From Deltaproteobacteria bacterium (lineage in GTDB: Bacteria > Desulfobacterota > Deferrimicrobia > Deferrimicrobiales > Deferrimicrobiaceae): a DNA stretch of 64,000 nucleotides. How positions within the stretch are numbered: the first letter of the stretch is position 1; each line of letters opens with the position of its first letter. Location of the stretch: NCBI GenBank assembly GCA_016219515.1, contig JACRMU010000065.1:1705-65704 (forward strand). Reading direction: 5' to 3'. Below, one piece after another: positions 1 to 64,000 of this stretch. The position numbers and the translations under genes were made by a program. The notes beneath the pieces were generated by a model that was not told where the DNA came from, ran no database searches, and was given only the letters and a program-made list of their open reading frames with translations.

Positions 1-328
1 TCGGAGAGAAGTGCACCAGCTGGGCCCGTTCCGGCGGAAGTCCGATTTCCGCCAGCAGCCGCCGGACCGTGCGGACGCGGATCTCCGCCCGGTAATTGCC
101 TTGCGACAGGCGGCAGTCTCCCTTGGGACACGCCACCACGCAAAGGCCGCGGGCGCCGCCTTCCATCGCGTGCAGGAGGTACTGCCCATCCATCTTTCCG
201 CTGCAGGGGACTTCCCGCACGAGAATCCGGGCGCCTTCCTGGTCCCATTGCCGAGGCAGATTCGCGTCCTGCGGAATGCAGTTGGTGCAGAGGTAGACGA
301 CCACGTCTGGAGAGAGGGTTTCCGACAT
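1..328 (-). CDS. MvhD-like hydrogenase iron-sulfur subunit, 3' end beyond window edge (partial)
   Basis: Reverse-complement from ATG at 326-328 reads MSETLSPDVVVYLCTNCIPQDANLPRQWDQEGARILVREVPCSGKMDGQYLLHAMEGGARGLCVVACPKGDCRLSQGNYRAEIRVRT... This is the Cys-rich pattern of methyl-viologen-reducing hydrogenase delta subunit / HdrA-associated MvhD. It is missing from the ORF track because it runs off the window. Confidence 0.55.
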   Translation of the reverse strand, partial: MSETLSPDVVVYLCTNCIPQDANLPRQWDQEGARILVREVPCSGKMDGQYLLHAMEGGARGLCVVACPKGDCRLSQGNYRAEIRVRTVRRLLAEIGLPPERAQLVHFSP

Positions 329-513
329 AAGGGCACCGGCGTGGATCAGGACTTGCGGATCCCCTTTCGGATCGGTTTGCAATTCGTTAATGAAAACGGA
401 CCCGGGCGGTCGGGATGCCCCGAACTCCCGGATTGTCGCTCCATCCCTATCCAGTGGAGAGGCAAGGTATTGATTATGACGATTCCTAAGAGATAGGGAA
501 GTGTTTTTTTTGA

Positions 514-544
514 TGCAATTATGCATTATAAATGCATAATTGCA
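514..544. promoter_or_regulatory. Perfect 13-bp inverted repeat TGCAATTATGCAT-N5-ATGCATAATTGCA preceded by T8, in the divergent region upstream of the AAA ATPase
   Basis: Read directly from the sequence. It sits 26 nt upstream of the ATG at 570 and is AT-rich in a 65% GC background. Confidence 0.4.
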
Positions 545-569
545 AAAATAGACAATTCAAGGAGCAACC

Positions 570-1784
570 ATGGAATACCTGGAAAGATCCCTGGAGCCGG
601 CAGTCCGAAAGGCGGCAAGAGATTTCCCTGCCGTCGTCCTCGCGGGCCCGAGGCAGTCGGGGAAAACATCTCTCCTGCGGGACCTGTTTCGGGAAACCCA
701 TCGGTACGTCTCCCTGGAGTGGCCGGACGTGCGCGCCGCGGCCACGGAAGACCCGCGGTCTTTCCTCGAACGGCACCCGCCGCCGGTGATCCTGGACGAG
801 GTCCAGCACGCTCCGGGCCTGATGCCGTACGTCAAGGAAAAGATCGACGAGTGCAGGGGAAAGACCGGCCAGTACCTGTTGACCGGCTACAAGAACCTGC
901 TCCTGGCGGAGAAAGTCACGGAGTTCCTCGCGGGCCGGGCCGCCATGCTGCGGTTGCTGCCGTTTTCCTACCGGGAGGCCGCGAGGACGCCGCAGGCCGG
1001 CTTTCCTTGGGAAAAGGGAGCCGACACGGGGAGACACGAATTCATGTTCCGCGATCTGTGGGAGAGTTTCCTGAAGGGAGGCTATCCGGAGATGGCGACG
1101 AATCCGAAGCGGGACGTCGCCCGCTGGCACGCAAGCTACGTCCAGGCCTACCTCGAACGGGACCTCGGCTCCCTTCGCCAGGTCGGGGACCTCTCGCAGT
1201 TTCATGCGTTTCTCCGCGCCCTGGCGGCGCGCAGCGCGCAGTTGCTGAACATCACCGACCTCGCTCGAGAGCTGGGCCTTGCGGTGAACACGGTCAAGGC
1301 ATGGATCTCCGTCCTGGAGTCCACCTGCCAGATCTTCATTCTCCGGCCGTACCTCCGCAGCGATGGAAAACGCCTCGTCAAGACACCCAAGGTCTACTTC
1401 GCGGATGTGGGAACCCTGTGCTACCTGGTGGGGTTGAAGGACGCGGAGCACGCCATGGCCGGCCCGATGGGCGGCGCCATCTTCGAGACGGCCGTCGTCG
1501 GCGAAATCGTGCGACGGCTGTCCGGAAGGGGAGGGCGAACGCAACTCTATTTCTGGAGAACATCGACCGGCGTCGAGGTGGATCTGGTCGTGGAAACCGC
1601 GGGCAGACTGATTCCCATCGAAATAAGGATGTCGGCGACTCCCGATCGCTCCATGGCGAAGAACATCGTATTGTTCCGGAAAGATTTCTACGGCCGGGCG
1701 GAGAAAGGTTTCGTCGTCCATCCGGGCGATGCGGCGCTCTCGCTGGAACCGGATGCCGTCGCATTGCCGTTTGCGGCCTTGTGA
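570..1784 (+). CDS. AAA+ ATPase with C-terminal DUF4143-type domain
   Basis: Walker A motif GPRQSGKTSLL near the N-terminus and Walker B ILDEVQ. The overall 404-aa architecture matches the AAA_14/DUF4143 ATPase family. RBS aaggag 7 nt upstream. Confidence 0.85.
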   Translation: MEYLERSLEPAVRKAARDFPAVVLAGPRQSGKTSLLRDLFRETHRYVSLEWPDVRAAATEDPRSFLERHPPPVILDEVQHAPGLMPYVKEKIDECRGKTGQYLLTGYKNLLLAEKVTEFLAGRAAMLRLLPFSYREAARTPQAGFPWEKGADTGRHEFMFRDLWESFLKGGYPEMATNPKRDVARWHASYVQAYLERDLGSLRQVGDLSQFHAFLRALAARSAQLLNITDLARELGLAVNTVKAWISVLESTCQIFILRPYLRSDGKRLVKTPKVYFADVGTLCYLVGLKDAEHAMAGPMGGAIFETAVVGEIVRRLSGRGGRTQLYFWRTSTGVEVDLVVETAGRLIPIEIRMSATPDRSMAKNIVLFRKDFYGRAEKGFVVHPGDAALSLEPDAVALPFAAL

Positions 1785-1942
1785 ATGCGACGCAGGGCAG
1801 GGGATTGGGTCTGCTTCAGCAGCCAACTTCTTTATAATCAACAAGTTGCACGTCATTTGCAGCGCCCCCTTTTATTTTCACGGACGGTTTGGCATAATCC
1901 ATCCCCTGGGGACGGCGAAACGCCGCTGGGGTGCGGGGAACC

Positions 1943-2272
1943 ATGATCCGTTCGAGCGCATATCGTCGGACGATGAGCGTTGTCGCTCTCGCGCTGGCGT
2001 GCCTGCTGTTCGCGCCGCAGGCCGATGCCGACGACTTCGCCTTCCCGTCGCTGAAGGGTACGATCTCCGTGAGGATGGAAATTTTCACGGCGATGGAAGA
2101 CGATGGCTTCGACTCCCGCGACAGCTTCATCTGCCCGGTCTGCATGGAAGGCCTCGGCGAGTCGTTTGCGCCCCTGGTCCTCCCCCCGCGGGCGGGGGAA
2201 CTTTTCAGCAACGCCTCCCGGAATCTCGCCTCCTCGCTTTTTTCCCCCGAGATCTTCCGACCCCCTGCCTGA
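1943..2272 (+). CDS. hypothetical small secreted protein (signal-peptide-like MSVVALALACLLFAPQADA)
   Basis: High GC3 codon bias and an N-terminal hydrophobic segment. No family recognised. Confidence 0.3.
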   Translation: MIRSSAYRRTMSVVALALACLLFAPQADADDFAFPSLKGTISVRMEIFTAMEDDGFDSRDSFICPVCMEGLGESFAPLVLPPRAGELFSNASRNLASSLFSPEIFRPPA

Positions 2273-2425
2273 TCCTTACAGCGTTCCTTTCGGCCGGTCT
2301 TCGTCCATCAACGTCGACTGCCGGGCGGAATGATTTCCGCCGGGGTTGCAAATCGGACCTTCCTCCCTCCTCTCCCGTCGCCGGCCGCCGGGGGAGGAGG
2401 AGGAGGAGAAAAGGGGAGGGGAGAG

Positions 2426-2629
2426 ATGAGGAGATACACCTATACCGTGCTGTTGGGGCCGAAGGATGACGGGGGATATCGTGCCCACTGTCCCGCCTTG
2501 CCCGGATGCCGCGCCTACGGAAATACGAAAAAGGAAACGATCCAGAACATCAAGATCTCGATCAGCCATAAGCTGGACCTGTTGGAGACCAAAGGGAAGC
2601 CGATACCGAGGGACCACGACCTGGCGTAG
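2426..2629 (+). CDS. hicB: HicB-like (UPF0150) antitoxin domain protein, no adjacent HicA
   Basis: MRRYTYTVLLGPKDDGGYRAHCPALPGCRAYGNTKKETIQNIKISISHKL fits the HicB N-terminal pattern (Y..V....DGGY.A..P.LPGC...G.T.EE). Strong purine-rich SD (ggaggaggaggagaaaagggga) upstream of the ATG at 2426. Confidence 0.65.
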   Translation: MRRYTYTVLLGPKDDGGYRAHCPALPGCRAYGNTKKETIQNIKISISHKLDLLETKGKPIPRDHDLA

Positions 2630-2800
2630 GGAGCTCACGAACATATAAAACCGGTTGTCGGAAACGAACGGACCGGGGGGGAAACGATCCCCGTCCGGAA
2701 GGAATCTCATGGAAGAATCGATCGCGTCGGAACGAACCGGGGCGGCATCCGTCCGACGGAAAATCGGAGCCGTTGCCCGCGTCGACGGAGAGGAAGTCGC

Positions 2801-3493
2801 GTGGAAGCCGCACAGCCCGCCCCGGTCAAGGGGAAAAGGCCGCTCCTCAAGGGGATATTCCTTCTGACGTTCATCGCGGCCGCCGTTGCGGCGGTCCGGT
2901 TCACTCCCATCAAAAGCTATCTGACCCCCGGCGAGCTGGGGCGTCTCCTGGAAATGTCCGGCATATGGGGCCCGGCGATCTTCATCCTGGTATACGCGGC
3001 CGGGGTGTGCCTGTTTCTTCCCGGCACGCTGCTCACGACGCTGGGCGGAGCGATCTTCGGCGCCTGGCAGGGCTTCCTTTATGTCTGGATCGGGGCGATG
3101 CTGGGCGCCAGCGCCGCCTTCTGGATCGGGCGCACCCTCGGCCGGGACCTCGCCGCGTCCCTCGTCGGCGACCGGCTCGTCAAGTACGACGAAGCGATCG
3201 AGCGAAACGGCTTCGCCACCGTTCTCTACCTGCGGCTGGTCTACTTTCCGTTCACGCCCATGAATTTCGGAATGGGGCTGACGCGGGTGCGTTTTTGGGA
3301 CTACTTCTTCGGCACGGCCCTGGGGATCGTCGTCGGGGTCTTCATCTTCACGTTTTTCGTGGGAACGGTCCGGGACGTCTGGAGGAGCGGCGATTGGAAC
3401 GGTCTGCTGTCCGGAAAGGTGATCTTCTCCGTGGCCCTCTTCGTCTTTTCCTTCTTCATTCCCCGGATCATCAAGAAGATCAAGGGAGAGTGA
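2801..3493 (+). CDS. TVP38/TMEM64 (DedA-related) family inner-membrane protein
   Basis: Multi-TM protein, GTG start with RBS ggagagg. TVP38 family signature region FLPGTLLTTLGGAIFG. Confidence 0.8.
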   Translation: MEAAQPAPVKGKRPLLKGIFLLTFIAAAVAAVRFTPIKSYLTPGELGRLLEMSGIWGPAIFILVYAAGVCLFLPGTLLTTLGGAIFGAWQGFLYVWIGAMLGASAAFWIGRTLGRDLAASLVGDRLVKYDEAIERNGFATVLYLRLVYFPFTPMNFGMGLTRVRFWDYFFGTALGIVVGVFIFTFFVGTVRDVWRSGDWNGLLSGKVIFSVALFVFSFFIPRIIKKIKGE

Positions 3494-3497
3494 CGCG

Positions 3498-5042
3498 ATG
3501 GAAGCGATCCGGAAAGCCGCTCCCGTCATGGGGCGGGTCCTCCCCGAGGACCGTTACAACCTCGATCTCGTCGCCAACGTCCGCCCCCCCGGCTGGGAAA
3601 ACCCCGAGCCGGCGCCTCGCTACAACCTGGTCGTCATCGGAGCCGGGACCGCGGGTCTGGTGACCGCGGCCGGAGCTGCGGGCCTGGGCGCCAGGGTGGC
3701 GCTCGTGGAGCGGCACCTCATGGGCGGCGACTGCCTGAACGTCGGATGCGTGCCGTCGAAGTGCCTCATCCGCTCTTCCCGCGTCTCCTTCGATATCCGG
3801 GAGGCCGGCCGTTACGGGGTGGGGGCCGCGGGCGGAACCGCCGCCGATTTCCCGGCGGTGATGGAGCGGATGCGCCGGCTCCGGGCGGGCATCAGCGGGC
3901 ACGATTCCGCGGAGAGGTTCCGGTCGCTGGGGGTGGACGTGTTCTTCGGGGAAGGCCGGTTCGCGGGGCGGGACGCCGTCGAGGTCGGCGGGAAAACGCT
4001 GCGCTTCTCGAAAGCGGTGATCGCCACGGGGGCACGCGCCGCCGTCCCCGCCGTCGATGGGCTTGCCGAGGCCGGCTTCCTGACGAACGAGACCGTCTTC
4101 TCGCTTACCGAACTGCCGACGCGGCTCCTGGTCTTCGGCGCGGGGCCGATCGGGTGTGAAATGGCGCAGGCGTTCCGGCGGTTCGGCTCGGAGGTGACCC
4201 TCATCGAGCGGGCCCCACAATTCCTGACACGGGAGGACCCGGACGCCGCCGCGCTTCTCCACGAAACGTTCCGCAGGGAAGGGATCGACGTGCGGCTCAA
4301 CACCGCCGTAACGCGCATCGCCGCCGCCGGAAAGGAAAAGCGGGTCCATCTCCGGCGGAGCGACGGCAAGGAGGACACGATCGCCGTGGACGAGATCCTG
4401 ATCGGCGCCGGGCGCACCCCCAACGTGGAGGGCTTGGATCTCGATGCCGCCGGGGTCGGGTGCGACGCACGGGAAGGGATCGATACGGACGATTTCCTGC
4501 GGACCGCCAACCCGCGCATCTACGCCGCGGGAGATGTCTGCCTGAAGCACAAATTCACCCACACCGCCGATGCCGCCGCCCGCATCGCGATTCAGAATGC
4601 CCTCTTCCTGGGAAGGAAGAGGGTAAGCGCTCTCACCGTCCCCTGGTGCACCTACACCGACCCGGAGATCGCCCACGTCGGGATGTACGAGCGGGACGCG
4701 CGGGAAAGGGGGATTCCGGTGGAAACCTTCGTGCGGGAGATGCGCGAGGTGGACCGCTCCGTCGTGGACGGAGAGGAGGAAGGGTTCGTCAAGGTCCATA
4801 CCCGGAAGGGGACCGACAGGATCCTGGGAGCGACCATCGTAGCGCGCCACGCCGGCGAGATGATCAACGAGATCTCCCTGGCGATCGTGGGGAACATCGG
4901 CCTCGGGACCGTCGCGAACGTCATCCATTCCTATCCGACGCAGGCGGAAGCCGTCAAACAGGTCGCCGACGCGTACAACCGGACTCGGCTGACCCCGTTC
5001 GCGAAGAAGATCCTGGGCGGGTGGCTGGCCTGGACGAGGTAG
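3498..5042 (+). CDS. class I pyridine nucleotide-disulfide oxidoreductase (mercuric reductase / dihydrolipoamide dehydrogenase-like)
   Basis: FAD-binding GxGxxG (VVIGAGTAGL), redox-active CLNVGCVPSK motif, NAD-binding GAGPIGCE, C-terminal dimerisation domain. Frequently paired with TVP38 genes. Confidence 0.85.
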   Translation: MEAIRKAAPVMGRVLPEDRYNLDLVANVRPPGWENPEPAPRYNLVVIGAGTAGLVTAAGAAGLGARVALVERHLMGGDCLNVGCVPSKCLIRSSRVSFDIREAGRYGVGAAGGTAADFPAVMERMRRLRAGISGHDSAERFRSLGVDVFFGEGRFAGRDAVEVGGKTLRFSKAVIATGARAAVPAVDGLAEAGFLTNETVFSLTELPTRLLVFGAGPIGCEMAQAFRRFGSEVTLIERAPQFLTREDPDAAALLHETFRREGIDVRLNTAVTRIAAAGKEKRVHLRRSDGKEDTIAVDEILIGAGRTPNVEGLDLDAAGVGCDAREGIDTDDFLRTANPRIYAAGDVCLKHKFTHTADAAARIAIQNALFLGRKRVSALTVPWCTYTDPEIAHVGMYERDARERGIPVETFVREMREVDRSVVDGEEEGFVKVHTRKGTDRILGATIVARHAGEMINEISLAIVGNIGLGTVANVIHSYPTQAEAVKQVADAYNRTRLTPFAKKILGGWLAWTR

Positions 5043-5063
5043 GCCGCGGCGGTTGTTCCGTTC

Positions 5064-6146
5064 CTACGGGATCGCCGGGACCTTGAGGCGGACCTCGTCC
5101 CCGGAGAGCGCCTCGACGAGAAAGGCCTTCAGCGCCCGTTTTTCCCCATCGCTTAACCCCAGCGGCGAAAGCGCCTTGTTCCCGGGACCTCCGCCCCGGT
5201 CGAGGAATTCGATGACTTCTTCCAGCGTCTTCAGGATTCCGTTGTGCATGTACGGAGCGGTCCTCGAAATTTCCCTCAAGGTCGGCGTCCGGAACGCTTT
5301 CCAATCCTTCCTGTCCTTGGTGACGAGGTAGCGTCCCGGGTCCTCCTCGAGATTCCGGTAGTCATCGTAGCCGAAGACCTTCGCCACGAAACGCCTTGTG
5401 GCCGTGATGCGCGGGTCCTTCCGGTACTCCGGGTTCTCGGGGACGTTCAGCGCGTGGAACCGGTCGTCCGACAGGTGGGGACCGAAGTGGCAGTCGGCGC
5501 ATTTCCCCTTTCCCGTGAAGATCCCGTACCCTCGCCGGGCCTCCGGGGACAGGGCTGCGTCGTCTCCCGCGAGATACCGGTCGATCGGCGCGTTGACGGA
5601 AACCAGGGTTCGCTCGAAGGCGGCGATCGCCATCGCGATCCGCGCTCTCGTGACCTCTCCGCCGAAGATTTTTTTGAATGCCGCCGCGTATTCCGGCACG
5701 ATCCGGAGCTTCTCCTCCAGAAAATCGAGATTCAGGTTCATTTCAAAGGAGGACATGACGGGGAAAAGCGCCTGCTCCTCCAACGTGGCGGCGCGGCCGT
5801 CGTGGAACAGGGACTGGAAGTAGGCCGCGTTGATCAAGGTGGGAGCGTTCCGCCAGTTCCGGGTCGTGGGATAGCTTAAGGAGATCTCCTGCCCGTCCGT
5901 GTACGCCTGGTCCGGGACGTGGCAGGAGGCGCAGCTCATCGTCCCGTCCCCGGAGAGGCGCCGGTCGAAGAAGAGCTTCTTTCCCAGCTCGATCTTTTCG
6001 ACGGTCTGGGGATTCCCCTCCGGGACCGGCGGAGGGGGGAGCGGCCGCAGCGCCCCCGCCCCGGCGGGAAGCGCAACGAGAAGCGTCGCCAGCAGGAGGC
6101 CCGCGGCGGGCAGGATTCCGCTCGGAAAGCTACCTCGCCGCCGCAA
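5064..6146 (-). CDS. ccp: di-heme cytochrome c peroxidase (CCP/MauG family), secreted
   Basis: Signal peptide and two CxxCH heme motifs (CASCH, CADCH), with the conserved CCP region FHDGRAATLEEQ. Its start overlaps the stop of the upstream dsbA-like gene by 17 nt. Confidence 0.9.
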   Translation of the reverse strand: MRRRGSFPSGILPAAGLLLATLLVALPAGAGALRPLPPPPVPEGNPQTVEKIELGKKLFFDRRLSGDGTMSCASCHVPDQAYTDGQEISLSYPTTRNWRNAPTLINAAYFQSLFHDGRAATLEEQALFPVMSSFEMNLNLDFLEEKLRIVPEYAAAFKKIFGGEVTRARIAMAIAAFERTLVSVNAPIDRYLAGDDAALSPEARRGYGIFTGKGKCADCHFGPHLSDDRFHALNVPENPEYRKDPRITATRRFVAKVFGYDDYRNLEEDPGRYLVTKDRKDWKAFRTPTLREISRTAPYMHNGILKTLEEVIEFLDRGGGPGNKALSPLGLSDGEKRALKAFLVEALSGDEVRLKVPAIP

Positions 6147-6744
6147 GCTCTTCCTCGACGATCTTCTTCAGATATTCGTAGGGGCGGTCTCCCACGACCT
6201 TCCTGCCGTTGAAAAAGAAGGTGGGCGTGCTGAAAAGGTCCAGCGACACGGCGAGCCGCCGGTCCTTCTCGATGATCTCTTCGTGCTTCATCCCGTCGAG
6301 CGATTCAACGAATCTCTTCATGTCCAGCCCGATCTCCTTCGCGCACCGCATGAGACTGGCCCGGTCCAGGTCGGGAGATTTCCTGAGCAGGAGGTGGTGC
6401 ATCTCCCAGAACTTCCCCTGGTCCCCGGCGGCCAGCGCCGCCTCGGATGCGATGTGGGAGAAGTCCCGGTACCGATAGGGGTATTGCTTGACGACCAGGC
6501 GGATTTTCCCCGGGTGCTTTTTCAGGAGCTTCTCGACGGTCGGACCGGCCGCCTTGCAGTGAGGTCACTGGTAATCGATGAACTCGATCAGCGTGACCGG
6601 GGCGTTCGGAGGGCCCAGGGCGTGCGAATTGCCGACGGGCACGTCGTACCGCTGCTCGGCGGCGATCGCCCGGGCGGCGGGAACCGCGGCGGCGAAGAGG
6701 AGGAGGCCCGCGGCGAGAAGCGCGGTTGCGAGCCCTTTCTTCAT
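6130..6744 (-). CDS. DsbA-like thioredoxin-fold thiol:disulfide oxidoreductase, selenoprotein with a UPHC active site (in-frame UGA at 6565-6567)
   Basis: Hand translation from ATG 6744: MKKGLATALLAAGLLLFAAAVPAARAIAAEQRYDVPVGNSHALGPPNAPVTLIEFIDYQ-[TGA]-PHCKAAGPTVEKLLKKHPGKIRLVVKQYPYRYRDFSHIASEAALAAGDQGKFWEMHHLLL... and on to the track ORF 6130-6402. The TGA sits exactly where DsbA has the first Cys of CPHC. Signal peptide present. RBS gaaggag 7 nt upstream. Confidence 0.7.
6565..6567 (-). other. predicted selenocysteine (UGA) recoding codon in the dsbA-like gene
   Basis: In-frame TGA at the position of the active-site Cys of the CxxC motif. The coding frame continues uninterrupted with high GC3 on both sides. 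Confidence 0.65.
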
Positions 6745-6792
6745 GAGGTTCTCCTTCTCTTGCGGGTCCGGGTTTGCGGAAGCCGGAACGAT

Positions 6793-8259
6793 TCAGGCCC
6801 CGTCCTTCCGGGAATGCGGCTTGCCGTGCTCGGCGCCTTGCGAGGATTTCCCCTCGTCGCGGAAACGGTAGTAATCCTCCGGAGTGTTGATGTTCCGGAA
6901 GGACAGGAATTCGGGATCGAACCGGGAGACCTCATCGCCTGCGATCTTCCGGACCTTCACCTTGTCGAAGAAGGAGACGACCCTTCCCTTGCCTGCGTGG
7001 AGGGTCTCCTGGATGGCTTGCAGCGCGCCCTTCCCGTAGACGGCGTGCAGCGGCTCCAGCCCCTCCTTCCCCTCGGGGACGACCACGTCGCTCCCCTCCG
7101 CCAGGGAGGCCAGGTGCCGGATCAGAACGGGGTTGAGGTGCGGCATGTCGCAGGCCACGACGAACACATGCGGATCTTCGCTGTGGAACAGGCCGGAGTG
7201 GATCCCGGAAAGCGCCCCCATCCCGGGGATGAGATCCCTCACCTTCCGGCAGGGGAGGAAATCGAAAAGCTCCGGCGTATTGGTGACGACGAGGACCTCC
7301 CGGAAGAGGGCCGCCATCTGCCGGTGGATCGCCTCGACGAACCTTCCCCCCTGGTGGGGGAGCAGCGCCTTGTTGCTCCCCATGCGGCTGGAGGTCCCGC
7401 CGGCCAGGATGACGCCTGTGACGCCGGCGATCCTGTTCTCTTCCGGGGGGACGTCGATCCGCTCCGTGCCGGTATATAGATTGAATCTGCCGCCGCGCGC
7501 GTATCCGATGACGGCGATCCCAAGTTCCTGCGCCATCCGGACCGCCAGATCGGTGGGCGAGCTGCGGGAGGCGATGAGGGCGATCCCCAGGGAGGCCGCC
7601 TTCGCGACCATCTCGGAGGAGATCCTTCCGGAGGTGACGAGGATCTTCCCGGAGAGGTCGATGTTCTTGAGGAGCGCCTCGCCGGCGATCCGGTCCAGCG
7701 TGTTGTGCCGCCCGAGGTCCTCCGCGTGCAGCAGGACCGACCGGCCGTCGCCGACGGCGGCGGAGTGGATCCCGCCGTGGTTTTTGTATCTATCCGACTG
7801 CCGCGCCAGCTCGTTCATCATGGCGAAGACGTCGCCCGGGGAGAAGACCGTGTCGTCCATTCCCGTGACGCCCGGGGCGGGTATGTTTTCCTTCCCTCCG
7901 GCGGGGGGATGCAGGTGGAACGTGATCCCCGCTCCGCAGCCGGAGGTGAGCGTCGGCGTCAGCCGTGCCGGGACCTCTCCGCGGATCCGCACGGTGGCGG
8001 CGCCGAAATCTCCGCATACGCTGAGCACGAGAAGGTCGTCGGCGCTTTTCACCAGCCCCTGCATCCGGAGGAAGCCCGCCACCAGGTAGACCAGGTCGTG
8101 GGGGGAGGCGATCAGCGTGGCGAGCTCGACGCCGTTGACGGTGAGGGCGATGGGGAACTCCCGGACCGGGCGGTGCTCCATTTCGGAGAGCCGGCGGCCG
8201 TCGAACCGCAGGACGGGGGGTGGCTTTTCCGGTTCTTCCCGGTCCTTGCCGCGGCTCAT
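6793..8259 (-). CDS. fdhD: FdhD sulfurtransferase fused to MobA molybdenum cofactor guanylyltransferase
   Basis: The N-terminal half matches FdhD (…LVTSGRISSEMVAKAASLGIALIASRSSPTDLAV). The C-terminal half has the MobA motif GVILAGGTSSRMGSNKALL. The start ATG 8257-8259 overlaps the fdhE stop (ATGA). Confidence 0.8.
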   Translation of the reverse strand: MSRGKDREEPEKPPPVLRFDGRRLSEMEHRPVREFPIALTVNGVELATLIASPHDLVYLVAGFLRMQGLVKSADDLLVLSVCGDFGAATVRIRGEVPARLTPTLTSGCGAGITFHLHPPAGGKENIPAPGVTGMDDTVFSPGDVFAMMNELARQSDRYKNHGGIHSAAVGDGRSVLLHAEDLGRHNTLDRIAGEALLKNIDLSGKILVTSGRISSEMVAKAASLGIALIASRSSPTDLAVRMAQELGIAVIGYARGGRFNLYTGTERIDVPPEENRIAGVTGVILAGGTSSRMGSNKALLPHQGGRFVEAIHRQMAALFREVLVVTNTPELFDFLPCRKVRDLIPGMGALSGIHSGLFHSEDPHVFVVACDMPHLNPVLIRHLASLAEGSDVVVPEGKEGLEPLHAVYGKGALQAIQETLHAGKGRVVSFFDKVKVRKIAGDEVSRFDPEFLSFRNINTPEDYYRFRDEGKSSQGAEHGKPHSRKDGA

Positions 8260-9104
8260 CTTCCCCTCTCGAATCCTTCTTTCCCCGCCAGAAGGTCCAG
8301 GTGAAGGGTCGCCAGGTCCTCCGCTTCCAGCGGGACGTCCCCGTTCCCCTTCCGCGAATCCCTGGTCTTGATGTACCGGCTGCACTTGCGGCAGACGCCG
8401 ACCCGCACCGGCTCGTCCCCGGCGAGGAAATAGGAGAGGGTCTCCGGGTCCTGGTTGCCGCAGTAGGGGCAGCGGAGGCGCGGGAAGGGCCAGCGGAAGG
8501 AGCAGGCGGAGCAGCACAGGAAACGCTTCCCCTCTTCGCCCGCCAGTTCGTCCATCCCGGCCCGGGATCCGCAGACCGGACAATATCCCTCTTTCCACCC
8601 TTCGACCGTTTTCGGGTCGACCGATTCCGCGGCCAGCGAAAGCGCCGTCTTGAGAGAAGTTTCGAGAATGAATGTCAAAAGAGGCGGGCGGACGGAAATC
8701 GCGGCGGCCGCTTCCTCCAGGCTTTTCCGTTCCCGTTGGAGGCAGGCGGATAAGAGCAATGGTAGTTCCAGGGCGTTTTCTTCCAGCGCGCGCCCGATCC
8801 GGTCGAGTTCCACTCCTCCCAGCGGATCCCGGTTCGCCCCGCGTATGACGCCCACGATGCCGCTGAGAAACGCCCCTGCCTTTTCCCGGTCCACGGAAAG
8901 GTTCTCCGGGGCGACCAGGGGGAGCCCGCCGTTTACCCGTTCCGCGCCGTGCTGTTCCGGGAGGGCGAAGGATATGCCGGTGTCGCCCTCCCGTCCGTCG
9001 ATGTAGGCGAAGAGGCCCTGGAACAGCGAGAGGACCTCACGGTATTCCGGCCGCTCCCGGACCGTGCGATCCAGATGTTCCCTTTTCCTGCCGGTCTGCG
9101 GCAT
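8256..9104 (-). CDS. fdhE: formate dehydrogenase accessory protein FdhE
   Basis: Four Cys clusters (CPVCGS, CCSACSF, CPYCGN, CRKCSRY) in the FdhE arrangement. Immediately downstream of fdnI. Confidence 0.85.
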   Translation of the reverse strand: MPQTGRKREHLDRTVRERPEYREVLSLFQGLFAYIDGREGDTGISFALPEQHGAERVNGGLPLVAPENLSVDREKAGAFLSGIVGVIRGANRDPLGGVELDRIGRALEENALELPLLLSACLQRERKSLEEAAAAISVRPPLLTFILETSLKTALSLAAESVDPKTVEGWKEGYCPVCGSRAGMDELAGEEGKRFLCCSACSFRWPFPRLRCPYCGNQDPETLSYFLAGDEPVRVGVCRKCSRYIKTRDSRKGNGDVPLEAEDLATLHLDLLAGKEGFERGR

Positions 9105-9124
9105 CCCTCTCCAGCCTGGTTTTT

Positions 9125-9736
9125 TTACTGGCCGCTTATCTCCTTATACCATTTCGGATGGTGCGTTTTCGCCCAGATCCTCCGGACGTTCCCGTAGATC
9201 ATGCTTTCGAGCGTGCCCGGGTTGCCGATGGTGGTCAAATATGCGTGGACGATCACGAACATGATGAAGATGAGAAACAGCGTCCCGTGGAGCAGCAGGG
9301 AGAGCCGGACGATGCCGATCGGGAACGACGCGGGGAACCAGTTGATGAATCCGGTGACTCCGAGCAGAATCGTCGCGATCCCCATGAAAAGGCCGTAGGC
9401 CTTCTGCCCCGCGTTGAACTTGCCGCTGTTGATGTGTTCCGGGTCCCGGTCGAGGTAGCCTCCCAGGAGCCTGAACCAGCGCCGGTCGTCCTCGTCGAAG
9501 GAGTTCATTTCCTTGTAATGGTTCAGGAAGAGCAGGATGGAACTGACGAAGAAGACGACGCCCATGTATTTATGGATGAAGATCGCGGCTTCGCCGCCGC
9601 CGAAGAGGTCGAAATAGCCGTGGAAAATCCTGGAGTAAAGTCCCAGTCCCGAGAACACCAACATGAAAAACGACAACATGACGAACCAGTGGAGAATCCG
9701 CTCTCTCGCATTGAACCGCTCCACGTATTTACCCAT
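9125..9736 (-). CDS. fdnI: formate dehydrogenase gamma subunit (cytochrome b, FdnI/FdoI-like)
   Basis: Four-TM b-type cytochrome with conserved His. The start ATG at 9736 overlaps the fdnH stop by 8 nt. The track ORF 9125-9814 is N-extended through the overlap. Confidence 0.8.
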   Translation of the reverse strand: MGKYVERFNARERILHWFVMLSFFMLVFSGLGLYSRIFHGYFDLFGGGEAAIFIHKYMGVVFFVSSILLFLNHYKEMNSFDEDDRRWFRLLGGYLDRDPEHINSGKFNAGQKAYGLFMGIATILLGVTGFINWFPASFPIGIVRLSLLLHGTLFLIFIMFVIVHAYLTTIGNPGTLESMIYGNVRRIWAKTHHPKWYKEISGQ

Positions 9737-10508
9737 GTGCGCCGCCTCCCTTCTCCGAATTCTCTTCCTCCAGTTTTCTGGGGCCGAAGGTGACGTAGTG
9801 GGTGAGGACCCCAACGATGCTGCCCCAGAAGCCGATGAGCCCCAGCGGTTTCAGCACGTCTTTCCAGAGGAAGATGGACGTGGGGATGGAGGGGTTCGCC
9901 GGCAGGCCGTAGACTTCCGGCTTGTCGTCCAGCAGGTAGAGCACGCCCAGCCCCGCAAGGTCCGCCTCGCCGTAGAGCGTCTTTTTCGCGGCCTTCGCCT
10001 TGGCGACGAGCCCGCTCCGCGGCCCGTACTGGAGCGTCTGCGTCGGGCACGCCTTCGCGCAGGCCGGGGACATCCCCGCGCCGATGCGGTCGAAGCAGAG
10101 GTGGCACTTGGAGACCTTCTCGTCGGCGCCGTACCGCGGGACGCCGAAGGGGCAGGCCGATACGCAGTACTTGCACGAGATGCACTTCTCCGCGTTGAAG
10201 GCGACGAACCCTTCACGGGTCCGGTAGAGGGCCCCCGGGGAAGGGCAGACCTTCATGCAGCCGGCGTCGCCGCAGTGTACGCACCGCTCGTTCAGGAAAA
10301 GCCACTTGAGGTTGCCGCCGTCGGTCTTCTCTATGAACCGGATCCGGTTGTAGAGGTTGGAGGTCAGGTCGCGGGGGTTTTCGTAGGTCCCCTGGTTGAC
10401 GGTCTTGTCGGCGTCGAGCTTGTTCCACTGCTTGCAGGCCACCTGGCAGGAGCGGCAGCCGATGCAGCGCGACGTATCGATCAGGAATGCCATTCTCGAT
10501 TCGGCCAT
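9729..10508 (-). CDS. fdnH: formate dehydrogenase iron-sulfur (beta) subunit, FdnH-like, with C-terminal TM anchor
   Basis: Four ferredoxin-type Cys clusters (CIGCRSCQVAC, CVHCGDAGCMKVCP, CISCKYCVSACP, CHLCFDR…CAKACP). Starts MAESRMAFLIDTS, 5 nt after the fdhA stop. Confidence 0.85.
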   Translation of the reverse strand: MAESRMAFLIDTSRCIGCRSCQVACKQWNKLDADKTVNQGTYENPRDLTSNLYNRIRFIEKTDGGNLKWLFLNERCVHCGDAGCMKVCPSPGALYRTREGFVAFNAEKCISCKYCVSACPFGVPRYGADEKVSKCHLCFDRIGAGMSPACAKACPTQTLQYGPRSGLVAKAKAAKKTLYGEADLAGLGVLYLLDDKPEVYGLPANPSIPTSIFLWKDVLKPLGLIGFWGSIVGVLTHYVTFGPRKLEEENSEKGGGAHG

Positions 10509-10513
10509 GGCGC

Positions 10514-13500
10514 TCACCCCTTGCTCTTGATATTGACCATGAACGCCTTGGTTTCCGGGATCATGGTGTTGGCGTCTCCGACGGTCGGCGTGAGAAGGTT
10601 CGCTGAATCGCCGACGGCCGGTGTGAACCACCCGAAGCACCAGGGCATCCCCACCTGATGGACGGTGGAGTTGGCCACCTTGAACGGCTTGAAGCGGGGG
10701 GTGACAACGGCGACGGCCTCGATCTTTCCCCTCGCCGAGGAGACCTCCAGGAGGTCTCCGCTCTTGATGTTCTTCTCCTTGGCCAGCTCCACGGACATTT
10801 CAACGAACTGCCGGGGCTGAAGCTCCAGCAGCCAGGGGACGTTCCGGGAGAGGACCCCGGTCTGCCAATGCTCCGTGACCCGGTACGTCGTGGCCACGAA
10901 CGGGAACCGGGTGTCGCACGAGGCGAATACGTCTTCGGGCATCCCGTCGGCCGAGAAGATCTTGGCGGCGGGGTTTACGCGCTGCTTGGACAGAGGGTTC
11001 TCCTGGACCGGGCACTCCAGCGGCTCGTAGTGCTCGGGGAAGGGGCCCTCCTTCAGGCCGGGCCCGAAGATCGCGGCGACCCCGTCCGCCCGCATGATGT
11101 ACGGCTTCTTCCCCTCCTTCTCGTTGCCCATCGGGGGCCACGGCCCGTCGGGGACGTCTCCCTCCCACTTGCCGAACTTGCCGTCCGGCATGGGGGCGGT
11201 CGGGTTCCAGAAGATGACCGCCTTCTTCACGTTGAACGGCTTGCCGTCGAGGTCGACGGAAGCGCGGTTATAGATGATCCGGCGATTGACCGGCCAAGCC
11301 CACGCCCACTCGGAGAAGAGGCCCAGGCCCGTGGGGTCTTTCTTCCCCCGCCGCGCCATCATGTTCCCGTTTTGGTTGTAGCTCTGGCAGTAGATCCAGC
11401 TCCCGCAGGAGGTCGTGCCGTCGGCCTGGAGCAGCGCGAAACCGGGCACCAGCTCCCCCTTCTTGCCCAGGAGCTTCTCCTTGGGCGGCTTCTGCCCGGG
11501 TTTCGGCTTGTTCGGCACGTCGGCCAGGAAGTAGCCGTTGATCTCCTTGGCCACCGCGTGGATGTCCACCGTCTTGACGGTGCCGTCGGCCCGCTTGAAG
11601 CCGTACCCCCAGGCGAGGTTCATCAGCGGATCGGGGAAGGCCCCTTTCTCCTTGGCGTAGAGCCCCTTGATCCGGTAGAACAGGTCGTTCATGATCTCGG
11701 CGTCCGGCCGGGACTGCCCCAGGGGTTTGACCGCCGGGACGCGCCACTGCGCCATGCGCGACGAGTTCGTGATGCTCCCTTCCTTCTCGAACGAGGCGGC
11801 GGCCGGCAGGAAAAAAACCTCCGTCTTGATCTTGGCGGGATCCACCCCCGGTCCCTTCCAGAACGATGCGGTCTCGTTGTCGAAGAGGTTGACCGTCACC
11901 ATCCATTCCAGGGTGGCAAGCCCCTTGCGGACCTTCCCCGCGTTGGTGCCGGAGCAGGCGGGGTTCTGGCCCCAGGCGAAGAACCCCTTGTACTTTCCGC
12001 GCGCCATGTTGTCGAAGAGCATGATCCAGGAGGCGTTCATGCCAGGGTCGGTCTTGGGCAGCCAGTGGTATCCGAAGTCGTTCTGCTTGGTCGCCTTGGC
12101 CCCGTAGATCGCCTTGAGGTAGGAGACGATGTACTTGTTCCGGTTCCCCCACCAGTTCGCGCTCATCGGGTCTTTCGTCTTGGGCGTGTACTTCTCGATG
12201 TAGGCGGTGAGGTCCTTGATGTCCGCCGACGGAACCGGCATGTAGCCGGGCAGGATGTGGAAGAGAACGCCGTGGTCGGTCGACCCCTGGACGTTGGACT
12301 CGCCGCGCATCGCGTTCACGCCGCCGCCGGCCACGCCCATGTTGCCCAGCAGGAGCTGGATGATCGACATCGCCCGGATGTTCTGGGTCCCCACGGTGTG
12401 CTGGGTCCATCCCATCGCGTAGAGGGAGGTCCCGGCCCGGTCCGGCTTCCCCGTAGATGCATACGCCTCGTAGACCTTGAGGAGCGTTTCCTTCGGGGTG
12501 CCCGTGATGCTGGAAACCATCTCCGGCGTGTACCGGGAGTAGTGCTTCTTCATCAGCTGGAACACGCAGCGCGGATTCGAGAGGGTTTCGTCCTTGACGA
12601 TCTTGTCGTCCGTGTCCTTCTGGAAGGACCACTTCTTGGCGTCATAGGAGCGCTTCTTGGCGTCGTAGCCGGAGAAGAGGCCGGCGAGCTCCCCGGGGCC
12701 TTTGAAGTCCGGGCCGACCACGTAGCTCGCGTTGGTGTACTTCTTGACCGCCACATCCATGTAGAGCTTGTTCTGAAGAATGTAGTTGATCATCCCGCCG
12801 AGGAAGGCGATGTCGGTTCCCGAGCGCAAAGGAGCGTAGATGTCGGCCTTCGACGCGCTTCGGGTGAAGCGCGGGTCCACCACGATGATCTTTCCGCCCG
12901 CGTCTTTCGCCTTCATGATCCACCGGAAGGCGACCGGGTGGTTCTCCGCGGGGTTGGCCCCCATGATGAGCACTACGTCAGCGTTCTTTACGTCGATCCA
13001 GTGATTCGTCATCGCGCCTCGTCCGAACGACTCTGCCAGAGCCGCTACAGTGGCGCTGTGTCATATTCGCGCCTGGTGCTCGATGGCGACCAGGCCCAAC
13101 CCCCTCATCATCTTCTGGAGGAGATAGCACTCCTCGTTGTCCAGGGCGGCGCTCCCGACGTGGGCGATCCCCATCGTCCGGTTGACGACCGCCTCGATCT
13201 CCTTCTCCACTTCCTTGTCGCCCACCTTCTCCTTGACCTTGATCCTGCTCTTGGCCTGGAAGGTGGCGTCCCGGGTCTTTTTCGTCCTCTTGGCGATCTC
13301 GTCGAGCGCCCAGTCCCAGGAGACTTCCTTCCACTCCTTCTCCCCCGGGGCCCGGTAGAGCGGCTTGGTCACCCGCGCCGCGTTGTCCCGGAGCTGAATG
13401 ACGGAAGAACCCTTCGGGCAGAGCGACCCCTCGTTGATGGGGTGGTCCGGGTCCCCCTCGGCGTTGATGAGGTTGCCGTTCAGCGAGTGGAGGATCAATC

Positions 13501-13663
13501 CGCATCCGACCGAGCAGTAGGGGCAGATGCTCGTCGACTCCTTCGCGTACCGGATCTGCAGGTCCTGGGCTTTCGCCTCGACCGGCTCGAGGGAGAGGCC
13601 GAGTACGCCGGCGGCCAGTCCCGCCCCGGAGAGCTTGAACAATTCCCTCCTGGAAATTCCCAT
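10514..13663 (-). CDS. fdhA: periplasmic formate dehydrogenase catalytic (alpha) subunit, selenocysteine-containing, Tat-exported
   Basis: Track ORFs 13061-13846 and 10514-13012 are one gene joined by an in-frame TGA at 13061-13063: …AIEHQARI-[U]-HSATVAALAESFG… is the canonical FdnG Sec site. Tat motif MGISRRELFKLSGAGLAAG. RBS aaggagg 7 nt before ATG 13663. Sec is codon 201, comparable to E. coli FdnG. Confidence 0.85.
13061..13063 (-). other. selenocysteine (UGA) codon of fdhA
   Basis: In-frame TGA within the conserved EHQARI-U-HS motif. Read directly from the sequence. Confidence 0.85.
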
Positions 13664-13921
13664 GCGTTGCACCTCCTTTTCTTGAGGCGAGTTAATGAAT
13701 AAAAAAAAAGGAATCCATGCCTGGATTCTTGGAATTCGCGGGGTGTGGAATCGGAGGTGCGAAGAAATATTATAAAATGGTTTTATAAAGATCAATAAAA
13801 AAATTACTTGGGAAACAGTATGTTTTCTCAATAGAATGAATTTCATAGTATTTCTGTAGGGTTTCGTTCGGTACCCACTGAATCGTGAAAAAAAATGCGT
13901 TTTATTTTGTATTGACTCGAT

Positions 13922-13945
13922 CGTTATAAATCATATTATATAACG
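13922..13945. promoter_or_regulatory. ModE-type operator-like palindrome CGTTATAaatcatattaTATAACG in the fdhA/modE divergent AT-rich region
   Basis: 24-nt near-palindrome with CGTTATA/TATAACG arms, resembling E. coli ModE boxes (CGTTATATT-N-ATATAACG type). Lies 68 nt upstream of modE and inside the roughly 350-nt AT-rich region upstream of fdhA. Confidence 0.5.
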
Positions 13946-14012
13946 CTCGACAAGCAGGTCCGCGTGCAGGCGCAGGTCGTTTTCTAAAAAAATAAGGAGG
14001 GCACGGCCGCCG

Positions 14013-14825
14013 ATGCGCCGGGCAAGGAACAAGCTGGAAGTCTCGGGGGCGGTCTGGCTCCATAAGGCGGACGCCGTCCTCCTGGGAAGCGACCGGATCG
14101 GGCTGCTGGAGAAGATCGAAGAGAACGGCTCGATCACGAAGGCGGCCCGGGCGGCGGGGATCAGCTACAAGACGGCATGGGATGTCGTGAGCGCCATCAA
14201 CAACCTCTCGGAAAAGCCGCTCGTCCGGCGGACGACGGGCGGCAAGGGGGGAGGAGGTACCGTTCTCACCGAGGAAGGGAGGGAGGTCGTCCGAAGATAC
14301 CGGGTCCTGCAGCGGGAGCACGAGAGGTTCCTCGGGGGGCTTTCGGAAAAAATCGGAGACGTGGAGAACTTCTATCGGTTTTTGCGGAGGATCGCCATGA
14401 GAGTGAGCGCGAGAAACACGTTTTTGGGGAAGGTCGCGGGCGTCAAGAAAGGGGCCGTCAGCGCGGAGGTGACGCTTTCCCTCAAGGGGGGCGATACGGT
14501 CGTCGCGGTCATCACGAAGGAGAGCGTGGAAAGCCTGGGCCTCCGGAAGGGGATGGAGGCGTACGCCATCATCAAGGCGAGCTCGGTCCTGCTGGGGAAG
14601 GATCTCCACGAAGCGAGGATCAGCGCGCGGAACCTCCTGTGCGGCACCGTGGAGAAGCTGGCGGAAGGCCCGGTGAACGAGGACGTGACCGTGAAACTCT
14701 CGGGAGGGAACGTACTGACCTCCGTCATCACCCGGGAAAGCGCGAAGAAGCTGGCACTCAAGCCCGGCGACCACGTCTGCGCCGTCATCAAGGCGTCCAG
14801 CGTCATCCTGGGGGTGAGCGGGTGA
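14013..14825 (+). CDS. modE: molybdate/tungstate-responsive transcriptional regulator ModE (HTH + two TOBE/Mop domains)
   Basis: N-terminal ModE HTH (SITKAARAAGISYKTAWD) followed by two Mop-domain repeats (…VTLSLKGGDTVVAVITKESVESLGL… and …VTVKLSGGNVLTSVITRESAKKLAL…). Strong RBS taaggaggg. Confidence 0.85.
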   Translation: MRRARNKLEVSGAVWLHKADAVLLGSDRIGLLEKIEENGSITKAARAAGISYKTAWDVVSAINNLSEKPLVRRTTGGKGGGGTVLTEEGREVVRRYRVLQREHERFLGGLSEKIGDVENFYRFLRRIAMRVSARNTFLGKVAGVKKGAVSAEVTLSLKGGDTVVAVITKESVESLGLRKGMEAYAIIKASSVLLGKDLHEARISARNLLCGTVEKLAEGPVNEDVTVKLSGGNVLTSVITRESAKKLALKPGDHVCAVIKASSVILGVSG

Positions 14826-15685
14826 CGCGGCGGGGAACGAGGGAATTCCATCGCCGTAGTTGCATTCTGCCGGCCTGGTGTCTCCTTCTTGCATTCATTG
14901 CCGGTATGCTGCCCGGCTCGCCGGTGCTGGCGATGGAACGGCTGCGGATGTCCACCACCACCTCCACGGAAAACTCCGGGCTCCTCGCCGTGCTGCTCCC
15001 GCCCTTCGAGAAGAAGCATGGCTGCAAAGTCGACGTGATCGCCGTGGGGACCGGGAAATCGCTCAAGCTGGGCGAGACCGGGGACGTGGACGTGGTGTTC
15101 GTCCACGCGCGGAAACCGGAGGACAAGTTCGTCGCCGACGGGTTCGGGGTGAACCGCAGGGACGTCATGTACAACGACTTCGTAATCCTGGGCCCCCCGG
15201 ACGATCCGGCGGGGATCCGGAACACGGTCAGCGCTTCGGACGCCTTTGCCCGGATCGCGGCGGCGCAGGCCCGCTTCGTCTCCCGGGGAGACGAGTCCGG
15301 CACCCACCAGAAGGAAAAGGAGATCTGGAAGGCCGCCGGGATCGTCCCGAAGGGGAAGTGGTACCTGGAGGCCGGCCAGGGGATGGGGGAAGTGATCCAG
15401 ATGGCGGCCCAGGTGCGCGGCTACACGCTCGCCGACCGGGGGACGTACATCGCGTATCGGAAGAAGACCGACCTCGCCGTCCTCCGGCAGGGGGACAAGG
15501 GGCTTTGGAACCCCTACGGCGTCATCGCCGTGAACCCGGCGAGGCACCCGCACGTGAAACACGGGCTGGCCATGAAGTTCATCGAATACCTGACCGGCGA
15601 GGAGGGTCGGCGGATCATCGCCGATTTCAAGATCGACGGGGAGCCGCTCTTCTTCGTCCACGGCCCGCATGAAGTGAAGCACTAA
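14822..15685 (+). CDS. tupA: tungstate ABC transporter substrate-binding protein TupA
   Basis: Carries the TupA-specific TTTSTENSGLL motif. GTG start overlaps the modE stop (GTGA). Signal-peptide-like N-terminus. The start codon choice is uncertain (the track's in-frame ORF begins at 14177). Confidence 0.75.
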   Translation: MTRRGTREFHRRSCILPAWCLLLAFIAGMLPGSPVLAMERLRMSTTTSTENSGLLAVLLPPFEKKHGCKVDVIAVGTGKSLKLGETGDVDVVFVHARKPEDKFVADGFGVNRRDVMYNDFVILGPPDDPAGIRNTVSASDAFARIAAAQARFVSRGDESGTHQKEKEIWKAAGIVPKGKWYLEAGQGMGEVIQMAAQVRGYTLADRGTYIAYRKKTDLAVLRQGDKGLWNPYGVIAVNPARHPHVKHGLAMKFIEYLTGEEGRRIIADFKIDGEPLFFVHGPHEVKH

Positions 15686-16372
15686 GTGGATTTCCTGCTC
15701 GACTCATTGAGGGCCTCGCTCTACCTCATCGTGACGCGGGACCCGGCTTTCTGCCATGCGGTCTGGACCTCCCTGTACGTTTCCTTCTGGTCGATCATCT
15801 TTGCGGCGCTCCTCGGGATTCCCGCCGGGCTTGCCGTGGGGCTTACGGAGTTTCCCCTGAAGCGGACGGTCATCACCGGACTCAACAGCCTGATGGCCGT
15901 CCCCACGGTGCTCATCGGCCTCCTGGTCTACGGGTTCATCAGCCGCCAGGGGCCGTTCGGAGGGTTCGGTCTCCTGTTCACCCCCTCCGCCATCATCGTC
16001 GGCGATGCGCTCCTTGCCGCGCCGATCGTGGCCAACCTCGCCTTGAGCTCCGTGCGGGGGGCGAATGCCGCCATCCTTCCCACCGCGATGACGCTCGGGG
16101 GAGACCGTCTCCAGAGCGTCCTTACGCTGGTCTCCGAAATCCGTTTCGGCATGGTGGCCGCCGTGATCGCGGGGTTCGGAAGGGTCGTCTCCGAGGTCGG
16201 GGTGGCGATGATGCTGGGGGGGAACATCCTCGGGTACACGCGGACGATGACCACCGCGATCGCCCTGGAGACGAGCAAAGGGGAGTTTGCCCTGGGGATC
16301 GCCCTGGGGATCGTCCTGATGGCGGTTGCGCTGGCGGTGAACGTCATTTTTCAGTTCCTGCAGAGGAAGTAG
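15686..16372 (+). CDS. tupB: tungstate ABC transporter permease TupB
   Basis: Six-TM ABC permease with the EAA-like loop. GTG start immediately after the tupA stop. Confidence 0.85.
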   Translation: MDFLLDSLRASLYLIVTRDPAFCHAVWTSLYVSFWSIIFAALLGIPAGLAVGLTEFPLKRTVITGLNSLMAVPTVLIGLLVYGFISRQGPFGGFGLLFTPSAIIVGDALLAAPIVANLALSSVRGANAAILPTAMTLGGDRLQSVLTLVSEIRFGMVAAVIAGFGRVVSEVGVAMMLGGNILGYTRTMTTAIALETSKGEFALGIALGIVLMAVALAVNVIFQFLQRK

Positions 16373-16374
16373 CA

Positions 16375-17061
16375 TTGGAACCGCTCTATCGCCTGGAATC
16401 GGTCGGGAAGCGCTACGGGGAAAAGGAGGTCCTGGCCATTCCCGCCCTCGAGATCCGCGAGGGGAGCTTCCATTTCCTCACCGGCCCGAACGGCTCGGGG
16501 AAGACGACGCTCCTTTCCATCCTGGCGTTCCTCCTCCGCCCGACGTCCGGGGCGCTGTTCTATGCGGGGATGCGCGTCGAATGGGAGGGGAAGACCCTGG
16601 TTGCGCTGCGGCGGCAGGTGACGCTTCTCCACCAGTCTCCCTACCTGTTCGACGGGACGGTTTTTCACAACGTCGCCTATGGCCTCAAGGTAAGGGGGAT
16701 CGACGGCGCGGCCGGGAAAGAACGGATCGACAAGGCGTTGAAAATGGTAGGATTGGAAGGGTTTGGGGACAGGAGAGCGAGGGCGCTGTCCGGGGGCGAG
16801 ATGCAGCGGGTGGCCCTGGCGAGGGCGCTCGTGCTGGCCCCTCGCGCGCTCCTCCTCGACGAGCCGCTGGCCAACGTGGACCGGGAGAGCGCCGAAGTGA
16901 TCCGCGGCGTCATCGTCGGGCTGCCCGCCAGGGGGACCACCGTGATCATGGCCACGCACGACCCGGGCCGCGCGGGAGGGCAGGGCGACGAGCGCATCCG
17001 GCTCGAGGCAGGAAGGATCTGCCGCGTGACGTCCGGATGCGTTGAAGGGGAGAGACGGTGA
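16375..17061 (+). CDS. tupC: tungstate ABC transporter ATP-binding protein TupC
   Basis: Walker A GPNGSGKTT, ABC signature LSGGEMQRVALARAL, Walker B LLLDEP. TTG start 3 nt after the tupB stop. Confidence 0.85.
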   Translation: MEPLYRLESVGKRYGEKEVLAIPALEIREGSFHFLTGPNGSGKTTLLSILAFLLRPTSGALFYAGMRVEWEGKTLVALRRQVTLLHQSPYLFDGTVFHNVAYGLKVRGIDGAAGKERIDKALKMVGLEGFGDRRARALSGGEMQRVALARALVLAPRALLLDEPLANVDRESAEVIRGVIVGLPARGTTVIMATHDPGRAGGQGDERIRLEAGRICRVTSGCVEGERR

Positions 17062-17080
17062 GGAACGAAAGCAGGACAGG

Positions 17081-18289
17081 ATGATCCCGTTCGAGGAAGC
17101 GAGAAACCGGATCCTCGCCCGCGTCGCACCGCTGGGCGGTGAACGAGTGCCGATCTTCGCCGCGGCCGGGAGAGTGCTTGCCGAGGAAGTTCGCGCTCCC
17201 GCGGACATGCCGTCGTGGGACAACTCCGCGATGGACGGCTACGCCGTACGCAGCGGGGACTGCGCGGGGCCGGCGGCGCTGAAGCTCACCGGGTACCGGG
17301 CGGCGGGGGATGCCGCGGACCCCAAGGTCACCCCTGGATGCGCCGTCAAGATCATGACCGGCTCCCCCATCCCGGAAGGGTGCGACGCCGTGGTCCCCTT
17401 CGAGGAAACCGAAGAGTCCGGCGGCTTCGTGCGGATCCGCGCCGCGGTCAAGCCCCGCGCCCACATCCGTTTCCGCGGAGAGGACGTGAAGGCCGGCGAC
17501 CGGGTCATCCCCGCGGGAACGGTGCTCCGCCCGCCGGAGATCAGCATGCTGGCCTCGTTCGGGAAGGCGTTCGTCCCGGTGTACCGGAAGGCGCGGGTGG
17601 CGCTGCTTTCCACCGGCGACGAACTTGTGGAGCTTGGCGAACCGCTCTCCCCGGGGAAAATCGTCAACAGCAACACCGTTTCGCTCGCGGCGGCCATCGA
17701 GGAGGCCGGGGCGGCGCCGGTGCTCCTCGGCATCGCCGTCGACGACAAGGAATGCCTCCGGGGAAAGATCCGGGAGGGGCTTGCCGCCGATGCCCTCGTC
17801 ACCTCTGCCGGAGTTTCTGCGGGCGACCGGGACTTCGTCCGCGAAGTGCTTGCCGAACTGTCCGTGGAAGAGGTTTTCTGGAAAGTGGACATCAAGCCGG
17901 GCCGCCCCACCGCCTTCGGGATGAAGGACGGGAAGCCGGTCTTCTCCCTGCCGGGGAACCCCGTTTCTTCCCTCGTTACGTTCGAAGTCTTCGTCCGCCC
18001 GGCGCTGCTGAAGATGATGGGGCACCCCGAGCCGCAAAAGCGCCTCGTGAAGGCGGTCCTCAAGGAGCCCATCCGGAAAAAGGCGGGAAAGGCGCACTTC
18101 TTCCGCGTGAGGGTCGCCGTGGAGGAGGGGGAGTACGCCGCCTGGATGTCCGGCGACCAGAACACCGGGATCCTCCGCACGATGGTTCTCGCCAACGGGA
18201 TCGCCGTGCTGCCGGCGGAGAGGACCGATTTCAAGGCCGGCGAGAAGATCGATGTCTGCCTCCTATACCAGTCCGCGACGCCGAACTGA
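17081..18289 (+). CDS. moeA: molybdopterin molybdenum/tungsten transferase MoeA
   Basis: MoeA N-terminus MIPFEEARNRIL and a conserved MoeA/gephyrin E-domain core (…GDELVELGEPLSPGKIVNSNT…GRPTAFG…). The track's TTG at 17042 is a possible alternative start. Confidence 0.85.
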   Translation: MIPFEEARNRILARVAPLGGERVPIFAAAGRVLAEEVRAPADMPSWDNSAMDGYAVRSGDCAGPAALKLTGYRAAGDAADPKVTPGCAVKIMTGSPIPEGCDAVVPFEETEESGGFVRIRAAVKPRAHIRFRGEDVKAGDRVIPAGTVLRPPEISMLASFGKAFVPVYRKARVALLSTGDELVELGEPLSPGKIVNSNTVSLAAAIEEAGAAPVLLGIAVDDKECLRGKIREGLAADALVTSAGVSAGDRDFVREVLAELSVEEVFWKVDIKPGRPTAFGMKDGKPVFSLPGNPVSSLVTFEVFVRPALLKMMGHPEPQKRLVKAVLKEPIRKKAGKAHFFRVRVAVEEGEYAAWMSGDQNTGILRTMVLANGIAVLPAERTDFKAGEKIDVCLLYQSATPN

Positions 18290-18431
18290 CTTTCCGTTCC
18301 GCTGCGGCGCGGCAGCGCCGGATTCCCGGAAATGGGACCACGGGTGCCGGATCCATTGACATAGAATCATCGGTTAATATAGATGTAGGTATATTCCGGC
18401 TTGCGGGTTTTCAACATCAGGAAGGTCGGCA

Positions 18432-20708
18432 TTGAGCGAATCGCGGGAACCAGCGGCCCGTCACGCCCGTGTCAAAACGTACATCATTGTCGTTTCGCTG
18501 ATCTGGACGGCACTGGCCGGATCCTCCTTCTTGTATAACCTGCGGCAACATCGCAAGGGGATCCGGGAGATGGCGCGCTCGGAGGCCCGATCCAGCATCA
18601 ACAAGGACCTCGCCTACCACCGCTGGGCCTCGGGCCACGGCGGGGTCTACGTCACGGTGACCGGGAAAACCCCGCCGAACCCCTACCTCTCGAACATCCG
18701 GGAACGGGACATCGGTACGCCGTCGCGCCGCCCGCTGACCCTGATCAACCCGGAGTACATGACGCGCCAGGTTCATGAGTTGAGCCTTGCGCAGTACGGA
18801 TTCCGGGGTCACATCACGAGTCTGAAGCCGATCCGTCCCGGCAACGCTCCCGACCCCTGGGAGGCGGAGGCCCTTCGGGCCTTCGAGCAGGGGAAGACCG
18901 AAGTCAGCTCCGTCGAGACGATCGAAAGGGAACCCTACCTGCGGTTGATGCTTCCGTTCGCCGCCGAGTCGCACTGCCTCATGTGCCACGCGGCGCAGGG
19001 GTACAAGGAAGGCGACATCCGCGGCGGGATCAGCGTCTCGGTCCCCCTTGCGCCGTTCCAGGCCGCGTCGGGGGGACATATGCGATCGGAGATCGCGGGA
19101 CATTGCCTCCTCTGGCTCCTCGGCCTGGCCGGGATCGGCGCGGGCGGCAGCCGGATCCTGAAGCAGATCCGCGAGCGCGACCGGTCCGAGGAGGCGCTGC
19201 GGGAAGCGCACCAGCGGCTGGCCTTCCACATTCAGCGGTTGCCGATGGGGTACGTCGTGTGGGGCGACGATTTCCGCGTGCGGGAGTGGAACCCCACGGC
19301 CGAGAAAATCTTCGGGTGGACCGCCGCCGAGGCGGTCGGGAAGCATTCCTACGACCTGATCGTTCCGCCGAAAGCGCAGTCCCCGGTGGATCGGGCCTGG
19401 GCGAAGCTCCTGGACGGGGAAGAAATGGTCCAGTCGGTGACCGCCAACCTCCGCAAGGGGGGGAAGGAAATCACCTGCGAATGGTTCCACGTCCCCCTGC
19501 GCGGAGCGGATGGAAGCGTGATCGGCATTCTCTCCACGGTCCACGACATCACGGAGAAGGCCCGGCTGGAGAAACAGCTCCAGACCGCCCAGCGGATGGA
19601 GACCGTGGGGACCCTTGCGGGCGGCATCGCGCACGATTTCAACAACGCCCTGACGGGGATCCTGGGATTCAGCCAGCTGCTGCGGCTGCGGATGGCGGGA
19701 GACCCGAAGGCGGCCGGCGATCTCGACGAGGTCATGCGGTGCGCGGAACGGGCGGCCACGTTGACGAGACAGCTCCTGACCTTCGCCCGCCGCCAGGTCA
19801 TCGAGCCGGTCAACCTGGACCTCAACGCCGCGGTGAACGACCTGATGAAGCTCATCGGGAAAGTGACGGGGGAGAGCATCGAGAAAAGGGCGATCCTCGC
19901 CAAGGGACTTCCGACCGTCCGCGCCGATCGCGCCCAGCTGGAGCAGGTGCTCATGAACCTGGTCCTGAACGCCCGGGATGCCATGCCGGGCGGCGGCGTC
20001 CTGTCGGTGGAAACCGAGGACGTCACATTCGACGAGTCCTACATCGATCGCTACCCCTATGTGAAGGCCGGGCGATACGCGGCGCTGGTGGTCTCCGACA
20101 CGGGGATCGGCATGGACGAGAAGACCCGGGAGCGGGTCTTCGAGCCGTTCTTCACCACGAAGGCGCCGGACAAGGGAACGGGGCTGGGGCTGGCGATGGT
20201 GTACGGGATCGTCAAGCAGCACGACGGGTTCATCCACCTCTACAGCGAGCCCGGCATGGGGACGACGTTCAAGGTGTACTTCCCCGCGGTGCAGGCCGCG
20301 CCCGATGCGGCGGCGGAGAGGAGGGAAGCGCCGCTCCGCGGAGGGAACGAAACGGTTCTTCTGGCGGAGGACGAGGAGACGATCCGGACGCTCGCGGAGC
20401 GGATCCTCAAGGAATACGGGTACACCGTGCTGACCGCGAGGAACGGGGAGGAGGCGATCGAGGTCTTTCGCCGGAACAAGGGCATATCGCTCGCCGTGCT
20501 GGACGTGGTCATGCCCAGGATCGGGGGGAAGGAAGCGTACGAGGCGATGCGCGCGGAGAACCCGGAGTTGAAGGTGATCTTCACGAGCGGCTATTCCGCC
20601 GACGCGGTTCACGAATCGTTCGTCATCGAACCCGGCCTGCAGTTCCTGCCGAAGCCGTACACGCCGACCATCCTGGCGAGGAAGGTCCGGGAAGCGCTGG
20701 ACGCATGA
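18432..20708 (+). CDS. hybrid sensor histidine kinase/response regulator with N-terminal heme-type sensor (CxxCH), PAS, HisKA, HATPase and REC domains
   Basis: TM helix then a CLMCH motif in a DUF3365-like sensor region. PAS, H-box IAHDFNNAL, G-boxes DTGIGMD and GTGLGLAMV, and a C-terminal receiver domain (LLAEDEE…LDVVMP). Confidence 0.85.
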   Translation: MSESREPAARHARVKTYIIVVSLIWTALAGSSFLYNLRQHRKGIREMARSEARSSINKDLAYHRWASGHGGVYVTVTGKTPPNPYLSNIRERDIGTPSRRPLTLINPEYMTRQVHELSLAQYGFRGHITSLKPIRPGNAPDPWEAEALRAFEQGKTEVSSVETIEREPYLRLMLPFAAESHCLMCHAAQGYKEGDIRGGISVSVPLAPFQAASGGHMRSEIAGHCLLWLLGLAGIGAGGSRILKQIRERDRSEEALREAHQRLAFHIQRLPMGYVVWGDDFRVREWNPTAEKIFGWTAAEAVGKHSYDLIVPPKAQSPVDRAWAKLLDGEEMVQSVTANLRKGGKEITCEWFHVPLRGADGSVIGILSTVHDITEKARLEKQLQTAQRMETVGTLAGGIAHDFNNALTGILGFSQLLRLRMAGDPKAAGDLDEVMRCAERAATLTRQLLTFARRQVIEPVNLDLNAAVNDLMKLIGKVTGESIEKRAILAKGLPTVRADRAQLEQVLMNLVLNARDAMPGGGVLSVETEDVTFDESYIDRYPYVKAGRYAALVVSDTGIGMDEKTRERVFEPFFTTKAPDKGTGLGLAMVYGIVKQHDGFIHLYSEPGMGTTFKVYFPAVQAAPDAAAERREAPLRGGNETVLLAEDEETIRTLAERILKEYGYTVLTARNGEEAIEVFRRNKGISLAVLDVVMPRIGGKEAYEAMRAENPELKVIFTSGYSADAVHESFVIEPGLQFLPKPYTPTILARKVREALDA

Positions 20709-21145
20709 GGGTCCTCCTTCAGAGAGTGAAAAGCGCCTCGGTCGCCGTCGGGGGGAGGGTTCAAGGCAGGATCGGACAGGGGCTGCTGGCGTTCGTGGGG
20801 ATCGCCCATGCCGACGACGAATCGCACGTTCAGTGGATGTGCGAGAAGATTCTCCGCCTGCGGATCTTCGAGGATGAGGCGGGGAAGATGAACCTCTCGG
20901 TGGCGGACGTGGGCGGGGGGATCCTGGTGGTGTCTCAGTTCACTCTTTACGGAGACGCTTCGAAGGGGAACCGTCCGGGCTTTTCCGAAGCCGCCCCGCC
21001 GGAAAAGGCCGAACGCCTATACGATGAAACGGTCCGGCGCCTGCGAGGCATGACGCAGCTTCCCGTCGAAACCGGGTCGTTCCGCGCGGAAATGGCGGTT
21101 ACGCTCGTGAACGACGGGCCCGTCACGATCTTGCTGGAGAGATAG
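20705..21145 (+). CDS. dtd: D-aminoacyl-tRNA deacylase
   Basis: MRVLLQRVKSASVAV…SQFTLYGD…NDGPVTILLE matches Dtd end to end. The ATG overlaps the upstream kinase stop (ATGA). Confidence 0.85.
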   Translation: MRVLLQRVKSASVAVGGRVQGRIGQGLLAFVGIAHADDESHVQWMCEKILRLRIFEDEAGKMNLSVADVGGGILVVSQFTLYGDASKGNRPGFSEAAPPEKAERLYDETVRRLRGMTQLPVETGSFRAEMAVTLVNDGPVTILLER

Positions 21146-22562
21146 AAAGGTACCGGTCGATCCCTTCCGCCGCCTGGCGGCCGTCGTCGATCGCGCGCAC
21201 CACCAGGGACGCCCCAAGCTTGGCGTCTCCGGCCGAGAAGACCCCCGGCGTGGAAGCCATCCGGTCTTCGTCGACCAGCAGGTTTCCCCGCGGATCGAGC
21301 GCGAGAGAAAGGTCCCGGACCAGCGGGCCGTGTTCCACGTGGACGAACCCCATGGCGAGCAGCACGAGGTCCGCCGGCAGTTCGAACTCCGACCCGGGGA
21401 TCTCCCGGAAATTCATGCGGCCGGAAGCATCGGGGCCCGACCACTCGAGGCGGACGCAGCGAAGCTTGCGCACCTGCCCTCCGTCCCCGACGAACTCCTT
21501 GGTCGAGACGCTCCAGGAACGCTCGCACCCCTCCTCCTGTGCGGAGGAGGTCCGCAGGACGTTGGGCCAGATCGGCCACGGGTTCGTCGGGACCCGCTCG
21601 TCGGGGGGCTTCGGAAGGATCTCCAGCTGGTGGATCGCGTGCGCTCCGTGGCGCCGGCTCGTGCCGATGCAGTCCGACCCCGTGTCGCCCCCGCCGATGA
21701 CGACGACGTTCTTCCCGGCGGCGCCGATCCCCTCCAGCGACAGGGGCTCCCCGCCGATCCGTTGATTCTGCTGCGTAAGGAACTCCATCGCGAAGTGGAC
21801 CCCCTTCAGGTCCCGCCCCGGGACGGGGAGGTCCCGGGGAACCGTGGCGCCCGTGGCGAGGAGGAGGGCGTCGAAGGTCCGCCGCAGGTATCGGACGGAA
21901 ATGTCCTTCCCGGCGTTGACGCCCGTTTCGAAGACGATCCCTTCCGCCCGCATCTGCTCGAGCCGCCGGTCGATGACCCATTTCTCCAGCTTGTAGTCCG
22001 GGATGCCGTACCGGAGGAGCCCCCCGGCCTTCTGGGCCTTCTCGAAGACCACGACGTCGTGTCCCTTGCGGGCGAGCTGCTGGGCCGCGGAAAGCCCCGC
22101 CGGGCCCGACCCGATGACGGCGACCCTCTTGCCCGTTCTGACCGGTGCCGGCTCGGGGACGATCCACCCCTCGCTCCACCCCCGCTCGACGATCTGGAGC
22201 TCGATGTGCTTGATCGTCACGGGGGGCATGTTGACCGCCAGGGTGCAAGCGGGCTCGCACGGGGCCGGGCAGACCCGTCCCGTGATCTCCGGCAGGTTGC
22301 AGGTGGCGTGGAGGAGATCGAGCGCCTTCCTCCATTGCTTCCGGTAGACCGCGTCGTTCCACTCGGGGATCCGGTTCTTCACCGGGCACCCTAAGGCGTG
22401 GCAGAAGGGGATGCCGCAATCCATGCACCGGGACGCCTGGATCTCCAGGGTCGAGCGGGGGAGCATCCCCTCGATCTCCACGAAGTCCCGGACCCGCTCC
22501 GCGACGGGCCGGTGGGGCGGATTTTCCCGCGGGTATTCCAGGAAGCCCGTATTCTTACCCAC
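21123..22562 (-). CDS. gltD: glutamate synthase (NADPH) small subunit
   Basis: Fe-S Cys cluster CMDCGIPFC…C, FAD/NAD GxGxxG motifs (VAVIGSGPAGLSAA; VVVIGGGDTGSDC). Immediately downstream of and overlapping gltB. Confidence 0.9.
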   Translation of the reverse strand: MGKNTGFLEYPRENPPHRPVAERVRDFVEIEGMLPRSTLEIQASRCMDCGIPFCHALGCPVKNRIPEWNDAVYRKQWRKALDLLHATCNLPEITGRVCPAPCEPACTLAVNMPPVTIKHIELQIVERGWSEGWIVPEPAPVRTGKRVAVIGSGPAGLSAAQQLARKGHDVVVFEKAQKAGGLLRYGIPDYKLEKWVIDRRLEQMRAEGIVFETGVNAGKDISVRYLRRTFDALLLATGATVPRDLPVPGRDLKGVHFAMEFLTQQNQRIGGEPLSLEGIGAAGKNVVVIGGGDTGSDCIGTSRRHGAHAIHQLEILPKPPDERVPTNPWPIWPNVLRTSSAQEEGCERSWSVSTKEFVGDGGQVRKLRCVRLEWSGPDASGRMNFREIPGSEFELPADLVLLAMGFVHVEHGPLVRDLSLALDPRGNLLVDEDRMASTPGVFSAGDAKLGASLVVRAIDDGRQAAEGIDRYLSISPARS

Positions 22563-25500
22563 GGTACACCTCTTCGGTGGCCGAAAGGGTCTCGGCCTCG
22601 TGGAACTCTTCCAGCTGCATCCGCTCGAGGACTTTCCGGTAGTCGACCGGCATGACCTTGACGAACAGGGGGAGGCGCGACTCCCAGTCGTCGAGGATCA
22701 TCTTCGCCCGGGCGCTGCGGGTGTACCGGAGATGGTTCTCGATCATCGTCCGGAGCTGCTTCGCATCCTCGGGGGCCCACACGCTTTCGACGTCCACCAT
22801 GTCGAGGTTGCAGCGGGTGTCGAAGAGCTCCGTCTCGTCGTAGACGTAGGCGATCCCGCCGCTCATCCCGGCCGCGAAGTTGACCCCGGTGCGGCCGAGG
22901 ACGACGACGATCCCCCCCGTCATGTACTCGCAGCCGTGGTCGCCCACCCCCTCGACGACCGCCTTCGCCCCGCTGTTCCGGACGGCGAAGCGCTCGCCGG
23001 CCACCCCGTGGAGGTAGAGCTCCCCGCCCGTCGCGCCGTAGAGGACGACGTTGCCGGCGATGATGTTCCGGTGGGGCAGGAAGGCGGACCCGGGAGGCGG
23101 CGTGACGACGATCCGCCCTCCGGACATCCCCTTCGCGAGGTAGTCGTTGGCGTCCCCATCGATCCGGATCGAAATGCCCGGGGCGAGGAAGGCGCCGAGG
23201 CTCTGGCCGGCCGAGCCGGTGAAGCGGAGGTCGATCGTCCCGTCCGGAAGGCCCTGGGCGCCGAACCGTTTCGCCACCTCCCCGGAGAGGCGGGTCCCCA
23301 CCGTCCTGTGGACGTTCCGGATCGGCAGGGAGATCCGGACGGGATGTCCCTTCGTCAGGGCGCTTTCCGCCCGGCGGATGAGCTCCACGTCGAGGGCCGA
23401 CTCCAGATCGTGCTCCTGGGGCCGGATGCGTCGCCGCACGGAGGTCTTCGGGTCCCCGGCCGGGAGGAGGATGCCCGAGAGGTCCACCCCCTTCGCCTTC
23501 CAGTGGTCGATCGCCGGCCGCATCTCGATCATGTCGACCCGCCCGACCATTTCGTCGACCGTCCGGAATCCGAGTTCCGCCATGGTTTCCCGGAGCTCCC
23601 GGGCGACGAAGCGGAGGAACCGCTCGACGTGCTCGGGTTTCCCGGCGAACATGGCCCGCAGCGCGGGGTCCTGGGTCGCCACGCCCACGGAGCAGGTGTT
23701 CATGTGGCATTTTCGCAGGAGGATGCACCCCAGCGTCACCAGGACCGACGTCCCGAAGCCGAATTCTTCGGCTCCCAGAAGCGCCGCGACGGCCACGTCC
23801 CGTCCCGTCTTGAGCTGCCCGTCGGTCTGGACGACGATCCGGTCCCGGAGCCGGTTGAGGATGAGCGCCTGCTGCGTCTCGGCAAGGCCGAGCTCCCACG
23901 GAAGGCCGGAGTGCTTGATCGAGGTGAGCGGGGATGCCCCCGTTCCGCCGTCGTGCCCGGAGATGAGGACGAGGTCGGACTTCGCCTTGGCGACTCCCGC
24001 CGCGACCGTTCCCACGCCGACCTCGGAGACAAGCTTCACCGAGACCTTCGCCTCCGGGTTCGCCGACTTGAGGTCGTAGATGAGCTGGGCGATGTCCTCG
24101 ATCGAGTAGATGTCGTGGTGCGGCGGCGGGGAGATGAGGGTCACCCCCGGCGTCGTGTGCCGGACCCGGGCGATCTCGACGCTCACCTTGTGGCCGGGGA
24201 GCTGGCCCCCCTCGCCCGGTTTCGCTCCCTGGGCCATCTTGATCTGCAGCTCGTCGGCGTTGATGAGGTACTCGATGGTGACCCCGAAGCGTCCGGAAGC
24301 GACCTGCTTGATCTTCGAGCGCAGGCTGTCGCCGTTTTCCAGGGGGATGTACCGCGCCGGGTCCTCGCCCCCCTCCCCCGAATTGCTCCGCCCGCCGAGC
24401 CGGTTCATCGCGATGGCGATCGTCTCGTGGGCCTCCTTGCTGATCGACCCGTACGACATGGCGGCCGTGACGAAGCGCGGGGTGATCCGTTCGACCGGCT
24501 CGACCTCCTCGATCGGTATCGTCCGGCCCGGAAGGAACCGGAAGAGGGAGCGCAGCGTCGCCTGCTGGCGCGACTGGTCGTTGACGATGGCGGAGAACTC
24601 CTTGAAGACCTTGTAGTCGTCTGTCCGCACCGCCTGCTGGAGCTTGTAGATCGCCTCCGGGGGCCACAGGTGCTTCTCCCCGCCGACCCGGATCTGGTAG
24701 ATCCCGCCCGGGTCGAGGAGACAGTCGACGGGGCCGGCCTTCGGCCAGGCGCTGCGGTGGCGCGCATTCGCCTCCGCGGCGATCTCTTCGAGCCCGATCC
24801 CTCCGATACGGGATGCGGTGCCGCAGAAATACCTGTCGATGACGGCGCGCCCGATCCCCACGGCCTCGAAAATCTGTGCGCCGAAGTAGCTCCGGATGGT
24901 CGAGATCCCCATCTTGGAGAGGATCTTCAGGAGCCCTTTCTTCACCGCCGTGACGTAGGCGTCGATCGCGTCCCCCGGCAGGATCATTTTCTCGAGGAGC
25001 TCCTCTTCCGCCATGGCCCGGACGGTCGAGAAGGCGACGTAGGGGCAGATCGCATTCGCTCCGTACCCGATGAGCAGGGCGTAATGCGTGACCTCCCGGG
25101 CTTCCCCCGTCTCGACGATGATCCCGGCATGGGTCCGCAGGCCTCGCCGGATGAGGTGATGGTGCAGCCCGGACGTCGCCAGGAGCGCCGGGATCGGGGC
25201 CCGGTCGCCGGAGACGTTCCGGTCCGTGAGAACGAGGAGGGTCGCCCCTTCGGAGATGTGCTTGTCCGCCTGCACGAACAGGGACGAAAGCGCCGCCTCG
25301 AGGGCCGCTCCGTCTCCCCCCGCCGGGAAGAGGATGTCGATCTCCCGGGTGACCACGTCCGGGTGGGAAGCTTTCCGAAGGCGGATCATGTCCGCCGGCG
25401 TGAGGATTGGGTGGGGGAGCTTGAGCATCCGGTAGTGGACCGGCGTCTCGTCGAGGAAGTTCTTTTCCCGCCCGACGAAAGCCCGCAGCGACATGACGAG

Positions 25501-27132
25501 CTCCTCCCGGAGCGGGTCGATCGGCGGGTTCGTCACCTGGGCGAACAGCTGCTTGAAATAGTTGTAGAGAAGATGGGGCCGGTCGGAGAGAACGGCGAGC
25601 GACGCGTCGTCCCCCATCGAGCCGACGGGCTCCTGCCCCTGGGAAGCCATGGGGGCGATGATCATCCGCAGGTCTTCCTCCGTGTAGCCGAAGGCGTGCT
25701 GCTTGCGCAGGAGAACTTCGGGGTCTTCGGACCGGATCTCGGGGGGGGCGAAGAGCCCCCGCATCTCGATCCGGTTGTCCTTGACCCAGTGGCGGTAAGG
25801 GCGCCGCCGCGAGATCTTCGCCTTGATCTCGTTGTCGGGGACGATCCGCTTCTCCTGGAGGTCGACGAGGAACATCTTGCCCGGCTGGAGGCGCCCCCGC
25901 TGGACGATTTCGTCGGGGTCGAAGTCCAGGACCCCCGTTTCCGAGGCGAGGACGATGAGGCCGTCCCGGGTCACGGTGTAGCGGGAGGGCCGCAGGCCGT
26001 TCCTGTCCAGGGTTCCGCCGATGTACCGGCCGTCCGTGAAAACGAGGGCCGCTGGGCCGTCCCACGGCTCCATCAGGGCCGAGTGGTACTCGTAAAAGGC
26101 CCGCTTGTCTTCGCTCATCTGGTACTTGGGGCCGAACGCCTCGGGGACCATCATCATGACCGCGTGGGGAAGGGAACGCCCCGCCATGACGAGGAGCTCG
26201 AGGCCGTTGTCGAAGATCGCCGAGTCGCTCCCCGATTCGATCAGGACCGGCCGGATCTTCTCGATGTCGGCTCCGAAAAGGTCGGAGGCCATCTGGGCCT
26301 CCCGGGACCGCATCCGGTTGATGTTTCCCCGCAGCGTGTTGATCTCCCCGTTGTGGGCGAGGAACCGGAAGGGATGGGCGAGGTGCCACGTCGGCAGGGT
26401 GTTCGTGCTGTACCGCTGGTGGACGATGGCGAAGGGGCTCGCGAAGAGGTCCACTTCGAGGTCCGGGTAGAAAGAGGGAAGCTGGGATCCCGTGAGGAGC
26501 CCCTTGTAGACCAAGGTCCGGGAGGAGAGGCTCGAGATGTAGAACTGGCTGTAGTCGGCGTCGTCGCGCTTGCCGATCGCCTTCTCGGCCATCCGGCGGA
26601 TCACGTAGAGCTTCCGCTCGAACGCGTCGGCCGCTGCGGCCCCACGGTCGAGGAAGCACTGGACGATCCCGGGTTTCGTGGACCGGGAGAGCTCCCCCAG
26701 GAGCCGGTCGTTGTGAGGGACCTCCCGCCATCCCAGGACCGGGTGTCCCTCTTCGAGCGCGATCCGCTCGAAAATTTCGACGCACCGCGCGGCGAGCTTC
26801 GGATCGGAGGGCAGGAAGACCATTCCGACCGCATAGCTCCCCGCCGGGGGGAGGGCGAAGGGAAGGCCGGCGAGCCGGAAGAAGGTGTCGGGGACCCGAA
26901 CGAGAATCCCGGCGCCGTCGCCGGTCGACTTGTCCCCCCCGATCGCTCCCCGGTGCTCGAGATTGACGAGGATCCGGATCCCTTTTTCGACGATGGAATG
27001 GCTGGGTTCCGCCGACAGGGTGGCGACGAACCCCACTCCGCAGGCGTCGTGCTCGCAGGCGGGATCGTACAGGCCCCGCTGCTCCGGAACTCCCGCGGCG
27101 TTACGTCGGAAAAAATCGCATTGATCGCTCAA
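22555..27132 (-). CDS. gltB: glutamate synthase large subunit (ferredoxin/NADPH type)
   Basis: 1525 aa. N-terminal amidotransferase domain with catalytic Cys (CGVGFVA), FMN and 3Fe-4S domains, C-terminal GXGXG domain. Canonical GltB throughout. Confidence 0.9.
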   Translation of the reverse strand: MSDQCDFFRRNAAGVPEQRGLYDPACEHDACGVGFVATLSAEPSHSIVEKGIRILVNLEHRGAIGGDKSTGDGAGILVRVPDTFFRLAGLPFALPPAGSYAVGMVFLPSDPKLAARCVEIFERIALEEGHPVLGWREVPHNDRLLGELSRSTKPGIVQCFLDRGAAAADAFERKLYVIRRMAEKAIGKRDDADYSQFYISSLSSRTLVYKGLLTGSQLPSFYPDLEVDLFASPFAIVHQRYSTNTLPTWHLAHPFRFLAHNGEINTLRGNINRMRSREAQMASDLFGADIEKIRPVLIESGSDSAIFDNGLELLVMAGRSLPHAVMMMVPEAFGPKYQMSEDKRAFYEYHSALMEPWDGPAALVFTDGRYIGGTLDRNGLRPSRYTVTRDGLIVLASETGVLDFDPDEIVQRGRLQPGKMFLVDLQEKRIVPDNEIKAKISRRRPYRHWVKDNRIEMRGLFAPPEIRSEDPEVLLRKQHAFGYTEEDLRMIIAPMASQGQEPVGSMGDDASLAVLSDRPHLLYNYFKQLFAQVTNPPIDPLREELVMSLRAFVGREKNFLDETPVHYRMLKLPHPILTPADMIRLRKASHPDVVTREIDILFPAGGDGAALEAALSSLFVQADKHISEGATLLVLTDRNVSGDRAPIPALLATSGLHHHLIRRGLRTHAGIIVETGEAREVTHYALLIGYGANAICPYVAFSTVRAMAEEELLEKMILPGDAIDAYVTAVKKGLLKILSKMGISTIRSYFGAQIFEAVGIGRAVIDRYFCGTASRIGGIGLEEIAAEANARHRSAWPKAGPVDCLLDPGGIYQIRVGGEKHLWPPEAIYKLQQAVRTDDYKVFKEFSAIVNDQSRQQATLRSLFRFLPGRTIPIEEVEPVERITPRFVTAAMSYGSISKEAHETIAIAMNRLGGRSNSGEGGEDPARYIPLENGDSLRSKIKQVASGRFGVTIEYLINADELQIKMAQGAKPGEGGQLPGHKVSVEIARVRHTTPGVTLISPPPHHDIYSIEDIAQLIYDLKSANPEAKVSVKLVSEVGVGTVAAGVAKAKSDLVLISGHDGGTGASPLTSIKHSGLPWELGLAETQQALILNRLRDRIVVQTDGQLKTGRDVAVAALLGAEEFGFGTSVLVTLGCILLRKCHMNTCSVGVATQDPALRAMFAGKPEHVERFLRFVARELRETMAELGFRTVDEMVGRVDMIEMRPAIDHWKAKGVDLSGILLPAGDPKTSVRRRIRPQEHDLESALDVELIRRAESALTKGHPVRISLPIRNVHRTVGTRLSGEVAKRFGAQGLPDGTIDLRFTGSAGQSLGAFLAPGISIRIDGDANDYLAKGMSGGRIVVTPPPGSAFLPHRNIIAGNVVLYGATGGELYLHGVAGERFAVRNSGAKAVVEGVGDHGCEYMTGGIVVVLGRTGVNFAAGMSGGIAYVYDETELFDTRCNLDMVDVESVWAPEDAKQLRTMIENHLRYTRSARAKMILDDWESRLPLFVKVMPVDYRKVLERMQLEEFHEAETLSATEEVYRG

Positions 27133-27229
27133 GCGTCTATCCTCACGGTCGCAGTTGGAACCTTATATTATAATCTCATTGCCTTCCCTGCGTCGATATG
27201 CCTGCACATTTGGAATATTGCACGGAACG

Positions 27230-30166
27230 TCAGTGGTCAAGAATGGATTGGATCCTTTGGACCAGGTCCTTCGGCCGGAACGGCTTCTGGAGGTACTCCA
27301 CGCCGGATTCGAGCACCCCGTGGCGGACGATGGAATCGTCCGTGTATCCCGACAGGAAGAGCACCTTTGCCCCCGTACGGTTGCTTGCGAACAGGGTTGC
27401 AAGCTCCCGTCCGCCCATGCGGGGCATCACCACGTCGGTCACCAGCATGTGAATCGGATCCTTGTGCCGCTGTGCGATCTCCCATGCCTCCACCCCGTCC
27501 TGCGCCTCCAGCACCGTGTAGCCGGATCCGGACAGGATCGTGCGGATCAATTCCCGCACCAGGTCGTCGTCCTCCGCCACCAGCAGGGTTTGCCATCCTC
27601 GCGCCGCTTCCGCCGGGCTCCGGTCCTCCCGCGGCGGCATTTCGGGAATCCCGTCCTCCCGCGGGAAGTAGATCTTGAACGTCGTCCCTTTTTCCGGCTC
27701 GCTGTACACCCAGATGTATCCCAGGTTTTGCTTCACGATCCCGTAGACCGTCGACAGGCCCAGGCCCGTTCCCTTTCCCTGCTCCTTCGTCGTGAAGAAG
27801 GGATCGAAGATCCTGTGCTGGATCTCCCGGGGGATCCCGCATCCGTTGTCCGATACGGCCAGCATCACGTACTCCCCCTGCTTCACCGACTGATGTTTCC
27901 TGGCATAGAAATCGTCCAGGCGCACATTCGCGGTTTCGATCACCAGTTTGCCGCCCTGCGGCATCGAGTCCCGGGCGTTCACCGCCAGATTGAGGATCAC
28001 CTGTTCGATCTGCCCCGGGTCCACCTTGATCTTCCAGAGATCTCCCGGCGGCACCGTCGACAGTTCGATGTCCTCTCCGATCACCCTGCGCATCATCTTG
28101 TCCAGGTCCGCGATCACCGCGCGAAGGTCCAGCAACTTGGGTTGGATGATCTGCTTCCGGCTGAAGGCCAGAAGCTGCCGGGTCAGGGCCGATGCCCGCT
28201 CCGCGGCTTTCCTGATTTCCTGCAGGTTGTCCGCCATGCCGCTGTTTTTCCCGATTCCCTGAAGCAGCAGGTCGCTGTATCCCATGATCCCCGTGAGGAG
28301 GTTGTTGAAGTCGTGCGCGATCCCCCCGGCAAGTTTTCCCACGGCCTCCATCTTCACGGCCTGGAGGAGCTGCTCCTCCATCAGTTTCTCGCCGGTTACG
28401 TCCCTTTTCACGGCCACGTAGTTGATGATCCGGCCCTCCCTGTCGCGCACGGGGGAGATGACCGCCACCTCTTCATAGGTGGTGCCGTCCTTGCGGCGGT
28501 TGACGAAATTCCCGGACCAGGTTTCCCCCCGGGCAAGGGTATCCCACAGGATGCGGTAATGTTCGGGCGGGTGTTTCCCGCTTTTCAGGATTCGCGGGGT
28601 CTTTCCCAATGCTTCCTGGACCGAAAATCCGGTGATCTTCTCGAAGGCCGGATTGGCGTACTGGATGATCCCCTCCGTATCGGTGATCAGGATGATTTCC
28701 CCGACCTGCTCGACCGCCCTGCTGAGCAGGATTTGCGATTTTTCCGCTTTCCGGCGTTCCGTGATGTCGCGGACGTTCAGGACGATTCCGCCGATCCGCG
28801 GATCTTCGAGAAAGTTGCGCCCCACGAACTCGAGGTTCCGGCAGGTCGAGTCTTTATGCCGGAAGAGGATCTCCCTCGGCTTGGGAAGGAACGCCCCGGG
28901 ACTGGCGATCGCCAGGGAAAGGAGAGAGAGGTTTCGGCTCATCTCCGAGGAATCCAACAGATCGAAGACGGACTTTCCCAGCAGTTCGGCCGGGGGATAG
29001 CCTGCAACGCGCTCGATGGACGGGCTGGCGTACAGGACGGCCCCGCGTGCGTCGATGACCACGATGGCGTCCTGGGCATTTTCGATCAGCGCCCGGAATC
29101 GCGCTTCGCTGGCCTGAAGCGCCTCCTCCCGTAAAACGGAATGCTCGAGACGTTCCTTCAACAGCGACGACTTCACGGTCAGGAAAAACAGGTAGGCGCA
29201 ACCCGCAAGCAACAAGGCCGTGCCAAAGCTCATCCCCACAAGGAGGTGTTGCGGCGTCAGGCGGCCGAGAGTGTGCGGCGCATCCGCCATCAGCACGGTG
29301 AAGTACGGGGTTCCAACGATCGGCAAGCGGATGCCGACCATGGCCCGGGTCGTCCCGTCGCGCAATTCCAGGGGGAATTCCGTCGGCGCATCGGGGGAAG
29401 CGGGAAGATCCGGAAGCGCCCGGAAATCGGACAAGAGAGACTCCCGGAACATCGAGGGAATCTCGTTCGAGCCCGTTGTGAGGTAGGAAATCCTTCCGGG
29501 CAACCGGTCGTCCCGGAGCAGTCCCACCAGGACCGTGGGGTTTATCCATGCAATGATCTGCCCTTCATAACGACCCCTGAGAGAATAGGCCGTCGAGACC
29601 ATCGCTTCGGCTCCGTCGGGCGAGGCCAATATCGTCGCCTTCCGGTGGGAGGGCGAGAGGAGGGAATTCCAGGATGGCGCCGGCTTCGCGTCCTTGTCTT
29701 TCGCGGCATCGACCAGCAGCTTTCCGTGTTTATCGATCAGGACGATCCGGAGAAACACCGGCCTTCCCTGGAAGAGGTGGTACTGCACGACCTCGAAAAA
29801 GTGATCCTTGATCGGCGGGAGGCTCAAGTCCAGGCCGTACTCCATGCTCATCCCGAGCGCCTTGTTCTCGAAAAACACGTCGACCTCGCGGGAGCGGGAA
29901 AGGGTGTTGACCCGCCCCATCGCATCGGAGAAGAAATACCGGACGGTTTTTTCCTCGAGCTCGGCTTCCTGGCGGAATTGACGCAGGAGATTTTTCCGAA
30001 GGTCCGCGGAGGCGCGGAAATTCAGGAACAGCAGGCCGAAAACGCAGAAGACGAGGAGAATCCCCCCCAGAATGAGGGCGACGTTCCGGGAGGTGACGAT
30101 CCGACGCGAAATCCACCCCTTGCCGGTCGGCGTCTCCGCGATGGCCCGTCCGTTGGGATCGTCCAA
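27230..30166 (-). CDS. hybrid sensor histidine kinase/response regulator with large periplasmic sensor domain and multiple PAS domains
   Basis: N-terminal TM then a roughly 280-aa periplasmic region and a second TM. PAS repeats, H-box [12 protein letters not shown], HATPase ([20 protein letters not shown]), and a C-terminal REC domain. Confidence 0.85.
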
Positions 30167-30181
30167 ACGACCTCCCGGCCG

Positions 30182-31114
30182 TTACCGCATCTCCGCGAAG
30201 AACTCGGGATAATACCTGAAAACGTAAGGATAATATTTTTTGACGAGCATCAAGTAGGTCCCGTCGTTCTTGCTCCGCTGTAAAAACCGGTTGAAGGCCT
30301 TCCGGAGTTCCGGGGACTCCTTGGGGAAAGCGACCGCCATGTGCTGCCGATCGCTGATGGGGCCGATGACCTTGATTTTTCCCGGCCATTTCTGAAGGGA
30401 GAGCAGGGCATCCGGGACGTCGAGAAGCGACAGCTCCGCGTCCCCCTTGATCACCGCGGGGGCGATGTCGTCGAGCCGCCCCCGGAAGGCGAGGCTTTTT
30501 GCCCCGGCCTCTTCCAGCCCGTACAGCGACGGATCGAGACAAGTGCCGGGGGTCCCGAGAAGCGTACGTCCCCTGAGAAGTTTTTTTACCTCCCCGATAT
30601 CCTTTTCGAGGCTGCCGGCCGGCCGGATCGGCCGGATCTTCGAGTCCCCGCGCGCCACCACCCATACCTGGGTCGGGAAAACCGGATCGGAGTAGGCGAC
30701 GATTTTTTCCCGCCACGGGAGAACGGTGATCCCGTTCGCGGCAATATCCCCACGGACCGGGCTCTCTTCGAGGAACTCCACATCCGTCCCTTTCACCTTG
30801 ATTTTCCGTCCGATGAGGGCGGGAAAGAGCTCGTTCCAGTCCACGGGAACATACTCGTATTTCACGCCGAGGTCCTTCGCGAAGAGCCGTACAAGGTCGA
30901 CATCCATACCGTCGCCGCCGCCGGTGACGAAGTTGGCGTAAGGGATCCCCAAATGTCGGAGCACCCCTTTTTCCTTGATTTCGGCCAGATCGCCGCCAAG
31001 GCAGATGGAACCGGCAAGGAGGAAAACGGTCAGCGCGCAGGCGAAGAACAACCCCCGGTTTATATTGATATATATCGGTTGGGACGATGGTTTCCCGACA
31101 CGAAACAGGTCCAT
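30182..31114 (-). CDS. periplasmic solute-binding protein, family 3 (amino-acid-binding type), signal-peptide-bearing
   Basis: SBP_bac_3-like fold features. No cognate permease or ATPase adjacent, so probably a sensor-associated binding protein. Confidence 0.7.
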   Translation of the reverse strand: MDLFRVGKPSSQPIYININRGLFFACALTVFLLAGSICLGGDLAEIKEKGVLRHLGIPYANFVTGGGDGMDVDLVRLFAKDLGVKYEYVPVDWNELFPALIGRKIKVKGTDVEFLEESPVRGDIAANGITVLPWREKIVAYSDPVFPTQVWVVARGDSKIRPIRPAGSLEKDIGEVKKLLRGRTLLGTPGTCLDPSLYGLEEAGAKSLAFRGRLDDIAPAVIKGDAELSLLDVPDALLSLQKWPGKIKVIGPISDRQHMAVAFPKESPELRKAFNRFLQRSKNDGTYLMLVKKYYPYVFRYYPEFFAEMR

Positions 31115-31222
31115 GGAGATACCCTCCGACCTGGCTTCACCCGTCCATAGTATTATCGGGAATGCGATTCATAAACATTAATGCGGATCCGGCAGGGGAT
31201 CGGGAATCCTCAAACCGCCGGA

Positions 31223-33820
31223 TTATTCCGGGCGGTCGTCGTCCAGCACCGCGCGCACTTTCCGCGCGAGGGAGTCCGGCGAGAACGGCTTTTCGATGAA
31301 GGCGGTGCCGGGGTCCAGGACGCCGTGGTGCACGATGGCGTTGTCCGTGTACCCCGACATGTACAGGACTTTCATCTCCGGCCGGGAGGACGCGATCTTT
31401 CGCGAAAGCTGCACTCCGCTCATGCCCGGCATCACCACGTCGCAGAGCATGAGATGGATCTTCCCTTCGTGCCGGTCGGAAGCCAGCAGGGCTTCTTCTC
31501 CGTTGCTTGCGGCAAGGACCGTATATCCGTACCTTTCGAGAATCTCCCGAACCAGCATCCGGACCGCCTCTTCGTCCTCCACCAGGAGGACGGTCTCCGA
31601 ACCCTCGATTCGACCCGTCCGGTCGGGCGCCGGCTCCGGCGCTTCGGCCGCCTCCTCAACGCGCGGCAGGTAGATCTTGAATGTCGTGCCGCGGCCGGGC
31701 TCGCTGTAGACCCAGATATGGCCGCCGCTTTGCTTGACGATTCCGTAGACGGTCGACAGGCCGAGCCCCGTTCCCTTTCCCATCTCCTTGGTCGTGAAAA
31801 AGGGCTCGAATATGCGGGACAAGGTTTCCTGGTTCATCCCGACGCCGGTATCGCTCATCGCGATCATAACGTGGGCCCCGGGACGCATGGTGGCGTGTCC
31901 GCGGGTGTAGGCCTCGTCGATGTCGACGTTCGATGTCTCGATCGTCAGTTTTCCCCCGGAAGGCATGGCGTCCCGCGCGTTGACGGCCAGGTTCATGAGT
32001 ACCTGCGAGATCTGTCCCGGGTCCGCCTTTACCCTCCAAAGGTCGGATTCGAGGAACGTGAGGAGGTTGATATCCTCTCCGATGAGGCGCCGGAGCATCT
32101 GGTCGATGTCCGTGACGACGGTATTCAGGTCGAGGACCTTGGGTTGAAGTATCTGCCGGCGGCTGAAGGCCAGGAGCTGCCGCGTAAGCGCCGCGGCACG
32201 CCTGGCAACACCCCGGATCTCCTGGATGTGGCCGCGCAGCGGGTCCTCGTCGGCCATGCGATTCAGGGCCAGCTCGCTGTAGCCCGTGATCGCGGTGAGG
32301 AGGTTGTTGAAGTCGTGCGCGATCCCGCCGGCGAGCTTTCCGACCGCCTCCATCTTCTGCGACTGGCGGAACTGCTCCTCCATCTTCCGCTCGTCGGTCA
32401 CGTCCCGCTTGACCGCCACGAAGTTCATCAGGCGGCCGGAGGAGTCCCGCACCGGGGAGAGGATCGCCTCTTCCTCGTAGAGACTTCCGTCCTTCCGTTG
32501 GTTGATGATGGTGCCCTTCCATACGTCTCCCCGCTTGATGGTGGCCCACAGCTCCCGATAGAACTCCTCGCCGTGCTTTCCGCTCTTGAGGATGCGCGGA
32601 GTGCGGCCGATGACCTCCTCGGGGGGATATCCCGTGATTCTTTCGAATGCGGGATTGGCGTATTCGATCGTTCCCTCGGGATCGGTGATGAAAATCGCCT
32701 CGACGGACTGCTCGACGGCCGTGGCCAGGCGCTGCAACGCCTCTTCACTTTGCTTCCGGCGCTCCTCGGCCCGGTCCATGGCCCTCCCGACGGCCGTGGC
32801 GACGCGTGAAACGATCATCCCCGCGATCGCTGCGAAAATCACCGCGGATAACGCGGCCCCCAGGGCGTCGTTCGCGGCGAAAAATTCCGGAAAGATCCCG
32901 TGAAGGGCATCCAATGCAACCACCAGGAAGACGGTCAGCGGAAGAAACGCCCGCAATAATCTGGCGCGGGCGGTGGGTCCGACCAGAAGCTTCAACGGGA
33001 AGCATTCCGGTCCGGCCGCCGCGGTCAGCCCCATTCCCAGAAATAGGAAGCCGCCCGCGGTAAGAACCGCGACCGGAATGACCCCGCTGCCGTAGAGCAG
33101 CGGAGATCCGTACAGGTATCCGAGGAGAAACGTCAGCCCGGATACCGCGACCATACCCCCGAGGATGCCTGCGAGATCCCCCGGGAGCTTGTTGCGGGGT
33201 TCCTTTCCTTCACGGAGAAGAACCAGGCAGATGCCGGTCCCGGCCAGGAAAAACAGTGCGCCCGTCGCCGGGGACATGCGTCCCGTGGGAACGTCGCCGA
33301 GCATCGCGGGGGCGGGGTAAAGAAACGTTTCGAGGGGAAGGTCCACCCCTGTCCAAATCATGGCGAACTTGAATAGTCCATAGACGGAGATCAGCGCGGA
33401 AATCGCCGCGGCAAGCACCCGGCCGCCACCTCGCCAGGGCCTCAGGGAATGTGAGGATAAAATTGCGCCGATCAGCAGAAAAACAATGGCCGTGGTTGGA
33501 GCTACAGGGATATACAGAGGGTGAATGCTGGCGAGGAATTGCAGCCCGGGGATCCAGCCCAGAAGGGCGAGCGCACCGATAAACGAAGACGCGGCGCCGC
33601 ACAGAAACACCATTCGTCCGAAGGAACCGGAAAAAAAGATTTCCGGAGAAAGAATAGAGCGCATACCCCTCCGCGCCGATCCTTGCTCTCCAGTAAGGAT
33701 GTAACTAATAAACCTTAAACGATAATTTGATGCAATATAATAAATAATCGTTTCGAAAGATTTTTCGCGGTTTGCTCCGGAGGATCTTCTTTCGTTCCAT
33801 GTCTTGACGCGGTTGCCCAT
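31223..33820 (-). CDS. hybrid sensor histidine kinase/response regulator with multi-TM membrane sensor domain and PAS
   Basis: About 330-aa polytopic N-terminal region, PAS, H-box [12 protein letters not shown], HATPase ([20 protein letters not shown]), and a C-terminal REC domain. Confidence 0.85.
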   Translation of the reverse strand: MGNRVKTWNERRSSGANREKSFETIIYYIASNYRLRFISYILTGEQGSARRGMRSILSPEIFFSGSFGRMVFLCGAASSFIGALALLGWIPGLQFLASIHPLYIPVAPTTAIVFLLIGAILSSHSLRPWRGGGRVLAAAISALISVYGLFKFAMIWTGVDLPLETFLYPAPAMLGDVPTGRMSPATGALFFLAGTGICLVLLREGKEPRNKLPGDLAGILGGMVAVSGLTFLLGYLYGSPLLYGSGVIPVAVLTAGGFLFLGMGLTAAAGPECFPLKLLVGPTARARLLRAFLPLTVFLVVALDALHGIFPEFFAANDALGAALSAVIFAAIAGMIVSRVATAVGRAMDRAEERRKQSEEALQRLATAVEQSVEAIFITDPEGTIEYANPAFERITGYPPEEVIGRTPRILKSGKHGEEFYRELWATIKRGDVWKGTIINQRKDGSLYEEEAILSPVRDSSGRLMNFVAVKRDVTDERKMEEQFRQSQKMEAVGKLAGGIAHDFNNLLTAITGYSELALNRMADEDPLRGHIQEIRGVARRAAALTRQLLAFSRRQILQPKVLDLNTVVTDIDQMLRRLIGEDINLLTFLESDLWRVKADPGQISQVLMNLAVNARDAMPSGGKLTIETSNVDIDEAYTRGHATMRPGAHVMIAMSDTGVGMNQETLSRIFEPFFTTKEMGKGTGLGLSTVYGIVKQSGGHIWVYSEPGRGTTFKIYLPRVEEAAEAPEPAPDRTGRIEGSETVLLVEDEEAVRMLVREILERYGYTVLAASNGEEALLASDRHEGKIHLMLCDVVMPGMSGVQLSRKIASSRPEMKVLYMSGYTDNAIVHHGVLDPGTAFIEKPFSPDSLARKVRAVLDDDRPE

Positions 33821-33965
33821 CGTTGGTCACCATCTTCTCCATTATTTTTTCCCGGTTCCGGCACCTGCCGCCGACGGGGATTCATCTTATTCAATGAAGA
33901 ATAACGGTTGGCGTGGCTTAAAAACCTATTTGGGATTTTTTACATAAAGGAAAGGGGGCCGGAAG

Positions 33966-34859
33966 ATGGGCAGCGGAATCGGACGCAGTTTCGACTTTCT
34001 GCCGGTAAACGAGCGGGAAGGCAAACCCCGCAGGCGCGGCATCACGGAGATGCGGGGACCCTATTACGCGCCGGTGGGAAAACGGTACCTGCAGGACATC
34101 CTGGAAACGATGGGCGCATATATCGATATCTTCAAGTTCAGCGGCGGCTCCTTCAGTCTCATGCCGGAGAAGGCGGTCCGGGAGCTGATCGATACCTGCC
34201 ACGAGCACGACGTCCTGGTGTCCACGGGCGGCTTCATCGAGCGCGTGCTCACCCACGGCGGGGATGCCGTGGACCGTTACCTGGAGGAATGCCGGAGATT
34301 GAAGTTCGATATCGTCGAGATATCGAGCGGCTTCATCACCGTTCCGCCGAACGACCTGATCGGCCTGGTCCGGAAGGTCTCCGACCTCGGCATGAAGCCG
34401 AAACCGGAGGTCGGGATCCAGTTCGGCGCCGGAGGGGCGAGCTCCGTGGAGGAACTCGAAGCCGAGGGGACCTCGGACCCTTCGCAGGCCATCCGGGCGG
34501 CGAAGCTTTACCTGGATGCCGGCGCGCACCTCATCATGATCGAGTCCGAGGGGATCACGGAGAACGTGAGGAAGTGGCGCACCGACGTGGTCGCCCGGAT
34601 CGTCAACGAGATCGGCCTCGACAAGGTGATGTTCGAGGCGGCCGACCCGGAGGTGTTTTCCTGGTACATAAAGAACTTCGGGCCCGAGGTCAATTTGTTC
34701 GTCGACCATTCCCAGGTGGTCCAGCTGGAGTGCCTGCGTTCCGGGATCTGGGGGACGAAGAGCACGTGGGGCCGCGTGGTTACCTATAAGGAAAAAGACC
34801 GCGCCGCCGCGCCGGCCAAGCCGAAGCTGGTCGAGCCCACGGCGAAAGGCGGGAGGTGA
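33966..34859 (+). CDS. comA: (2R)-phospho-3-sulfolactate synthase ComA family protein
   Basis: MGSGIGRSFDFLPVNEREGKPRRRGITEMRGPYY…IDIFKFSGGSFSLMPEKAVRELIDTCHEHDVLVSTGGFIE is the ComA/PSL synthase (TIM-barrel) family signature. RBS aaaggaaaggggg. Confidence 0.8.
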   Translation: MGSGIGRSFDFLPVNEREGKPRRRGITEMRGPYYAPVGKRYLQDILETMGAYIDIFKFSGGSFSLMPEKAVRELIDTCHEHDVLVSTGGFIERVLTHGGDAVDRYLEECRRLKFDIVEISSGFITVPPNDLIGLVRKVSDLGMKPKPEVGIQFGAGGASSVEELEAEGTSDPSQAIRAAKLYLDAGAHLIMIESEGITENVRKWRTDVVARIVNEIGLDKVMFEAADPEVFSWYIKNFGPEVNLFVDHSQVVQLECLRSGIWGTKSTWGRVVTYKEKDRAAAPAKPKLVEPTAKGGR

Positions 34860-34863
34860 CGGC

Positions 34864-36261
34864 ATGGCGGGGAATGCAACGGCGGCGAGGCAAGGGGAGG
34901 AGCGTTACCGGACCCGCTCCGAACAGATGGCATCCTTTGTCGAACACGCCGCCTGGGAGGACCTCTCCCCGGCGGCGCGGGAGGCGCTGAAGATCCGCGT
35001 GCTCGATTCCCTGGGCTGCGCCTTCGGCGCGCTTGCGGGGCCTCCGATCCGGCTCCTCCGCTCGGATGTGGAGGAGTTCGGCGGAAACCCGCTTTGCACG
35101 CTGATCGGAGGAGGGTACACGTCCCCCGACCGGGCGGCCTTCTTCAACGGCGCCCTGGTCCGTTACCTGGACTTCAACGACAGTTACCTCGCCAAGGGAG
35201 AGACGTGCCACCCGAGCGACAACCTCGGCGCGGTGCTCGCCGCGTCCGAATATTCGCTGGCCTCGGGGCGGCAGTTCCTGACGGCGCTGGCGGTCGCCTA
35301 CCAGGTGCAGTGCCGCCTCTCCGACGTCGCCCCGGTCCGCGCAAGGGGCTTCGACCACACCACGCAGGGTGCGTTCGCCGCCGCCGCGGGCGCCGCGAAG
35401 GCGCTGGAGCTCGCCGCTCCGCAGATCGCCAACGCCCTGGGGATCTCCGGCACCGCCAACAACGCTCTCCGGGTCACCCGCACGGGCGAGCTGTCCCACT
35501 GGAAAGGCCTTGCGTATCCGAACACGGCCTTCGACGCGCTGCGGGCGGCGTTCCTGGCGATGCGCGGCGTCACCGGCCCGCGGGAGGTGTTCGAGGGGAA
35601 CAAGGGGTGGTGCCAGACGGTCTCCGGCGATTTCGAGATCGACTGGTCGAGGGAGAACCTGGAGCGGGTCAAGCGGACGATCCTTAAGAAATTCAACGCG
35701 GAGATCCATTCCCAGTCGGCCATCGAGGGGATGATCGAGCTGATGCGGGAGACCGGTTTTTCGGGGAGGGAGATCGACCGGATCCGGATCGACATTTTCG
35801 ACGTGGCGCACCTGATCATCGGCGGCGGTGCGGAAGGCGACAAGACGGTCGTCCGCACCAAGGAAGAGGCCGATCACAGCCTGCCGTACATGGTATCCGC
35901 CGCAGCGCTCGACGGGCAGGTGATGCCCGAGCAGTACGAGCCGGAGCGGATCGCAAGGGGCGACATCCAGTCGCTGCTGCGCCGCGTCACCGTCGTTCCG
36001 GACCCCGGCCTCTCCCGCCGCTTCCCGGAAGAGCACTCCTGCCGGCTCGCCGTCGCCTTGAAGGACGGCCGGACCCTGATCAAGGAGAAGTACGATTACG
36101 AAGGGTTCCACACGCGCCCGATGTCGTGGGCGAAGGCGGAGGAGAAGTTCCACCGGCTGGCCGACGGCGCCCTGGATATGTTTCGCCGCCAGGAAATCGT
36201 GGACGCCGTCCGGCTGCTGGACGGCATCTCCGTCAGGAACCTGACGGGCCTGTTGGGTTGA
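34864..36261 (+). CDS. MmgE/PrpD (2-methylcitrate dehydratase) family protein
   Basis: Length and conserved blocks typical of MmgE/PrpD. ATG 5 nt after the comA stop, with RBS gggagg. Confidence 0.8.
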   Translation: MAGNATAARQGEERYRTRSEQMASFVEHAAWEDLSPAAREALKIRVLDSLGCAFGALAGPPIRLLRSDVEEFGGNPLCTLIGGGYTSPDRAAFFNGALVRYLDFNDSYLAKGETCHPSDNLGAVLAASEYSLASGRQFLTALAVAYQVQCRLSDVAPVRARGFDHTTQGAFAAAAGAAKALELAAPQIANALGISGTANNALRVTRTGELSHWKGLAYPNTAFDALRAAFLAMRGVTGPREVFEGNKGWCQTVSGDFEIDWSRENLERVKRTILKKFNAEIHSQSAIEGMIELMRETGFSGREIDRIRIDIFDVAHLIIGGGAEGDKTVVRTKEEADHSLPYMVSAAALDGQVMPEQYEPERIARGDIQSLLRRVTVVPDPGLSRRFPEEHSCRLAVALKDGRTLIKEKYDYEGFHTRPMSWAKAEEKFHRLADGALDMFRRQEIVDAVRLLDGISVRNLTGLLG

Positions 36262-36285
36262 CGGTCGGCGCCGCTCCGCCGGGGG

Positions 36286-36705
36286 TCAGTGAATCTTCCT
36301 GTCCCGGCCCTTCGCGGCCGGGAAAAAGAACCCGGGGGCGCGGTGCCTCCGCCTTGCGAACCAGCGGTAAAAAGCGCGGGTGAGGACATCCGCTCCCGGC
36401 AGGCGGAGCAGGCAGGCAAGCCGGCGATATCCGCGGAGGCGCCGGAGGATTTCGGGCATCGCCTGCTCGCCGATGAGAACGGAACCGTCCGGGAGGATCA
36501 GGTGCATCGCCTGGAGGCAGGCGGATTTTTCGATCCGGGGAAATCGTTTCGCAAGTTCGTCGGCGTGACAGGAAAGGAACTCGAAAGCGTCCGGGTCCGA
36601 GCGGGCGCGGATCCAGTCGACCGCCCGGATGCATACCGGACACTCCCTGTCGTAGATGAGGACCGGTTTTTCGGGGGCCGCCACGGGCGTTTCCGGCAAG
36701 GCCAT
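36286..36705 (-). CDS. thiol-disulfide oxidoreductase DCC family (DUF393) protein
   Basis: VLIYDRECPVCIRAVDWI is the DCC-family CxxC signature. Start chosen at MALPETP, which has an RBS; the track's upstream ATG at 36723 has no SD. Confidence 0.7.
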   Translation of the reverse strand: MALPETPVAAPEKPVLIYDRECPVCIRAVDWIRARSDPDAFEFLSCHADELAKRFPRIEKSACLQAMHLILPDGSVLIGEQAMPEILRRLRGYRRLACLLRLPGADVLTRAFYRWFARRRHRAPGFFFPAAKGRDRKIH

Positions 36706-36866
36706 GTTCTCCGCCGATCGCATGATCCCTCTCTAACGCGTCCCTCTTCCCGCAGGGCGCCTTCTCTACCCGTTGGATGATATCCTCGGCGGAAGGGCTT
36801 TTTCCCCGGCGGCGCATCCTGCGGTCTTTTGCCGCATCGTAAGGAGAAAATGACGGAGGGTCGACA

Positions 36867-37319
36867 ATGAGGAAGACCTTGCAGGTCGGTCTTGTGATTC
36901 TGGCGGCGGCGATGGCCGGCGTTTCCGTCGGCGCGGAGATCCCGCCCGAATTCAGCAGAGCGCTGGCCGCCGCGGACTGGTCCCGAATGGAAACGGTGAC
37001 CGTGAACCTTTCCGAATACGCCTTCTCCCCTTCGCCTGTCGTATTCAAGGAGGGCGTTCCCACGAAGCTGGTCCTTCGGAACGCGGGGAAGGAGCACCAC
37101 TACTTCGTATCCGAGCAATTTTTCAGGAACGTCGCCACGCGGAAGGTCCAGTCCTCCGACGGGGAGGTCAAGGCGCCCTATTTCACCGCCGTCGAGGTGT
37201 ACGCGGGAAAGACGATGGAATGGTTCCTGGTCCCCATGAAGAAAGGGACGTTCGACCTGCTCTGCACCGTCAAGGGACACGCGGAGCACGGGATGAAGGG
37301 GACGATCGAGATAAGGTGA
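36867..37319 (+). CDS. secreted cupredoxin-domain (type-1 copper, plastocyanin/azurin-like) protein
   Basis: Signal peptide. Copper ligand pattern H…C-x2-H-x4-M (CTVKGHAEHGM) near the C-terminus. RBS aaggag. Confidence 0.7.
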   Translation: MRKTLQVGLVILAAAMAGVSVGAEIPPEFSRALAAADWSRMETVTVNLSEYAFSPSPVVFKEGVPTKLVLRNAGKEHHYFVSEQFFRNVATRKVQSSDGEVKAPYFTAVEVYAGKTMEWFLVPMKKGTFDLLCTVKGHAEHGMKGTIEIR

Positions 37320-37370
37320 GGGCGGAAGGCGAGCGGCGCTCCGGCGCCTCCTCCTTCGGAACGTCACCCC

Positions 37371-38381
37371 CTAACAGATCCGCGGAAGCTGGTCCCCCAC
37401 GGGGTAGTCCACCGCGCGCAGGCCGCCGATGACGGTTTTCATGAGAACCCCGGGCGACCCGTCCGTCACCTCGCCGATCACCGTCGCATTTCGCCCGTAC
37501 CGTGTCTTTCTCAGGGTTTCGACGATGGGATCCGCGGATTTTCCGTCGACGATCAGGAGCGCCTTCCCTTCGTTGGCAAGATAGATCGGGTCGAAGCCCA
37601 GGATTTCGCAGATGCCGCGGACCGCCTCCGCCACGGGCAGCCGGCTCTCGTCGAGGACGATCCGGACGCGGGAGGATTCGGCCATCTCGTTCAGGGAGAC
37701 GCCCACGCCGCCGCGGGTCGGATCGCGCATGAACCGCACGGAGCCCCCGAAAACGGAGAGGACGTCGAGCAGCATCGAGGAGAGGGGCGCCACGTCCGAG
37801 AGGATCTCCGCGGCGAGCTCCAGCCGGTTCCTCGCGATCAGCACCGCCGCCTGGTGGTCCCCCATCGTGCCGGTGAGGACGATGCGGTCTCCCGGCCGGA
37901 CGTTTTCCGGCGCGGGTCGCCAGCCGTCGCTTGCGATCCCCACGCCCGACGTGGTGATGAAGATCCCGTCGGCATTTCCCTTTTCCACGACCTTGGTGTC
38001 GCCGCATGCGACCACCACGTTCCCTTCCTTCGCCGCGGCTTTCATGGAGTCCAGGATCGTTTCCAGCGTTGCGACGGGGAACCCTTCCTCCAGGATGAGG
38101 GAGCAGGAGATTGCAACCGGCCTCGCGCCGCAGACGGAGAGGTCGTTCAGCGTCCCGCAGACCGCGAGCCGGCCGATGTCCCCGCCGGGAAAGATCGCGG
38201 GGGTGACCACGTAGCCGTCGGTGGTGAAGGCGATCTCTCCGTCGAGCCGGCCCAGAAGCCCCGAGTCGAACAGCGGGGAGAGGATCGGGTTCTCGAACCG
38301 CTTCGCGATGATCTTCCGGATCAGGTCGCGGCTTTTCTTCCCACCCTCCCCGTGGGAAAGGAGGATCTTCTCACCAGGCAT
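37371..38381 (-). CDS. hypE: [NiFe]-hydrogenase maturation protein HypE
   Basis: AIR-synthase-like fold with the invariant C-terminal PRIC motif (…GDQLPRIC). Confidence 0.9.
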   Translation of the reverse strand: MPGEKILLSHGEGGKKSRDLIRKIIAKRFENPILSPLFDSGLLGRLDGEIAFTTDGYVVTPAIFPGGDIGRLAVCGTLNDLSVCGARPVAISCSLILEEGFPVATLETILDSMKAAAKEGNVVVACGDTKVVEKGNADGIFITTSGVGIASDGWRPAPENVRPGDRIVLTGTMGDHQAAVLIARNRLELAAEILSDVAPLSSMLLDVLSVFGGSVRFMRDPTRGGVGVSLNEMAESSRVRIVLDESRLPVAEAVRGICEILGFDPIYLANEGKALLIVDGKSADPIVETLRKTRYGRNATVIGEVTDGSPGVLMKTVIGGLRAVDYPVGDQLPRIC

Positions 38382-39479
38382 CTATTGCACTCCATACTTG
38401 TAATAGGCGGCGCAGGTGCCTTCGCTCGATACCATGCAGGGGCCGTACGGCTCCTCGGGGGTGCACGCCTTCCCGAACAGCGGGCATTCGCGCGGCGTGA
38501 TCTTTCCCTTGAGGACGTCCCCGCACCGGCAGGCCGTTTTCTCTTCCGAGAAGGGGATCTCGACGCCGAACTTCTTCTGTGCGTCGAAGCCCGCGTACGC
38601 ATCCGCGATCGCAAGCCCCGTGCGGGGGAGCACTCCGATCCCGCGCCAGCCGATGTCGCATTCCCGGAAGACCTTGGCGAGGACTTCCAGTGCCTTCCGG
38701 TTTCCGGAAGGGGTCGCGACCCGGGAGTATTCGTTCTCGACCGTCGCTACCCCCTGCTTTTTCTGGCGGAGCAGCAGGTAGATCCCGTAGAGGATGTCGA
38801 GCGGCTCGAATCCGGCCACGACGCACGGGACGCCGAACTTCCTCGCCAGGGGAAGGTAGGCGTCGGACCCGATGATCGTGCTGACGTGCGCGGGGCAGAG
38901 GAACCCTTCGATCCGCACCTCCGGGTCGGAGGCCAGGACCTCCATCGCGAGCGGAATAGTCCGGACGGAGGAGAGAACGGAGAAGTTTTCGATCTTCCGT
39001 TCGGCCGCCGAAAGGATTGCGCCGGCGATCGAAGGCGCGGTCGTCTCGAACCCCACGCCCAGGAACACCACTTCCTTTTCCGGGTTGCCGGCGGCGATCT
39101 CCACCGCGTCCAGGGGCGAATAGAGGATCCGCACGTCGATTCCCTGTCCCCGCTCCTTTTCCAGCGAAGAGATCCTGCCGGGAACCCGCAGCATGTCGCC
39201 GAAAGTGGCGATGACCGTGTCGGGACGCTTCCCGAGGCCGATGGCGGCGTCGATGTAGCCGTCGGGGGTGACGCAGACGGGGCAGCCGGGGCCCGAGATC
39301 AACGTGATCGCCCCTTCCAGGAGGGAGCGGATCCCCGCGCGCGCGATGCTGACCGTATGGGTCCCGCAGACCTCCATCAGCCGCATGGGCGGCCGGTCGC
39401 CCCAGAGGGTCCGGATCGAGTCGACGACGCCCTTGGCAAGCCCCGGGTCGCGGAACTCGTCAATGTATTTCAGCTGCAT
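38382..39479 (-). CDS. hypD: [NiFe]-hydrogenase maturation protein HypD
   Basis: Conserved CGxH (EVCGTHT), GPGCPVC and FxPxHVS (CPAHVS) motifs. Start at MQLKYIDEFRD (the track ORF is N-extended). Overlaps hypC. Confidence 0.9.
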   Translation of the reverse strand: MQLKYIDEFRDPGLAKGVVDSIRTLWGDRPPMRLMEVCGTHTVSIARAGIRSLLEGAITLISGPGCPVCVTPDGYIDAAIGLGKRPDTVIATFGDMLRVPGRISSLEKERGQGIDVRILYSPLDAVEIAAGNPEKEVVFLGVGFETTAPSIAGAILSAAERKIENFSVLSSVRTIPLAMEVLASDPEVRIEGFLCPAHVSTIIGSDAYLPLARKFGVPCVVAGFEPLDILYGIYLLLRQKKQGVATVENEYSRVATPSGNRKALEVLAKVFRECDIGWRGIGVLPRTGLAIADAYAGFDAQKKFGVEIPFSEEKTACRCGDVLKGKITPRECPLFGKACTPEEPYGPCMVSSEGTCAAYYKYGVQ

Positions 39480-39687
39480 CCGATATTTCCCGAAGGTATT
39501 GGAGCGTCCTCTGCGCCTCCTCCGGGGAGAGCTTCGAGATGGCGAAGCCGGCATGGAGGATGACCCAGTCTCCTTCCCGGACCTCTTCGAGGAGCAGGAC
39601 GGAGATCTCCCGGCGCGCTCCCCCTACCTCCACGGTCGCCGATGTTCCCGCGACCGACATCACCCTTGCGGGCACCCCCAGGCACAT
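39460..39687 (-). CDS. hypC: [NiFe]-hydrogenase maturation chaperone HypC
   Basis: Begins with the MCLGVPA signature. 75 aa. Confidence 0.85.
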   Translation of the reverse strand: MCLGVPARVMSVAGTSATVEVGGARREISVLLLEEVREGDWVILHAGFAISKLSPEEAQRTLQYLREISDAAEIH

Positions 39688-39691
39688 CGCC

Positions 39692-42052
39692 CTACCCCCC
39701 TGATATCGTTTGCGCTGCGAAATACGCCTGTCCCAGCGAGATCCCGCCGTCGTTGGCGGGGACCTCCCGGTGGATCAGCGTCTTGAGCTTTCTTTGCCGG
39801 AACCCGGTGAGAAGCTTCCTTAACAGATAGACGTTCTGGAAGACCCCCCCCGAGAGAAGCACGTGCCCGGCCCCCGTCCCTTCCGCGAGCCGGACCGTTA
39901 CCTCGAGAACTATCTCCGCCACAGTGTCGTGGAACTTCCGCGCGATGACCGGCGCGGGTGTCCCGGCGCTTGCGTCGGAAACGACTCCCGCGATCAGGCC
40001 CTTCCAGTCTATCCCAAGACGCCCGGCTCCGTCGCGGATCGTGTAGGGATAGGTCCCCGTCCCCCGTCCCTTTCGAATGCAACCTTCCAGCAGCATGGCG
40101 GCCTGCCCTTCGTAGCTGGCCTTGCGGCAGATGCCCGCTAGCGCGGAAGCGGCGTCGAAGAGGCGTCCGCAGCTGGAGGACGGCACAACGTTCACCTTCT
40201 TCGAGATCGCGTCGACGAGCAGGCCGATCCGTTCGGGGCCGATATCGGGAAAACGGGAGGCGGCGATCCTTCCCGCCTCCGCGGGTCCGAACGTATCGTG
40301 GAGGAACCCCACCGCGGTCCTCCACGGCTCCCGGACGGCGGCGTCGCCCCCCTGCAGCGGGAAGTAGTCGAAGGCGGCTGCCCGTTTCATCTCCATTCCG
40401 TCGATGGCGAAAAATTCACCGCCCCAGATTGCGCCGTCTTCCCCGTAGCCGGTCCCGTCGAAGGAGACGCCCACCGCCTTTCCGGAGAATCCGGACTCCG
40501 CCAGCAGGGCGTAGAGATGCGCCTTGTGATGCTGGAGGGAGAGGATGCGCCCGGCGCCGATATTTTCCGCGAAGGAGGTCGTGAAGTAGGCGGGATGCGT
40601 ATCGCGGCAGACCGCGGATAGCTCGGCGTCGAGGAACCGCCGGAAAAAATCGAAGGTCTCCTTGTAGAATTCCCGCACGGGAATCTGGTCCAGGTCGCCC
40701 AGGTGCTGGGACAGGTAGGCGAACCCCTCCTTGAGGATGCAGAAAGTGCTTTTCAGTTCACCTCCCAGGCCCGCCACGCAAAGTTTCTTAACCCCAGGGA
40801 CGTTCCTGATCGTTAAGTAATTCGGGGGGATCTCAAGCTTACTCGCGTTTTCAGGAACGTCCCCGGTCTTTAGCAGCACAGGGGCGGGGACGAAGCCGCG
40901 GGCGCGGCGGAGGGGGTAGATCTTCCCGCCGATGCTCCGGACCACGGTGTCGTCGCTTCGCTGCACGATCTCCCGGTTGTGGAGGAGAAAGAGGTCCGCG
41001 ATGCCGGAGAGGCGTGCGATGGCTTCATCGTTGCCGGTGGCGATCGGCTCGTCGGTCGCGTTCCCGCTGGTCATGACGAGCGGGAGGTCCAGCCGGTCGA
41101 AGATCAGGCGGTGCAGCGGGGTGTAAGGGAGAAAGAGCCCGAGGTTCGCAAGCCCCGGCGCCACCGACGGCGCCAGCCGGGCGTTCCCCAGGGTTTCCAC
41201 CAAAAGGACGGGCGCGGACGGAGAGGAGAGGATCGCCTCGTCGTCTTTCGAAAGGCGCGCAAGGGAGCGGGCGGCGGCGAGGTCCGTCACCATCACCGCG
41301 AACGGCTTCTCCTCCCGGTGCTTCCGCTCGCGGAGTTTGCGGACCGCTTCTTCGTTCGTCGCGTCCGCGGCCAGGTGGAAGCCGCCGAGCCCCCGGACGG
41401 CGACGATCTTTCCGGACCGGAGGGCATCGGACACGCACCCCACCGGGTCATCCGTCGCGACCGGTTTCCCCTCCCGCGTCGCCACGGACAGCGACGGCCC
41501 GCAGTCCGGGCAGGCGTTCGGCTCCGCGTGGAACCGCCGGTCCCCGGGGTCCTCGTATTCCCTCCGGCACCGCGTGCAGAGAGGGAAAACCGACATGGAA
41601 GTGTTCTCGCGGTCGTAGGGGAGCCTGCCGACGATCGTGAACCGGGGGCCGCAGCCGGTGCAGTTGATGAACGGATAACCGAAGCGCCGGTCGTTCGGGT
41701 CGGACAGCTCCCGGAGGCAGGCGGGGCACAAGGCGATGTCCGGCGGGATCGTGGAGAGGGCGGTCCCCGACTGCTCGCTCTTCTCGATGGCGAAGCCGGA
41801 GAAGCCTTCGCGCGCCACGCGCTGTTCCGTGATGCGCGCCACGCGGGCGGCGGGCGGCAGCTCTTCGCGGAACAGCTCCCGGAAGCGGCGGATCGCCTCC
41901 GGATCCCCTTCGAGGTGGACGGTCACGCTCCCCGGAGTGTTCGTCACATACCCGCGCAGGCCGCTGCGGACGGCGATCCGGTAGATGAAGGGGCGGAACC
42001 CCACCCCCTGGACCACACCGCGAATCGTAAGACGCAAGGCGACGGCCGGCAT
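39692..42052 (-). CDS. hypF: carbamoyltransferase HypF
   Basis: Acylphosphatase domain (VQGVGFRPF), two Zn-finger pairs (CPACLREL…CTGCGPRF; CTRCRREY…CPDCGP), YrdC and Kae1-like domains. True start ATG 42052 (MPAVALRLTIRG). The track's 1240-aa ORF continues upstream as an antisense artefact over hypB/hypA. Confidence 0.85.
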   Translation of the reverse strand: MPAVALRLTIRGVVQGVGFRPFIYRIAVRSGLRGYVTNTPGSVTVHLEGDPEAIRRFRELFREELPPAARVARITEQRVAREGFSGFAIEKSEQSGTALSTIPPDIALCPACLRELSDPNDRRFGYPFINCTGCGPRFTIVGRLPYDRENTSMSVFPLCTRCRREYEDPGDRRFHAEPNACPDCGPSLSVATREGKPVATDDPVGCVSDALRSGKIVAVRGLGGFHLAADATNEEAVRKLRERKHREEKPFAVMVTDLAAARSLARLSKDDEAILSSPSAPVLLVETLGNARLAPSVAPGLANLGLFLPYTPLHRLIFDRLDLPLVMTSGNATDEPIATGNDEAIARLSGIADLFLLHNREIVQRSDDTVVRSIGGKIYPLRRARGFVPAPVLLKTGDVPENASKLEIPPNYLTIRNVPGVKKLCVAGLGGELKSTFCILKEGFAYLSQHLGDLDQIPVREFYKETFDFFRRFLDAELSAVCRDTHPAYFTTSFAENIGAGRILSLQHHKAHLYALLAESGFSGKAVGVSFDGTGYGEDGAIWGGEFFAIDGMEMKRAAAFDYFPLQGGDAAVREPWRTAVGFLHDTFGPAEAGRIAASRFPDIGPERIGLLVDAISKKVNVVPSSSCGRLFDAASALAGICRKASYEGQAAMLLEGCIRKGRGTGTYPYTIRDGAGRLGIDWKGLIAGVVSDASAGTPAPVIARKFHDTVAEIVLEVTVRLAEGTGAGHVLLSGGVFQNVYLLRKLLTGFRQRKLKTLIHREVPANDGGISLGQAYFAAQTISGG

Positions 42053-42123
42053 CGGACTTCCCAGTGTACCAGAAGTGCCCCGGCTGCCGCCGATGCCGTC
42101 GCGTGTGTTATATAATCCAAGAG

Positions 42124-42278
42124 CCCGGTGCGGACTCAGGGCGCAGCGGGGGGCTTCCCTGGAGCGGCGTATGGAGCGGAGGGAGAGATTGCGTCGAAGC
42201 GGAATCCGCAGTGAGCGGACGAAGGTCGCGAACGTAGCTCCGGGGAAGTCCCCCCGCGAGCCCCGAGTCCGCACCGGG
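42124..42278. repeat. Long imperfect inverted repeat (about 36-nt arms: 42124-42159 and 42242-42278) enclosing about 80 nt with four GAGCGG/AGCGGA motifs; candidate structured 5' leader/regulatory RNA between hypF and hypB
   Basis: Left arm cccggtgcggactcagggcgcagcggggggcttccc pairs with right arm ggggaagtccccccgcgagccccgagtccgcacc(ggg) with about 3 mismatches or indels. TATAAT at 42109-42114 lies just upstream. Confidence 0.45.
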
Positions 42279-42286
42279 AAAACGCC

Positions 42287-42943
42287 ATGAAGGTGGACAT
42301 CGAGCGGCAGATCCAGCAGTCGGCGGAGGAGACCGCGGGGAAGATCCGCGACCTGCTCGCCGCCCGGAAGGTTTTCGCCGTGAACCTCATCTCCTCGCCG
42401 GGGTCCGGGAAGACCACGCTGATCGAGAGCGCGATCGAGGCGCTTCGCGGGAAGAAGCGGGTGTCGGTAGTCGAGGGGGACATCGAGACCGACATCGACG
42501 CGGCGCGGATCCGCAAGCACGGCGTCCAGGTCCATCAGATCAACACCCGTTCCTCCTGCCATGTCCCGCCGTTCCTCCTGCTGTCGGCCCTGGATCACAT
42601 CGACCTGGACGCGACGGACCTTCTCTTCGTGGAGAACGTGGGGAACCTGGTGTGCCCCGCCGAGGTGCCGCTCGGGGAAGACCTGCGCGTCGTCGCGCTG
42701 AGCGTGGCGGAAGGGGACGAGAAGCCGCTCAAGTATCCGCTGGTCTTCAAGACATCCGACATTCTGGTCATCACGAAGACCGATCTGCTCCCTTACGTCA
42801 AGTTCGACCCCGGCCGGGTGAAAGCCGCCGCCCGGGCGGTCAACCCCCGCGTGGAGATCTTCGAGGTCTCGGCGGTCACGGGATCGGGGATTTCCTCCTT
42901 CCTGGAAAGAATCGAAGAACTCTGCGGGCGGAAAACCGGGTAG
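42287..42943 (+). CDS. hypB: hydrogenase nickel-incorporation GTPase HypB
   Basis: G1 motif SSPGSGKTTL, ENVGNLVCP metal-binding motif, G4 TKTDL. Confidence 0.85.
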   Translation: MKVDIERQIQQSAEETAGKIRDLLAARKVFAVNLISSPGSGKTTLIESAIEALRGKKRVSVVEGDIETDIDAARIRKHGVQVHQINTRSSCHVPPFLLLSALDHIDLDATDLLFVENVGNLVCPAEVPLGEDLRVVALSVAEGDEKPLKYPLVFKTSDILVITKTDLLPYVKFDPGRVKAAARAVNPRVEIFEVSAVTGSGISSFLERIEELCGRKTG

Positions 42944-42947
42944 TGCC

Positions 42948-43310
42948 ATGCACGAACTGGGGATCGCGAGGGACATTCTGGACATCGCGGTTGCCGAAGC
43001 GGAGAAACACGGGGGCTGCCGGATCACCCGCGTGGATCTCGAAGTGGGGGTCCTGCGTGGGGTCGTCCCCGAGAACCTGGCGTTCCTGTTCGGCCACGTC
43101 GCCATGGGGACGATCGCCGAAGGGGCCCGCCTTGCAATAGAGGAGCAGCCGGCCCGCGTGGCGTGCGAAGCGTGCGGCCCGGTCGAGGCCCGCGGTTTCA
43201 CCATCGCATGCCCCGCCTGCGGGAGCCCCGCCGTGAAGGTCGAGGGGGGAGACGCCCTCCGCATCCTTTCCATCGACATCGACGATTCCCTGCCGGCGCG
43301 GGAGGCTTGA
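42948..43310 (+). CDS. hypA: hydrogenase nickel-insertion protein HypA
   Basis: N-terminal MHE nickel-binding signature and two CxxC pairs (CEACG…CPACG). Confidence 0.8.
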   Translation: MHELGIARDILDIAVAEAEKHGGCRITRVDLEVGVLRGVVPENLAFLFGHVAMGTIAEGARLAIEEQPARVACEACGPVEARGFTIACPACGSPAVKVEGGDALRILSIDIDDSLPAREA

Positions 43311-45914
43311 ATGAGCAAGGCGCGCGGTAATCCGAGCACGGGGCTGCCGGGGCTGGACCGGGTGGTCCAGCGGCTGCTGCCGGGCGACAACATCGTCTGG
43401 CAGGTCGATTCCATCGAGGATTATCTTCCTTTCGTCGCGCCGTACTGCGAGGACGCGGTCCGCAAGGGGAAGAAGCTCGTCTATTTCCGGTTCGCCAGGC
43501 ACGCGGAGCTTGTGGGGGAGGACAGCGGCGCGGAGATCCACCGGCTGAACCCCGAGGTGGGTTTCGAAACGTTCACCGCGGAGATCCACAAGGTGATCGA
43601 GCGGGCGGGACGCGGGACCTTCTATCTCTTCGACTGCCTGTCGGACCTGGCCGCCGACTGGTACAGCGACCTGATGCTGGGCAACTTCTTCATGGTGACC
43701 TGCCCGTACCTCTACGAGCTGGAAACGATCACCTACTTCGCTCTCCTCCGCGACCGCCACTCGTTCGAGGCGGTCTCTGCGATCCGGGACACGACCCAGC
43801 TCCTCCTCGACGTCTTCCGCAACGGGGGGAAGTTTTACGTCCACCCTCTGAAGGTCCACCAGCGGAACTCGCCGACGATGTACCTCCCCCACGTCCGGGA
43901 CGGAGAGGAATTCCGCCCCCTGACGGAGAGCGCCGTCCTCTCGGAAGTGCTTGCGCAGATCACCTCGCAGCGGGTCGATGCGGTCCCGCGCACCCCGGAC
44001 CTTTGGGACCGGAAGTTCCTCCAGGCGCGGGAGATCAAGGAGGACGTTCGTGAAGGCCGGAAACCTTCGAAGGAGGCGGAGGACATCTTCCCCGGTCTCC
44101 TGCGGATGATGGTGACCCGGGACGAACGGGTGATCGCGCTGGCCTCCCGGTACCTCGATCTCACCGATCTGCTGGCCATCCGGAAGCGGATGATCGGGAC
44201 GGGGCTGATCGGCGGAAAATCGGTCGGGATGCTCCTCTCCCGGGCGATCCTCGCCCGCACGAACGGCCGCTGGCGGGAACGGATGGAGACCCACGACTCC
44301 TTCTACATCGGCTCGGACGTTTTCTACACCTACCTGGTGCGCAACGGCCTCTGGAAGGCGCGGCGCGACCAGAGGGATCCCCTTTCCTTCCTCGCGGGGG
44401 CCAAAGGTGCAAGGAAGAAGATCCTTTCGGGGACGTTCCCCTCCTTCCTCCGCGGGCAGTTCCTCGCGATGCTGGAGTATTTCGGCCAGTCGCCGATCAT
44501 CGTCCGGTCGAGCAGCCTGCTGGAGGACAGCTTCGGCAACGCCTTCACGGGGAAGTACGAGAGCGTCTTCTGCCCGAACCAGGGTTCGCCGGAGGAGCGC
44601 CTGAAGGCCTTCCTGTCGGCAGTGAAGGCGGTGTACGCCAGCACGATGAGCGAGGATGCCCTCCTGTACCGCGCCCATCGGGGGCTCCTCGACCGGGACG
44701 AGCAGATGGCGCTCCTCGTGCAGCGGGTTTCCGGGGCCATCCACGGCAACCTGTTCTATCCGCAGGTCGCGGGCGTCGGACTTTCCTACAATCCCTTCGC
44801 GTGGAGCGAGTACATCGATCCCCAGGCGGGGATGCTGCGGGTCGTCTTCGGCCTCGGGACGAGGGCGGTCGAACGCACCGACGACGACTACACGCGCCTC
44901 GTCGCCCTCAACGCTCCCGACCGGCGGCCGGAAGCGGACTTCGGCGAGGTCATGGAGTTCGCCCAGCGCCGCGTCGACGCCCTCGACCTCTCCGCCAACC
45001 GGTTCGTTTCGCTGAACGTGGACGACGTGGTCAGGGTCAGCCCCAACCTGCCGATCGAGATGTTCGCGGCGCGCATGGAGCCGGCGGCGGGGCGTTCGAA
45101 GGACGGCGCCCCGTCCCGATGCGTCCTCACCTTCGACCGTCTGCTTTCCGCCACGCCGTTCGTATCGGACATGAAGGAGATGCTCGCCGTCCTGAGGGAC
45201 GCCTACGATTACCCCGTCGACATCGAATTCACCGCGAACTTCCTTCCCGACGGAAGCTACCGGATCAACCTCGTCCAGTGCCGTCCCCTCCAGGTCAAGG
45301 AGGGGGGAGGGATCCCGTCGCCGCCCCGGACGATTGCGAAGAAGGACCGCGTTTTCGAATCCCGCGGGCCGATCGTCGGCCAGAGCTCGCACACCGCCGT
45401 CGACCGGCTGATCTACGTGGACCCCTCCGCCTACGTGAAGCTGTCGATCGGCGACCGCCACTCCGTCGCGCGGCTGATCGGACGGATCACGCATGTCGAG
45501 GAGGAGGGGGAGAAGAAAACGATCCTGCTGCTCGGGCCGGGCCGGTGGGGGACGAAGATGCCGTCCCTGCGCGTGCCGGTGTCGTTCGCCGAGATCGCCC
45601 CCGTCTCCGTGCTCTGCGAGATCGTCTCCATGGGGGCGATCATCGTTCCGGACGTTTCCCTGGGCACGCACTTCTTCAACGACCTCGTCGAGGCGAACAT
45701 GCTCTACCTCGCGGTCTTCCCGAAGGGGAAGGAGAGCCCGCTGAACGAGGCGTTCTTCCTGCGGTCGAAGAACCGTCTCGCCGGTTTGCTTCCCGACGAC
45801 GCCGAATGGTCGGAGGCGGTGCGCGTCATCGACGTTCCGTCCGGCCGGGGGGGGAAGAAGCTCCTCCTCAATGCGAACACGCTGAAGCAACGGGCCGTCT
45901 GCTATTTCGTCTGA
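43311..45914 (+). CDS. KaiC/RecA-like N-terminal domain lacking a P-loop, fused to a PEP/pyruvate-binding (PPDK_N, ATP-grasp-like) domain protein; no phosphohistidine swivel domain seen
   Basis: N-terminus TGLPGLDRVVQRLLPGDNIVWQVDS resembles the KaiC/RadA GIPGLD...L.GG.P block, but GxxGxGKT is absent. The middle region SSLLEDSFGNAFTGKYESV…LLVQRV…GVG is like the PpsA/PPDK N-terminal nucleotide-binding domain. The ATG is directly adjacent to the hypA stop. Confidence 0.6.
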   Translation: MSKARGNPSTGLPGLDRVVQRLLPGDNIVWQVDSIEDYLPFVAPYCEDAVRKGKKLVYFRFARHAELVGEDSGAEIHRLNPEVGFETFTAEIHKVIERAGRGTFYLFDCLSDLAADWYSDLMLGNFFMVTCPYLYELETITYFALLRDRHSFEAVSAIRDTTQLLLDVFRNGGKFYVHPLKVHQRNSPTMYLPHVRDGEEFRPLTESAVLSEVLAQITSQRVDAVPRTPDLWDRKFLQAREIKEDVREGRKPSKEAEDIFPGLLRMMVTRDERVIALASRYLDLTDLLAIRKRMIGTGLIGGKSVGMLLSRAILARTNGRWRERMETHDSFYIGSDVFYTYLVRNGLWKARRDQRDPLSFLAGAKGARKKILSGTFPSFLRGQFLAMLEYFGQSPIIVRSSSLLEDSFGNAFTGKYESVFCPNQGSPEERLKAFLSAVKAVYASTMSEDALLYRAHRGLLDRDEQMALLVQRVSGAIHGNLFYPQVAGVGLSYNPFAWSEYIDPQAGMLRVVFGLGTRAVERTDDDYTRLVALNAPDRRPEADFGEVMEFAQRRVDALDLSANRFVSLNVDDVVRVSPNLPIEMFAARMEPAAGRSKDGAPSRCVLTFDRLLSATPFVSDMKEMLAVLRDAYDYPVDIEFTANFLPDGSYRINLVQCRPLQVKEGGGIPSPPRTIAKKDRVFESRGPIVGQSSHTAVDRLIYVDPSAYVKLSIGDRHSVARLIGRITHVEEEGEKKTILLLGPGRWGTKMPSLRVPVSFAEIAPVSVLCEIVSMGAIIVPDVSLGTHFFNDLVEANMLYLAVFPKGKESPLNEAFFLRSKNRLAGLLPDDAEWSEAVRVIDVPSGRGGKKLLLNANTLKQRAVCYFV

Positions 45915-45960
45915 GGGCGGCCCGGGGCGACCGCACCATCCGGTGCAGCGATCCATTCTC

Positions 45961-46794
45961 TCACGGCTCCATTCTGCGGTATCTCGTTGCCCTTCCCGCG
46001 CCGATGCGCGTCAACAAGTTGAGGGCGACGAGCCGGTTCAGGACCTGCTTGGCGGTTTCCCTCGAAAGGCCGAGTTCTCCCGATACCATCCGGTTGGTGA
46101 TCTCGCGGTGCCGGTCGAGCAGGGCCAGAACGCTTGACTGGTTCCCCGAGAGGCGGCTTTCCCCCGGAAACGCCGCCAGCAGCCCCTTGAGCTCTCTCGC
46201 CTGGACTCGCATCGCGTCGACGAAAGCGGTCAGCCAGGGGCCCATGTCGAGCCTCGGCAGATGCCGTGACGCCTGGCTTTTCCGCAGGGCGAGGTAATAT
46301 TCCGCCTTCCGCTCCGCAACGACTTTTTCGAGAGAGGCGTAGGGGAGGTAGGCGTATCCGCATTGCAGGAGGAGCAGGTCGGTGAGGATGCGGCTCGTGC
46401 GGCCGTTTCCCGCTGCGAACGGACGGATCGCGAGAAACTCGAGAAGGAAGCCGGCGACGACAAGGAGCGGATGAAACTCCGCCGAGCGGAGCCGGGAGTT
46501 CGTCCAGGAGATCAGTTCGTCCATTTCCCGCTCGATCGAGCCGGGGTCCGAGGGGCGCAGCGCGATCGATTCCATGCTCCTCCGGGGGAAGAAGGCGGAG
46601 CGGTCGGGGGTGGACCGGTAGGCCCCCCGGTGCCCCCGGTCCCCGGGGGAATACCGCAACAGGCCGGCGTGGAACGAAAGGAGGAGTTCCGGGGAGAGCG
46701 TCCTCTCCGCGTGCCCGTCGAACACCGTTCGCAACAGGTGCGCGTAGCTCGCCGCGGAGGCGTGGCGCAGTTCCCCGGCTCTTTCCGGCGACAT
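45961..46794 (-). CDS. Fic-domain protein with C-terminal winged-HTH; Fic motif reads RPFAAGNGR (Arg in place of the catalytic His)
   Basis: FLLEFLAIRPFAAGNGRTSRIL corresponds to the Fic core HPFx[DE]GNGR. Alternative minus frames in the track (45902-46933, 46512-47045) are low-complexity artefacts. Confidence 0.65.
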   Translation of the reverse strand: MSPERAGELRHASAASYAHLLRTVFDGHAERTLSPELLLSFHAGLLRYSPGDRGHRGAYRSTPDRSAFFPRRSMESIALRPSDPGSIEREMDELISWTNSRLRSAEFHPLLVVAGFLLEFLAIRPFAAGNGRTSRILTDLLLLQCGYAYLPYASLEKVVAERKAEYYLALRKSQASRHLPRLDMGPWLTAFVDAMRVQARELKGLLAAFPGESRLSGNQSSVLALLDRHREITNRMVSGELGLSRETAKQVLNRLVALNLLTRIGAGRATRYRRMEP

Positions 46795-47050
46795 CGCGGC
46801 CGCCCGTTCGTCCCCGCGCCGCGGGATACCGACCCAATCGATCCCGACGGAAGCCCTCGCGGAGATCGCGATCGTCCTCTTCCGCAGGTCCGCGAGATAG
46901 GAGGGGGGCGGCTGAAACCGTCCCCTCCACCATCCCTTGAACTCGTCGATCTCCGAGATCCCCGAAAGGAGGACGGGCCAGGACGGAGGGAAGACCGCGC
47001 GCAGCTGGCTGTCGAGCCGTTTTTCCAGGATGCCTCCATGGACACAGATC

Positions 47051-47070
47051 TATACCCGATTATACCCGAT
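47051..47070. repeat. Perfect 10-bp tandem direct repeat TATACCCGAT x2 (followed by TATCCC) in the fic/gdhA divergent intergenic region
   Basis: Read directly from the sequence. TTGACC lies 12 nt downstream. Possible regulator binding site. Confidence 0.4.
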
Positions 47071-47177
47071 TATCCCTTCTTGTCTTGACCGCGGGGGAGG
47101 AACGGGTAAAGTCGGTCCGTGGGAGGCGCCCGGCGCGGCGTCAATATCGTTGCCTGCGAAAGCAGAGGAGGGGAACC

Positions 47178-48521
<1,344 letters not shown>

Positions 48522-48547
48522 GGGCGGATTCGTAAACGGTTCGGGCC

Positions 48548-48571
48548 GGGGAGGCCTTTCGGGGCCTCCCT
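48548..48571 (+). terminator. GC-rich hairpin (GGGAGGCC-tttcgg-GGCCTCCC) about 27 nt after the gdhA stop; candidate terminator
   Basis: Perfect 8-bp stem read from the sequence, but no clear U-tract follows. Confidence 0.35.
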
Positions 48572-48811
48572 TGCCCGGCGAATAGTGACATTCTTCCTTG
48601 TCGATCGGGTCTTGCCGTTTTACCGGGTTGAATCCAGCCGGAAAAAAGCGATTTTGTATGGTGGGAAAATCATTTCCTACTTATGAGATGTTTTACCCAA
48701 CGTTATGGGTAAGTTCTAAATTTTTTCCCACCAATGGATATGAAAATCGGTCTTGTTAGGGATTGTCTTTTGTTATCGGATAATTAACCGATATTCCCTT
48801 CAGATGTGGCC

Positions 48812-48827
48812 TGGCATGATAGTTGAA
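48812..48827 (+). promoter_or_regulatory. sigma54-type -24/-12 promoter-like element TGGCATgatagTTGA about 100 nt upstream of the PEP-CTERM protein gene
   Basis: Matches TGGCAC-N5-TTGC at 9 of 10 core positions, with correct GG-N10-(G)A spacing. Located in a low-GC intergenic region. Confidence 0.4.
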
Positions 48828-48925
48828 GAATAAACAAAATTAAGGATTGCTTCGCAATGCCGCGATAACAAAGTAAGTCCCCCGCAGGGGAAAAAATCGA
48901 TGGCCACCGGAGGCGGCGAACAACA

Positions 48926-49903
48926 ATGAAGCGAATTCTCATCCCCGTATTGGTATTCGTTGCCGCAATGAGCGTCTCGACGTGGTCGCATGCCACGACC
49001 CTGCTGGGAGACGCCGCGCTTTATAATGTGTTCGTTTTCGACGACATGAACGTCGGGTCGGACACCCAGGGCCGCGTCGCGGTCGGCGGGAATTTTACCG
49101 CTGCAAGTTACAGCATCGGCACCCTTTCATCGCCTGCACAATACAGCCTTGTCACCGGGGGGAACGTTGTTTATGGCCCCGGCTCCATTCGCCATGGCGG
49201 TATATATTCCGGAGGGAACGTCACATTAAAAAACTATTCCGTTGCAGGCGACGTAGTCGCGAGGGGTACGGTGACTACGATAAATGGCGGGACGGTCACC
49301 GGAACCGTCCAGGCGGGTTCGTCTCTTGCCGGTCCCGTAAATTTCACGGCCGCCGAGATCTATCTCAAGGGGGTATCCTACGATTTATCGCATGGGGTAA
49401 TGAACGGCACCACGACGGTCTCCCCCTGGCATGCAATCACTCTGTCCGGCAGCAATGCCGTGAATTCGTTTTACCTGAGTGGCACCGACCTTGCGAATGC
49501 GTCAAGTCTTACATTCAATTTCGCCTCCGATAAGATCGGCATCGTCAACGTTTCCGGGACAGACTGCGATTTCAGCGGGTTCGGATTTTTCGGCGGGGGC
49601 CTGGCCGAAAATATCCTTTTCAATTTTTATGAAGCGGAGAACCTCACCATCGGCAGCATCGGCGTAAGAGGAAGCATTCTGGCGCCTTACGCGGACATTA
49701 CGTTCAACTCCGGAGTGGTCCATGGCAGCGTGATCGCGGAATCGATCGTCGGGGGCGGACAATTCAATCAGAATCTATTCGACCATGAAATTCCCGGCGG
49801 CAGCCAGCCGGTGCCGGAGCCGGCCACGATGCTCCTTTTCGGCTCAGGGCTGGCCGGGCTTGCCGCGACGCGGCTCAGGAAGGGTGGTAAGATGCCTCGT
49901 TAA
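48926..49903 (+). CDS. choice-of-anchor A domain protein with C-terminal PEP-CTERM sorting signal, secreted
   Basis: Signal peptide. LGDAALYNVFVFDDMNVGSDTQGRVAVGGN matches the choice-of-anchor A N-terminal signature. C-terminus VPEPATMLLFGSGLAGLAATRLRKGGK is PEP + TM + basic tail. Confidence 0.8.
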   Translation: MKRILIPVLVFVAAMSVSTWSHATTLLGDAALYNVFVFDDMNVGSDTQGRVAVGGNFTAASYSIGTLSSPAQYSLVTGGNVVYGPGSIRHGGIYSGGNVTLKNYSVAGDVVARGTVTTINGGTVTGTVQAGSSLAGPVNFTAAEIYLKGVSYDLSHGVMNGTTTVSPWHAITLSGSNAVNSFYLSGTDLANASSLTFNFASDKIGIVNVSGTDCDFSGFGFFGGGLAENILFNFYEAENLTIGSIGVRGSILAPYADITFNSGVVHGSVIAESIVGGGQFNQNLFDHEIPGGSQPVPEPATMLLFGSGLAGLAATRLRKGGKMPR

Positions 49904-49922
49904 TTGTTACCGGAGGGGGGCG

Positions 49923-50255
49923 ATGACCACCATCTCACTTCTGTTCTGTTCCAACATCTTCATGACCTTCGCCTGGTACGGGCACCTGAAAGAGCTCAAC
50001 ACGAAACCGTTGATGCTCGCCATCCTGGCGAGCTGGGGGATCGCCTTCTTCGAGTACGTCCTTCAGGTCCCCGCCAACCGCATCGGCTACCAAAGCTTCA
50101 CCTTGCCGCAGCTCAAGGTGATCCAGGAAGTGATCACGATGGTCGTCTTCGCCGGGTTCGTCACGTTCTACATGCGGCAACCGCTGAAGCTGGACTACCT
50201 GTGGGGCGCCCTCTGCCTGGTCGGGGCCGCCTACTTCATGTTCCGGTCGGCGTAA
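49923..50255 (+). CDS. DMT-superfamily small membrane protein (DUF486 family)
   Basis: LLFCSNIFMTFAWYGHLK is the DUF486 signature. Four TM helices. RBS ggagggggg. Confidence 0.75.
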   Translation: MTTISLLFCSNIFMTFAWYGHLKELNTKPLMLAILASWGIAFFEYVLQVPANRIGYQSFTLPQLKVIQEVITMVVFAGFVTFYMRQPLKLDYLWGALCLVGAAYFMFRSA

Positions 50256-50262
50256 CGACAGC

Positions 50263-50761
50263 TTATTTGTTCGGGCAATCCTTGCACGGTCCGTGAGGGC
50301 CGTCCCCGTGATGCCGGTGCTCATGCCCTCCACCGCCCATCATCGATTCCATGTGCTTCAGGTGGGACTCCTGGAGGCCGTCCACCATTCGGAAGTGCTC
50401 GATGGCCGCCTTCCGGAACTCCGCCGGGTCGGTGATCCCCGCCATCTTCTTCTCGTGGTCCCGCAGCGCGGCGACGCTTGACGCTTTTCCGGACCTCCTC
50501 CATGTGCTTCTTCATCCCTTCCTTCATGGAAGGCATGCCGTGGCCGTCGTGCCGATGGCCGCCTTTGCAGTCCTTTCCTTCGGGACAACCGGACTTGCAG
50601 CACTCGCAATCGTACTTGCAGCAGGGTTTCGCCCCGGACTTCTGCATTTCCTGGCACGGGGGGCCCCCCGCCGCCGAAATTGCGTTCCCCCGGTCGGCAA
50701 GCAGGAAAAAGGCGATCAACGCGCAGGCGACGATCGCCGCCGGAATCCGGAACGTCTTCAT
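50263..50761 (-). pseudogene. secreted Cys-rich / His-Met-rich putative metal-binding protein, reading frame broken by an apparent 1-nt insertion in an A4 run (plus-strand T4 at 50485-50488)
   Basis: Frame A (50761 downward): signal peptide, then CQEMQKSGAKPCCKYDCECCKSGCPEGKDCKGGHRHDGHGMPSMKEGMKKHMEEVRK with high GC3, then junk. Shifted frame: …SSVAALRDHEKKMAGITDPAEFRKAAIEHFRMVDGLQESHLKHMESMMGGGGHEHRHHGDGPHGPCKDCPNK with high GC3 to the stop at 50263. Track ORFs 50321-50761 and 50263-50445 are the two halves. Confidence 0.5.
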
Positions 50762-51006
50762 CTTGAGATCCTCCCTTCATGTCGATGTCGTCGCAGCCGT
50801 TCGGGAACGGACCTGCCGAAAAACCGCAGGGGGTATTATCTCATGCCTGTCCCGAGTCATTGAACAAGCTTTCCAGTGCCGCAGGCGGAAAGCTGAAGAT
50901 ATAATGGGGGCGGGTTGGTCCAACGCCAGGTGATTTACGATACGGGGCACCGGGCTCCCGCGCGGTCGGCGGCGCCGGGGAGACCCGGGCGGAAGAGGGG
51001 GGGAGC

Positions 51007-51639
51007 ATGCTCGTAGGCAGGCGGATGACGAAGGACCCGAAGACGGTATCGCCGGACGACACGCTGGCGCACGCCGCGGACATCATGCGGCGGTTGCGGT
51101 TCAACCACCTTCCCGTGGTGGAGGGAGGGAAGCTGGTGGGGATCCTCACCGATACCGACCTGCGGAACATTTCGCTGACGGGCGAGCCGGCGCAGGGCGG
51201 AACGATGCCTTCCGACCGCCGGGTGCGGGAGGTGATGAAAACGGATGTCTGGTCCCTCACGCCGGAGGACGCGGTGGAGGATGCGCTCCTGATCATCCGC
51301 CGGAAGAAGTTCGGCGCCCTTCCGGTCCTCTCGGGGGACAAGCTGGTCGGCATCATCACGAAGATCGACCTGCTGAACGCCGTGATCGACGTCCTGAACC
51401 TCGAAGAGGTGGGCGTCCGGATCGAGGTTTCCCTCCCGTGGAACATGAAACGGTTCGAGGAGCTGGTCGGCGTCCTTGAGGGGATGTCGGTCCGTGTCCG
51501 CAGCTGCATGATCACTCCGCGGAAGGGGTCGGACCGGATGGTCGCGCTCCTCCGTCTCGACACGATCGACGGCCCGAAGGTGATCGAGGGGCTGCGCGCC
51601 AGGAACTTCGATGTGCCGGGGACGGCCGACTTCTCGTAA
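51007..51639 (+). CDS. CBS-domain pair protein with C-terminal ACT-like domain
   Basis: Two CBS motifs (…HLPVVEGGKLVGILTDTDL… and …LPVLSGDKLVGIITKIDLL…). Confidence 0.75.
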   Translation: MLVGRRMTKDPKTVSPDDTLAHAADIMRRLRFNHLPVVEGGKLVGILTDTDLRNISLTGEPAQGGTMPSDRRVREVMKTDVWSLTPEDAVEDALLIIRRKKFGALPVLSGDKLVGIITKIDLLNAVIDVLNLEEVGVRIEVSLPWNMKRFEELVGVLEGMSVRVRSCMITPRKGSDRMVALLRLDTIDGPKVIEGLRARNFDVPGTADFS

Positions 51640-51655
51640 CGCGCCGGACCGCCCC

Positions 51656-54448
51656 TTACGACGGTTCCTTTCCCGCTCCGATGAGCCGCCGCAGCACGTA
51701 CGGCAGGATCCCGCCGTGGAGGTAGTAGCGGACCTCCTCGGGGGTGTCGATGCGGGCGATCGCCGGGAAGGAAGTTTCCTTCCCGTCGAGTGCCGCGCGC
51801 ACGGTCATCCGCTTCCGCGGAGAGATCCCGCCGGCGATCCCATCCACCGAGTAGAGCTCCCTCCCCGTCAGTCCCAGGGAATCGCGCGTGGCTCCGTCGG
51901 CGAACGTCAGCGGCAGGATCCCCATCCCGACGAGGTTGCTCCGGTGAATCCGCTCGAAGCTCTCCGCGAGGACCGCCTTGACGCCCAGAAGCATCGGGCC
52001 CTTGGCGGCCCAATCGCGGGAAGAGCCCGAGCCGTACTCCTTTCCCGCCAGGATCAAAAGCGGGATTCCCTCCTGTGCATAGCGCATCGAGGCATCGTAA
52101 ATCGTTTCCGTCTTCCCCTCCGGCAGGTGAACCGTCCATCCGCCCTCGGTCCCCGGCGCGAGAAGGTTGCGCAGCCGGATGTTTGCGAACGTCCCGCGCA
52201 TCATCACCTCGTGGTTCCCCCGCCGGCTGCCGTAGGAATTGAAGTCCTCCCTCCGTACGCCGTGCTCCAGGAGGTATCGCCCGGCGGGGCTGTCCGCAGG
52301 GATGTCCCCGGCCGGGGAGATGTGGTCCGTGGTAACGGAGTCGCCCAGCACGGCCAGGACCTTCAATCCCGACAAGTCTCCGCGGGGTTCCGGCGCGGCC
52401 GGCAGATTTTCGAAGAACGGCGGGTGCTTTACGTAGGTGGAGGAAGCTTCCCAGGCGAAGCATTCCTCCAGCGGCACCGGGAGATCCTTCCACGCCGCGT
52501 CTCCGGCGAACACCGCCGCGTACTCTTTCCGGAACATCCCGGAACCGATGCTGTCGCGGACCGTCCGCGAAATCTCCTCCGGCGTGGGCCAGATCTCCGC
52601 GAGGAAGACGGGGGCGCCGTTCGGGTCGTGTCCCACCGGATCCCGCGACAGGTCGATGTCCACCGTCCCCGCGAGGGCGTACGCGACGACGAGAAGGGGA
52701 GAAGCGAGATAGTTCGCCCGGCACTGGGGATGGATCCTTCCTTCAAAATTCCGGTTCCCGGACAGTACGGAGGCGACGGCAAGGTTTCCCTCCCGGATCG
52801 CCTGCTCGATCGACCTCGGGAGCGGCCCGGAGTTGCCGATGCAGGTGGTGCACCCGTATCCCGCCAGGTGGAATCCCAGTCCTTCGAGATAAGAGGTCAG
52901 GCCCGCGCGGTCGAGGTACCGGGTCACGACCTTCGAGCCGGGCGCGAAACTGGTCTTGACCCACGGGCGGGTCCGCAGCCCCCGCTCCACCGCCTTTTTC
53001 GCGACGAGGCCGGCGCCGACCATCACGGATGGGTTGGAGGTGTTCGTGCAGCTGGTGATCGCTGCAATGACGACGGCCCCGTCGGCGAGCCGGAACGACT
53101 GCCCCCCGTGCGCAACCTGGATTCCTCCGGCGGGCGCCGCTTCCCCGGCGGCCGTCGAAGGACGACCGGCGGGCGCCCCCCCTTCCGCCTGCCAGCTGTC
53201 GTGATTTTCCGAGGCGGCGGACGAGGCGGCTTTCCCCCACCCGGATAGCGCTTTCCGGAACGATTCCCTCACATCTTCCAGCGGAACGCGGTCCTGCGGA
53301 CGCTTCGGGCCGGCAAGGCACGGCCGCACGTCGGAAAGGTCCAGGGAAAGCCGGTCCGTGAAGACGGGATCGGGCGTTGCGTCCGTGCGGAAAAGCCCCT
53401 GGATCCTGCAGTACGCTTCCACCATTTTTACCTGGGCCGCGCTACGCCCCGTGAATCTCAAGTAGGACAGGGTCTCCCGGTCCACCGGGAAGAACCCGAT
53501 GGTGGCGCCGTATTCCGGGGACATGTTGGAGATCGTCGCCCGGTCGGCGACCGAAAGGGAGGAGAGTCCCGCCCCGTAGAACTCGACGAACTTCCCCACG
53601 ACCCCCTTGGCACGGAGCATCTGTGTCACGGTGAGGACGAGGTCCGTCGCCGTGGCCCCCTCGGGCAGCCGTCCGGAAAGGCGGAATCCCACCACTTCGG
53701 GGATCAGCATGGAGACCGGCTGGCCCAGCATCGCCGCCTCCGCCTCGATGCCGCCCACCCCCCATCCGACCACGCCAAGCCCGTTGATCATCGGGGTGTG
53801 GGAGTCGGTGCCGAGGAGAGTGTCCGGATACGCCTGGAAAACGCCGGCCGCCTTCCTGCGGAACACCACGGGAGCCAGGTATTCGAGGTTGACCTGGTGG
53901 CAGATGCCGGTTCCCGGCGGGACCACCCGCAGGTTCCGGAAGGCGCTCTGCCCCCAGCGCAGGAAGGCATAGCGCTCGCCGTTGCGCTCGTATTCCCTGG
54001 CGACGTTCGCCGCGAAGGACTCTTTCGTCCCGAACCGGTCCACCTGGACGGAATGGTCGATGACGAGGTCCGCCGGCATGAGGGGGTTGATCCGGTTCGG
54101 ATCCCCGCCCATCCGGAGGGCGGCGTCCCGCATCGCCGCGAGGTCGACCAGCGCCGGCACGCCGGTGAAATCCTGGAGCAGCACCCGGGCGGGGCGAAAG
54201 GCGATCTCCCGGTCGGGCGTTTTCCGGGGGGACCAGCGCGCAAGGGCCTCGATGTCCTTCGCGCGCACGGCGGCGCCGTCTTCGCACCGAAGGAGATTCT
54301 CCAGGAGGATTTTGATGGAGAAGGGGAGGCGGGAGACGGAGCCGACCCCCCGTTTTTCGAGCGCCTCCAGGCGAAACATCTCGCAGGGCCCCGGCCCGAT
54401 CGTTCTTCGGGTTCTGCTGCCGAAGCTGTCCGGATGCTTTTCGGCCAT
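51656..54448 (-). CDS. acnA: aconitate hydratase A
   Basis: Conserved AcnA blocks (ILLENLLR, GTDSHTPMINGLG, SCTNTSNPSV, GCTTCIGNSG, SGNRNFEGR). Start at MAEKHP with RBS aggggg. The track's upstream ATG lacks an SD. Confidence 0.9.
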   Translation of the reverse strand: MAEKHPDSFGSRTRRTIGPGPCEMFRLEALEKRGVGSVSRLPFSIKILLENLLRCEDGAAVRAKDIEALARWSPRKTPDREIAFRPARVLLQDFTGVPALVDLAAMRDAALRMGGDPNRINPLMPADLVIDHSVQVDRFGTKESFAANVAREYERNGERYAFLRWGQSAFRNLRVVPPGTGICHQVNLEYLAPVVFRRKAAGVFQAYPDTLLGTDSHTPMINGLGVVGWGVGGIEAEAAMLGQPVSMLIPEVVGFRLSGRLPEGATATDLVLTVTQMLRAKGVVGKFVEFYGAGLSSLSVADRATISNMSPEYGATIGFFPVDRETLSYLRFTGRSAAQVKMVEAYCRIQGLFRTDATPDPVFTDRLSLDLSDVRPCLAGPKRPQDRVPLEDVRESFRKALSGWGKAASSAASENHDSWQAEGGAPAGRPSTAAGEAAPAGGIQVAHGGQSFRLADGAVVIAAITSCTNTSNPSVMVGAGLVAKKAVERGLRTRPWVKTSFAPGSKVVTRYLDRAGLTSYLEGLGFHLAGYGCTTCIGNSGPLPRSIEQAIREGNLAVASVLSGNRNFEGRIHPQCRANYLASPLLVVAYALAGTVDIDLSRDPVGHDPNGAPVFLAEIWPTPEEISRTVRDSIGSGMFRKEYAAVFAGDAAWKDLPVPLEECFAWEASSTYVKHPPFFENLPAAPEPRGDLSGLKVLAVLGDSVTTDHISPAGDIPADSPAGRYLLEHGVRREDFNSYGSRRGNHEVMMRGTFANIRLRNLLAPGTEGGWTVHLPEGKTETIYDASMRYAQEGIPLLILAGKEYGSGSSRDWAAKGPMLLGVKAVLAESFERIHRSNLVGMGILPLTFADGATRDSLGLTGRELYSVDGIAGGISPRKRMTVRAALDGKETSFPAIARIDTPEEVRYYLHGGILPYVLRRLIGAGKEPS

Positions 54449-54492
54449 AGCGGGCGCCCCCCTTGAAGGCATTAATATAAGGAAATGGTACC

Positions 54493-55176
54493 ATGAGGTT
54501 TCCCGCCCGGGGCGGTGCGATTCGAGCCGGCGCGGACGGATCCGCTATCCGCCGACGCAGCAGGAGGGCAGCGGGCAATGCGGGCGAACCCGGGACGAGA
54601 GGTGCATCCATCGACACGCTGACTCTTCTCGGGATCGCCGTGGGGCTTGCGATGGACGCCCTGGCGGTCGCCATCGCGACGGGCATCGTTCTGGGAAACG
54701 TCTCCGGCCGCCAGACCTTCCGCCTGTCGTTCCATTTCGGCCTCTTCCAGTTCCTGATGCCGGTGATCGGCTGGCTGGCGGGACTCTCCGTCGAGCGGTA
54801 CCTCTCCGGCTACGACCACTGGCTCGCCTTCGGCCTGCTCGCCTTCATCGGGGGGAAGATGATCTGCGAGGCTTTCCGCGGGAACGATGAGGAGAAGGCG
54901 GCGTCCGATCCCACGAGGGGGATTTCCCTCGTCGTCCTTTCGGTGGCCACGAGCGTGGACGCCCTGGCGGTGGGATTGAGCCTCGGCGTGCTTCGCATAA
55001 AAATATGGTATCCGGCGGTGGTGATCGGGCTGGTCGCCTGCGCCTTCACCGCGGCGGGGATGCACCTTGGAGCGCCCCTGGGGCAACGGTTCGGCCGGAA
55101 GATGGAGATCGCCGGAGGCCTGATCCTCGTCGGGATCGGCGTCAAGATCCTGTTGCAGCATCTTTCCCTCCGGTAA
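54493..55176 (+). CDS. mntP: manganese efflux pump MntP family
   Basis: Two DUF204 repeats with conserved MDA motifs (LAMDALAVA; SVDALAVG), six TM helices. The N-terminal 40 aa of the track ORF may be an over-extension, but no alternative in-frame start was found. Confidence 0.7.
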   Translation: MRFPARGGAIRAGADGSAIRRRSRRAAGNAGEPGTRGASIDTLTLLGIAVGLAMDALAVAIATGIVLGNVSGRQTFRLSFHFGLFQFLMPVIGWLAGLSVERYLSGYDHWLAFGLLAFIGGKMICEAFRGNDEEKAASDPTRGISLVVLSVATSVDALAVGLSLGVLRIKIWYPAVVIGLVACAFTAAGMHLGAPLGQRFGRKMEIAGGLILVGIGVKILLQHLSLR

Positions 55177-55296
55177 ACCGCATCCTCGTCGGGCTCGATG
55201 AGAAAAATGTTTCCCGGGCGCTCCTCATCCCGCTTCCGGAACCATGCCGTTGGAAGTATGATCTTACAGATTTAAAGGAAAGCCGAAGGAGATCCG

Positions 55297-56304
55297 TTGC
55301 ACGCATCGATCGGGACCCCGGTCCTTTGGATCGGGTTTACCCTTTTCGTTCTCGTTCTCCTGGCGGTCGATCTCCTGGTGTTCCACCGGAGGGAGCACGA
55401 GGTGCGCCCGAGGGAGGCGCTCGCCTGGACGATCGGGTGGGTCGCGCTCGCCCTGCTGTTCAACGCGGGGATCTATCGATTCTTCGGCGCCCAACGCGGG
55501 CTGGAGTTCTTCACCGGATACCTGATCGAGCTGTCGCTGTCGGTCGACAACCTCTTCGTTTTCATCCTCATCTTTTCGACGTTCGGCGTCCCCCCCGCCT
55601 GCCAGCACCGGGTGCTCTACTGGGGGATCCTGACCGCCCAGGCGATGCGGGCGGCCTTCATCCTCCTGGGCACCGCGCTGATCTCGGCGTTCCACTGGGT
55701 GATCTACATCTTCGGGGCGTTCCTTCTCTTCACGGGGGGGAAGATCCTCCTGGGGCACGGGACGGAGATCCACCCCGAGAAGAACCCGGTCCTGCGCCTG
55801 TTCGGGAAAGTCATCCCGACGGTCCACGAATTCCACAACGGAAAGTTCACCGTCAAGATCGACGGGAAACGGTACGCCACGGCGCTTCTTCCCGTCCTCG
55901 TGGTGATCGAGGTGAGCGACCTGGTGTTCGCGACCGATTCCATCCCGGCGATCTTCGGGGTGACCCTGGATCCGTTCATCGTCTACACGTCGAACATCTT
56001 CGCCATCCTGGGACTGCGGGCCCTCTTCTTTCTCCTTGCCCACGCTGTGGAGAACTTCCGGTTTCTCAAGTACGGGGTGGGCATGGTCCTCTTCTTCATC
56101 GGGGGGAAATTGCTGGCCAGCGGCTGGTATGATGTTTCCATCAAGGCATCGTTGACCGTCGTGGTCGCGCTTCTCGGGGCCTCCGTCCTGGCGTCGTTGC
56201 TTTTTCCTCACCGGGGGGGAAGCACGACCGGAGGCATGGGGGCTCGGGACGGCGCCGCCGGTGATAAGATGGACCCGCCCGGCGAAAACGGGAAAAACCG
56301 GTGA
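55297..56304 (+). CDS. TerC family integral membrane protein
   Basis: TerC signature segments (…[12 protein letters not shown]…; …[17 protein letters not shown]…). TTG start with RBS aggag 8 nt upstream. Confidence 0.8.
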
Positions 56305-56357
56305 CGCCGCACCGGTTCCGGTCGTCATTTCCAGGAAACCTACAGGAGGCGAATCTC

Positions 56358-58367
56358 GTGGATCAGGGAACACTCGACGCGCGGGCCATCAACGCAATCC
56401 GGTTTCTGTCGGTCGACGCCGTCCAGAAGGCGAAATCGGGGCATCCCGGGACGCCGATGGGGCTGGCCCCGCTGTCCTACCTGCTGTGGACCCGCTACCT
56501 CCGGTACAACCCCAGGAACCCCGATTGGCCGGGGAGGGACCGGTTCGTCCTGTCGTGCGGGCACGCGTCGATGCTGCTGTACTCCCTTTTGCACCTCGCC
56601 GGCTTCGACCTTTCCTTAGAGGATCTGCGGCAGTTCCGGCAGTGGGAGAGCAGGACGCCGGGGCACCCGGAAGCGGGACACACCCCGGGCGTGGAAGTGA
56701 CCACCGGCCCGCTGGGGCAGGGGATTTCGAACGCCGTGGGGATGGCGATGGCCTCCCGGCTGCTCGCGCAGCGGTTCAACCGGCCGGGGCACGAGATCGT
56801 CTCCCACCGCGTCGTGGCGCTCTGCTCGGACGGCGACCTGATGGAGGGCGTCGCCTCGGAGGCCGCCTCCCTGGCCGGTTTTCACCGGTTGGGGAACCTG
56901 GTCGCGTTCTACGACGACAACCGGATCACGATCGAGGGATCGACCGACCTGGCCTTCCGGGAGGACGTGGCGGGCCGGTTCCGCGCCTATGGATGGAACG
57001 TTCTTTCCGTCGCCGACGGGAACACGGACCTGGAAGGCCTCTCCCGCGCGATCGAGGCCGCGTTCGCGGAGCGGGAACGGCCCACGCTGGTGATCGTCAG
57101 GACGGAGATCGCCTTCGGCAGCCCCAACAAGCATGGGACCGCGGACGCCCACGGCTCGCCGCTGGGAGAAGCGGAGATCGCCCTGACGAAGGAGGCGCTG
57201 GGCTGGCCGAAGGAACCGGCGTTTTTCATCCCGGACGATGTGCTGGCCCATTTCCGGGAAGCGGTCCCGCGGGGGGAACGGCTCGAGCGCGAGTGGAGGG
57301 TGCGGATGGCGGAATACCTCCGCGCCTTTCCCGACCTGGCGATGGAGTGGGAGCGGGTGCACTGGGGCGACCTCCCGGAAGGGTGGGCGGACAGCCTCCC
57401 TTCCTTCCCGCCCGAAGGGGGGGCGATCGCCACCCGGAGCGCGTCCCGCCAGGTGATCAACGCGATCGCGGCGCGGGTCCCGGAGCTCGCCGGCGGATCG
57501 GCGGACCTGGCTCCGTCCACGGAGACGCTCATCAAGGGGGGCGGGGAGTTTCTTCCCGGCGCCCCGCCGGGGGGGCGCAATTTCCACTTCGGCGTCCGCG
57601 AGCATGGGATGGGCGCGATCCTCAACGGGATGGCGCGCCACGGCGGGGTCGTCCCGTACGGGGCCACCTTCCTCGTCTTCTCCGATTACATGCGGGGCTC
57701 CATCCGGCTGGCCGCGCTCATGGGGATCCGCGTGATCTACGTGTTCACCCACGACTCCATCGGCGTGGGCGAGGACGGGCCCACGCATCAGCCCGTCGAG
57801 CACGTGGCGTCGCTACGCACGATGCCGAACCTTTACGTGCTCCGCCCCGCCGACGCGAACGAGACCGCGGCGGCGTGGAGAATGGCGCTCGAGAGGACCG
57901 CGGGCCCCAGCGCCCTCATCCTGACCCGCCAGAAGCTGCCCGTCCTGCCGCCGGAGGCGGTCCACCGGGACGGCAACGTATCCCGGGGCGCTTACATCTA
58001 TGAAGAAGGAGCCGGCGGAAGCCCGAAGGTGATCCTTGCGGCCTCGGGGTCGGAGGTGCACGTGGCCCTCGGCGCGAAGAAACTCCTCGAAGCCGACGGG
58101 ATCCCGGCCCGCGTCGTCAGTTTCCTCTGCCGGGAGCGGTTCGAGGAGCAGCCCGAAGCGTACCGGGACATGGTATTCCCGCCCGCCGTCCGCGCGCGCG
58201 TCTCCGTGGAGGCGGGGAGCACCTTCGGCTGGGAGCGATACGTCGGGGAGAAGGGGGTTTCGGTGGGGATCGACCGGTTCGGGGCTTCCGCGCCGGGAGA
58301 CCGGCTGTTCCGGGAGTTCGGGATCACCGCAGAGGCGGTGGCCATGCGGGCGAAAGCGCTTTTATAA
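56358..58367 (+). CDS. tkt: transketolase
   Basis: N-terminus …[26 protein letters not shown] matches TktA (…[23 protein letters not shown]), including the TPP-binding motif. GTG start with RBS aggagg 8 nt upstream; the track ORF is N-extended. Confidence 0.9.
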
Positions 58368-58390
58368 GAAACCAGGGGGAGGGGAACTTC

Positions 58391-59533
58391 ATGCCGACGA
58401 AGAGGAATCCTCTGGTCGAGCTGGGGAAGATGGGGCAGAGCCCGTGGCTCGACTACATCCACCGCGGCCTGATCGGGTCGGGAGAGCTCGCGAGGCTGGT
58501 TTCGCAGGACGGGATCAAGGGGGTCACCTCGAACCCGACGATCTTCGAGAAGGCGATTTCCGGGGGCCACGAATACGACGACCAGATCCGGGCGCTTGCC
58601 GCCTCCGGCAGGAGCGTCCAGGAGGCGTACGACGAAATCGCCACGGAAGACATCCGGAGGGCGGCCGACGTGCTGCGGCCCGTCTACGATGCGACCGCGG
58701 GCCACGACGGCTACGTTTCGCTGGAAGTGGACCCGGACCTCGCCTACGACACCGAGAGGACCGTTTCGCGGGCGGAGGAGCTCTTCCGGAAAGTTTCCCG
58801 GCCGAACGTCCTTATAAAGATCCCCGCCACGCGGGAAGGGCTGCCCGCCATCGAGAAAACGATCGCCTCGGGGATCCCGGTCAACGTGACGCTCATCTTT
58901 TCGGTGAAGCGGTACGAGGAAGTGGCGGAATCGTACATCCGTGGGGTGGAGCGGCTGATCGCCTCCGGGGGCGATCCCTCCCGCGTCGCCTCGGTGGCCT
59001 CCTTTTTCGTTTCGCGGGTGGACACCGCCGTCGACAAGCTCCTCAACGAAATCATCCCCCGCGCCCCGGGGTCGCCAAGGGCGGAGGCCGCAATCTCCCT
59101 GCTGGGGAAGGTGGCGGTCGCCAACGCGCGGCTGGCGTACGCAAGGTTCCGCGAAATCTTCTCCGCCCCGTGGTGGCGCGAACTGGCGGACAAGGGGGCC
59201 AGGCCGCAGCGCCCGCTCTGGGCGAGCACGGGGACGAAGAACCCGAAGTTCTCGGACGTCAAGTACGTGGAAGAGCTGATCGGCCCCGACACCGTCAACA
59301 CGATGCCTCCGCAGACGATGGACGCCTTCCGGGACCATGGGGAGGTCTCCGACGCGCTCTCCCGGAGGGAGGAGGAAGCCGGGGAGGTCCTGCGCGACCT
59401 CGGTCTCCTCGACATCGGGATCGAGGAAGTCTGCGAAAAACTGACGCGGGACGGGGTGGAGAGCTTCTCCGATTCCTTCTGCAAGCTGCTCGGGGCCATC
59501 GAGCGGCGGCTTGCGGAGACGAAACCCGCGTAA
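58391..59533 (+). CDS. tal: transaldolase
   Basis: SPWLDYI, TSNPTIFEKA, VSLEVDP and the active-site LIKIPAT motifs. Confidence 0.9.
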   Translation: MPTKRNPLVELGKMGQSPWLDYIHRGLIGSGELARLVSQDGIKGVTSNPTIFEKAISGGHEYDDQIRALAASGRSVQEAYDEIATEDIRRAADVLRPVYDATAGHDGYVSLEVDPDLAYDTERTVSRAEELFRKVSRPNVLIKIPATREGLPAIEKTIASGIPVNVTLIFSVKRYEEVAESYIRGVERLIASGGDPSRVASVASFFVSRVDTAVDKLLNEIIPRAPGSPRAEAAISLLGKVAVANARLAYARFREIFSAPWWRELADKGARPQRPLWASTGTKNPKFSDVKYVEELIGPDTVNTMPPQTMDAFRDHGEVSDALSRREEEAGEVLRDLGLLDIGIEEVCEKLTRDGVESFSDSFCKLLGAIERRLAETKPA

Positions 59534-59565
59534 GACCGGCAACGCCGGACCGACGGGAGAGCGCC

Positions 59566-60483
59566 ATGCGGATCGCGATGGTGGGCCTGGGGAAGATGGG
59601 AATGAACATGGCCCGCCGCCTGCTGCGCGGCGGGCACGAAGTGGTTGCGTTCGACCGTTCCCGCCCGTCCGTCGAGGAAGCCGCCCGGGAAGGGGCGATC
59701 CCCGCCGCGACGCTTGCCGAAGCCGCAGCGAAACTGTCCGCTCCCAAAGTCGTCTGGCTGATGGTGCCGGCCGGGGCTCCCGTGGACGAAAACGTGGAGG
59801 CCCTCGCGGGGCTCCTTGCGGAAGGCGACGTCGTCGTGGACGGCGGCAACTCGATGTACAAGGACGCCCCAAGGCGCGCGGAGCGCCTCGGCCGGCGCGG
59901 GATCCGGTTCCTGGATGCGGGGACCAGCGGCGGGATCTGGGGGCTTTCGGAAGGGTACTGCCTGATGGTCGGCGGGGACGAGGCCGCGTTCCGGCTCCTT
60001 GCCCCGGTGTTCACCACCCTGGCCCCGCCTGAAGGGTTCGCCTACATGGGGCCGCACGGAGCCGGCCACTTCGTGAAGATGGTCCACAACGGGGTCGAGT
60101 ACGGGATGATGCAGGCGTACGCCGAGGGGTTCGAGCTCCTGTCGACGGCGCCCTTCCCGCTCGATCTTCCGGAGATCGCCTCCCTCTGGAACCGGGGGAG
60201 CGTCGTTCGGTCGTGGCTGCTCGAGCTCGCCGGGCGCGCGCTGTCGAAGGACCCTTCCCTCTCGGGCCTTTCTCCCTACGTGGAGGATTCGGGGGAAGGA
60301 CGCTGGACCGTGGAGCGGTCGATCGAGGCCGGAGTGCCGCTCCCGGCGATCGGCCTCTCCCTCTACATGCGCTTCCTCTCCCGGCAGGAAAACTCCTTCG
60401 CGATGCGGATGCTGGCCGCCCTGCGGAACGAATTCGGGGGCCACGCGGTCCGGGCGGCGGCCCCGGAGCGGGAGAAGGGATAG
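59566..60483 (+). CDS. gnd: 6-phosphogluconate dehydrogenase (decarboxylating), short 305-aa Gnd/YqeC-like form
   Basis: NAD(P)-binding MVGLGKMGMNMA. Conserved HGAGHFVKMVHNGVEYGMMQAYAEG block. Confidence 0.85.
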   Translation: MRIAMVGLGKMGMNMARRLLRGGHEVVAFDRSRPSVEEAAREGAIPAATLAEAAAKLSAPKVVWLMVPAGAPVDENVEALAGLLAEGDVVVDGGNSMYKDAPRRAERLGRRGIRFLDAGTSGGIWGLSEGYCLMVGGDEAAFRLLAPVFTTLAPPEGFAYMGPHGAGHFVKMVHNGVEYGMMQAYAEGFELLSTAPFPLDLPEIASLWNRGSVVRSWLLELAGRALSKDPSLSGLSPYVEDSGEGRWTVERSIEAGVPLPAIGLSLYMRFLSRQENSFAMRMLAALRNEFGGHAVRAAAPEREKG

Positions 60484-60487
60484 GCCC

Positions 60488-62035
60488 GTGGCGACCGATC
60501 CGATCGGCGCCGCAGCGGGACCGCACGCCGGCCCGGGGATCGAGCCGCCCCCGCCGAGCCTGCTCGTCATCTTCGGCGCCTCGGGAGACCTCGCGAGGCG
60601 CCTCCTCCTCCCGGATCTTTTCGGCCTTTTCCTGGACGGGCTTCTTCCGGAGCGGTTCGCCGTGCTCGGAGTTTCGCGGACCGCCTATTCGGACGACGCG
60701 TTCCGGGAGCGAATAAGCGACTCCGCACGGGCGCTCGGCGAGGCGAAGTTCGACGCCTCCCGGTGGGACGCGTTCGCCGCCGGGCTCCATTACCACTCCG
60801 CGGACCTCGAGAACCCGGAGAGCTATCCGGCTCTCCGCGAGCGGATCCGGTCCCTGTGCGCCGCAAGAGGGATCCCGGGCAACATCATCTTCTACGCCGC
60901 CGTCGCCCCGAAACATTACGTCTCCCTGGTGCGAAGGGTCGGGGGAACGAAACTGGCGCTCCCTTCGGAAGACCTGCCCGGTTTCCGGCGGTTGATCGTG
61001 GAGAAGCCGTTCGGGCGCGACCTCGCGAGCGCGCGCGACCTCAACCGGGAGATCCTTTCCGTCTTCCCGGACGGGCAGGTCTACCGGATCGACCACTTCC
61101 TGGGGAAGGAGACCGTCCAGAACCTCTTCGTCTTCCGGTTCGGCAATGGGATCTTCGAGCCGGTGTGGAACCGGAACTACGTCGATCACGTGCAGATCAC
61201 CGTGGCCGAGTCGATCGGCGTGGAAGGCAGGGGCGACTATTACGACGAGGCGGGGGCGGTCCGGGACATGATCCAGAACCATCTCCTGCAGCTCATGGCC
61301 CTCGTGGCGATGGAGCCGCCGAACTCGCTCGACGGCGACGACGTGCGGGGCGAAAAGCTAAAGCTCCTGAAGTCGATCTCCCCCGTCGACCCGGAGCGCG
61401 CGCGGGACGTGTGCGTACGGGGGCAGTACACGGAGGGGGAGATCGGCGGGAAGAAGGTCCCGGCCTACCGCGCGGAGATAAACGTCCCCCCGGATTCCTC
61501 CACGGAGACGTATGCCGCCCTCCGGCTTGCGGTCGACAACTGGCGCTGGGCGGGCGTCCCCTTCTACCTTCGCACGGGGAAGCGGATGGCCAGGAAAATT
61601 TCCGAGATCGCGATCCAGTTCCACCCGGCGCCCTCGCAGCTGTTCAAGGACACGTCGTGCGGCCAGCTCGACTCGAATCTCCTGGTGATCAACATCCAGC
61701 CGGAGGAAGGGATCTTCCTCCGTTTCGGGGCGAAGGAGCCGGGGCCCGGCGTGTGCGTGCGGCCGGTCGATTTCCACTTTACCTACCGGGAGGCGTTCGG
61801 CGCGAAGAGCACCCCTGCGTATGGAAGGCTATTGCTCGACGTGATGCACGGCGACCCGACCCTCTTCCCGCGGGAGGAGGACGTCGAGACCTCCTGGGCG
61901 CTGCTCGACCCGTTCCTGCGCCGCTGGCGCGAGGATCCCGGGCGGGACCTTCGTTTTTATCCCGCGGGAGGTTGGGGGCCGCCCGAGGCGGATGCGCTCC
62001 TGGAAGGAGGCAGGGACCGGTGGCGGCAGCCCTGA
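60488..62035 (+). CDS. zwf: glucose-6-phosphate 1-dehydrogenase
   Basis: GASGDLA N-terminal motif and the active-site RIDHFLGKE. GTG start 4 nt after the gnd stop. Confidence 0.9.
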   Translation: MATDPIGAAAGPHAGPGIEPPPPSLLVIFGASGDLARRLLLPDLFGLFLDGLLPERFAVLGVSRTAYSDDAFRERISDSARALGEAKFDASRWDAFAAGLHYHSADLENPESYPALRERIRSLCAARGIPGNIIFYAAVAPKHYVSLVRRVGGTKLALPSEDLPGFRRLIVEKPFGRDLASARDLNREILSVFPDGQVYRIDHFLGKETVQNLFVFRFGNGIFEPVWNRNYVDHVQITVAESIGVEGRGDYYDEAGAVRDMIQNHLLQLMALVAMEPPNSLDGDDVRGEKLKLLKSISPVDPERARDVCVRGQYTEGEIGGKKVPAYRAEINVPPDSSTETYAALRLAVDNWRWAGVPFYLRTGKRMARKISEIAIQFHPAPSQLFKDTSCGQLDSNLLVINIQPEEGIFLRFGAKEPGPGVCVRPVDFHFTYREAFGAKSTPAYGRLLLDVMHGDPTLFPREEDVETSWALLDPFLRRWREDPGRDLRFYPAGGWGPPEADALLEGGRDRWRQP

Positions 62036-62064
62036 CAGATAAAAACGGTCTCCCGGAGGAACGG

Positions 62065-62826
62065 TTGTTCGTCGTTCCCACCGCGGAGGAACTGGCGCGG
62101 GCGGCCGCCGGCCGGATCTGGGGGATCGTCCGCGAGCGGGCGGCGGTGCTCCCGCGATGCGGAAAAACGGTGCCCCGGGTCCGGGTGGCCCTCTCCGGCG
62201 GGGAGACGCCCCGGCGGACGTACGAGATCCTCTCCGCGGAGCCGTACCGTTCCCGCTTTCCGTGGGAACTCGTCCATTTCTACCAGGTGGACGAGCGGTG
62301 GGTCCCGCCGGAGGACCCCCGGAGCAATCGCCGGATGCTGCACGAGGCGCTTCTCTCCCGCGCGCCGGTGCCGGCGGATCGGTTCCATTCCGTGGACACC
62401 GGGCTCTCCGGGCCCGAGGAGGGCGCGCGCCGGTACGAGGAGACGCTCCGGGCCGCGTTTCCGGATCCGCCCGGCGGGTTCCCGCGGTTCGACGCGATCC
62501 TGCTGGGGATCGGCCGGGACGGGCACACCGCATCGCTGTTTCCGGGCGCCCCCCTCGAAGAAGGAAGCGCATGGTTCATGGCGACGGCGGCCGCCGGCGA
62601 CCCTCCGGTCCGGCGCGTCACACTGACGCTCCCGGCGATCAACGCGGCGGCGCAGGCGATTTTCCTGGCGAGCGGGAAAGAGAAGGCGCGGGCGCTGCAC
62701 CGCGTGCTCTCCGGGGATCCGGTGCTTCCGGCCTCGCGGGTTTTTCCGGTCCGGGGGAAGCTCACGTTTCTCGCCGACGCCGACGCGGCGTCGATGACGC
62801 TTTCGAAAGGTGGGATCAAGCGATGA
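62065..62826 (+). CDS. pgl: 6-phosphogluconolactonase
   Basis: …VALSGGETP… and …LLGIGRDGHTASLFPG… are Pgl/DevB signatures. TTG start with RBS ggagg 5 nt upstream. No ATG is available; the frame overlaps the zwf stop. Confidence 0.75.
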   Translation: MFVVPTAEELARAAAGRIWGIVRERAAVLPRCGKTVPRVRVALSGGETPRRTYEILSAEPYRSRFPWELVHFYQVDERWVPPEDPRSNRRMLHEALLSRAPVPADRFHSVDTGLSGPEEGARRYEETLRAAFPDPPGGFPRFDAILLGIGRDGHTASLFPGAPLEEGSAWFMATAAAGDPPVRRVTLTLPAINAAAQAIFLASGKEKARALHRVLSGDPVLPASRVFPVRGKLTFLADADAASMTLSKGGIKR

Positions 62827-63839
62827 TCCTTGCCGGAGACGCCGGAGGGACCAAGACCAACCTGGCGCTCTTCACGGTGCGGGACGGGCGGATGGAGCGG
62901 GGGGAAACCCGTTCCTTCCCGAGCCGGGAGTACCCTTCCATCGAGTCCATCCTGGAAGAATTCCTTGCCGGCGGCGGGCCCGTCGATCTCGTCTGCGTCG
63001 GAGTCGCCGGCCCCGTCCGGGGGGGGCAAAGCAGGCTGACGAATCTCCCATGGGCGGTGGGAGAGGAATCGATCCGGCGGGCATGCGGGGCGAGGCGCGG
63101 TTTTCTCATCAACGACCTCCAGGCCACCGCCTTCGCGGTCCCGTTCCTGCCTCCCGGCCGGCTCGCCGTCCTGCAGGAGGGGGGAGCGGATCCGGAGGGG
63201 ACGGCCGTGGTGGTGGCGGCCGGGACGGGGCTGGGCGTGGGGTACCTCGTCCGCACCGGAAAGGGATGCCTGCCCTTCGCCTCGGAGGGCGGCCACGCCG
63301 CGTTCGCCCCCCGCGACGGCCGGGAGGCGAAACTGCTCGCGTTTCTTAAGGCGCGGCACGGCCGCGCGAGCATCGAACGCGTGCTCTCCGGCCCCGGCCT
63401 CCATGCGATCTACCGCTTCCTGCGGGAAACGGAAGGGCTATGCGAGATCCCGGAGGTCGATGCACGCCTGCAGCGCGAGGAGCCGCCCCGTGTGATCGCG
63501 GAGGAAGGACTCTCCGGGCGGTCGCCGGCGTGCGGGGAAGCGCTGCGCTTCTTCGCCTCCCTGTACGGGGCGCTGGCGGGCGACTTCGCGCTGCATCTCT
63601 TCGCGACGGGAGGAGTCTTCCTGGGAGGGGGGATCGCCCCCGCCATCCTGCCGGTCCTCTCGGAAGGGAGGTTCCTGGAGGCGTTCCCGGACAAGGGACG
63701 GTTCCGCGATTTCCTCTCGGGCAGTCCGGTGAGAGTGATCCTGGACGACATGGCGGCGCTGCTGGGGGCGGCGCGTTACGCGCAGGCGCTGCTGGGGGCG
63801 GCGCATTACGCGCAGGCGATGGAGGCGACGGGACGATGA
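62823..63839 (+). CDS. glk: glucokinase
   Basis: MILAGDAGGTKTNLAL aligns to E. coli Glk (ALVGDVGGTNARLAL). Also contains ERVLSGPGL. The ATG overlaps the pgl stop (ATGA). The C-terminus carries a 30-nt in-frame tandem duplication. Confidence 0.85.
   Translation: MILAGDAGGTKTNLALFTVRDGRMERGETRSFPSREYPSIESILEEFLAGGGPVDLVCVGVAGPVRGGQSRLTNLPWAVGEESIRRACGARRGFLINDLQATAFAVPFLPPGRLAVLQEGGADPEGTAVVVAAGTGLGVGYLVRTGKGCLPFASEGGHAAFAPRDGREAKLLAFLKARHGRASIERVLSGPGLHAIYRFLRETEGLCEIPEVDARLQREEPPRVIAEEGLSGRSPACGEALRFFASLYGALAGDFALHLFATGGVFLGGGIAPAILPVLSEGRFLEAFPDKGRFRDFLSGSPVRVILDDMAALLGAARYAQALLGAAHYAQAMEATGR
63758..63817 (+). repeat. 30-nt tandem direct duplication (1 mismatch) inside the 3' end of glk, encoding LLGAARYAQA / LLGAAHYAQA
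   Basis: gctgctgggggcggcgcgttacgcgcaggc followed by gctgctgggggcggcgcattacgcgcaggc. Read directly from the sequence. Confidence 0.6.
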
Positions 63840-64000
63840 GCCCGCGCCGAAAGACCTCCCGGATCGTGCTTGCCTCCGACCACGGGGGGGTGAAGATGAA
63901 GGCGGACCTTTTCCGCTGCCTTTCGGAACGGGGTTTTCCCGTTCGGGACCTGGGGACGGACTCCGCCGACCCCGTGGACTATCCGGACTACGGCTTCGCG
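63836..64000 (+). CDS. rpiB: ribose-5-phosphate isomerase B (RpiB/LacAB family), 5' part only (runs off window)
   Basis: MSPRRKTSRIVLASDHGGVKMKADL…GTDSADPVDYPDYG matches the RpiB N-terminus. The ATG overlaps the glk stop. Confidence 0.7.
   Translation, partial: MSPRRKTSRIVLASDHGGVKMKADLFRCLSERGFPVRDLGTDSADPVDYPDYGFA

Follow-up and report, generated by a model that had tools for sequence, protein, structure and literature searches.

Here we argue that ORF867, a gene at positions 43311..45914 of the + strand (ATG start) in the window, i.e. the whole 64,000-nucleotide stretch of DNA that was analysed, on balance probably encodes a dikinase-like, ATP-dependent protein, either a regulator or an enzyme, of the node formed by glutamate dehydrogenase (GDH) and GOGAT, the target and the chemistry being what we infer from domain architecture and gene context. 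The 867-aa product, which combines a KaiC-like, an ATP-grasp and a swivel-like domain, is deposited as MBI5342704.1 under the annotation 'pyruvate, phosphate dikinase'. The original prediction had described the same three-part build, namely, a P-loop-less KaiC-like domain, a PPDK_N ATP-grasp domain and an unassigned C-terminus, and Pfam and motif searches bear this out. GDH and GOGAT are the points at which nitrogen enters biomass, and, to our knowledge, little is known about the control of bacterial GDH beyond a few model organisms; the ORF867 family is a concrete, testable candidate for a control element of the GDH/GOGAT node or for a novel reaction there.

The ~870-aa architecture is common to at least 585 species genomes, and the family is conserved at the level of at least 52% identity over ~860 aa across roughly 11 phyla. 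The neighbourhood survey covered 86 related loci, 48 of which extend for 3 kb or more on either side. A glutamate dehydrogenase gene is found within 10 kb in 34 of these 48 well-flanked loci and within 3 kb in 30 of them; in 28 loci, which come from about 11 phyla and show four orientations, the gap between the ORF867 homolog and GDH is shorter than 600 bp. Unbiased clustering of the neighbours recovered GDH at 43 loci, GltD at 21, GltB at 12-15, the 2-oxoglutarate-sensing repressor NrpR at 13-17 (strict counts) and an NfnA-like protein at 7. The modules come in different orders, namely, nrpR-ORF867 divergent from gdh, nrpR divergent from gdh-ORF867, and gdh-ORF867-gltBD, and in about one quarter of the well-flanked loci a nitrogen gene is absent within 10 kb. 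The 250 nt upstream of 75 orthologs show no meaningful enrichment of the NrpR operator (GGAA-N6-TTCC), of sigma-54 -24/-12 elements, or of NtcA and TnrA boxes, a loose sigma-54 pattern being found 7 times as compared to 2.5 expected. As a kind of evidence, gene neighbourhood does not allow one to tell whether the protein regulates GDH or works as an enzyme on some related metabolite. In the window, this family-wide neighbour is an ELFV-family glutamate dehydrogenase gene at 47178..48521 (+); upstream of it, convergent with ORF867, lies a Fic / DIP2311-like wHTH gene (45961..47028, -), the adjacency of which is kept only in the window's lineage.

On its other side, ORF867 follows hypB (42287..42943, +), the first gene of the co-directional run hypB-hypA-ORF867, and hypA (42948..43310, +), directly upstream, both identified with Pfam and NCBIfam. 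The spacer is zero: the TGA of hypA occupies 43308-43310 and the ATG of ORF867 43311-43313, with a Shine-Dalgarno sequence, GGGAGG (43300..43305, +), inside the 3' end of hypA, and neither a terminator nor a promoter match was found between the two genes. This junction, together with the Shine-Dalgarno sequence within hypA, implies co-transcription, and ORF867 is probably co-transcribed with hypBA in this genome, as had been anticipated. From the same arrangement, the original prediction proceeded to a nucleotide-dependent modifier attached to hydrogenase maturation; as such, the protein would work alongside HypA/HypB, either in the insertion of Ni or at a different step of [NiFe] maturation. 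This we consider highly improbable. The order hypBA-ORF867 does recur in two close relatives (L003 and L087), and nine loci of the lineage have hydrogenase-related genes of one sort or another upstream. However, the distribution of the family largely refutes a hydrogenase-maturation role: hyp or hydrogenase genes are nearby in only 10 of the 86 loci, of which nine belong to the window's lineage, with 65% identity to the query or more, and L018, the tenth, shows only a weak, 30% FlpD-like match, and, this match aside, such genes are missing from more than 70 loci of many other phyla. A family with exactly this architecture thus exists, in the species genomes counted above, with no hyp link outside the window's lineage, and its conserved partners are instead GDH, GltB/GltD and NrpR. 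Even within the lineage, the hyp/hydrogenase genes of the nine loci come in at least four different arrangements, and ORF867 has different adjoining genes (hypA, hypE, one for a radical SAM protein, or hypotheticals), whereas the block ORF867-Fic-GDH does not vary. In addition, ORF867 of the window keeps every family-invariant residue and hence gives no sign of neofunctionalization. Since the constant neighbours of the family across phyla are GDH and other nitrogen-assimilation genes, the adjacency to hypA, which is not a family-wide partner, is a lineage-specific synteny, a local accident, and no indication of a role in hydrogenase maturation; even a perfect translational-coupling junction (hypA TGA/ATG) can be an accident of this kind. 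The tight junction could provide a local, secondary link of ORF867 to hydrogenase expression in this genome.

The N-terminal domain (aa 9-206; 43335..43928, +) has the RecA-type alpha/beta core fold of the KaiC/RadA/RecA-like ATPases, and the KaiC-type block STGLPGLD...LLPGDNIVWQVDS noticed at the outset is present at aa 9-34. The Walker A motif is replaced, as had been stated: at the position of the KaiC beta1-GxxGxGKT there is a degenerate P-loop, G25-D-N-I-V-W-Q-V-D33-S-I-E-D-Y38 (43383..43424, +), the sequence at the site, GDNIVWQVDSIEDY, does not match G-x4-G-K-[ST], and this pattern occurs in the first 120 aa of none of the 41 full-length 50%-cluster representatives. In a profile alignment that is sub-threshold (E 0.6), V-D-S-I-E-D-Y of ORF867 is in register with KaiC GATGTGKT; KaiC FAFEES, with the catalytic Glu after beta2, is set, again sub-threshold (E 0.6), against YFRFA(R/K)H, so that F-A-R-H of ORF867 stands at the position of the KaiC catalytic Glu pair. 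The Walker B pattern hhhhD is kept, with FYLFD108CLS aligned to KaiC AIDSLS and the Walker-B-like Asp108 present in 42 of 42 sequences. The pocket has charged residues without variation at D16, D26, N27 and D108 and with almost none at K181 and R185; in the family, R60 and H64 are largely conserved. Judging by these motifs, canonical nucleotide binding should be impossible for this domain, its P-loop having apparently been swapped for a conserved, largely acidic loop; most likely, this module has a part in regulation or in the binding of a ligand or partner, and possibly in oligomerization. The earlier idea of a pseudo-ATPase scaffold is plausible for this domain. ORF867 differs from KaiC, ArlH(FlaH), SSO2452 and PH0284 both in the V-D-S-I-E-D-Y-type acidic loop that stands for Walker A and in the fusion to a dikinase-type module, and it has no detectable sequence relationship to the P-loop-less RecA-fold pseudo-ATPases, such as Elongator Elp4/5/6 and the BcsE N-domain, the partners and biology of which are also different. 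A helical linker (aa 207-292; 43929..44186, +), as seen in the secondary structure of the model, leads to the ATP-grasp domain.

The PPDK_N-type ATP-grasp nucleotide-binding domain (aa 293-664; 44187..45302, +) is matched by Pfam PPDK_N over aa 299-664 (E 4.2e-44), and the PPDK_N motif SSLLEDSFGNAFTGKYESV, which had also been quoted before, is found at aa 400-418. The site residues that characterize the PPDK_N domains of the dikinase superfamily, namely, the conserved Lys, the Arg-Ser-Ser and the Glu/Gln/Arg, are all present; specifically, K303, R399, E405, D406, E639, Q656 and R658, as well as H787 of the C-terminal domain, are invariant in 42 of 42 sequences (36-53% identity). Judged by these residues, this PPDK/PEPS/RPH-type domain is fully intact. 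The presence of PPDK_N agrees with the names given at the source, 'pyruvate, phosphate dikinase' and 'pyruvate,water dikinase', yet ORF867 can scarcely work as a true PEP synthase or pyruvate,phosphate dikinase. A TIM-barrel PEP/pyruvate or RIF-binding acceptor domain gave no Pfam match, and neither did PF00391; ORF867 reaches 15-46 bits with the NCBIfam models for PEPS and PPDK, the cut-offs of which lie at 456-1063, and also stays far under the cut-off of the RPH model, and the two thirds of the protein outside PPDK_N consist of the KaiC-fold domain and the novel C-domain. The view that this is no conventional PEP synthase, PPDK or RPH is supported. Compared to RPH and the PEPS/PPDK superfamily, ORF867 is devoid of GGxT[S/C]HAAI, PF00391, the TIM barrel and the rifampin-binding domain, it has a KaiC-fold pseudo-ATPase, at the N-terminus, as its third domain, and its genomic context is nitrogen assimilation as opposed to gluconeogenesis or antibiotic resistance. 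Thousands of database entries of the ORF867 family carry the names 'pyruvate, phosphate dikinase' or 'pyruvate, water dikinase', which would wrongly insert a gluconeogenic step in metabolic reconstructions of MAGs. The literature searched contains no characterization, biochemical or genetic, of any family member; for the architecture or a GDH/PPDK_N link, the search yielded only the HpeHI paper (PMC12167813) as relevant, in the capacity of a structural comparator.

The C-terminal domain (aa 665-867; 45303..45911, +), with a predicted swivelling beta/beta/alpha-like fold, contains GPGRWGT (aa 742-748) and S-L-G-T-H787-F-F-N-D. With hhalign, aa 618-700 of ORF867 are co-linear with residues 299-380 of PpsA from E. 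coli, a stretch that runs from the last part of the ATP-grasp into the first swivel strands; the catalytic His motif did not align in comparisons of the C-domain with PpsA, PtsI and PtsP. No Pfam match, to PF00391 or any other family, was obtained at E<=10 in 26 ortholog C-domains, nor at E<=10 when the N- and C-terminal regions of ORF867 were scanned separately. The motifs GGxT[S/C]HAAI and T/SxxGGxxxH (the canonical form according to PMC12167813) are unmatched, and the C-domain has S-x-G-[T/S]-H instead. When PDB sequences were searched by HMM, both from single sequences and from profiles, nothing was found for the C-domain; with the full ORF867 and its three regions, the same searches returned weak PEPS/RPH ATP-grasp matches and only a sub-threshold KaiC match. 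The original prediction saw no phosphohistidine domain, and a PF00391 or TSHAAI-type motif is indeed absent, but the claim is probably too strong in view of the invariant His787 in a swivel-like domain. This divergent C-domain, with its invariant S-x-G-[T/S]-His, appears to sit exactly at the place of the phosphohistidine domain of PEPS/PPDK, and His787 (codon CAC, 45669..45671, +), which is also found in a REC-containing paralog, is the candidate phospho-carrier. No ORF with the motif GG..[STC]H[AS][AS][IVL], as in a separate canonical swivel-domain gene, was found in the window or at 82 loci, so the carrier His of ORF867, if any, is provided in cis or encoded far away. The two-component dikinases HpeHI / PpsAB / CreHI need an adjacent HpeH-type subunit with the canonical swivel His (PMC12167813); in contrast, ORF867 has its own divergent C-domain, no HpeH-type gene is present at the 82 loci, and no HpeH-type swivel-His/substrate-binding subunit occurs among the conserved neighbour clusters.

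The REC-containing paralog, a tandem copy of ~989 aa, is encoded in Acidobacteria between gdh and the ORF867 ortholog. It shares the cassette of ATP-grasp and C-domain with ORF867 (27% identity over 547 aa) and keeps GPGRWG(41-43 aa)G[TS]HFF, as does the ORF867 family, whereas its N-terminus has one or more receiver domains of the response-regulator type where ORF867 has the KaiC-like domain. This suggests a regulatory flavour for the ORF867 family as well.

The proposed mechanism can be envisaged as follows. The ATP-grasp domain would spend ATP, dikinase-style, on phosphorylating His787 of the swivel-like domain, and the phosphoryl group would then be handed to an acceptor that sits at the N-terminal domain or is brought in by it. 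Most probably, this acceptor would be GDH, or else a metabolite from the Glu/Gln/2-oxoglutarate node, and the outcome would be a tuning of ammonium assimilation to energy and nitrogen status. Tentatively, the family may control ammonium assimilation at the post-translational level, as an unrecognized dikinase-type enzyme gated by the pseudo-KaiC domain, which would phosphorylate GDH, or otherwise switch it covalently or allosterically, via an atypical phospho-His787 carrier domain. Such a controller would be used by Planctomycetota, Verrucomicrobiota, Kiritimatiellota, Acidobacteriota, Myxococcota, Desulfobacterota, Hydrogenedentota and others, its role on GDH would be comparable to that of GlnE/GlnD on glutamine synthetase, and two-component signals would reach this nitrogen node through the REC-gated paralog.

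A different acceptor, unlikely in our judgement, would be a small molecule, with the phosphoryl group passing from ATP via His~P to glutamate, glutamine, 2-oxoglutarate or a derivative bound in the remodelled KaiC-like pocket. Cj1418, a glutamine kinase, would then be an analog alongside RPH and HpeHI. The evidence from architecture is equal for this dikinase and for the GDH-directed controller, the N-domain pocket has many invariant charged residues, and the neighbours, GDH and GOGAT, are metabolic enzymes; moreover, in RPH and HpeHI a small substrate is bound by a non-TIM third domain (PMC12167813). However, no known pathway of these organisms requires such a phospho-metabolite, a conserved downstream enzyme was not found in the neighbourhood clusters, the REC-fused paralog and the linkage to NrpR resemble regulation more than a pathway, and the very high conservation across phyla suits a conserved protein partner equally well.

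It is also conceivable, if rather doubtful, that the ATP-grasp domain merely binds ATP, ADP or AMP and that ORF867 controls GDH (or NrpR) allosterically by protein contact, the pseudo-KaiC domain serving as an oligomeric scaffold that matches the hexameric GDH. A precedent is Thermus GDH, with its AMP-dependent regulation by an APRT-like pseudo-enzyme. Yet the invariance of catalytic as well as binding residues of the ATP-grasp, along with His787, in all 42 sequences would be unusual for a pure sensor, and in the REC-containing paralog the cassette of ATP-grasp and C-domain follows a receiver domain as its output module.

Finally, an Rfam scan of the entire window gave no match. The Fic gene is intact, with CTG as its start, a frameshift having been ruled out, and the glutamate dehydrogenase gene of the window has a TAG in frame at codon 21.

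The open reading frame at 43311..45914 (+) encodes 867 residues from an ATG start, exactly as originally predicted (hereafter ORF867). It follows hypB (42287-42943, +) and hypA (42948-43310, +), both recognized by Pfam and NCBIfam equivalog models. The hypA TGA (43308-43310) abuts the ORF867 ATG at 43311 with zero spacer, the Shine-Dalgarno sequence GGGAGG (43300-43305) precedes this ATG, and a scan of the hypA/ORF867 interval revealed no promoter-like or terminator-like sites, an arrangement that makes co-transcription and translational coupling with hypBA very likely in this genome. Divergent from hypB, on the reverse strand, lie hypF (about 39692-42100), hypC (39460-39687), hypD (38382-39554) and hypE (37371-38381). 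Upstream of the hyp cluster, the genes for ComA ((2R)-phospho-3-sulfolactate synthase) and an MmgE/PrpD-family protein (33966-36261, +) are seemingly unrelated.

The original prediction went further and proposed a hyp-linked, nucleotide-dependent modifier: is this linkage a property of the family? Relatives are numerous and highly conserved. A sequence search gave 8000+ matches, the best 120 being full-length with 65-100% identity, and, among contigs representing one genome per species, at least 585 encode a relative (585 of the 600 candidate stretches). According to the taxon labels in the database record titles, the sources are Myxococcota, Acidobacteriota, Planctomycetota, Verrucomicrobiota, Kiritimatiellota, Lentisphaerota, Hydrogenedentota, Omnitrophota, Spirochaetota, Armatimonadota, Geobacteraceae, Syntrophaceae and Chromatiales. 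The neighbourhood sample comprised the best 80 of these at least 585 species matches (52-89% identity over residues about 9-866) and 8 metagenomic contigs; many of the MAG contigs are short. When the window's neighbour genes were compared by tblastn with the loci of the best 80 relatives, hyp genes were found near two only (L003 and L045), both close relatives. After widening to [NiFe] structural genes, HycI and FlpD and adding six further relatives, hydrogenase-related genes were present in 10 of 86 loci, nine with products at least 65% identical to ORF867 and the tenth a weak, 30% FlpD-like match.

In the window lineage, a block consisting of ORF867, a Fic gene, the glutamate dehydrogenase (GDH) gene, in some cases a CBS gene, and aconitase is constant and the segment upstream is variable: hypB-hypA in the window, L003 and the close relative L087; hypFCDE in L045; [NiFe] small, large and cytb genes with a radical-SAM gene in L088, L089 and L004; hydrogenase genes only, with the radical-SAM gene downstream instead, in L002; an Mvh-like hydrogenase with HycI in L090 and L006; and unrelated genes in L001. 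Thus, the hyp/hydrogenase proximity is regional synteny in one lineage and not a family-level functional link, and a hyp accessory role, which the tight hypA junction would suit, is not supported.

Directly upstream of ORF867, toxin/defence-like genes are inserted in L002 (RHS/TseH and HigB, 2474-7600) and L001 (SNF2 helicase and SLFN/AlbA_2-HATPase-Fic-like, 3013-7743), suggesting that the edge of this variable segment is a recombination hotspot. The Fic / DIP2311-like wHTH gene (45961-47028, -), convergent with ORF867 and adjoining it in the window lineage only, is full length, with 355 aa aligning to L087; it starts with CTG where L087 has ATG, with the same GGAGG Shine-Dalgarno sequence upstream, so that ORF callers shorten the product to 277 aa.

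The decisive context of the family is a conserved neighbourhood of GDH, glutamate synthase (GOGAT; GltB/GltD) and NrpR, the 2-oxoglutarate-responsive nitrogen repressor. Unbiased clustering of all ORFs neighbouring ORF867 homologs yielded GDH in 43 loci, a GltD-like protein in 21, GltB in 12-15 and an NfnA/SudB-like subunit in 7; NrpR (PF01995 plus wHTH) occurs in 13-17 loci, at a median distance of 362 bp. Of 82 loci, 45 have a GDH gene no more than 10 kb away. Flanks of 3 kb or longer on each side are available for 48 loci, of which 34 carry the gene within 10 kb and 30 within 3 kb. The gap is below 600 bp in 28 loci. Since 20 kb corresponds to no more than about 1% of such a genome, GDH proximity appears to be enriched roughly two orders of magnitude. 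All four orientations relative to ORF867 occur: upstream on the same strand (20), upstream divergent (15), downstream on the same strand (6) and convergent (4). Typical modules are gdh< nrpR> ORF867>, nrpR< gdh> ORF867> and gdh> ORF867> gltB> gltD>, as well as ORF867 adjoining gltBD without gdh. In several PVC-group loci (L027, L072, L075, L078), a near-identical TGGCCGA(T/C)GC(N)ATGCT is found 41-199 nt upstream of the ORF867 homolog; it fits a loose sigma-54 pattern, whose enrichment is weak overall (7 loci vs 2.5 expected), and may lie within the gdh 3' end where gdh is directly upstream.

In the window, the GDH gene (47178-48521, +) is located 1.3 kb downstream of ORF867. Its codon 21 (47238-47240) is an in-frame TAG, where L087, a 92%-lineage relative, has GAG. 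The longest ORF, restarting from GTG 47259, encodes 420 aa, vs 447 aa in homologs. A nonsense mutation, an error in the MAG consensus and reinitiation are possible explanations. Between the GDH and CBS genes, a choice-of-anchor-A / pAdhesive_15 protein is encoded (48926-49903, +) that bears a PEP-CTERM sorting signal; L087 has this protein as well. The genes gltD (479 aa) and gltB (1525 aa) are found 16-22 kb upstream of ORF867 (21123-27132, -); genes for three PAS-HisKA-HATPase-REC hybrid kinases (18432-20708, 27230-30166, 31223-33820) and an SBP_bac_3 protein flank them.

The sole sequence-recognizable part of ORF867 is PPDK_N (aa 299-664, E 4.2e-44). NCBIfam models of PEP synthase (PEPS), pyruvate,phosphate dikinase (PPDK), rifampin phosphotransferase (RPH) and PigC match only this stretch, with 15-46 bits vs cut-offs of 456-1350, and a true PEPS or PPDK, although sharing this domain, is excluded by the missing domains. 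K303 (GGK), R399-S-S, E405-D406, E639, Q656 and R658 are invariant in 42 of 42 sequences, so that the ATP-grasp site looks catalytically competent.

A Pfam scan relaxed to E<=10 left residues 1-296 and 655-867 without any match. These regions are resolved by an AlphaFold2 model built from 42 homologs (pTM 0.74), with pLDDT of about 80-93 over aa 10-210. The N-domain family profile aligns with KaiC-CII at a sub-threshold E of 0.6, yet in register at three motifs; TGLPGLD is placed over SGVPELD, V-D-S-I-E-D-Y opposite the Walker A GATGTGKT, YFRFA(R)H opposite FAFEES and FDCLS opposite the Walker B IDSLS. All 41 full-length proteins representing 50% clusters, the most distant at about 36% identity, lack Walker A, and Asp108 is invariant. 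These motifs and the lack of Walker A bear out the predicted P-loop-less KaiC/RecA-like domain. The domain is essentially confined to the ORF867-type architecture: 879 representative clusters were found, and in the listed 150 almost every complete protein measures 845-917 aa.

Three Acidobacteria loci have a tandem pair of cassette genes after gdh, the first, of about 989 aa, lying between gdh and the ORF867 ortholog (L011:2878-5964, L012:5591-8563, L016:6969-9983; all +). Its product shares the ATP-grasp and C-domains with ORF867, aligning at 27% identity over 547 aa with GPGRWGS and GTHFF retained, but has a response-regulator receiver domain at the N-terminus, in the order REC, weak DUF5752, PPDK_N, C-domain. 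The two shared domains thus form a conserved two-domain cassette behind interchangeable N-terminal modules, one a classic signalling input. This set-up suggests that the cassette provides the catalytic output, with the KaiC-like domain serving in regulation or recognition. Numerous and conserved in Bryobacterales, the paralog family is annotated as 'CheY-like chemotaxis protein', 'histidine kinase' or 'PEP/pyruvate-binding'.

Modelled separately (aa 665-867), the C-domain reached pTM 0.78. Most of its other top matches, among them RraA, the cyclases, LD-carboxypeptidase and the Geobacillus pyruvate kinase C-domain, share the SCOP 'swivelling beta/beta/alpha' fold, whose assignment to the ORF867 C-domain is weak. 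By hhalign, aa 618-700 of the family are co-linear with E. coli PpsA 299-380, from the ATP-grasp end into the first strands of the swivel domain. Two family-wide motifs, GPGRWG[T/S] and S-x-G-[T/S]-H-F-F, are spaced 41-43 residues apart. His787, invariant in 42 of 42 sequences, is predicted at a helix N-terminus after a beta-strand and loop, the topology of the catalytic His of PPDK and PEPS. A divergent phospho-carrier domain is therefore the best-supported, if unproven, reading; the TSHAAI motif is indeed absent, as originally noted, but the denial of any swivel-type domain was probably wrong. No gene for a separate canonical swivel subunit was found near ORF867 homologs at any of 82 loci.

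ORF867 combines a nucleotide-dead KaiC fold, an intact ATP site of dikinase type and, at the canonical position, a swivel-like domain that carries an invariant His. ATP would phosphorylate His787, and the phosphoryl group would pass to an acceptor bound or recruited by the N-domain, the leading candidates being GDH itself or a Glu/Gln/2-OG-related metabolite. By analogy to RPH, HpeHI and Cj1418, ORF867 could be a small-molecule dikinase; the competent-looking ATP site notwithstanding, it might also be a non-catalytic adenylate sensor regulating GDH, for which a Thermus APRT homolog provides a precedent. Despite the unsupported hyp link, ORF867 is of greater interest than a misannotated PpsA: within the dikinase superfamily, it represents a new domain combination with an atypical carrier domain in a new biological context. 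No NCBIfam or Pfam model covers its N- or C-domain, and a full-text literature search found nothing on the architecture or the GDH link; in databases, the family goes by PPDK, PEPS or 'PEP/pyruvate-binding domain-containing protein'.

What the first reader, a model, noticed from the sequence alone, without database searches (positions are those of the whole stretch)
48572..48925. Low-GC regulatory island with nested inverted repeats and a sigma54-like promoter in front of a choice-of-anchor-A PEP-CTERM protein
The roughly 350-nt intergenic region is AT-rich (contrast the 65% background). It contains GGTGGGAAAA…TTTTCCCACC (48660-48669 / 48723-48732) enclosing TACCCAacgttaTGGGTA (48694-48711). 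It also has a 20-nt palindrome TATCGGATAATTAACCGATA (48774-48793) and TGGCATgatagTTGA (48812-48826) matching the -24/-12 consensus. PEP-CTERM/exosortase cargo genes are classically sigma54/EBP-controlled, so the distal inverted repeat is a plausible enhancer site. No exosortase or EBP is in the window. The atypical base composition could also indicate horizontal acquisition of the cargo gene.
Basis: partly seen in the sequence, partly recalled or inferred. Interest (0 to 1): 0.5.

Follow-up and report, generated by a model that had tools for sequence, protein, structure and literature searches.

The report
Sigma-54 enhancer promoter for PEP-CTERM gene
The AT-rich gap in front of this surface-protein gene is most likely an ordinary sigma-54 "enhancer plus promoter" switch, and the same switch sits with identical spacing in front of an unrelated PEP-CTERM gene in sister genomes, so it extends an already predicted regulon rather than revealing a new kind of system.

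Summary
All four motifs are at the stated coordinates, and the gap is about 0.39 GC against 0.648 for the window.

Comparison with relatives sorts the motifs:
- TGGCATGATAGTTGA (48812-48826) is the longest invariant block of the intergenic region, in orthologues whose spacer DNA is only about 55% identical.
- The cores of the outer inverted repeat are conserved as DNA sequence, not as pairing.
- Only the left half of the "palindrome" is conserved. It looks like an IHF site.
- The inner TACCCA/TGGGTA repeat is not clearly conserved.

The same three blocks occur in front of an unrelated PEP-CTERM gene family (DUF4394/DUF6923) in three contigs. Their positions match to within 3 nt: about -115, -65 and -24/-12 relative to the predicted start.

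More distant choice-of-anchor-A homologues carry canonical TGGYAY-N5-TTGC promoters.

I read this as a sigma-54, activator-dependent, single-gene operon of the type Haft et al. predicted in 2006. It has a lineage-specific enhancer motif and an unusual -12 TTGA.

No activator, rpoN or exosortase gene lies in the window. A weak RAGATH-25 match is chance. Recent horizontal acquisition is not supported. Interest is modest.

The parts
48542..48577 (+). GC-rich hairpin just after the glutamate dehydrogenase stop codon (48521). It is the likely terminator that insulates the PEP-CTERM gene from read-through. It lacks a clean T-run.
   Evidence: Inverted repeat I2, 15-nt arms, 87% complementary. GGGGAGGCCTTTCG and GGCCTC are invariant in the orthologues. 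The upstream gene is identified as GDH.
48617..48622 (.). Conserved GTTTTA block, about -221 from the predicted start. Function unknown. It could be a third, weak upstream site.
   Evidence: Invariant in window, L005, L006 and L008. A second copy, GTTTTACC at 48690, is window-specific.
48659..48682 (.). Distal enhancer (UAS) site, about -179 to -156. Core TGGGAAAA at 48662-48669. It is a quasi-dyad GGAAA-N4-TTTCC at 48664-48677.
   Evidence: Perfect 11-nt inverted repeat with 48723-48733. The core is kept in 5 of 6 lineages without compensatory changes. PWM 21.4 bits, and the window holds no sites at or above 14 bits outside this region in 64 kb. A matching WTTTCC at -166/-167 occurs in L229 and L230.
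48710..48733 (.). Proximal enhancer (UAS) site, about -128 to -105. Core TTCTAAAT-T-TTTTCCCACC at 48714-48732. This is the right arm of the outer inverted repeat.
   Evidence: TTCTAAAT and TTTTCC are invariant. WTTTCC lies at -115 (range -112 to -116) in 9 loci covering two unrelated PEP-CTERM gene families. A PWM built from choice-of-anchor-A loci alone scores 19.7-22.7 bits at this position in L145, L229 and L230, against 3 hits at or above 19 bits in 1.29 Mb of unrelated loci.
48773..48786 (.). Conserved TTATYnRRTA block at -65, forming the left half and centre of the '20-nt palindrome'. It approximates the IHF consensus WATCAANNNNTTR and lies between enhancer and promoter. Proposed DNA-bending site.
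   Evidence: TTATYVRRT lies at -64/-65 in 8 of 9 loci. L145 has TATCAGATA at the equivalent place. The right arm of the palindrome is not kept (helix 3: 4-5 of 7 sequences unpaired at five pairs).
48812..48826 (+). Sigma-54-type promoter TGGCAT-gatag-TTGA. GG is at 48813-48814 (-25/-24). GA is at 48825-48826, where the consensus has GC (-13/-12).
   Evidence: Longest invariant intergenic block. L007 changes the spacer only. L145, L229 and L230 have TGGCAY-N5-TTGAA. No sigma-70-like promoter was found in 48400-49000.
48838..48838 (+). Predicted transcription start (plus or minus 2 nt). It is inferred from the -12 position and has not been mapped.
   Evidence: Inference from the standard sigma-54 geometry (own knowledge). 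All distances are relative to this point.
48838..48925 (+). 5' leader of 88 nt. It holds conserved AATTAA (48838-48843) and GCGAT (48862-48866), a small hairpin CCCC/GGGG (48879-48890), and the Shine-Dalgarno GGAGG (48909-48913) within the invariant CGGAGGCGGCGA.
   Evidence: Conserved blocks. No covarying structure. The fold is not better than shuffles, z = -0.8. The RAGATH-25 hit at 48853-48891 scores 25.3 bits against a gathering score of 49 and is absent from the orthologues.
48926..49903 (+). Choice-of-anchor A / PEP-CTERM cargo protein, 325 aa. It is the single gene driven by the module.
   Evidence: TIGR04215 6.4e-52, PF20597 2e-47, PF07589 and TIGR02595 above cut-off. The next gene downstream in the orthologues is convergent.

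Best explanation
The region is the control region of a single-gene operon read by RNA polymerase carrying sigma-54.

**Proposed mechanism.**
- Sigma-54 holoenzyme binds TGGCAT-N5-TTGA (48812-48826) as a closed complex and cannot open the DNA by itself.
- An NtrC-family enhancer-binding ATPase, encoded outside the window, binds two about 17-20-nt sites. Their consensus is TTCTAAATATTTTCCCAYC. They lie in inverted orientation, centred near -117 and -168, about five helical turns apart.
- The AT-rich DNA between them and the promoter includes an IHF-like block at -65. It bends so that the activator oligomer touches sigma-54 and drives open-complex formation.
- Transcription then starts near 48838. 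An 88-nt leader carries a strong ribosome-binding site.
- The product is a secreted choice-of-anchor-A protein whose PEP-CTERM tail is processed by an exosortase.

**Regulon.** The same module controls at least one other, unrelated PEP-CTERM cargo gene in this lineage. The lineage is Deferrimicrobia-like, named 'Deltaproteobacteria bacterium' in NCBI. The module therefore defines a PEP-CTERM regulon.

**What is shown.** The motifs, their conservation, their fixed spacing, and their recurrence at a second gene family.

**What is inferred.** Sigma-54 binding, the start site, activator binding to the repeats, IHF bending, and the identity of the activator. A PrsR-like response regulator is the obvious candidate.
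For: **Conservation in orthologues.** The -24/-12 element is the longest invariant block in an intergenic region that is otherwise 53-57% identical among orthologues. In L007 the changes fall only in the N5 spacer.

**Recurrence at a second gene family.**
- The module recurs upstream of a non-homologous PEP-CTERM gene (DUF4394/DUF6923) in L145. L145 was found by a DNA pattern, but the PEP-CTERM gene and extra matching bases were not specified in that pattern.
- It also recurs in L229 and L230. These were reached through protein homology only, and their TGGCAC would not have matched my DNA pattern.
- L229 comes from the same sample as the 98% orthologue L002. L230 comes from the same sample as the 84% orthologue L003.

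**Fixed geometry.** Spacing is rigid across nine loci:
- proximal site at -112 to -116;
- TTATY block at -64/-65, matched in eight of the nine;
- distal site at -166/-167 or -173 to -176.

**Motif specificity.** A PWM made from choice-of-anchor-A loci finds exactly one site at or above 19 bits in each of L145, L229 and L230, at that place. Background is 3 hits per 1.29 Mb. The window's only sites at or above 14 bits all lie in this region.

**Distant homologues.** They carry canonical promoters: TGGTACGGATGTTGCA, TGGTATGGGTGTTGCA, CGGTACACATATTGCT and TGGTATGGATATTGCA, at -78 to -103. TTTTCCGGAWT repeats lie upstream of them.

**DNA sites, not an RNA stem.** The repeat arms change without compensation.

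**No rival promoter.** No sigma-70-type promoter was found in the region.

**Literature.** Haft et al. 2006 predicted this architecture (PMC1569441): single-gene operons, more than 200 nt of upstream DNA, an activator motif, a 32-92-nt spacer, then a sigma-54 site 23-221 nt before the start codon. RpoN dependence and a mapped start site are published for a PEP-CTERM gene (PMC9850573).
Against: - The -12 dinucleotide is GA, not the nearly invariant GC. This holds in every member of this clade, so by a strict consensus the site is atypical.
- Over the whole window, sigma-54 consensus matches with up to 2 mismatches are no more frequent than chance.
- No rpoN, enhancer-binding protein or exosortase gene is in the 64 kb. 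Their presence in the genome is therefore unverified.
- The enhancer motif does not contain the TTTACA that ends Haft's motif 1.
- The IHF-like block has 1-2 mismatches to the consensus in every lineage.
- No transcript or binding data exist.
Confidence: 0.75

Rival explanations
1. The promoter is read by a sigma-70-family factor (housekeeping, ECF or FliA-type). The conserved upstream blocks are ordinary operator sites for a classical activator or repressor. The -24/-12 resemblance is fortuitous.
For: - The -12 element lacks the consensus C.
- Two conserved leader blocks, AATTAAKGAT and GCGATA, are spaced roughly like a sigma-28 promoter (TAAG-N16-CGCGATAA). This is my own reading.
Against: - The scan found no sigma-70-like -35/-10 pair.
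- The conserved block is compact (15-17 nt) with a variable 5-nt centre. This is the sigma-54 signature. An ECF or sigma-70 promoter would span about 30 nt.
- The leader blocks are not shared by the DUF4394 loci, which nevertheless keep TGGCAY-N5-TTGAA.
- Distant homologues have textbook TGGYAY-N5-TTGC sites at the same place.
Confidence: 0.08
2. Sigma-54 reads the promoter, but the conserved TTTTCCC repeats are not the activator's enhancer. They bind a repressor or a nucleoid or architectural protein that silences AT-rich DNA. The activator would act from solution or from another site such as GTTTTA (48617).
For: - The motif differs from the published PrsR box ending in TTTACA.
- The region is strongly AT-rich.
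- An additional conserved block lies at -221.
Against: - Two sites sit five helical turns apart, at a rigid -115 and -167 from the promoter, with a bend site between. This is the classical enhancer geometry.
- Silencers do not usually require such fixed phasing.
- Distant homologues also have repeated TTTTCCGGA-type sites 100-200 nt upstream of canonical sigma-54 promoters.
Confidence: 0.1
3. The main regulatory element is a structured RNA in the leader. It could be a RAGATH-25-like motif or an unrecognised riboswitch or attenuator. Alternatively, the nested inverted repeats could fold as an RNA or DNA hairpin.
For: - Rfam RAGATH-25 hit at 48853-48891, E = 7e-4 in a 701-nt search.
- A small conserved CCCC/GGGG hairpin.
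- The repeat region folds better than shuffles, z = -3.9.
Against: - The hit is 24 bits below the gathering score and lacks the first hairpin. It is absent from orthologues L003, L005 and L006.
- No Rfam family reaches threshold in the window.
- The leader has no covariation, and its fold is ordinary, z = -0.8.
- The repeats lie upstream of the promoter, and their arms mutate without compensation.
- The leader is not shared by the second gene family.
Confidence: 0.04
4. The low-GC island is a relic of recent horizontal transfer or of a small mobile element with terminal inverted repeats. It would have no dedicated regulatory role.
For: - The gene has GC3 of 0.67, against 0.85-0.94 for its neighbours.
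- In L145 two PEP-CTERM genes lie beside a primase, an integrase and a tRNA.
Against: - The GDH / cargo gene / CBS / aconitase order is kept down to 65% protein identity.
- The DUF4394 gene is likewise syntenic in L229 and L230.
- Specific blocks are invariant while the spacers drift, which shows selection.
- The repeat is unique in the 64 kb. I saw no target-site duplication.
- Low GC3 is a class property of cargo genes here.
Confidence: 0.03

Closest known systems
PEP-CTERM cis-regulatory region of Proteobacteria: motif 1 (predicted PrsR box) plus motif 2 (sigma-54 site), with PrsK/PrsR/PrsT (Haft et al. 2006, PMC1569441)
   Same: - It sits upstream of a PEP-CTERM gene that is a single-gene operon with a 404-nt intergenic region.
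- An upstream repeated motif is followed by a spacer of about 76 nt. The published range is 32-92.
- Then comes a 17-nt sigma-54-type site, 97-99 nt before the start codon. The published range is 23-221.
- It recurs before several unrelated PEP-CTERM genes of the same lineage.
   Different: - The upstream motif is TTCTAAATATTTTCCCAYC and lacks the TTTACA 3' end given for motif 1.
- By contrast, a Pseudodesulfovibrio homologue (L055) does show TGTAAAG/CTTTACA.
- The -12 element is TTGA rather than TTGC.
- Co-occurrence with PrsR, PrsK and PrsT cannot be checked from this window.
RpoN1-dependent pepA promoter of Aquincola tertiaricarbonis RN12 (PMC9850573)
   Same: A PEP-CTERM cargo gene with a -24/-12 promoter and an upstream predicted enhancer.
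   Different: - In Aquincola, RpoN dependence and the start site were measured. Here both are inferred.
- The Aquincola promoter is TGGCAC...CTGCTT with the consensus GC.
- The organism is a betaproteobacterium, and the cargo protein is unrelated.
Classical enhancer/IHF/sigma-54 promoters such as nifH, glnHp2 and Pu (textbook knowledge, not tested here)
   Same: - Activator sites lie 100-180 bp upstream, on the same helical face.
- An IHF-type bend site lies between enhancer and promoter.
- The -24/-12 core is compact.
- Spacing is rigid.
   Different: - The half-site sequence (GGAAA/TTTCC type) matches none of the activator sites I know, such as NtrC, NifA, DctD, XylR or NorR.
- The A at -12 is rare among characterised promoters.
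RAGATH-25 RNA (Rfam RF03050)
   Same: An A-rich stretch followed by GUCCCCCG...CAGGGGA at 48853-48891.
   Different: - The score is 25.3 bits against a gathering score of 49.
- The first hairpin is missing.
- It is not found in the orthologues.
- I treat it as a chance resemblance.

Membership tests
Sigma-54 (-24/-12) promoter | GG and GC doublets separated by exactly 10 nt within TGGCAC-N5-TTGCW | tested here: inconclusive
   TGGCAT-N5-TTGA has the GG, the spacing and the TTG, but the -12 C is replaced by A. The same TTGA occurs in all nine clade loci. Canonical TTGC occurs in distant homologues.
Sigma-54 (-24/-12) promoter | Conservation of the two elements with a free spacer, at a suitable distance upstream of the gene | tested here: met
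   15-nt invariant block. Spacer-only changes occur in L007, L145, L229 and L230. The block lies 100 nt before the start codon.
Sigma-54 (-24/-12) promoter | Dependence on RpoN and on an AAA+ enhancer-binding protein encoded in the genome | not testable with these tools
   No GAFTGA motif or Sigma54_activat domain appears in the window. The rest of the genome is not available.
Haft 2006 PEP-CTERM regulatory region (PrsR box + sigma-54 site) | Located upstream of a PEP-CTERM gene that forms a single-gene operon with more than 200 nt of non-coding DNA | tested here: met
   404-nt gap, a terminator hairpin upstream and a convergent gene downstream.
Haft 2006 PEP-CTERM regulatory region (PrsR box + sigma-54 site) | Motif 1: a 17-nt motif ending in TTTACA, sometimes repeated | tested here: not met
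   There is no TTTACA or TGTAAA in 48572-48925, only TTTACC twice. The conserved repeated motif is TTCTAAATATTTTCCC. The full logo of motif 1 is in a figure I could not read, so only its stated 3' end was compared.
Haft 2006 PEP-CTERM regulatory region (PrsR box + sigma-54 site) | Spacer of 32-92 nt between motif 1 and the sigma-54 motif, and 23-221 nt from the sigma-54 motif to the start codon | tested here: met
   The proximal site ends at 48733 and the promoter block starts at about 48810, giving about 76 nt. The distance from 48826/48828 to 48926 is 97-99 nt.
Haft 2006 PEP-CTERM regulatory region (PrsR box + sigma-54 site) | Same motif pair before several PEP-CTERM genes of one genome, and co-occurrence with PrsR, PrsK and PrsT | tested here: inconclusive
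   The motif pair is present before a second, unrelated PEP-CTERM family in contigs from the same samples as the orthologues. That the contigs belong to the same genome is inferred from sample origin and GC (0.63) only. The Prs genes are not testable.
IHF binding site | WATCAANNNNTTR with an upstream A/T tract, placed between enhancer and promoter | tested here: inconclusive
   The window has TATCGGATAATTA (2 mismatches), L007 has TATCCAATAGTTA (1) and L006 has TATCAAATGTATA (1). Position is fixed at -65. No binding data exist.
RAGATH-25 RNA (RF03050) | Score at or above the Rfam gathering threshold, with both hairpins present | tested here: not met
   25.3 bits against 49. The first hairpin is collapsed. 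There is no hit in the orthologues.
PEP-CTERM / exosortase cargo protein, choice-of-anchor A | Choice-of-anchor A domain plus a C-terminal PEP motif, a transmembrane helix and a basic tail | tested here: met
   TIGR04215 at 176.8 bits (cut-off 29). PF07589 at 30.4 bits (cut-off 20.7). TIGR02595 at 19.9 bits (cut-off 16). The tail reads ...VPEPATMLLFGSGLAGLAATRLRKGGKMPR.

The most novel reading that the evidence does not exclude
This Deferrimicrobia-like lineage may run its PEP-CTERM regulon through an activator whose DNA specificity differs from the PrsR box: a GGAAA/TTTCC-type dyad, TTCTAAATATTTTCCC.

Its promoter class may also have a -12 position fixed as A (TTGA). In model systems the -12 element sets how tightly sigma-54 holds the closed complex. 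A clade-wide -12 A could therefore mean a differently tuned, perhaps leakier or more activator-sensitive, class of sigma-54 promoters.

The AT-rich promoter plus a low-GC3 cargo gene might travel together as a self-contained cassette.
Probability: 0.2. Interest if true: 0.5.

Novelty: new variant of a known kind. Interest (0 to 1): 0.3.

Why it matters
It gives a concrete, testable cis-regulatory module (two enhancer sites, a bend site and a -24/-12 core, with fixed spacing) for PEP-CTERM cargo genes in a poorly studied, uncultured lineage.

It extends the 2006 prediction of sigma-54 control of the exosortase system to a different enhancer sequence.

The PWM and spacing rules can be used to list the regulon in complete genomes. 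They can also be used to pair the motif with its activator by phylogenetic profiling.

The invariant -12 TTGA is a small natural experiment on the sigma-54 -12 switch.

Beyond that, the finding is what a specialist would expect.

Tried and rejected
**RNA explanations.**
- An Rfam scan of the region at a permissive threshold gave only a sub-threshold RAGATH-25 hit. It was not reproduced in the orthologues.
- No Rfam family reached threshold in the whole window.
- Literature searches for RAGATH-25 found nothing.
- The leader shows no covariation and an ordinary folding energy.

**Sigma-54 consensus search in the window.** It was not enriched over shuffles, so it is useless as stand-alone evidence.

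**GTDB genome scan with the protein family.**
- The closest species representatives are only 47-51% identical: a Nitrospirae MAG and Ca. Sulfobium.
- Most hits are Ignavibacteria with no sigma-54-like site.
- The source species is not among the representatives, so rpoN, PrsR and the exosortase could not be looked for.

**Metagenome DNA-pattern scan.** 57 hits were returned. Almost all are chance matches in AT-rich or coding DNA. Only L101 (an orthologue) and L145 are informative. L091 and L131 remain doubtful.

**Viral-contig scan.** 82 loci with 80 pattern matches were returned. None has a PEP-CTERM gene downstream, and all look like chance.

**Sigma-28 reading of the leader blocks.** I considered it. 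The match is weak, and the blocks are not shared by the second gene family.

**MITE or mobile-element reading of the inverted repeat.** Rejected. The repeat is unique in the window, sits at a syntenic position, and I saw no target duplication.

**Full logo of Haft's motif 1.** I could not recover it. Only its TTTACA end is given in the text.
Full report
**What is in the sequence**

The gap between a glutamate dehydrogenase gene (47259-48521) and a choice-of-anchor-A/PEP-CTERM gene (48926-49903) is 404 nt. From 48600 to 48900 its GC content falls to about 0.39, in a window of 0.648. It is one of the three lowest-GC spots in 64 kb.

- The outer inverted repeat is a perfect 11-mer, 48659-48669 with 48723-48733.
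- The 'palindrome' at 48774-48793 forms 9 of 10 pairs.
- The promoter candidate is TGGCAT-gatag-TTGA at 48812-48826. It has A where the sigma-54 consensus has the C of the -12 GC.

In shuffles of the region, a perfect repeat of 11 nt or more appears 1.65% of the time. TGGCAY-N5-TTGM on the right strand appears 0.16% of the time. A looser consensus search over the whole window is not enriched (11 found, 13 expected). Sequence alone is therefore only suggestive.

**Source and neighbourhood**

A transketolase in the window is 100% identical to a protein of an NCBI MAG named 'Deltaproteobacteria bacterium'. It is about 81% identical to Candidatus Deferrimicrobiaceae proteins.

The window is ordinary chromosome. 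It encodes formate dehydrogenase, hydrogenase maturation genes, glutamate synthase, hybrid histidine kinases, aconitase and pentose-phosphate genes.

It holds no sigma-54 activator. No GAFTGA motif was found in six frames, and there was no Sigma54_activat hit. It holds no exosortase and no second PEP-CTERM gene.

**Orthologues**

The protein has close relatives in metagenome contigs (98, 84, 84, 83, 71, 65 and 57% identity). Where the contigs are long enough, the gene order is kept: PPDK-like, Fic, GDH, cargo gene, convergent hypothetical, CBS, aconitase.

I aligned the upstream regions. The DNA is only 53-57% identical to the window outside the 98% relative. A few blocks are nevertheless invariant:
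- the terminator hairpin after GDH;
- GTTTTA (48617-48622);
- GGAAA in the left repeat arm;
- TTCTAAAT and TTTTCC in the right arm;
- TGGCATGATAGTTGA, the longest invariant intergenic block and exactly the -24/-12 candidate;
- AATTAA and GCGAT in the leader;
- the ribosome-binding region CGGAGGCGGCGA.

In L007 the promoter reads TGGCATAAGAGTTGA. Only the spacer differs, which is the pattern expected of a sigma-54 site.

The repeat arms change without compensation. L006 has TAGGAAAAT against ATTTTCCCA, and L008 has TGGGAAATT against ATTTTCCTA. They therefore behave as two DNA sites rather than as a stem.

The right half of the 20-nt palindrome is not kept. Its left half, TTATYnRRTA, is kept.

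The inner TACCCA/TGGGTA repeat already differs in the 98% relative and is not clearly conserved. The alignment is uncertain in that stretch.

I scanned metagenome contigs for TAAATNTTTTCC, 65-95 nt, then TGGCAT-N5-TTGA. Most of the 57 hits are chance matches in AT-rich or coding DNA. Two are informative.
- L101 is an orthologue.
- L145 comes from the same sample as L101. It carries the pattern before a 520-aa PEP-CTERM protein with DUF4394/DUF6923 domains and no similarity to choice-of-anchor A. A second PEP-CTERM gene follows it.
- Beyond the bases I specified, L145 matches the orthologue consensus in ATGTTC-TAAATATTTTCC. It also has TATCAGATA at the place of the TTATY block.

Homologues of that protein were then reached through protein similarity only. 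One is in L229, from the same sample as the 98% orthologue L002. Another is in L230, from the same sample as the 84% orthologue L003. Both contigs have GC 0.63.

Both show ATGTTCCAAWTATTTTCCCATC, CAATATTATTAARTRGRTAA and TGGCAC-N5-TTGAAC. Because they read TGGCAC, my DNA pattern could not have selected them.

Distances were measured from a start site predicted 12 nt after the -12 position.
- The proximal WTTTCC lies at -115 in six loci and at -112 to -116 in the other three.
- The TTATY block lies at -64/-65 in eight of the nine loci.
- The distal site lies at -166/-167 or -173 to -176.

A PWM built only from choice-of-anchor-A loci finds exactly one site at or above 19 bits in each of L145, L229 and L230, at that position. 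Unrelated loci give three such hits in 1.29 Mb. In the 64-kb window, the only sites at or above 14 bits all lie in this region.

**Distant homologues**

Choice-of-anchor-A/PEP-CTERM genes at 49-57% identity lie in other genomic contexts and have canonical sites:
- TGGTACGGATGTTGCA (L087);
- TGGTATGGGTGTTGCA (L088);
- CGGTACACATATTGCT (L009);
- TGGTATGGATATTGCA (L032).

These lie 78-103 nt before the start codon. Repeated TTTTCCGGAWT-type sequences lie further upstream.

A Pseudodesulfovibrio homologue (L055) shows TGTAAAG/CTTTACA repeats before CGGACCGGTTTTTGCT. This resembles the published PrsR box.

Ignavibacteria and cyanobacterial homologues show nothing of the kind.

**Mechanism**

The best reading is a sigma-54-dependent, activator-dependent promoter.
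- Two activator sites lie in inverted orientation about five helical turns apart.
- An IHF-like bend site lies at -65.
- The -24/-12 core follows.
- An 88-nt leader has no special structure.
- The operon is a single gene, insulated by an upstream hairpin.

The motifs, their selective conservation, their rigid phasing and their recurrence at a second cargo family are shown. Binding by sigma-54, by an NtrC-family activator and by IHF, the start site, and the activator's identity are inferred.

**Comparison with what is known**

Haft et al. 2006 (PMC1569441) made these points:
- most PEP-CTERM genes are single-gene operons with more than 200 nt of upstream non-coding DNA;
- in Proteobacteria, a 17-nt motif ending in TTTACA is followed after 62.8 plus or minus 10.6 nt (range 32-92) by a sigma-54 site;
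- that site lies 71 plus or minus 38 nt (range 23-221) before the start codon;
- this DNA signature co-occurs with PrsR, PrsK and PrsT.

RpoN dependence and a mapped start site were later shown for pepA of Aquincola (PMC9850573). Geobacter, a former deltaproteobacterium, has PrsK/PrsR and five PEP-CTERM genes (PMC7726332).

The present locus fits the architecture and both distance ranges, at about 76 nt and 97-99 nt. Its upstream motif lacks TTTACA, and its -12 is TTGA. I therefore do not file it as a PrsR-box member. I file it as a lineage-specific variant of the same kind of system.

**Rejected or weak alternatives**

- A sigma-70-type promoter: none was found.
- A leader RNA element: RAGATH-25 scores 25.3 bits against a threshold of 49. 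It is absent in the orthologues, and the leader does not covary.
- A mobile-element relic or recent horizontal transfer: the locus is syntenic in all lineages. Both cargo families have GC3 of 0.63-0.71 against 0.81-0.94 for neighbours at two different conserved loci. The atypical composition is therefore an old, class-wide property and not a sign of recent arrival.

**Verdict**

The finding is an expected type of regulatory region with two modest twists: a new enhancer motif and an invariant -12 A.

Noticed in passing
window 10514-13846 (-): The formate dehydrogenase alpha subunit appears as two ORFs joined by an in-frame TGA at 13061-13063 (...EHQARI*HSATVAAL...). This is almost certainly a selenocysteine codon, not a stop.
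   Followed up: partly
window 13847-14012: This is the lowest-GC spot of the window. It is the divergent region between FdhA and a ModE-like regulator (HTH_1 + TOBE, 14013-14825). It holds the inverted repeat CGTTATAAATCATATTATATAACG, which looks like a molybdate-regulator operator.
   Followed up: no
window 49480-49494: A perfect sigma-54 consensus, TGGCACCGACCTTGC, lies inside the PEP-CTERM coding sequence. It is partly kept in the orthologues, but it is coding (LSGTDLAN). Probably chance.
   Followed up: partly
window 48926-49903; L229 5001-6572; L230 5001-6449; L145 1367-4016: PEP-CTERM cargo genes of two unrelated families have GC3 of 0.63-0.71, while their neighbours have 0.81-0.94. This holds in every lineage examined. 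It is a persistent class property, not a sign of recent transfer.
   Followed up: partly
L145 1367-13651: Two tandem PEP-CTERM genes (DUF4394/DUF6923 and NHL-repeat) lie next to a primase-helicase, a tyrosine integrase and a tRNA gene. The cargo genes therefore sit beside an integrated element.
   Followed up: no
L091 2276-2373 (-): A GC-rich contig (0.59) has CTAAATATTTTCC and TGGCATACTCGTTGAAG in a non-coding stretch, with no ORF directly downstream. It could be a further regulon member driving a non-coding transcript, or a chance match.
   Followed up: partly
window 48617-48624 and 48690-48697: GTTTTACC occurs twice. The first copy (GTTTTAY) is conserved in all orthologues at about -221. 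It is one base from the TTTACA that ends the published PrsR box.
   Followed up: partly
window 39555-41984: A 2.4-kb stretch between HypD and HypA/HypB was not called as a gene by my GC3 filter. It is probably HypF and/or HypC. I did not examine it.
   Followed up: no

What the first reader, a model, noticed from the sequence alone, without database searches (positions are those of the whole stretch)
50263..50761. Frameshifted gene for a secreted Cys-rich plus His/Met-rich (metal-binding-like) protein; shift at an A4 homopolymer
Two overlapping track ORFs are halves of one roughly 165-aa protein. The N-terminal half (signal peptide, CQEMQKSGAKPCCKYDCECCKSGCPEGKDCKGGHRHDGHG) and the C-terminal half (…HLKHMESMMGGGGHEHRHHGDGPHGPCKDCPNK) both have strong GC3 coding bias but sit in frames offset by one. 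Removing one A from the AAAA run (minus-strand sense; plus 50485-50488) joins them. This could be a sequencing error at the homopolymer, a phase-variable or slippage site, or a recent pseudogene. The composition suggests periplasmic copper/heavy-metal binding. It is convergent with the DMT gene.
Basis: seen in the sequence. Interest (0 to 1): 0.5.

Follow-up and report, generated by a model that had tools for sequence, protein, structure and literature searches.

The report
Small secreted gene broken by duplication
The two overlapping ORFs are one gene for a small exported Cys/His/Met-rich protein of uncultured Deferrimicrobiota; a 7-base tandem duplication, not an extra A, broke its reading frame, so this is an ordinary recent gene-inactivating lesion in an uncharacterised gene family.

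Summary
The core observation holds. ORFs 50761-50321 and 50445-50263 (minus strand) are two halves of one gene. The proposed lesion is wrong. Relatives have the same AAAA run and read in frame. The window instead carries an exact 7-bp tandem duplication, AAGCGTC|AAGCGTC (plus 50473-50486). Deleting one copy gives ...EEVRKSVAALRDHEKKM..., identical to the family consensus (163 aa).

More than 60 full-length homologues and 79 of 80 related loci are uninterrupted at this site. That includes relatives about 90% or more identical in DNA. The downstream half still shows purifying selection (pN/pS 0.16-0.27), so the lesion is recent or an artefact. The downstream ORF is NCBI MBI5342708.1, from a metagenome-assembled genome.

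The family is narrow (42 clusters among 1.84 billion representatives) and confined to Deferrimicrobiota/MBNT15-type MAGs. It always lies between a CBS-domain gene and the GDH/PEP-CTERM genes. It has no Pfam, NCBIfam, PDB or Rfam match.

The predicted architecture is a signal peptide, a variable Cys-rich/His-rich stretch, a very confidently predicted two-helix hairpin with invariant His/Met, and a His/Cys tail. A periplasmic metal-binding role is plausible but inferred only.

The neighbouring glutamate dehydrogenase gene also carries a premature TAG. Interest is low.

The parts
50263..50761 (-). Whole disrupted gene. ATG is at 50761-50759 and the TAA stop at 50265-50263. After removal of one 7-mer it encodes a 163-aa protein.
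   Evidence: The repaired translation aligns end to end with P0001, P0002, P0003 and P0100.
50473..50486 (-). The lesion: an exact 7-bp tandem duplication. It reads AAGCGTC AAGCGTC on the coding strand and GACGCTT GACGCTT on the plus strand. It falls after codon 92, inside helix 1 of the conserved core.
   Evidence: DNA alignments with L001, L002, L017 and L080 show a 7-nt gap in all of them exactly here. The period-7 tract is exactly 14 nt. The frame HMM switches at 50476/50477. The 14-mer is absent from all 80 related loci.
50321..50761 (-). Upstream ORF (146 aa). Codons 1-92 (50761-50486) are authentic. The last 54 codons are out-of-frame read-through to the TGA at 50323-50321.
   Evidence: This exact product is not in the protein collection.
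50263..50445 (-). Downstream ORF (60 aa), which is the authentic C-terminal part. Its frame is open from 50511. It is identical to NCBI MBI5342708.1 (HZB63_05250, 'MAG: hypothetical protein [Deltaproteobacteria bacterium]', contig 69,286 nt). Its ATG is the conserved internal Met104, not a real start.
50770..50775 (-). Shine-Dalgarno-like GGGAGG, 8 nt upstream of the ATG. The corresponding column block (A/G)GGAG is conserved in the orthologues.
   Evidence: Read from the sequence. Conserved columns appear in alignment A8.
50675..50761 (-). Signal-peptide-like N-terminus (residues 1-29). It has a basic n-region (K2, R5), a hydrophobic helix at residues 8-26, and A-I-S|A.
   Evidence: AF2 predicts a helix at 8-26. 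The same n/h/c layout is present in all homologues. No dedicated signal-peptide predictor was available.
50534..50656 (-). Variable Cys-rich (C36-C65) and His-rich (H69, H71, H74) segment, predicted disordered. Its length and Cys count vary across the family, with 0-15 Cys per protein.
50326..50533 (-). Conserved two-helix hairpin core (repaired residues 77-143; helices 77-105 and 110-143). It is interrupted by the duplication. Invariant residues are M83, H86, L97, F113, R114, K115, H120, R122, M123, H131 and H134.
   Evidence: Block-mean pLDDT is 90-98. Invariant columns come from A3. The profile of this core finds only 42 clusters in 1.84e9 representatives.
50266..50325 (-). His-rich tail (HEHRHHGDGPHG) with a C-terminal C-x2-C (PCKDCP).
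50835..50905 (.). Conserved part of the intergenic region shared with the divergent CBS gene. ATTATATC (50905-50898) reads as TATAAT on the plus strand. GGCACTGGAAAGCTTG lies at 50880-50865. A -10-like TGAGATAAT ends at 50835. An inverted repeat AGCTTTCC-N12-GGAAAGCT lies at 50867-50894.
   Evidence: Invariant columns in 10 orthologous intergenic regions. The consensus promoter scan found nothing and there is no Rfam hit. Its function is not tested.

Best explanation
This is one gene of a small, uncharacterised family specific to Deferrimicrobiota (MBNT15). In this metagenome-assembled genome it carries a recent 7-bp tandem duplication (AAGCGTC x2, plus 50473-50486).

The duplication shifts the frame after codon 92, in the middle of helix 1 of the only strongly conserved domain. 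Translation from the normal start would give the signal peptide, the Cys/His-rich stretch, 16 residues of helix 1 and then 54 nonsense residues. The conserved hairpin and the His/Cys tail are lost, so the allele is most likely non-functional. The duplication most likely arose by replication slippage or misalignment (inferred).

The intact protein is most likely exported by Sec to the periplasm (inferred). There it probably binds soft or borderline metal ions such as Cu(I), Zn or Ni. It would do so through a His/Met cluster on an antiparallel helical hairpin and through flexible Cys- and His-rich tails. That would make it a metal buffer or metallochaperone (inferred from composition and conservation only).

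Shown: one gene, the 7-bp duplication, its uniqueness to this sequence, conserved synteny, the narrow family and the helical-hairpin prediction. Inferred: that the duplication is real rather than an assembly artefact, loss of function, export and metal binding.
For: (1) Orthologue DNA (L001, L002, L017, L080) lacks exactly 7 nt that repeat the neighbouring 7 nt. All of these keep the A4 run.
(2) Removing one copy gives RKSVAALR, the consensus of 62 homologues with no indel at that site.
(3) 79 of 80 related loci have one uninterrupted tblastn HSP across the site. Only the window is split into two frames.
(4) The original frame downstream is still open for 71 codons. It differs from close relatives mostly synonymously (pN/pS 0.27 versus L001 and 0.16 versus L080), which points to a recent event.
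(5) The frame scan found no other frameshift in 64 kb, so the assembly is not generally error-prone.
(6) The source is a MAG. If it was assembled from k-mers, the junction sequence must have occurred in reads, and 7-bp duplications are not a typical sequencing-error class (inference).
(7) Family features: synteny aconitase - CBS - gene - (PEP-CTERM) - GDH - Fic - PPDK in every long contig. The hairpin has pLDDT above 90. On average 21% of residues are Cys, His or Met. Distant members carry long Cys-rich repeats or a CxxCH motif.
Against: No reads could be inspected, so an assembly or consensus artefact cannot be excluded. Nor can a minority variant that was fixed in the consensus.

A second lesion 3.2 kb away (TAG in GDH) could mean real gene decay. 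It could equally mean a locally poor consensus.

Confidence: 0.72

Rival explanations
1. Assembly or consensus artefact. The organism has a single AAGCGTC copy and an intact gene, and the extra 7 nt were introduced during metagenome assembly, polishing or binning.
For: The sequence comes from a MAG. A second unexpected lesion, a TAG in the highly conserved GDH gene, lies 3.2 kb away. The downstream half looks fully functional.
Against: The frame scan finds no other frameshift in 64 kb. All other syntenic genes have orthologue-like lengths. A 7-bp exact duplication is not a known systematic sequencing-error type, and k-mer assemblers need the junction to be present in reads (inference).
Confidence: 0.2
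2. One reading: a one-base insertion in the A4 homopolymer, arising from a sequencing error or slippage, is the lesion.
For: Deleting one A restores an open frame of 165 aa (this version was used as the query).
Against: All close orthologues have the same AAAA and are in frame. Their alignment gap is 7 nt, not 1 nt. The one-A repair creates a 2-residue insertion (K-ASS-V) absent from 62 homologues.
Confidence: 0.02
3. The shift is functional. Either the gene is expressed by programmed +1 ribosomal frameshifting at CGG-AAA-A, or the heptamer copy number acts as a reversible on/off (phase-variation) switch.
For: A +1 slip of tRNA-Lys on AAA-A is physically possible, and a GGAGGAGG stretch lies 5 nt upstream. 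A two-copy tandem can revert precisely by slippage.
Against: The shift is not conserved. 79 of 80 loci are in frame with one copy, and the 14-mer occurs only in the window. The AAAA and GGAGG context is present in in-frame orthologues, so it did not evolve for frameshifting. Two repeat units is far below typical contingency loci. A slip product would carry a 2-residue insertion in the helix.
Confidence: 0.03
4. Two genuine small genes: an N-terminal secreted Cys-rich peptide and a separate 60-aa His-rich protein, as in the NCBI annotation.
For: NCBI annotates the 60-aa ORF as a protein.
Against: The 60-aa ORF starts at a conserved internal Met in the middle of the hairpin and has no signal peptide. 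All homologues are single proteins. The tail of the upstream ORF has no coding signal in its frame.
Confidence: 0.01
5. Footprint of a mobile element: a 7-bp target-site duplication left after an insertion sequence excised.
For: Exact direct duplication with no flanking microhomology.
Against: No element remnant lies between the copies. Bacterial IS excision that leaves both target copies is rare, and 7 bp is not a common IS target-duplication length (general knowledge, not tested here).
Confidence: 0.02

Closest known systems
Unnamed 'hypothetical protein' family of Deferrimicrobiota/MBNT15 MAGs (e.g. P0001, P0002, P0100; NCBI entries named 'Candidatus Deferrimicrobiaceae bacterium hypothetical protein')
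   Same: Colinear over the full length, with up to 82% identity. Same core motif, same genomic position between the CBS-domain gene and the GDH/PEP-CTERM genes, and the same conserved upstream region.
   Different: The window copy has the 7-bp duplication and therefore a broken frame. It also has two substitutions at conserved positions, Cys50->Tyr and Glu105->Ala.
CpxP/Spy/ZraP periplasmic helical-hairpin proteins (Pfam LTXXQ / Metal_resist)
   Same: Small exported proteins built on a long antiparallel helical hairpin. From memory, ZraP has His/Gly-rich termini (HGGHGM-like) and binds zinc. The present family has GHxHGGHGM before the hairpin.
   Different: No sequence match to these Pfam families or to their PDB entries. 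They are not among the top fold hits. No LTXXQ motifs are present.
SilE/PcoE periplasmic His/Met-rich silver/copper-binding proteins
   Same: Small periplasmic proteins rich in His and Met with i/i+3 and i/i+4 spacing on helices. Examples here are M83-x2-H86-M87 and H131-x2-H134-M135-x2-M138. The comparison with SilE motifs is from memory.
   Different: No NCBIfam or Pfam hit. The present core is predicted to be a stable hairpin rather than disordered. It has additional Cys-rich segments.
Encapsulated ferritin (EncFtn) two-helix hairpins
   Same: These are the best Foldseek hits. They are two-helix hairpins with Glu/His metal ligands.
   Different: E-values of 0.75 or worse and 8-13% identity. 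EncFtn proteins are cytoplasmic cargo without signal peptides (general knowledge). The resemblance is the generic hairpin fold.
Frameshift pseudogenes created by short tandem duplications (slipped-strand or replication misalignment mutations)
   Same: An exact tandem copy of a short unit, with a net +1 frame shift. It is absent from close relatives, and the downstream frame is still intact.
   Different: Nothing unusual. There are only two copies, so it is not a microsatellite-type contingency locus.

Membership tests
Deferrimicrobiota secreted helical-hairpin Cys/His/Met-rich protein family (unnamed) | Full-length colinear similarity, including the core motif GMKxHMEEVRK-VAALR-HEKK-EG-TDP-EFRKAA-EHFRM-DDLQESH-KHMESM | tested here: met
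   E=5e-85 to 1e-21 against 62 proteins.
Deferrimicrobiota secreted helical-hairpin Cys/His/Met-rich protein family (unnamed) | Conserved genomic position (aconitase - CBS - gene - GDH ...) | tested here: met
   The same order appears in the window and in L001, L075-L077, L079 and L080.
Deferrimicrobiota secreted helical-hairpin Cys/His/Met-rich protein family (unnamed) | Single uninterrupted reading frame | tested here: not met
   A 7-bp duplication at 50473-50486 splits the gene. 79 of 80 other loci are uninterrupted.
CpxP/Spy/ZraP (Pfam LTXXQ PF07813, Metal_resist PF13801) | Significant match to the family HMM or to solved members | tested here: not met
   No Pfam hit at E<=10 for the window protein and none at E<=1 for 10 distant members. 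The profile search against PDB sequences returned no such chain.
CpxP/Spy/ZraP (Pfam LTXXQ PF07813, Metal_resist PF13801) | Periplasmic helical-hairpin fold | tested here: inconclusive
SilE/PcoE metal-binding proteins | Match to the NCBIfam or Pfam models of the family | tested here: not met
   No family found at E<=10 in NCBIfam or Pfam.
Bacterial metallothionein (Pfam Metallothio_Pro) | Match to the family HMM | tested here: not met
   No Pfam hit. The Cys-rich segment varies in length and is absent in some members.
Any metal-binding protein | Demonstrated metal binding | not testable with these tools
   Only composition is available (10 Cys, 13 His and 10 Met in 134 mature residues), together with conservation of His/Met in the hairpin.
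Programmed +1 frameshift genes (prfB type) | Frameshift site conserved among orthologues | tested here: not met
   All orthologues are in frame.
Simple-sequence contingency (phase-variable) loci | Multi-copy repeat tract whose copy number varies among relatives | tested here: not met
   Two copies here and one copy in relatives. Tandem Repeats Finder reports nothing, and the 14-mer is absent from 80 loci.

The most novel reading that the evidence does not exclude
The intact family would be a previously undescribed type of periplasmic metal-handling protein restricted to the iron-reducing candidate phylum Deferrimicrobiota. A helical hairpin would carry a His/Met cluster, flanked by metallothionein-like Cys/His tails, with a CxxCH haem motif in some members. 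It would be co-regulated with a divergent CBS-domain gene through a strictly conserved intergenic motif. The window allele would then be a natural knock-out segregating in the population.
Probability: 0.35. Interest if true: 0.4.

Novelty: new member of a known kind. Interest (0 to 1): 0.2.

Why it matters
The main value is for annotation. The public record calls only the 60-aa tail a protein. The correct description is a single gene, of a family without any Pfam or NCBIfam model, disrupted by a 7-bp duplication.

The case also shows that the simplest frame repair (drop one base in a homopolymer) can be wrong, and that orthologue DNA settles the question.

Biologically the lesion is ordinary. 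Together with the nonsense codon in the neighbouring GDH gene, it may flag either gene decay in this population or local consensus problems in the MAG.

The family itself is a modest lead for periplasmic metal handling in uncultured iron-reducing bacteria.

Tried and rejected
- **Known-family searches.** Pfam and NCBIfam scans of the repaired protein and of 10 distant members gave no family.
- **PDB sequence search.** The profile search against PDB sequences gave only chance hits (best E 0.053, CdiA).
- **Rfam.** A scan of 49800-51200 found nothing.
- **Promoter/terminator and repeat scans.** The consensus promoter/terminator scan found nothing. Tandem Repeats Finder found nothing because the tract is too short.
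- **Metagenome search.** An exact-pattern scan of metagenome contigs for the site with 0-7 inserted bases returned 0 hits. Even L001 was not recovered, so that collection evidently does not hold it. Loci were then obtained through the protein profile.
- **Source contig.** Look-ups of the window's own two ORF products in the gene-position index found nothing. The source contig could therefore not be fetched, and no independent assembly of the same strain was found.
- **False alarms.** Other frame oddities flagged by my frame scan (39.5 kb and 42-43.3 kb) turned out to be normal gene borders in what look like hyp genes.
- **Rejected readings.** I rejected the A4 single-base insertion, programmed frameshifting, phase variation, two real genes and an IS-excision footprint. 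The reasons are given under the rival explanations.

Full report
**Observation**

On the minus strand an ATG at 50761, preceded by GGGAGG, opens a 146-aa ORF that ends at 50321. A second ORF of 60 aa (50445-50263) lies in the +1 frame, and that frame is already open from 50511. A simple frame HMM, trained on long ORFs of the window, places the switch of coding signal at 50476/50477. It found no other intragenic frame switch in the 64 kb. The other places it flagged are ordinary gene borders. So the two-halves observation is real.

**What the lesion is**

The best are 79-82% identical over 100% of the query.

In the alignment every homologue reads ...HMEEVRK-SVAALR.HEKKM.... The one-A repair gives ...RKASSVAALR..., which has two extra residues.

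DNA of the closest relatives settles the matter. I fetched L001 (P0002), L002 (P0001), L017 and L080 (P0100) and aligned them. All read CCGGAAAAGCGTCGC(C/T/G), with the same four A's. The window reads CCGGAA-AAGCGTC-AAGCGTC-GCC. The only indel is a 7-nt gap in the relatives, and the extra 7 nt exactly copy the adjacent 7 nt.

On the plus strand the duplication is GACGCTTGACGCTT at 50473-50486. The period-7 tract is exactly 14 nt, with no flanking microhomology. Removing one copy gives a 163-aa protein whose junction, RKSVAALR, is the family consensus.

A tblastn of the conserved core against all 80 related loci gave one uninterrupted HSP across the site in 79 of them. Only the window is split between two frames, and the 14-mer occurs nowhere else. 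An exact 7+7 tandem is not improbable in itself, with 4 in the window and about 4 expected. The orthologue comparison is what carries the weight.

**Real or artefact, old or recent**

The 60-aa ORF is identical to NCBI MBI5342708.1, 'MAG: hypothetical protein HZB63_05250 [Deltaproteobacteria bacterium]', on a 69-kb contig. The window therefore comes from a metagenome-assembled genome. Reads are not available here.

Several points argue against an artefact:
- The rest of the window shows no other frameshift.
- All other genes of the syntenic block have orthologue-like lengths.
- A 7-bp exact duplication is not a typical sequencing error.

One point favours caution. The glutamate dehydrogenase gene 3.2 kb away has TAG where three orthologues have GAG (codon 21, 47238-47240).

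The lesion is young in either case. The original frame downstream is open for all 71 codons. It differs from L001 and L080 mainly by synonymous changes (pN/pS 0.27 and 0.16). Two window-specific replacements at conserved positions (Cys50->Tyr, Glu105->Ala) are compatible with slightly relaxed constraint. They are too few to argue from.

**What the gene is**

The family has no Pfam or NCBIfam model and no sequence relative in the PDB. A profile of the core, searched against 1.84 billion representative proteins, found only 42 clusters. Genome hits are all MAGs labelled Deferrimicrobiaceae, Deferrimicrobium, 'Deltaproteobacteria bacterium' or similar. Deferrimicrobiota is the former MBNT15, an uncultured candidate phylum of predicted iron reducers (PMC9386147; taxonomy).

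In every long contig the gene sits in the same place. The order is TerC - MntP - aconitase - CBS-domain gene (divergent) - this gene - (PEP-CTERM adhesin) - GDH - Fic - PPDK-like. The window has the same order.

AlphaFold2 with the 63-sequence alignment predicts four parts:
- an N-terminal hydrophobic helix (residues 8-26, signal-peptide-like);
- a disordered stretch (27-76);
- two long helices (77-105 and 110-143) with block-mean pLDDT of 90-98;
- a disordered tail.

The disordered parts are Cys-rich and His-rich, and they vary widely between members (0-15 Cys). The hairpin carries the invariant residues M83, H86, L97, F113, R114, K115, H120, R122, M123, H131 and H134. Distant members add long CxC/CDC repeats or a CxxCH motif.

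Fold searches return only generic helical hairpins.

The duplication falls after residue 92, inside helix 1, so the conserved domain is destroyed.

**Most likely function**

This part is inferred. In an antiparallel hairpin the N-terminal end of helix 1 (M83, H86, M87) faces the C-terminal end of helix 2 (H131, H134, M135, M138). H100 faces H120.

The arrangement, the signal peptide and the Cys/His-rich tails suggest an exported metal-binding protein, acting as a buffer or chaperone for Cu(I), Zn or Ni. It resembles SilE/PcoE, ZraP or metallothioneins in style. It is not a member of any of those families, because their models do not match.

I put about 0.5 on metal binding. The structural statement (one gene, 7-bp duplication) is near certain. 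I put about 0.7-0.75 on the duplication being a real allele rather than an artefact.

**Regulatory surroundings**

The 245-bp region between this gene and the divergent CBS gene contains columns that are invariant in 10 orthologues as far apart as 55% protein identity:
- ATTATATC (50905-50898), which reads as TATAAT on the CBS strand;
- GGCAC-GGAAA-CTT (50880-50866);
- a -10-like (G/T)A(T/A)AAT (50840-50835) about 70 nt upstream of the ATG.

In the window the second block is one arm of an 8-N12-8 inverted repeat. No Rfam family matches, and the consensus promoter scan is silent. I did not pursue this further.

**Verdict**

The phenomenon is ordinary, a recent inactivating tandem duplication or, less likely, an assembly artefact. 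The gene family is uncharacterised and of modest interest.

Noticed in passing
window 47178-48521 (+), stop at 47238-47240: The glutamate dehydrogenase gene has an in-frame TAG at codon 21 where orthologues L001, L075 and L077 have GAG (Glu). The rest of the gene is intact. A GTG at 47259 would give a 420-aa product lacking the conserved N-terminus. This is a second inactivating lesion within 3.2 kb of the duplication.
   Followed up: partly
window 49923-50255 (+): The DMT_6/DUF486 gene (Pfam E=5e-47) convergent with the broken gene is absent from the same position in the close relatives L001, L017 and L080. In those, the gene is followed directly by the PEP-CTERM adhesin gene. This is a roughly 335-bp gene-sized indel between near relatives.
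   Followed up: partly
window 50835-50905; alignment A8: Strictly conserved intergenic motifs lie between the CBS gene and this gene in 10 orthologues: ATTATATC, GGCAC-GGAAA-CTT and a -10-like element. The window also has an inverted repeat AGCTTTCC-N12-GGAAAGCT at 50867-50894. This may be a shared operator or promoter region, and it has no Rfam match.
   Followed up: partly
window 50486-50761 versus 50263-50472; L001, L002: The gene is a mosaic. Against L001, synonymous divergence is 0.32 in codons 1-92 but 0.09 in codons 93-163, and the upstream intergenic region looks nearly identical in the alignment. The N-terminal Cys-rich part resembles L002/P0001 instead. This suggests recombination or hypervariability of the Cys-rich segment.
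   Followed up: no
window 50612-50614 (codon 50) and 50440-50442 (codon 105): There are two window-specific replacements at conserved positions. One is TGC->TAC (Cys50->Tyr in the CCKCDCECC motif). The other is GAG->GCG (Glu105->Ala, at a position at least 90% conserved in the family).
   Followed up: no
proteins P0051, P0064, P0067, P0069, P0093: Some family members carry an extra N-terminal module with a CxxCH (haem c-like) motif (P0051, P0064). Others carry long Cys-rich stretches such as CGDCPKH..GGCDCGMHRGGC, C-terminal in P0067 and P0069 and N-terminal in P0093. The hairpin core therefore combines with different redox or metal-type modules.
   Followed up: no
L073 about 850-965; protein P0098: In at least one other lineage only the second helix of the core is left as a short ORF (MSKMEALKSKDDAAAFRAASLEHSKLLTDLQESHLKHMEGMMGGK). 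This suggests the gene also decays or is truncated elsewhere.
   Followed up: partly
window 37374-43310: This looks like a hydrogenase-maturation cluster, judged from the translations by eye and not checked with Pfam. The apparent order is hypE, hypD, hypC and hypF on the minus strand, then hypB and hypA on the plus strand, directly upstream of the PPDK-like gene. Long antisense ORFs overlap it, as is typical of 65% GC DNA.
   Followed up: no
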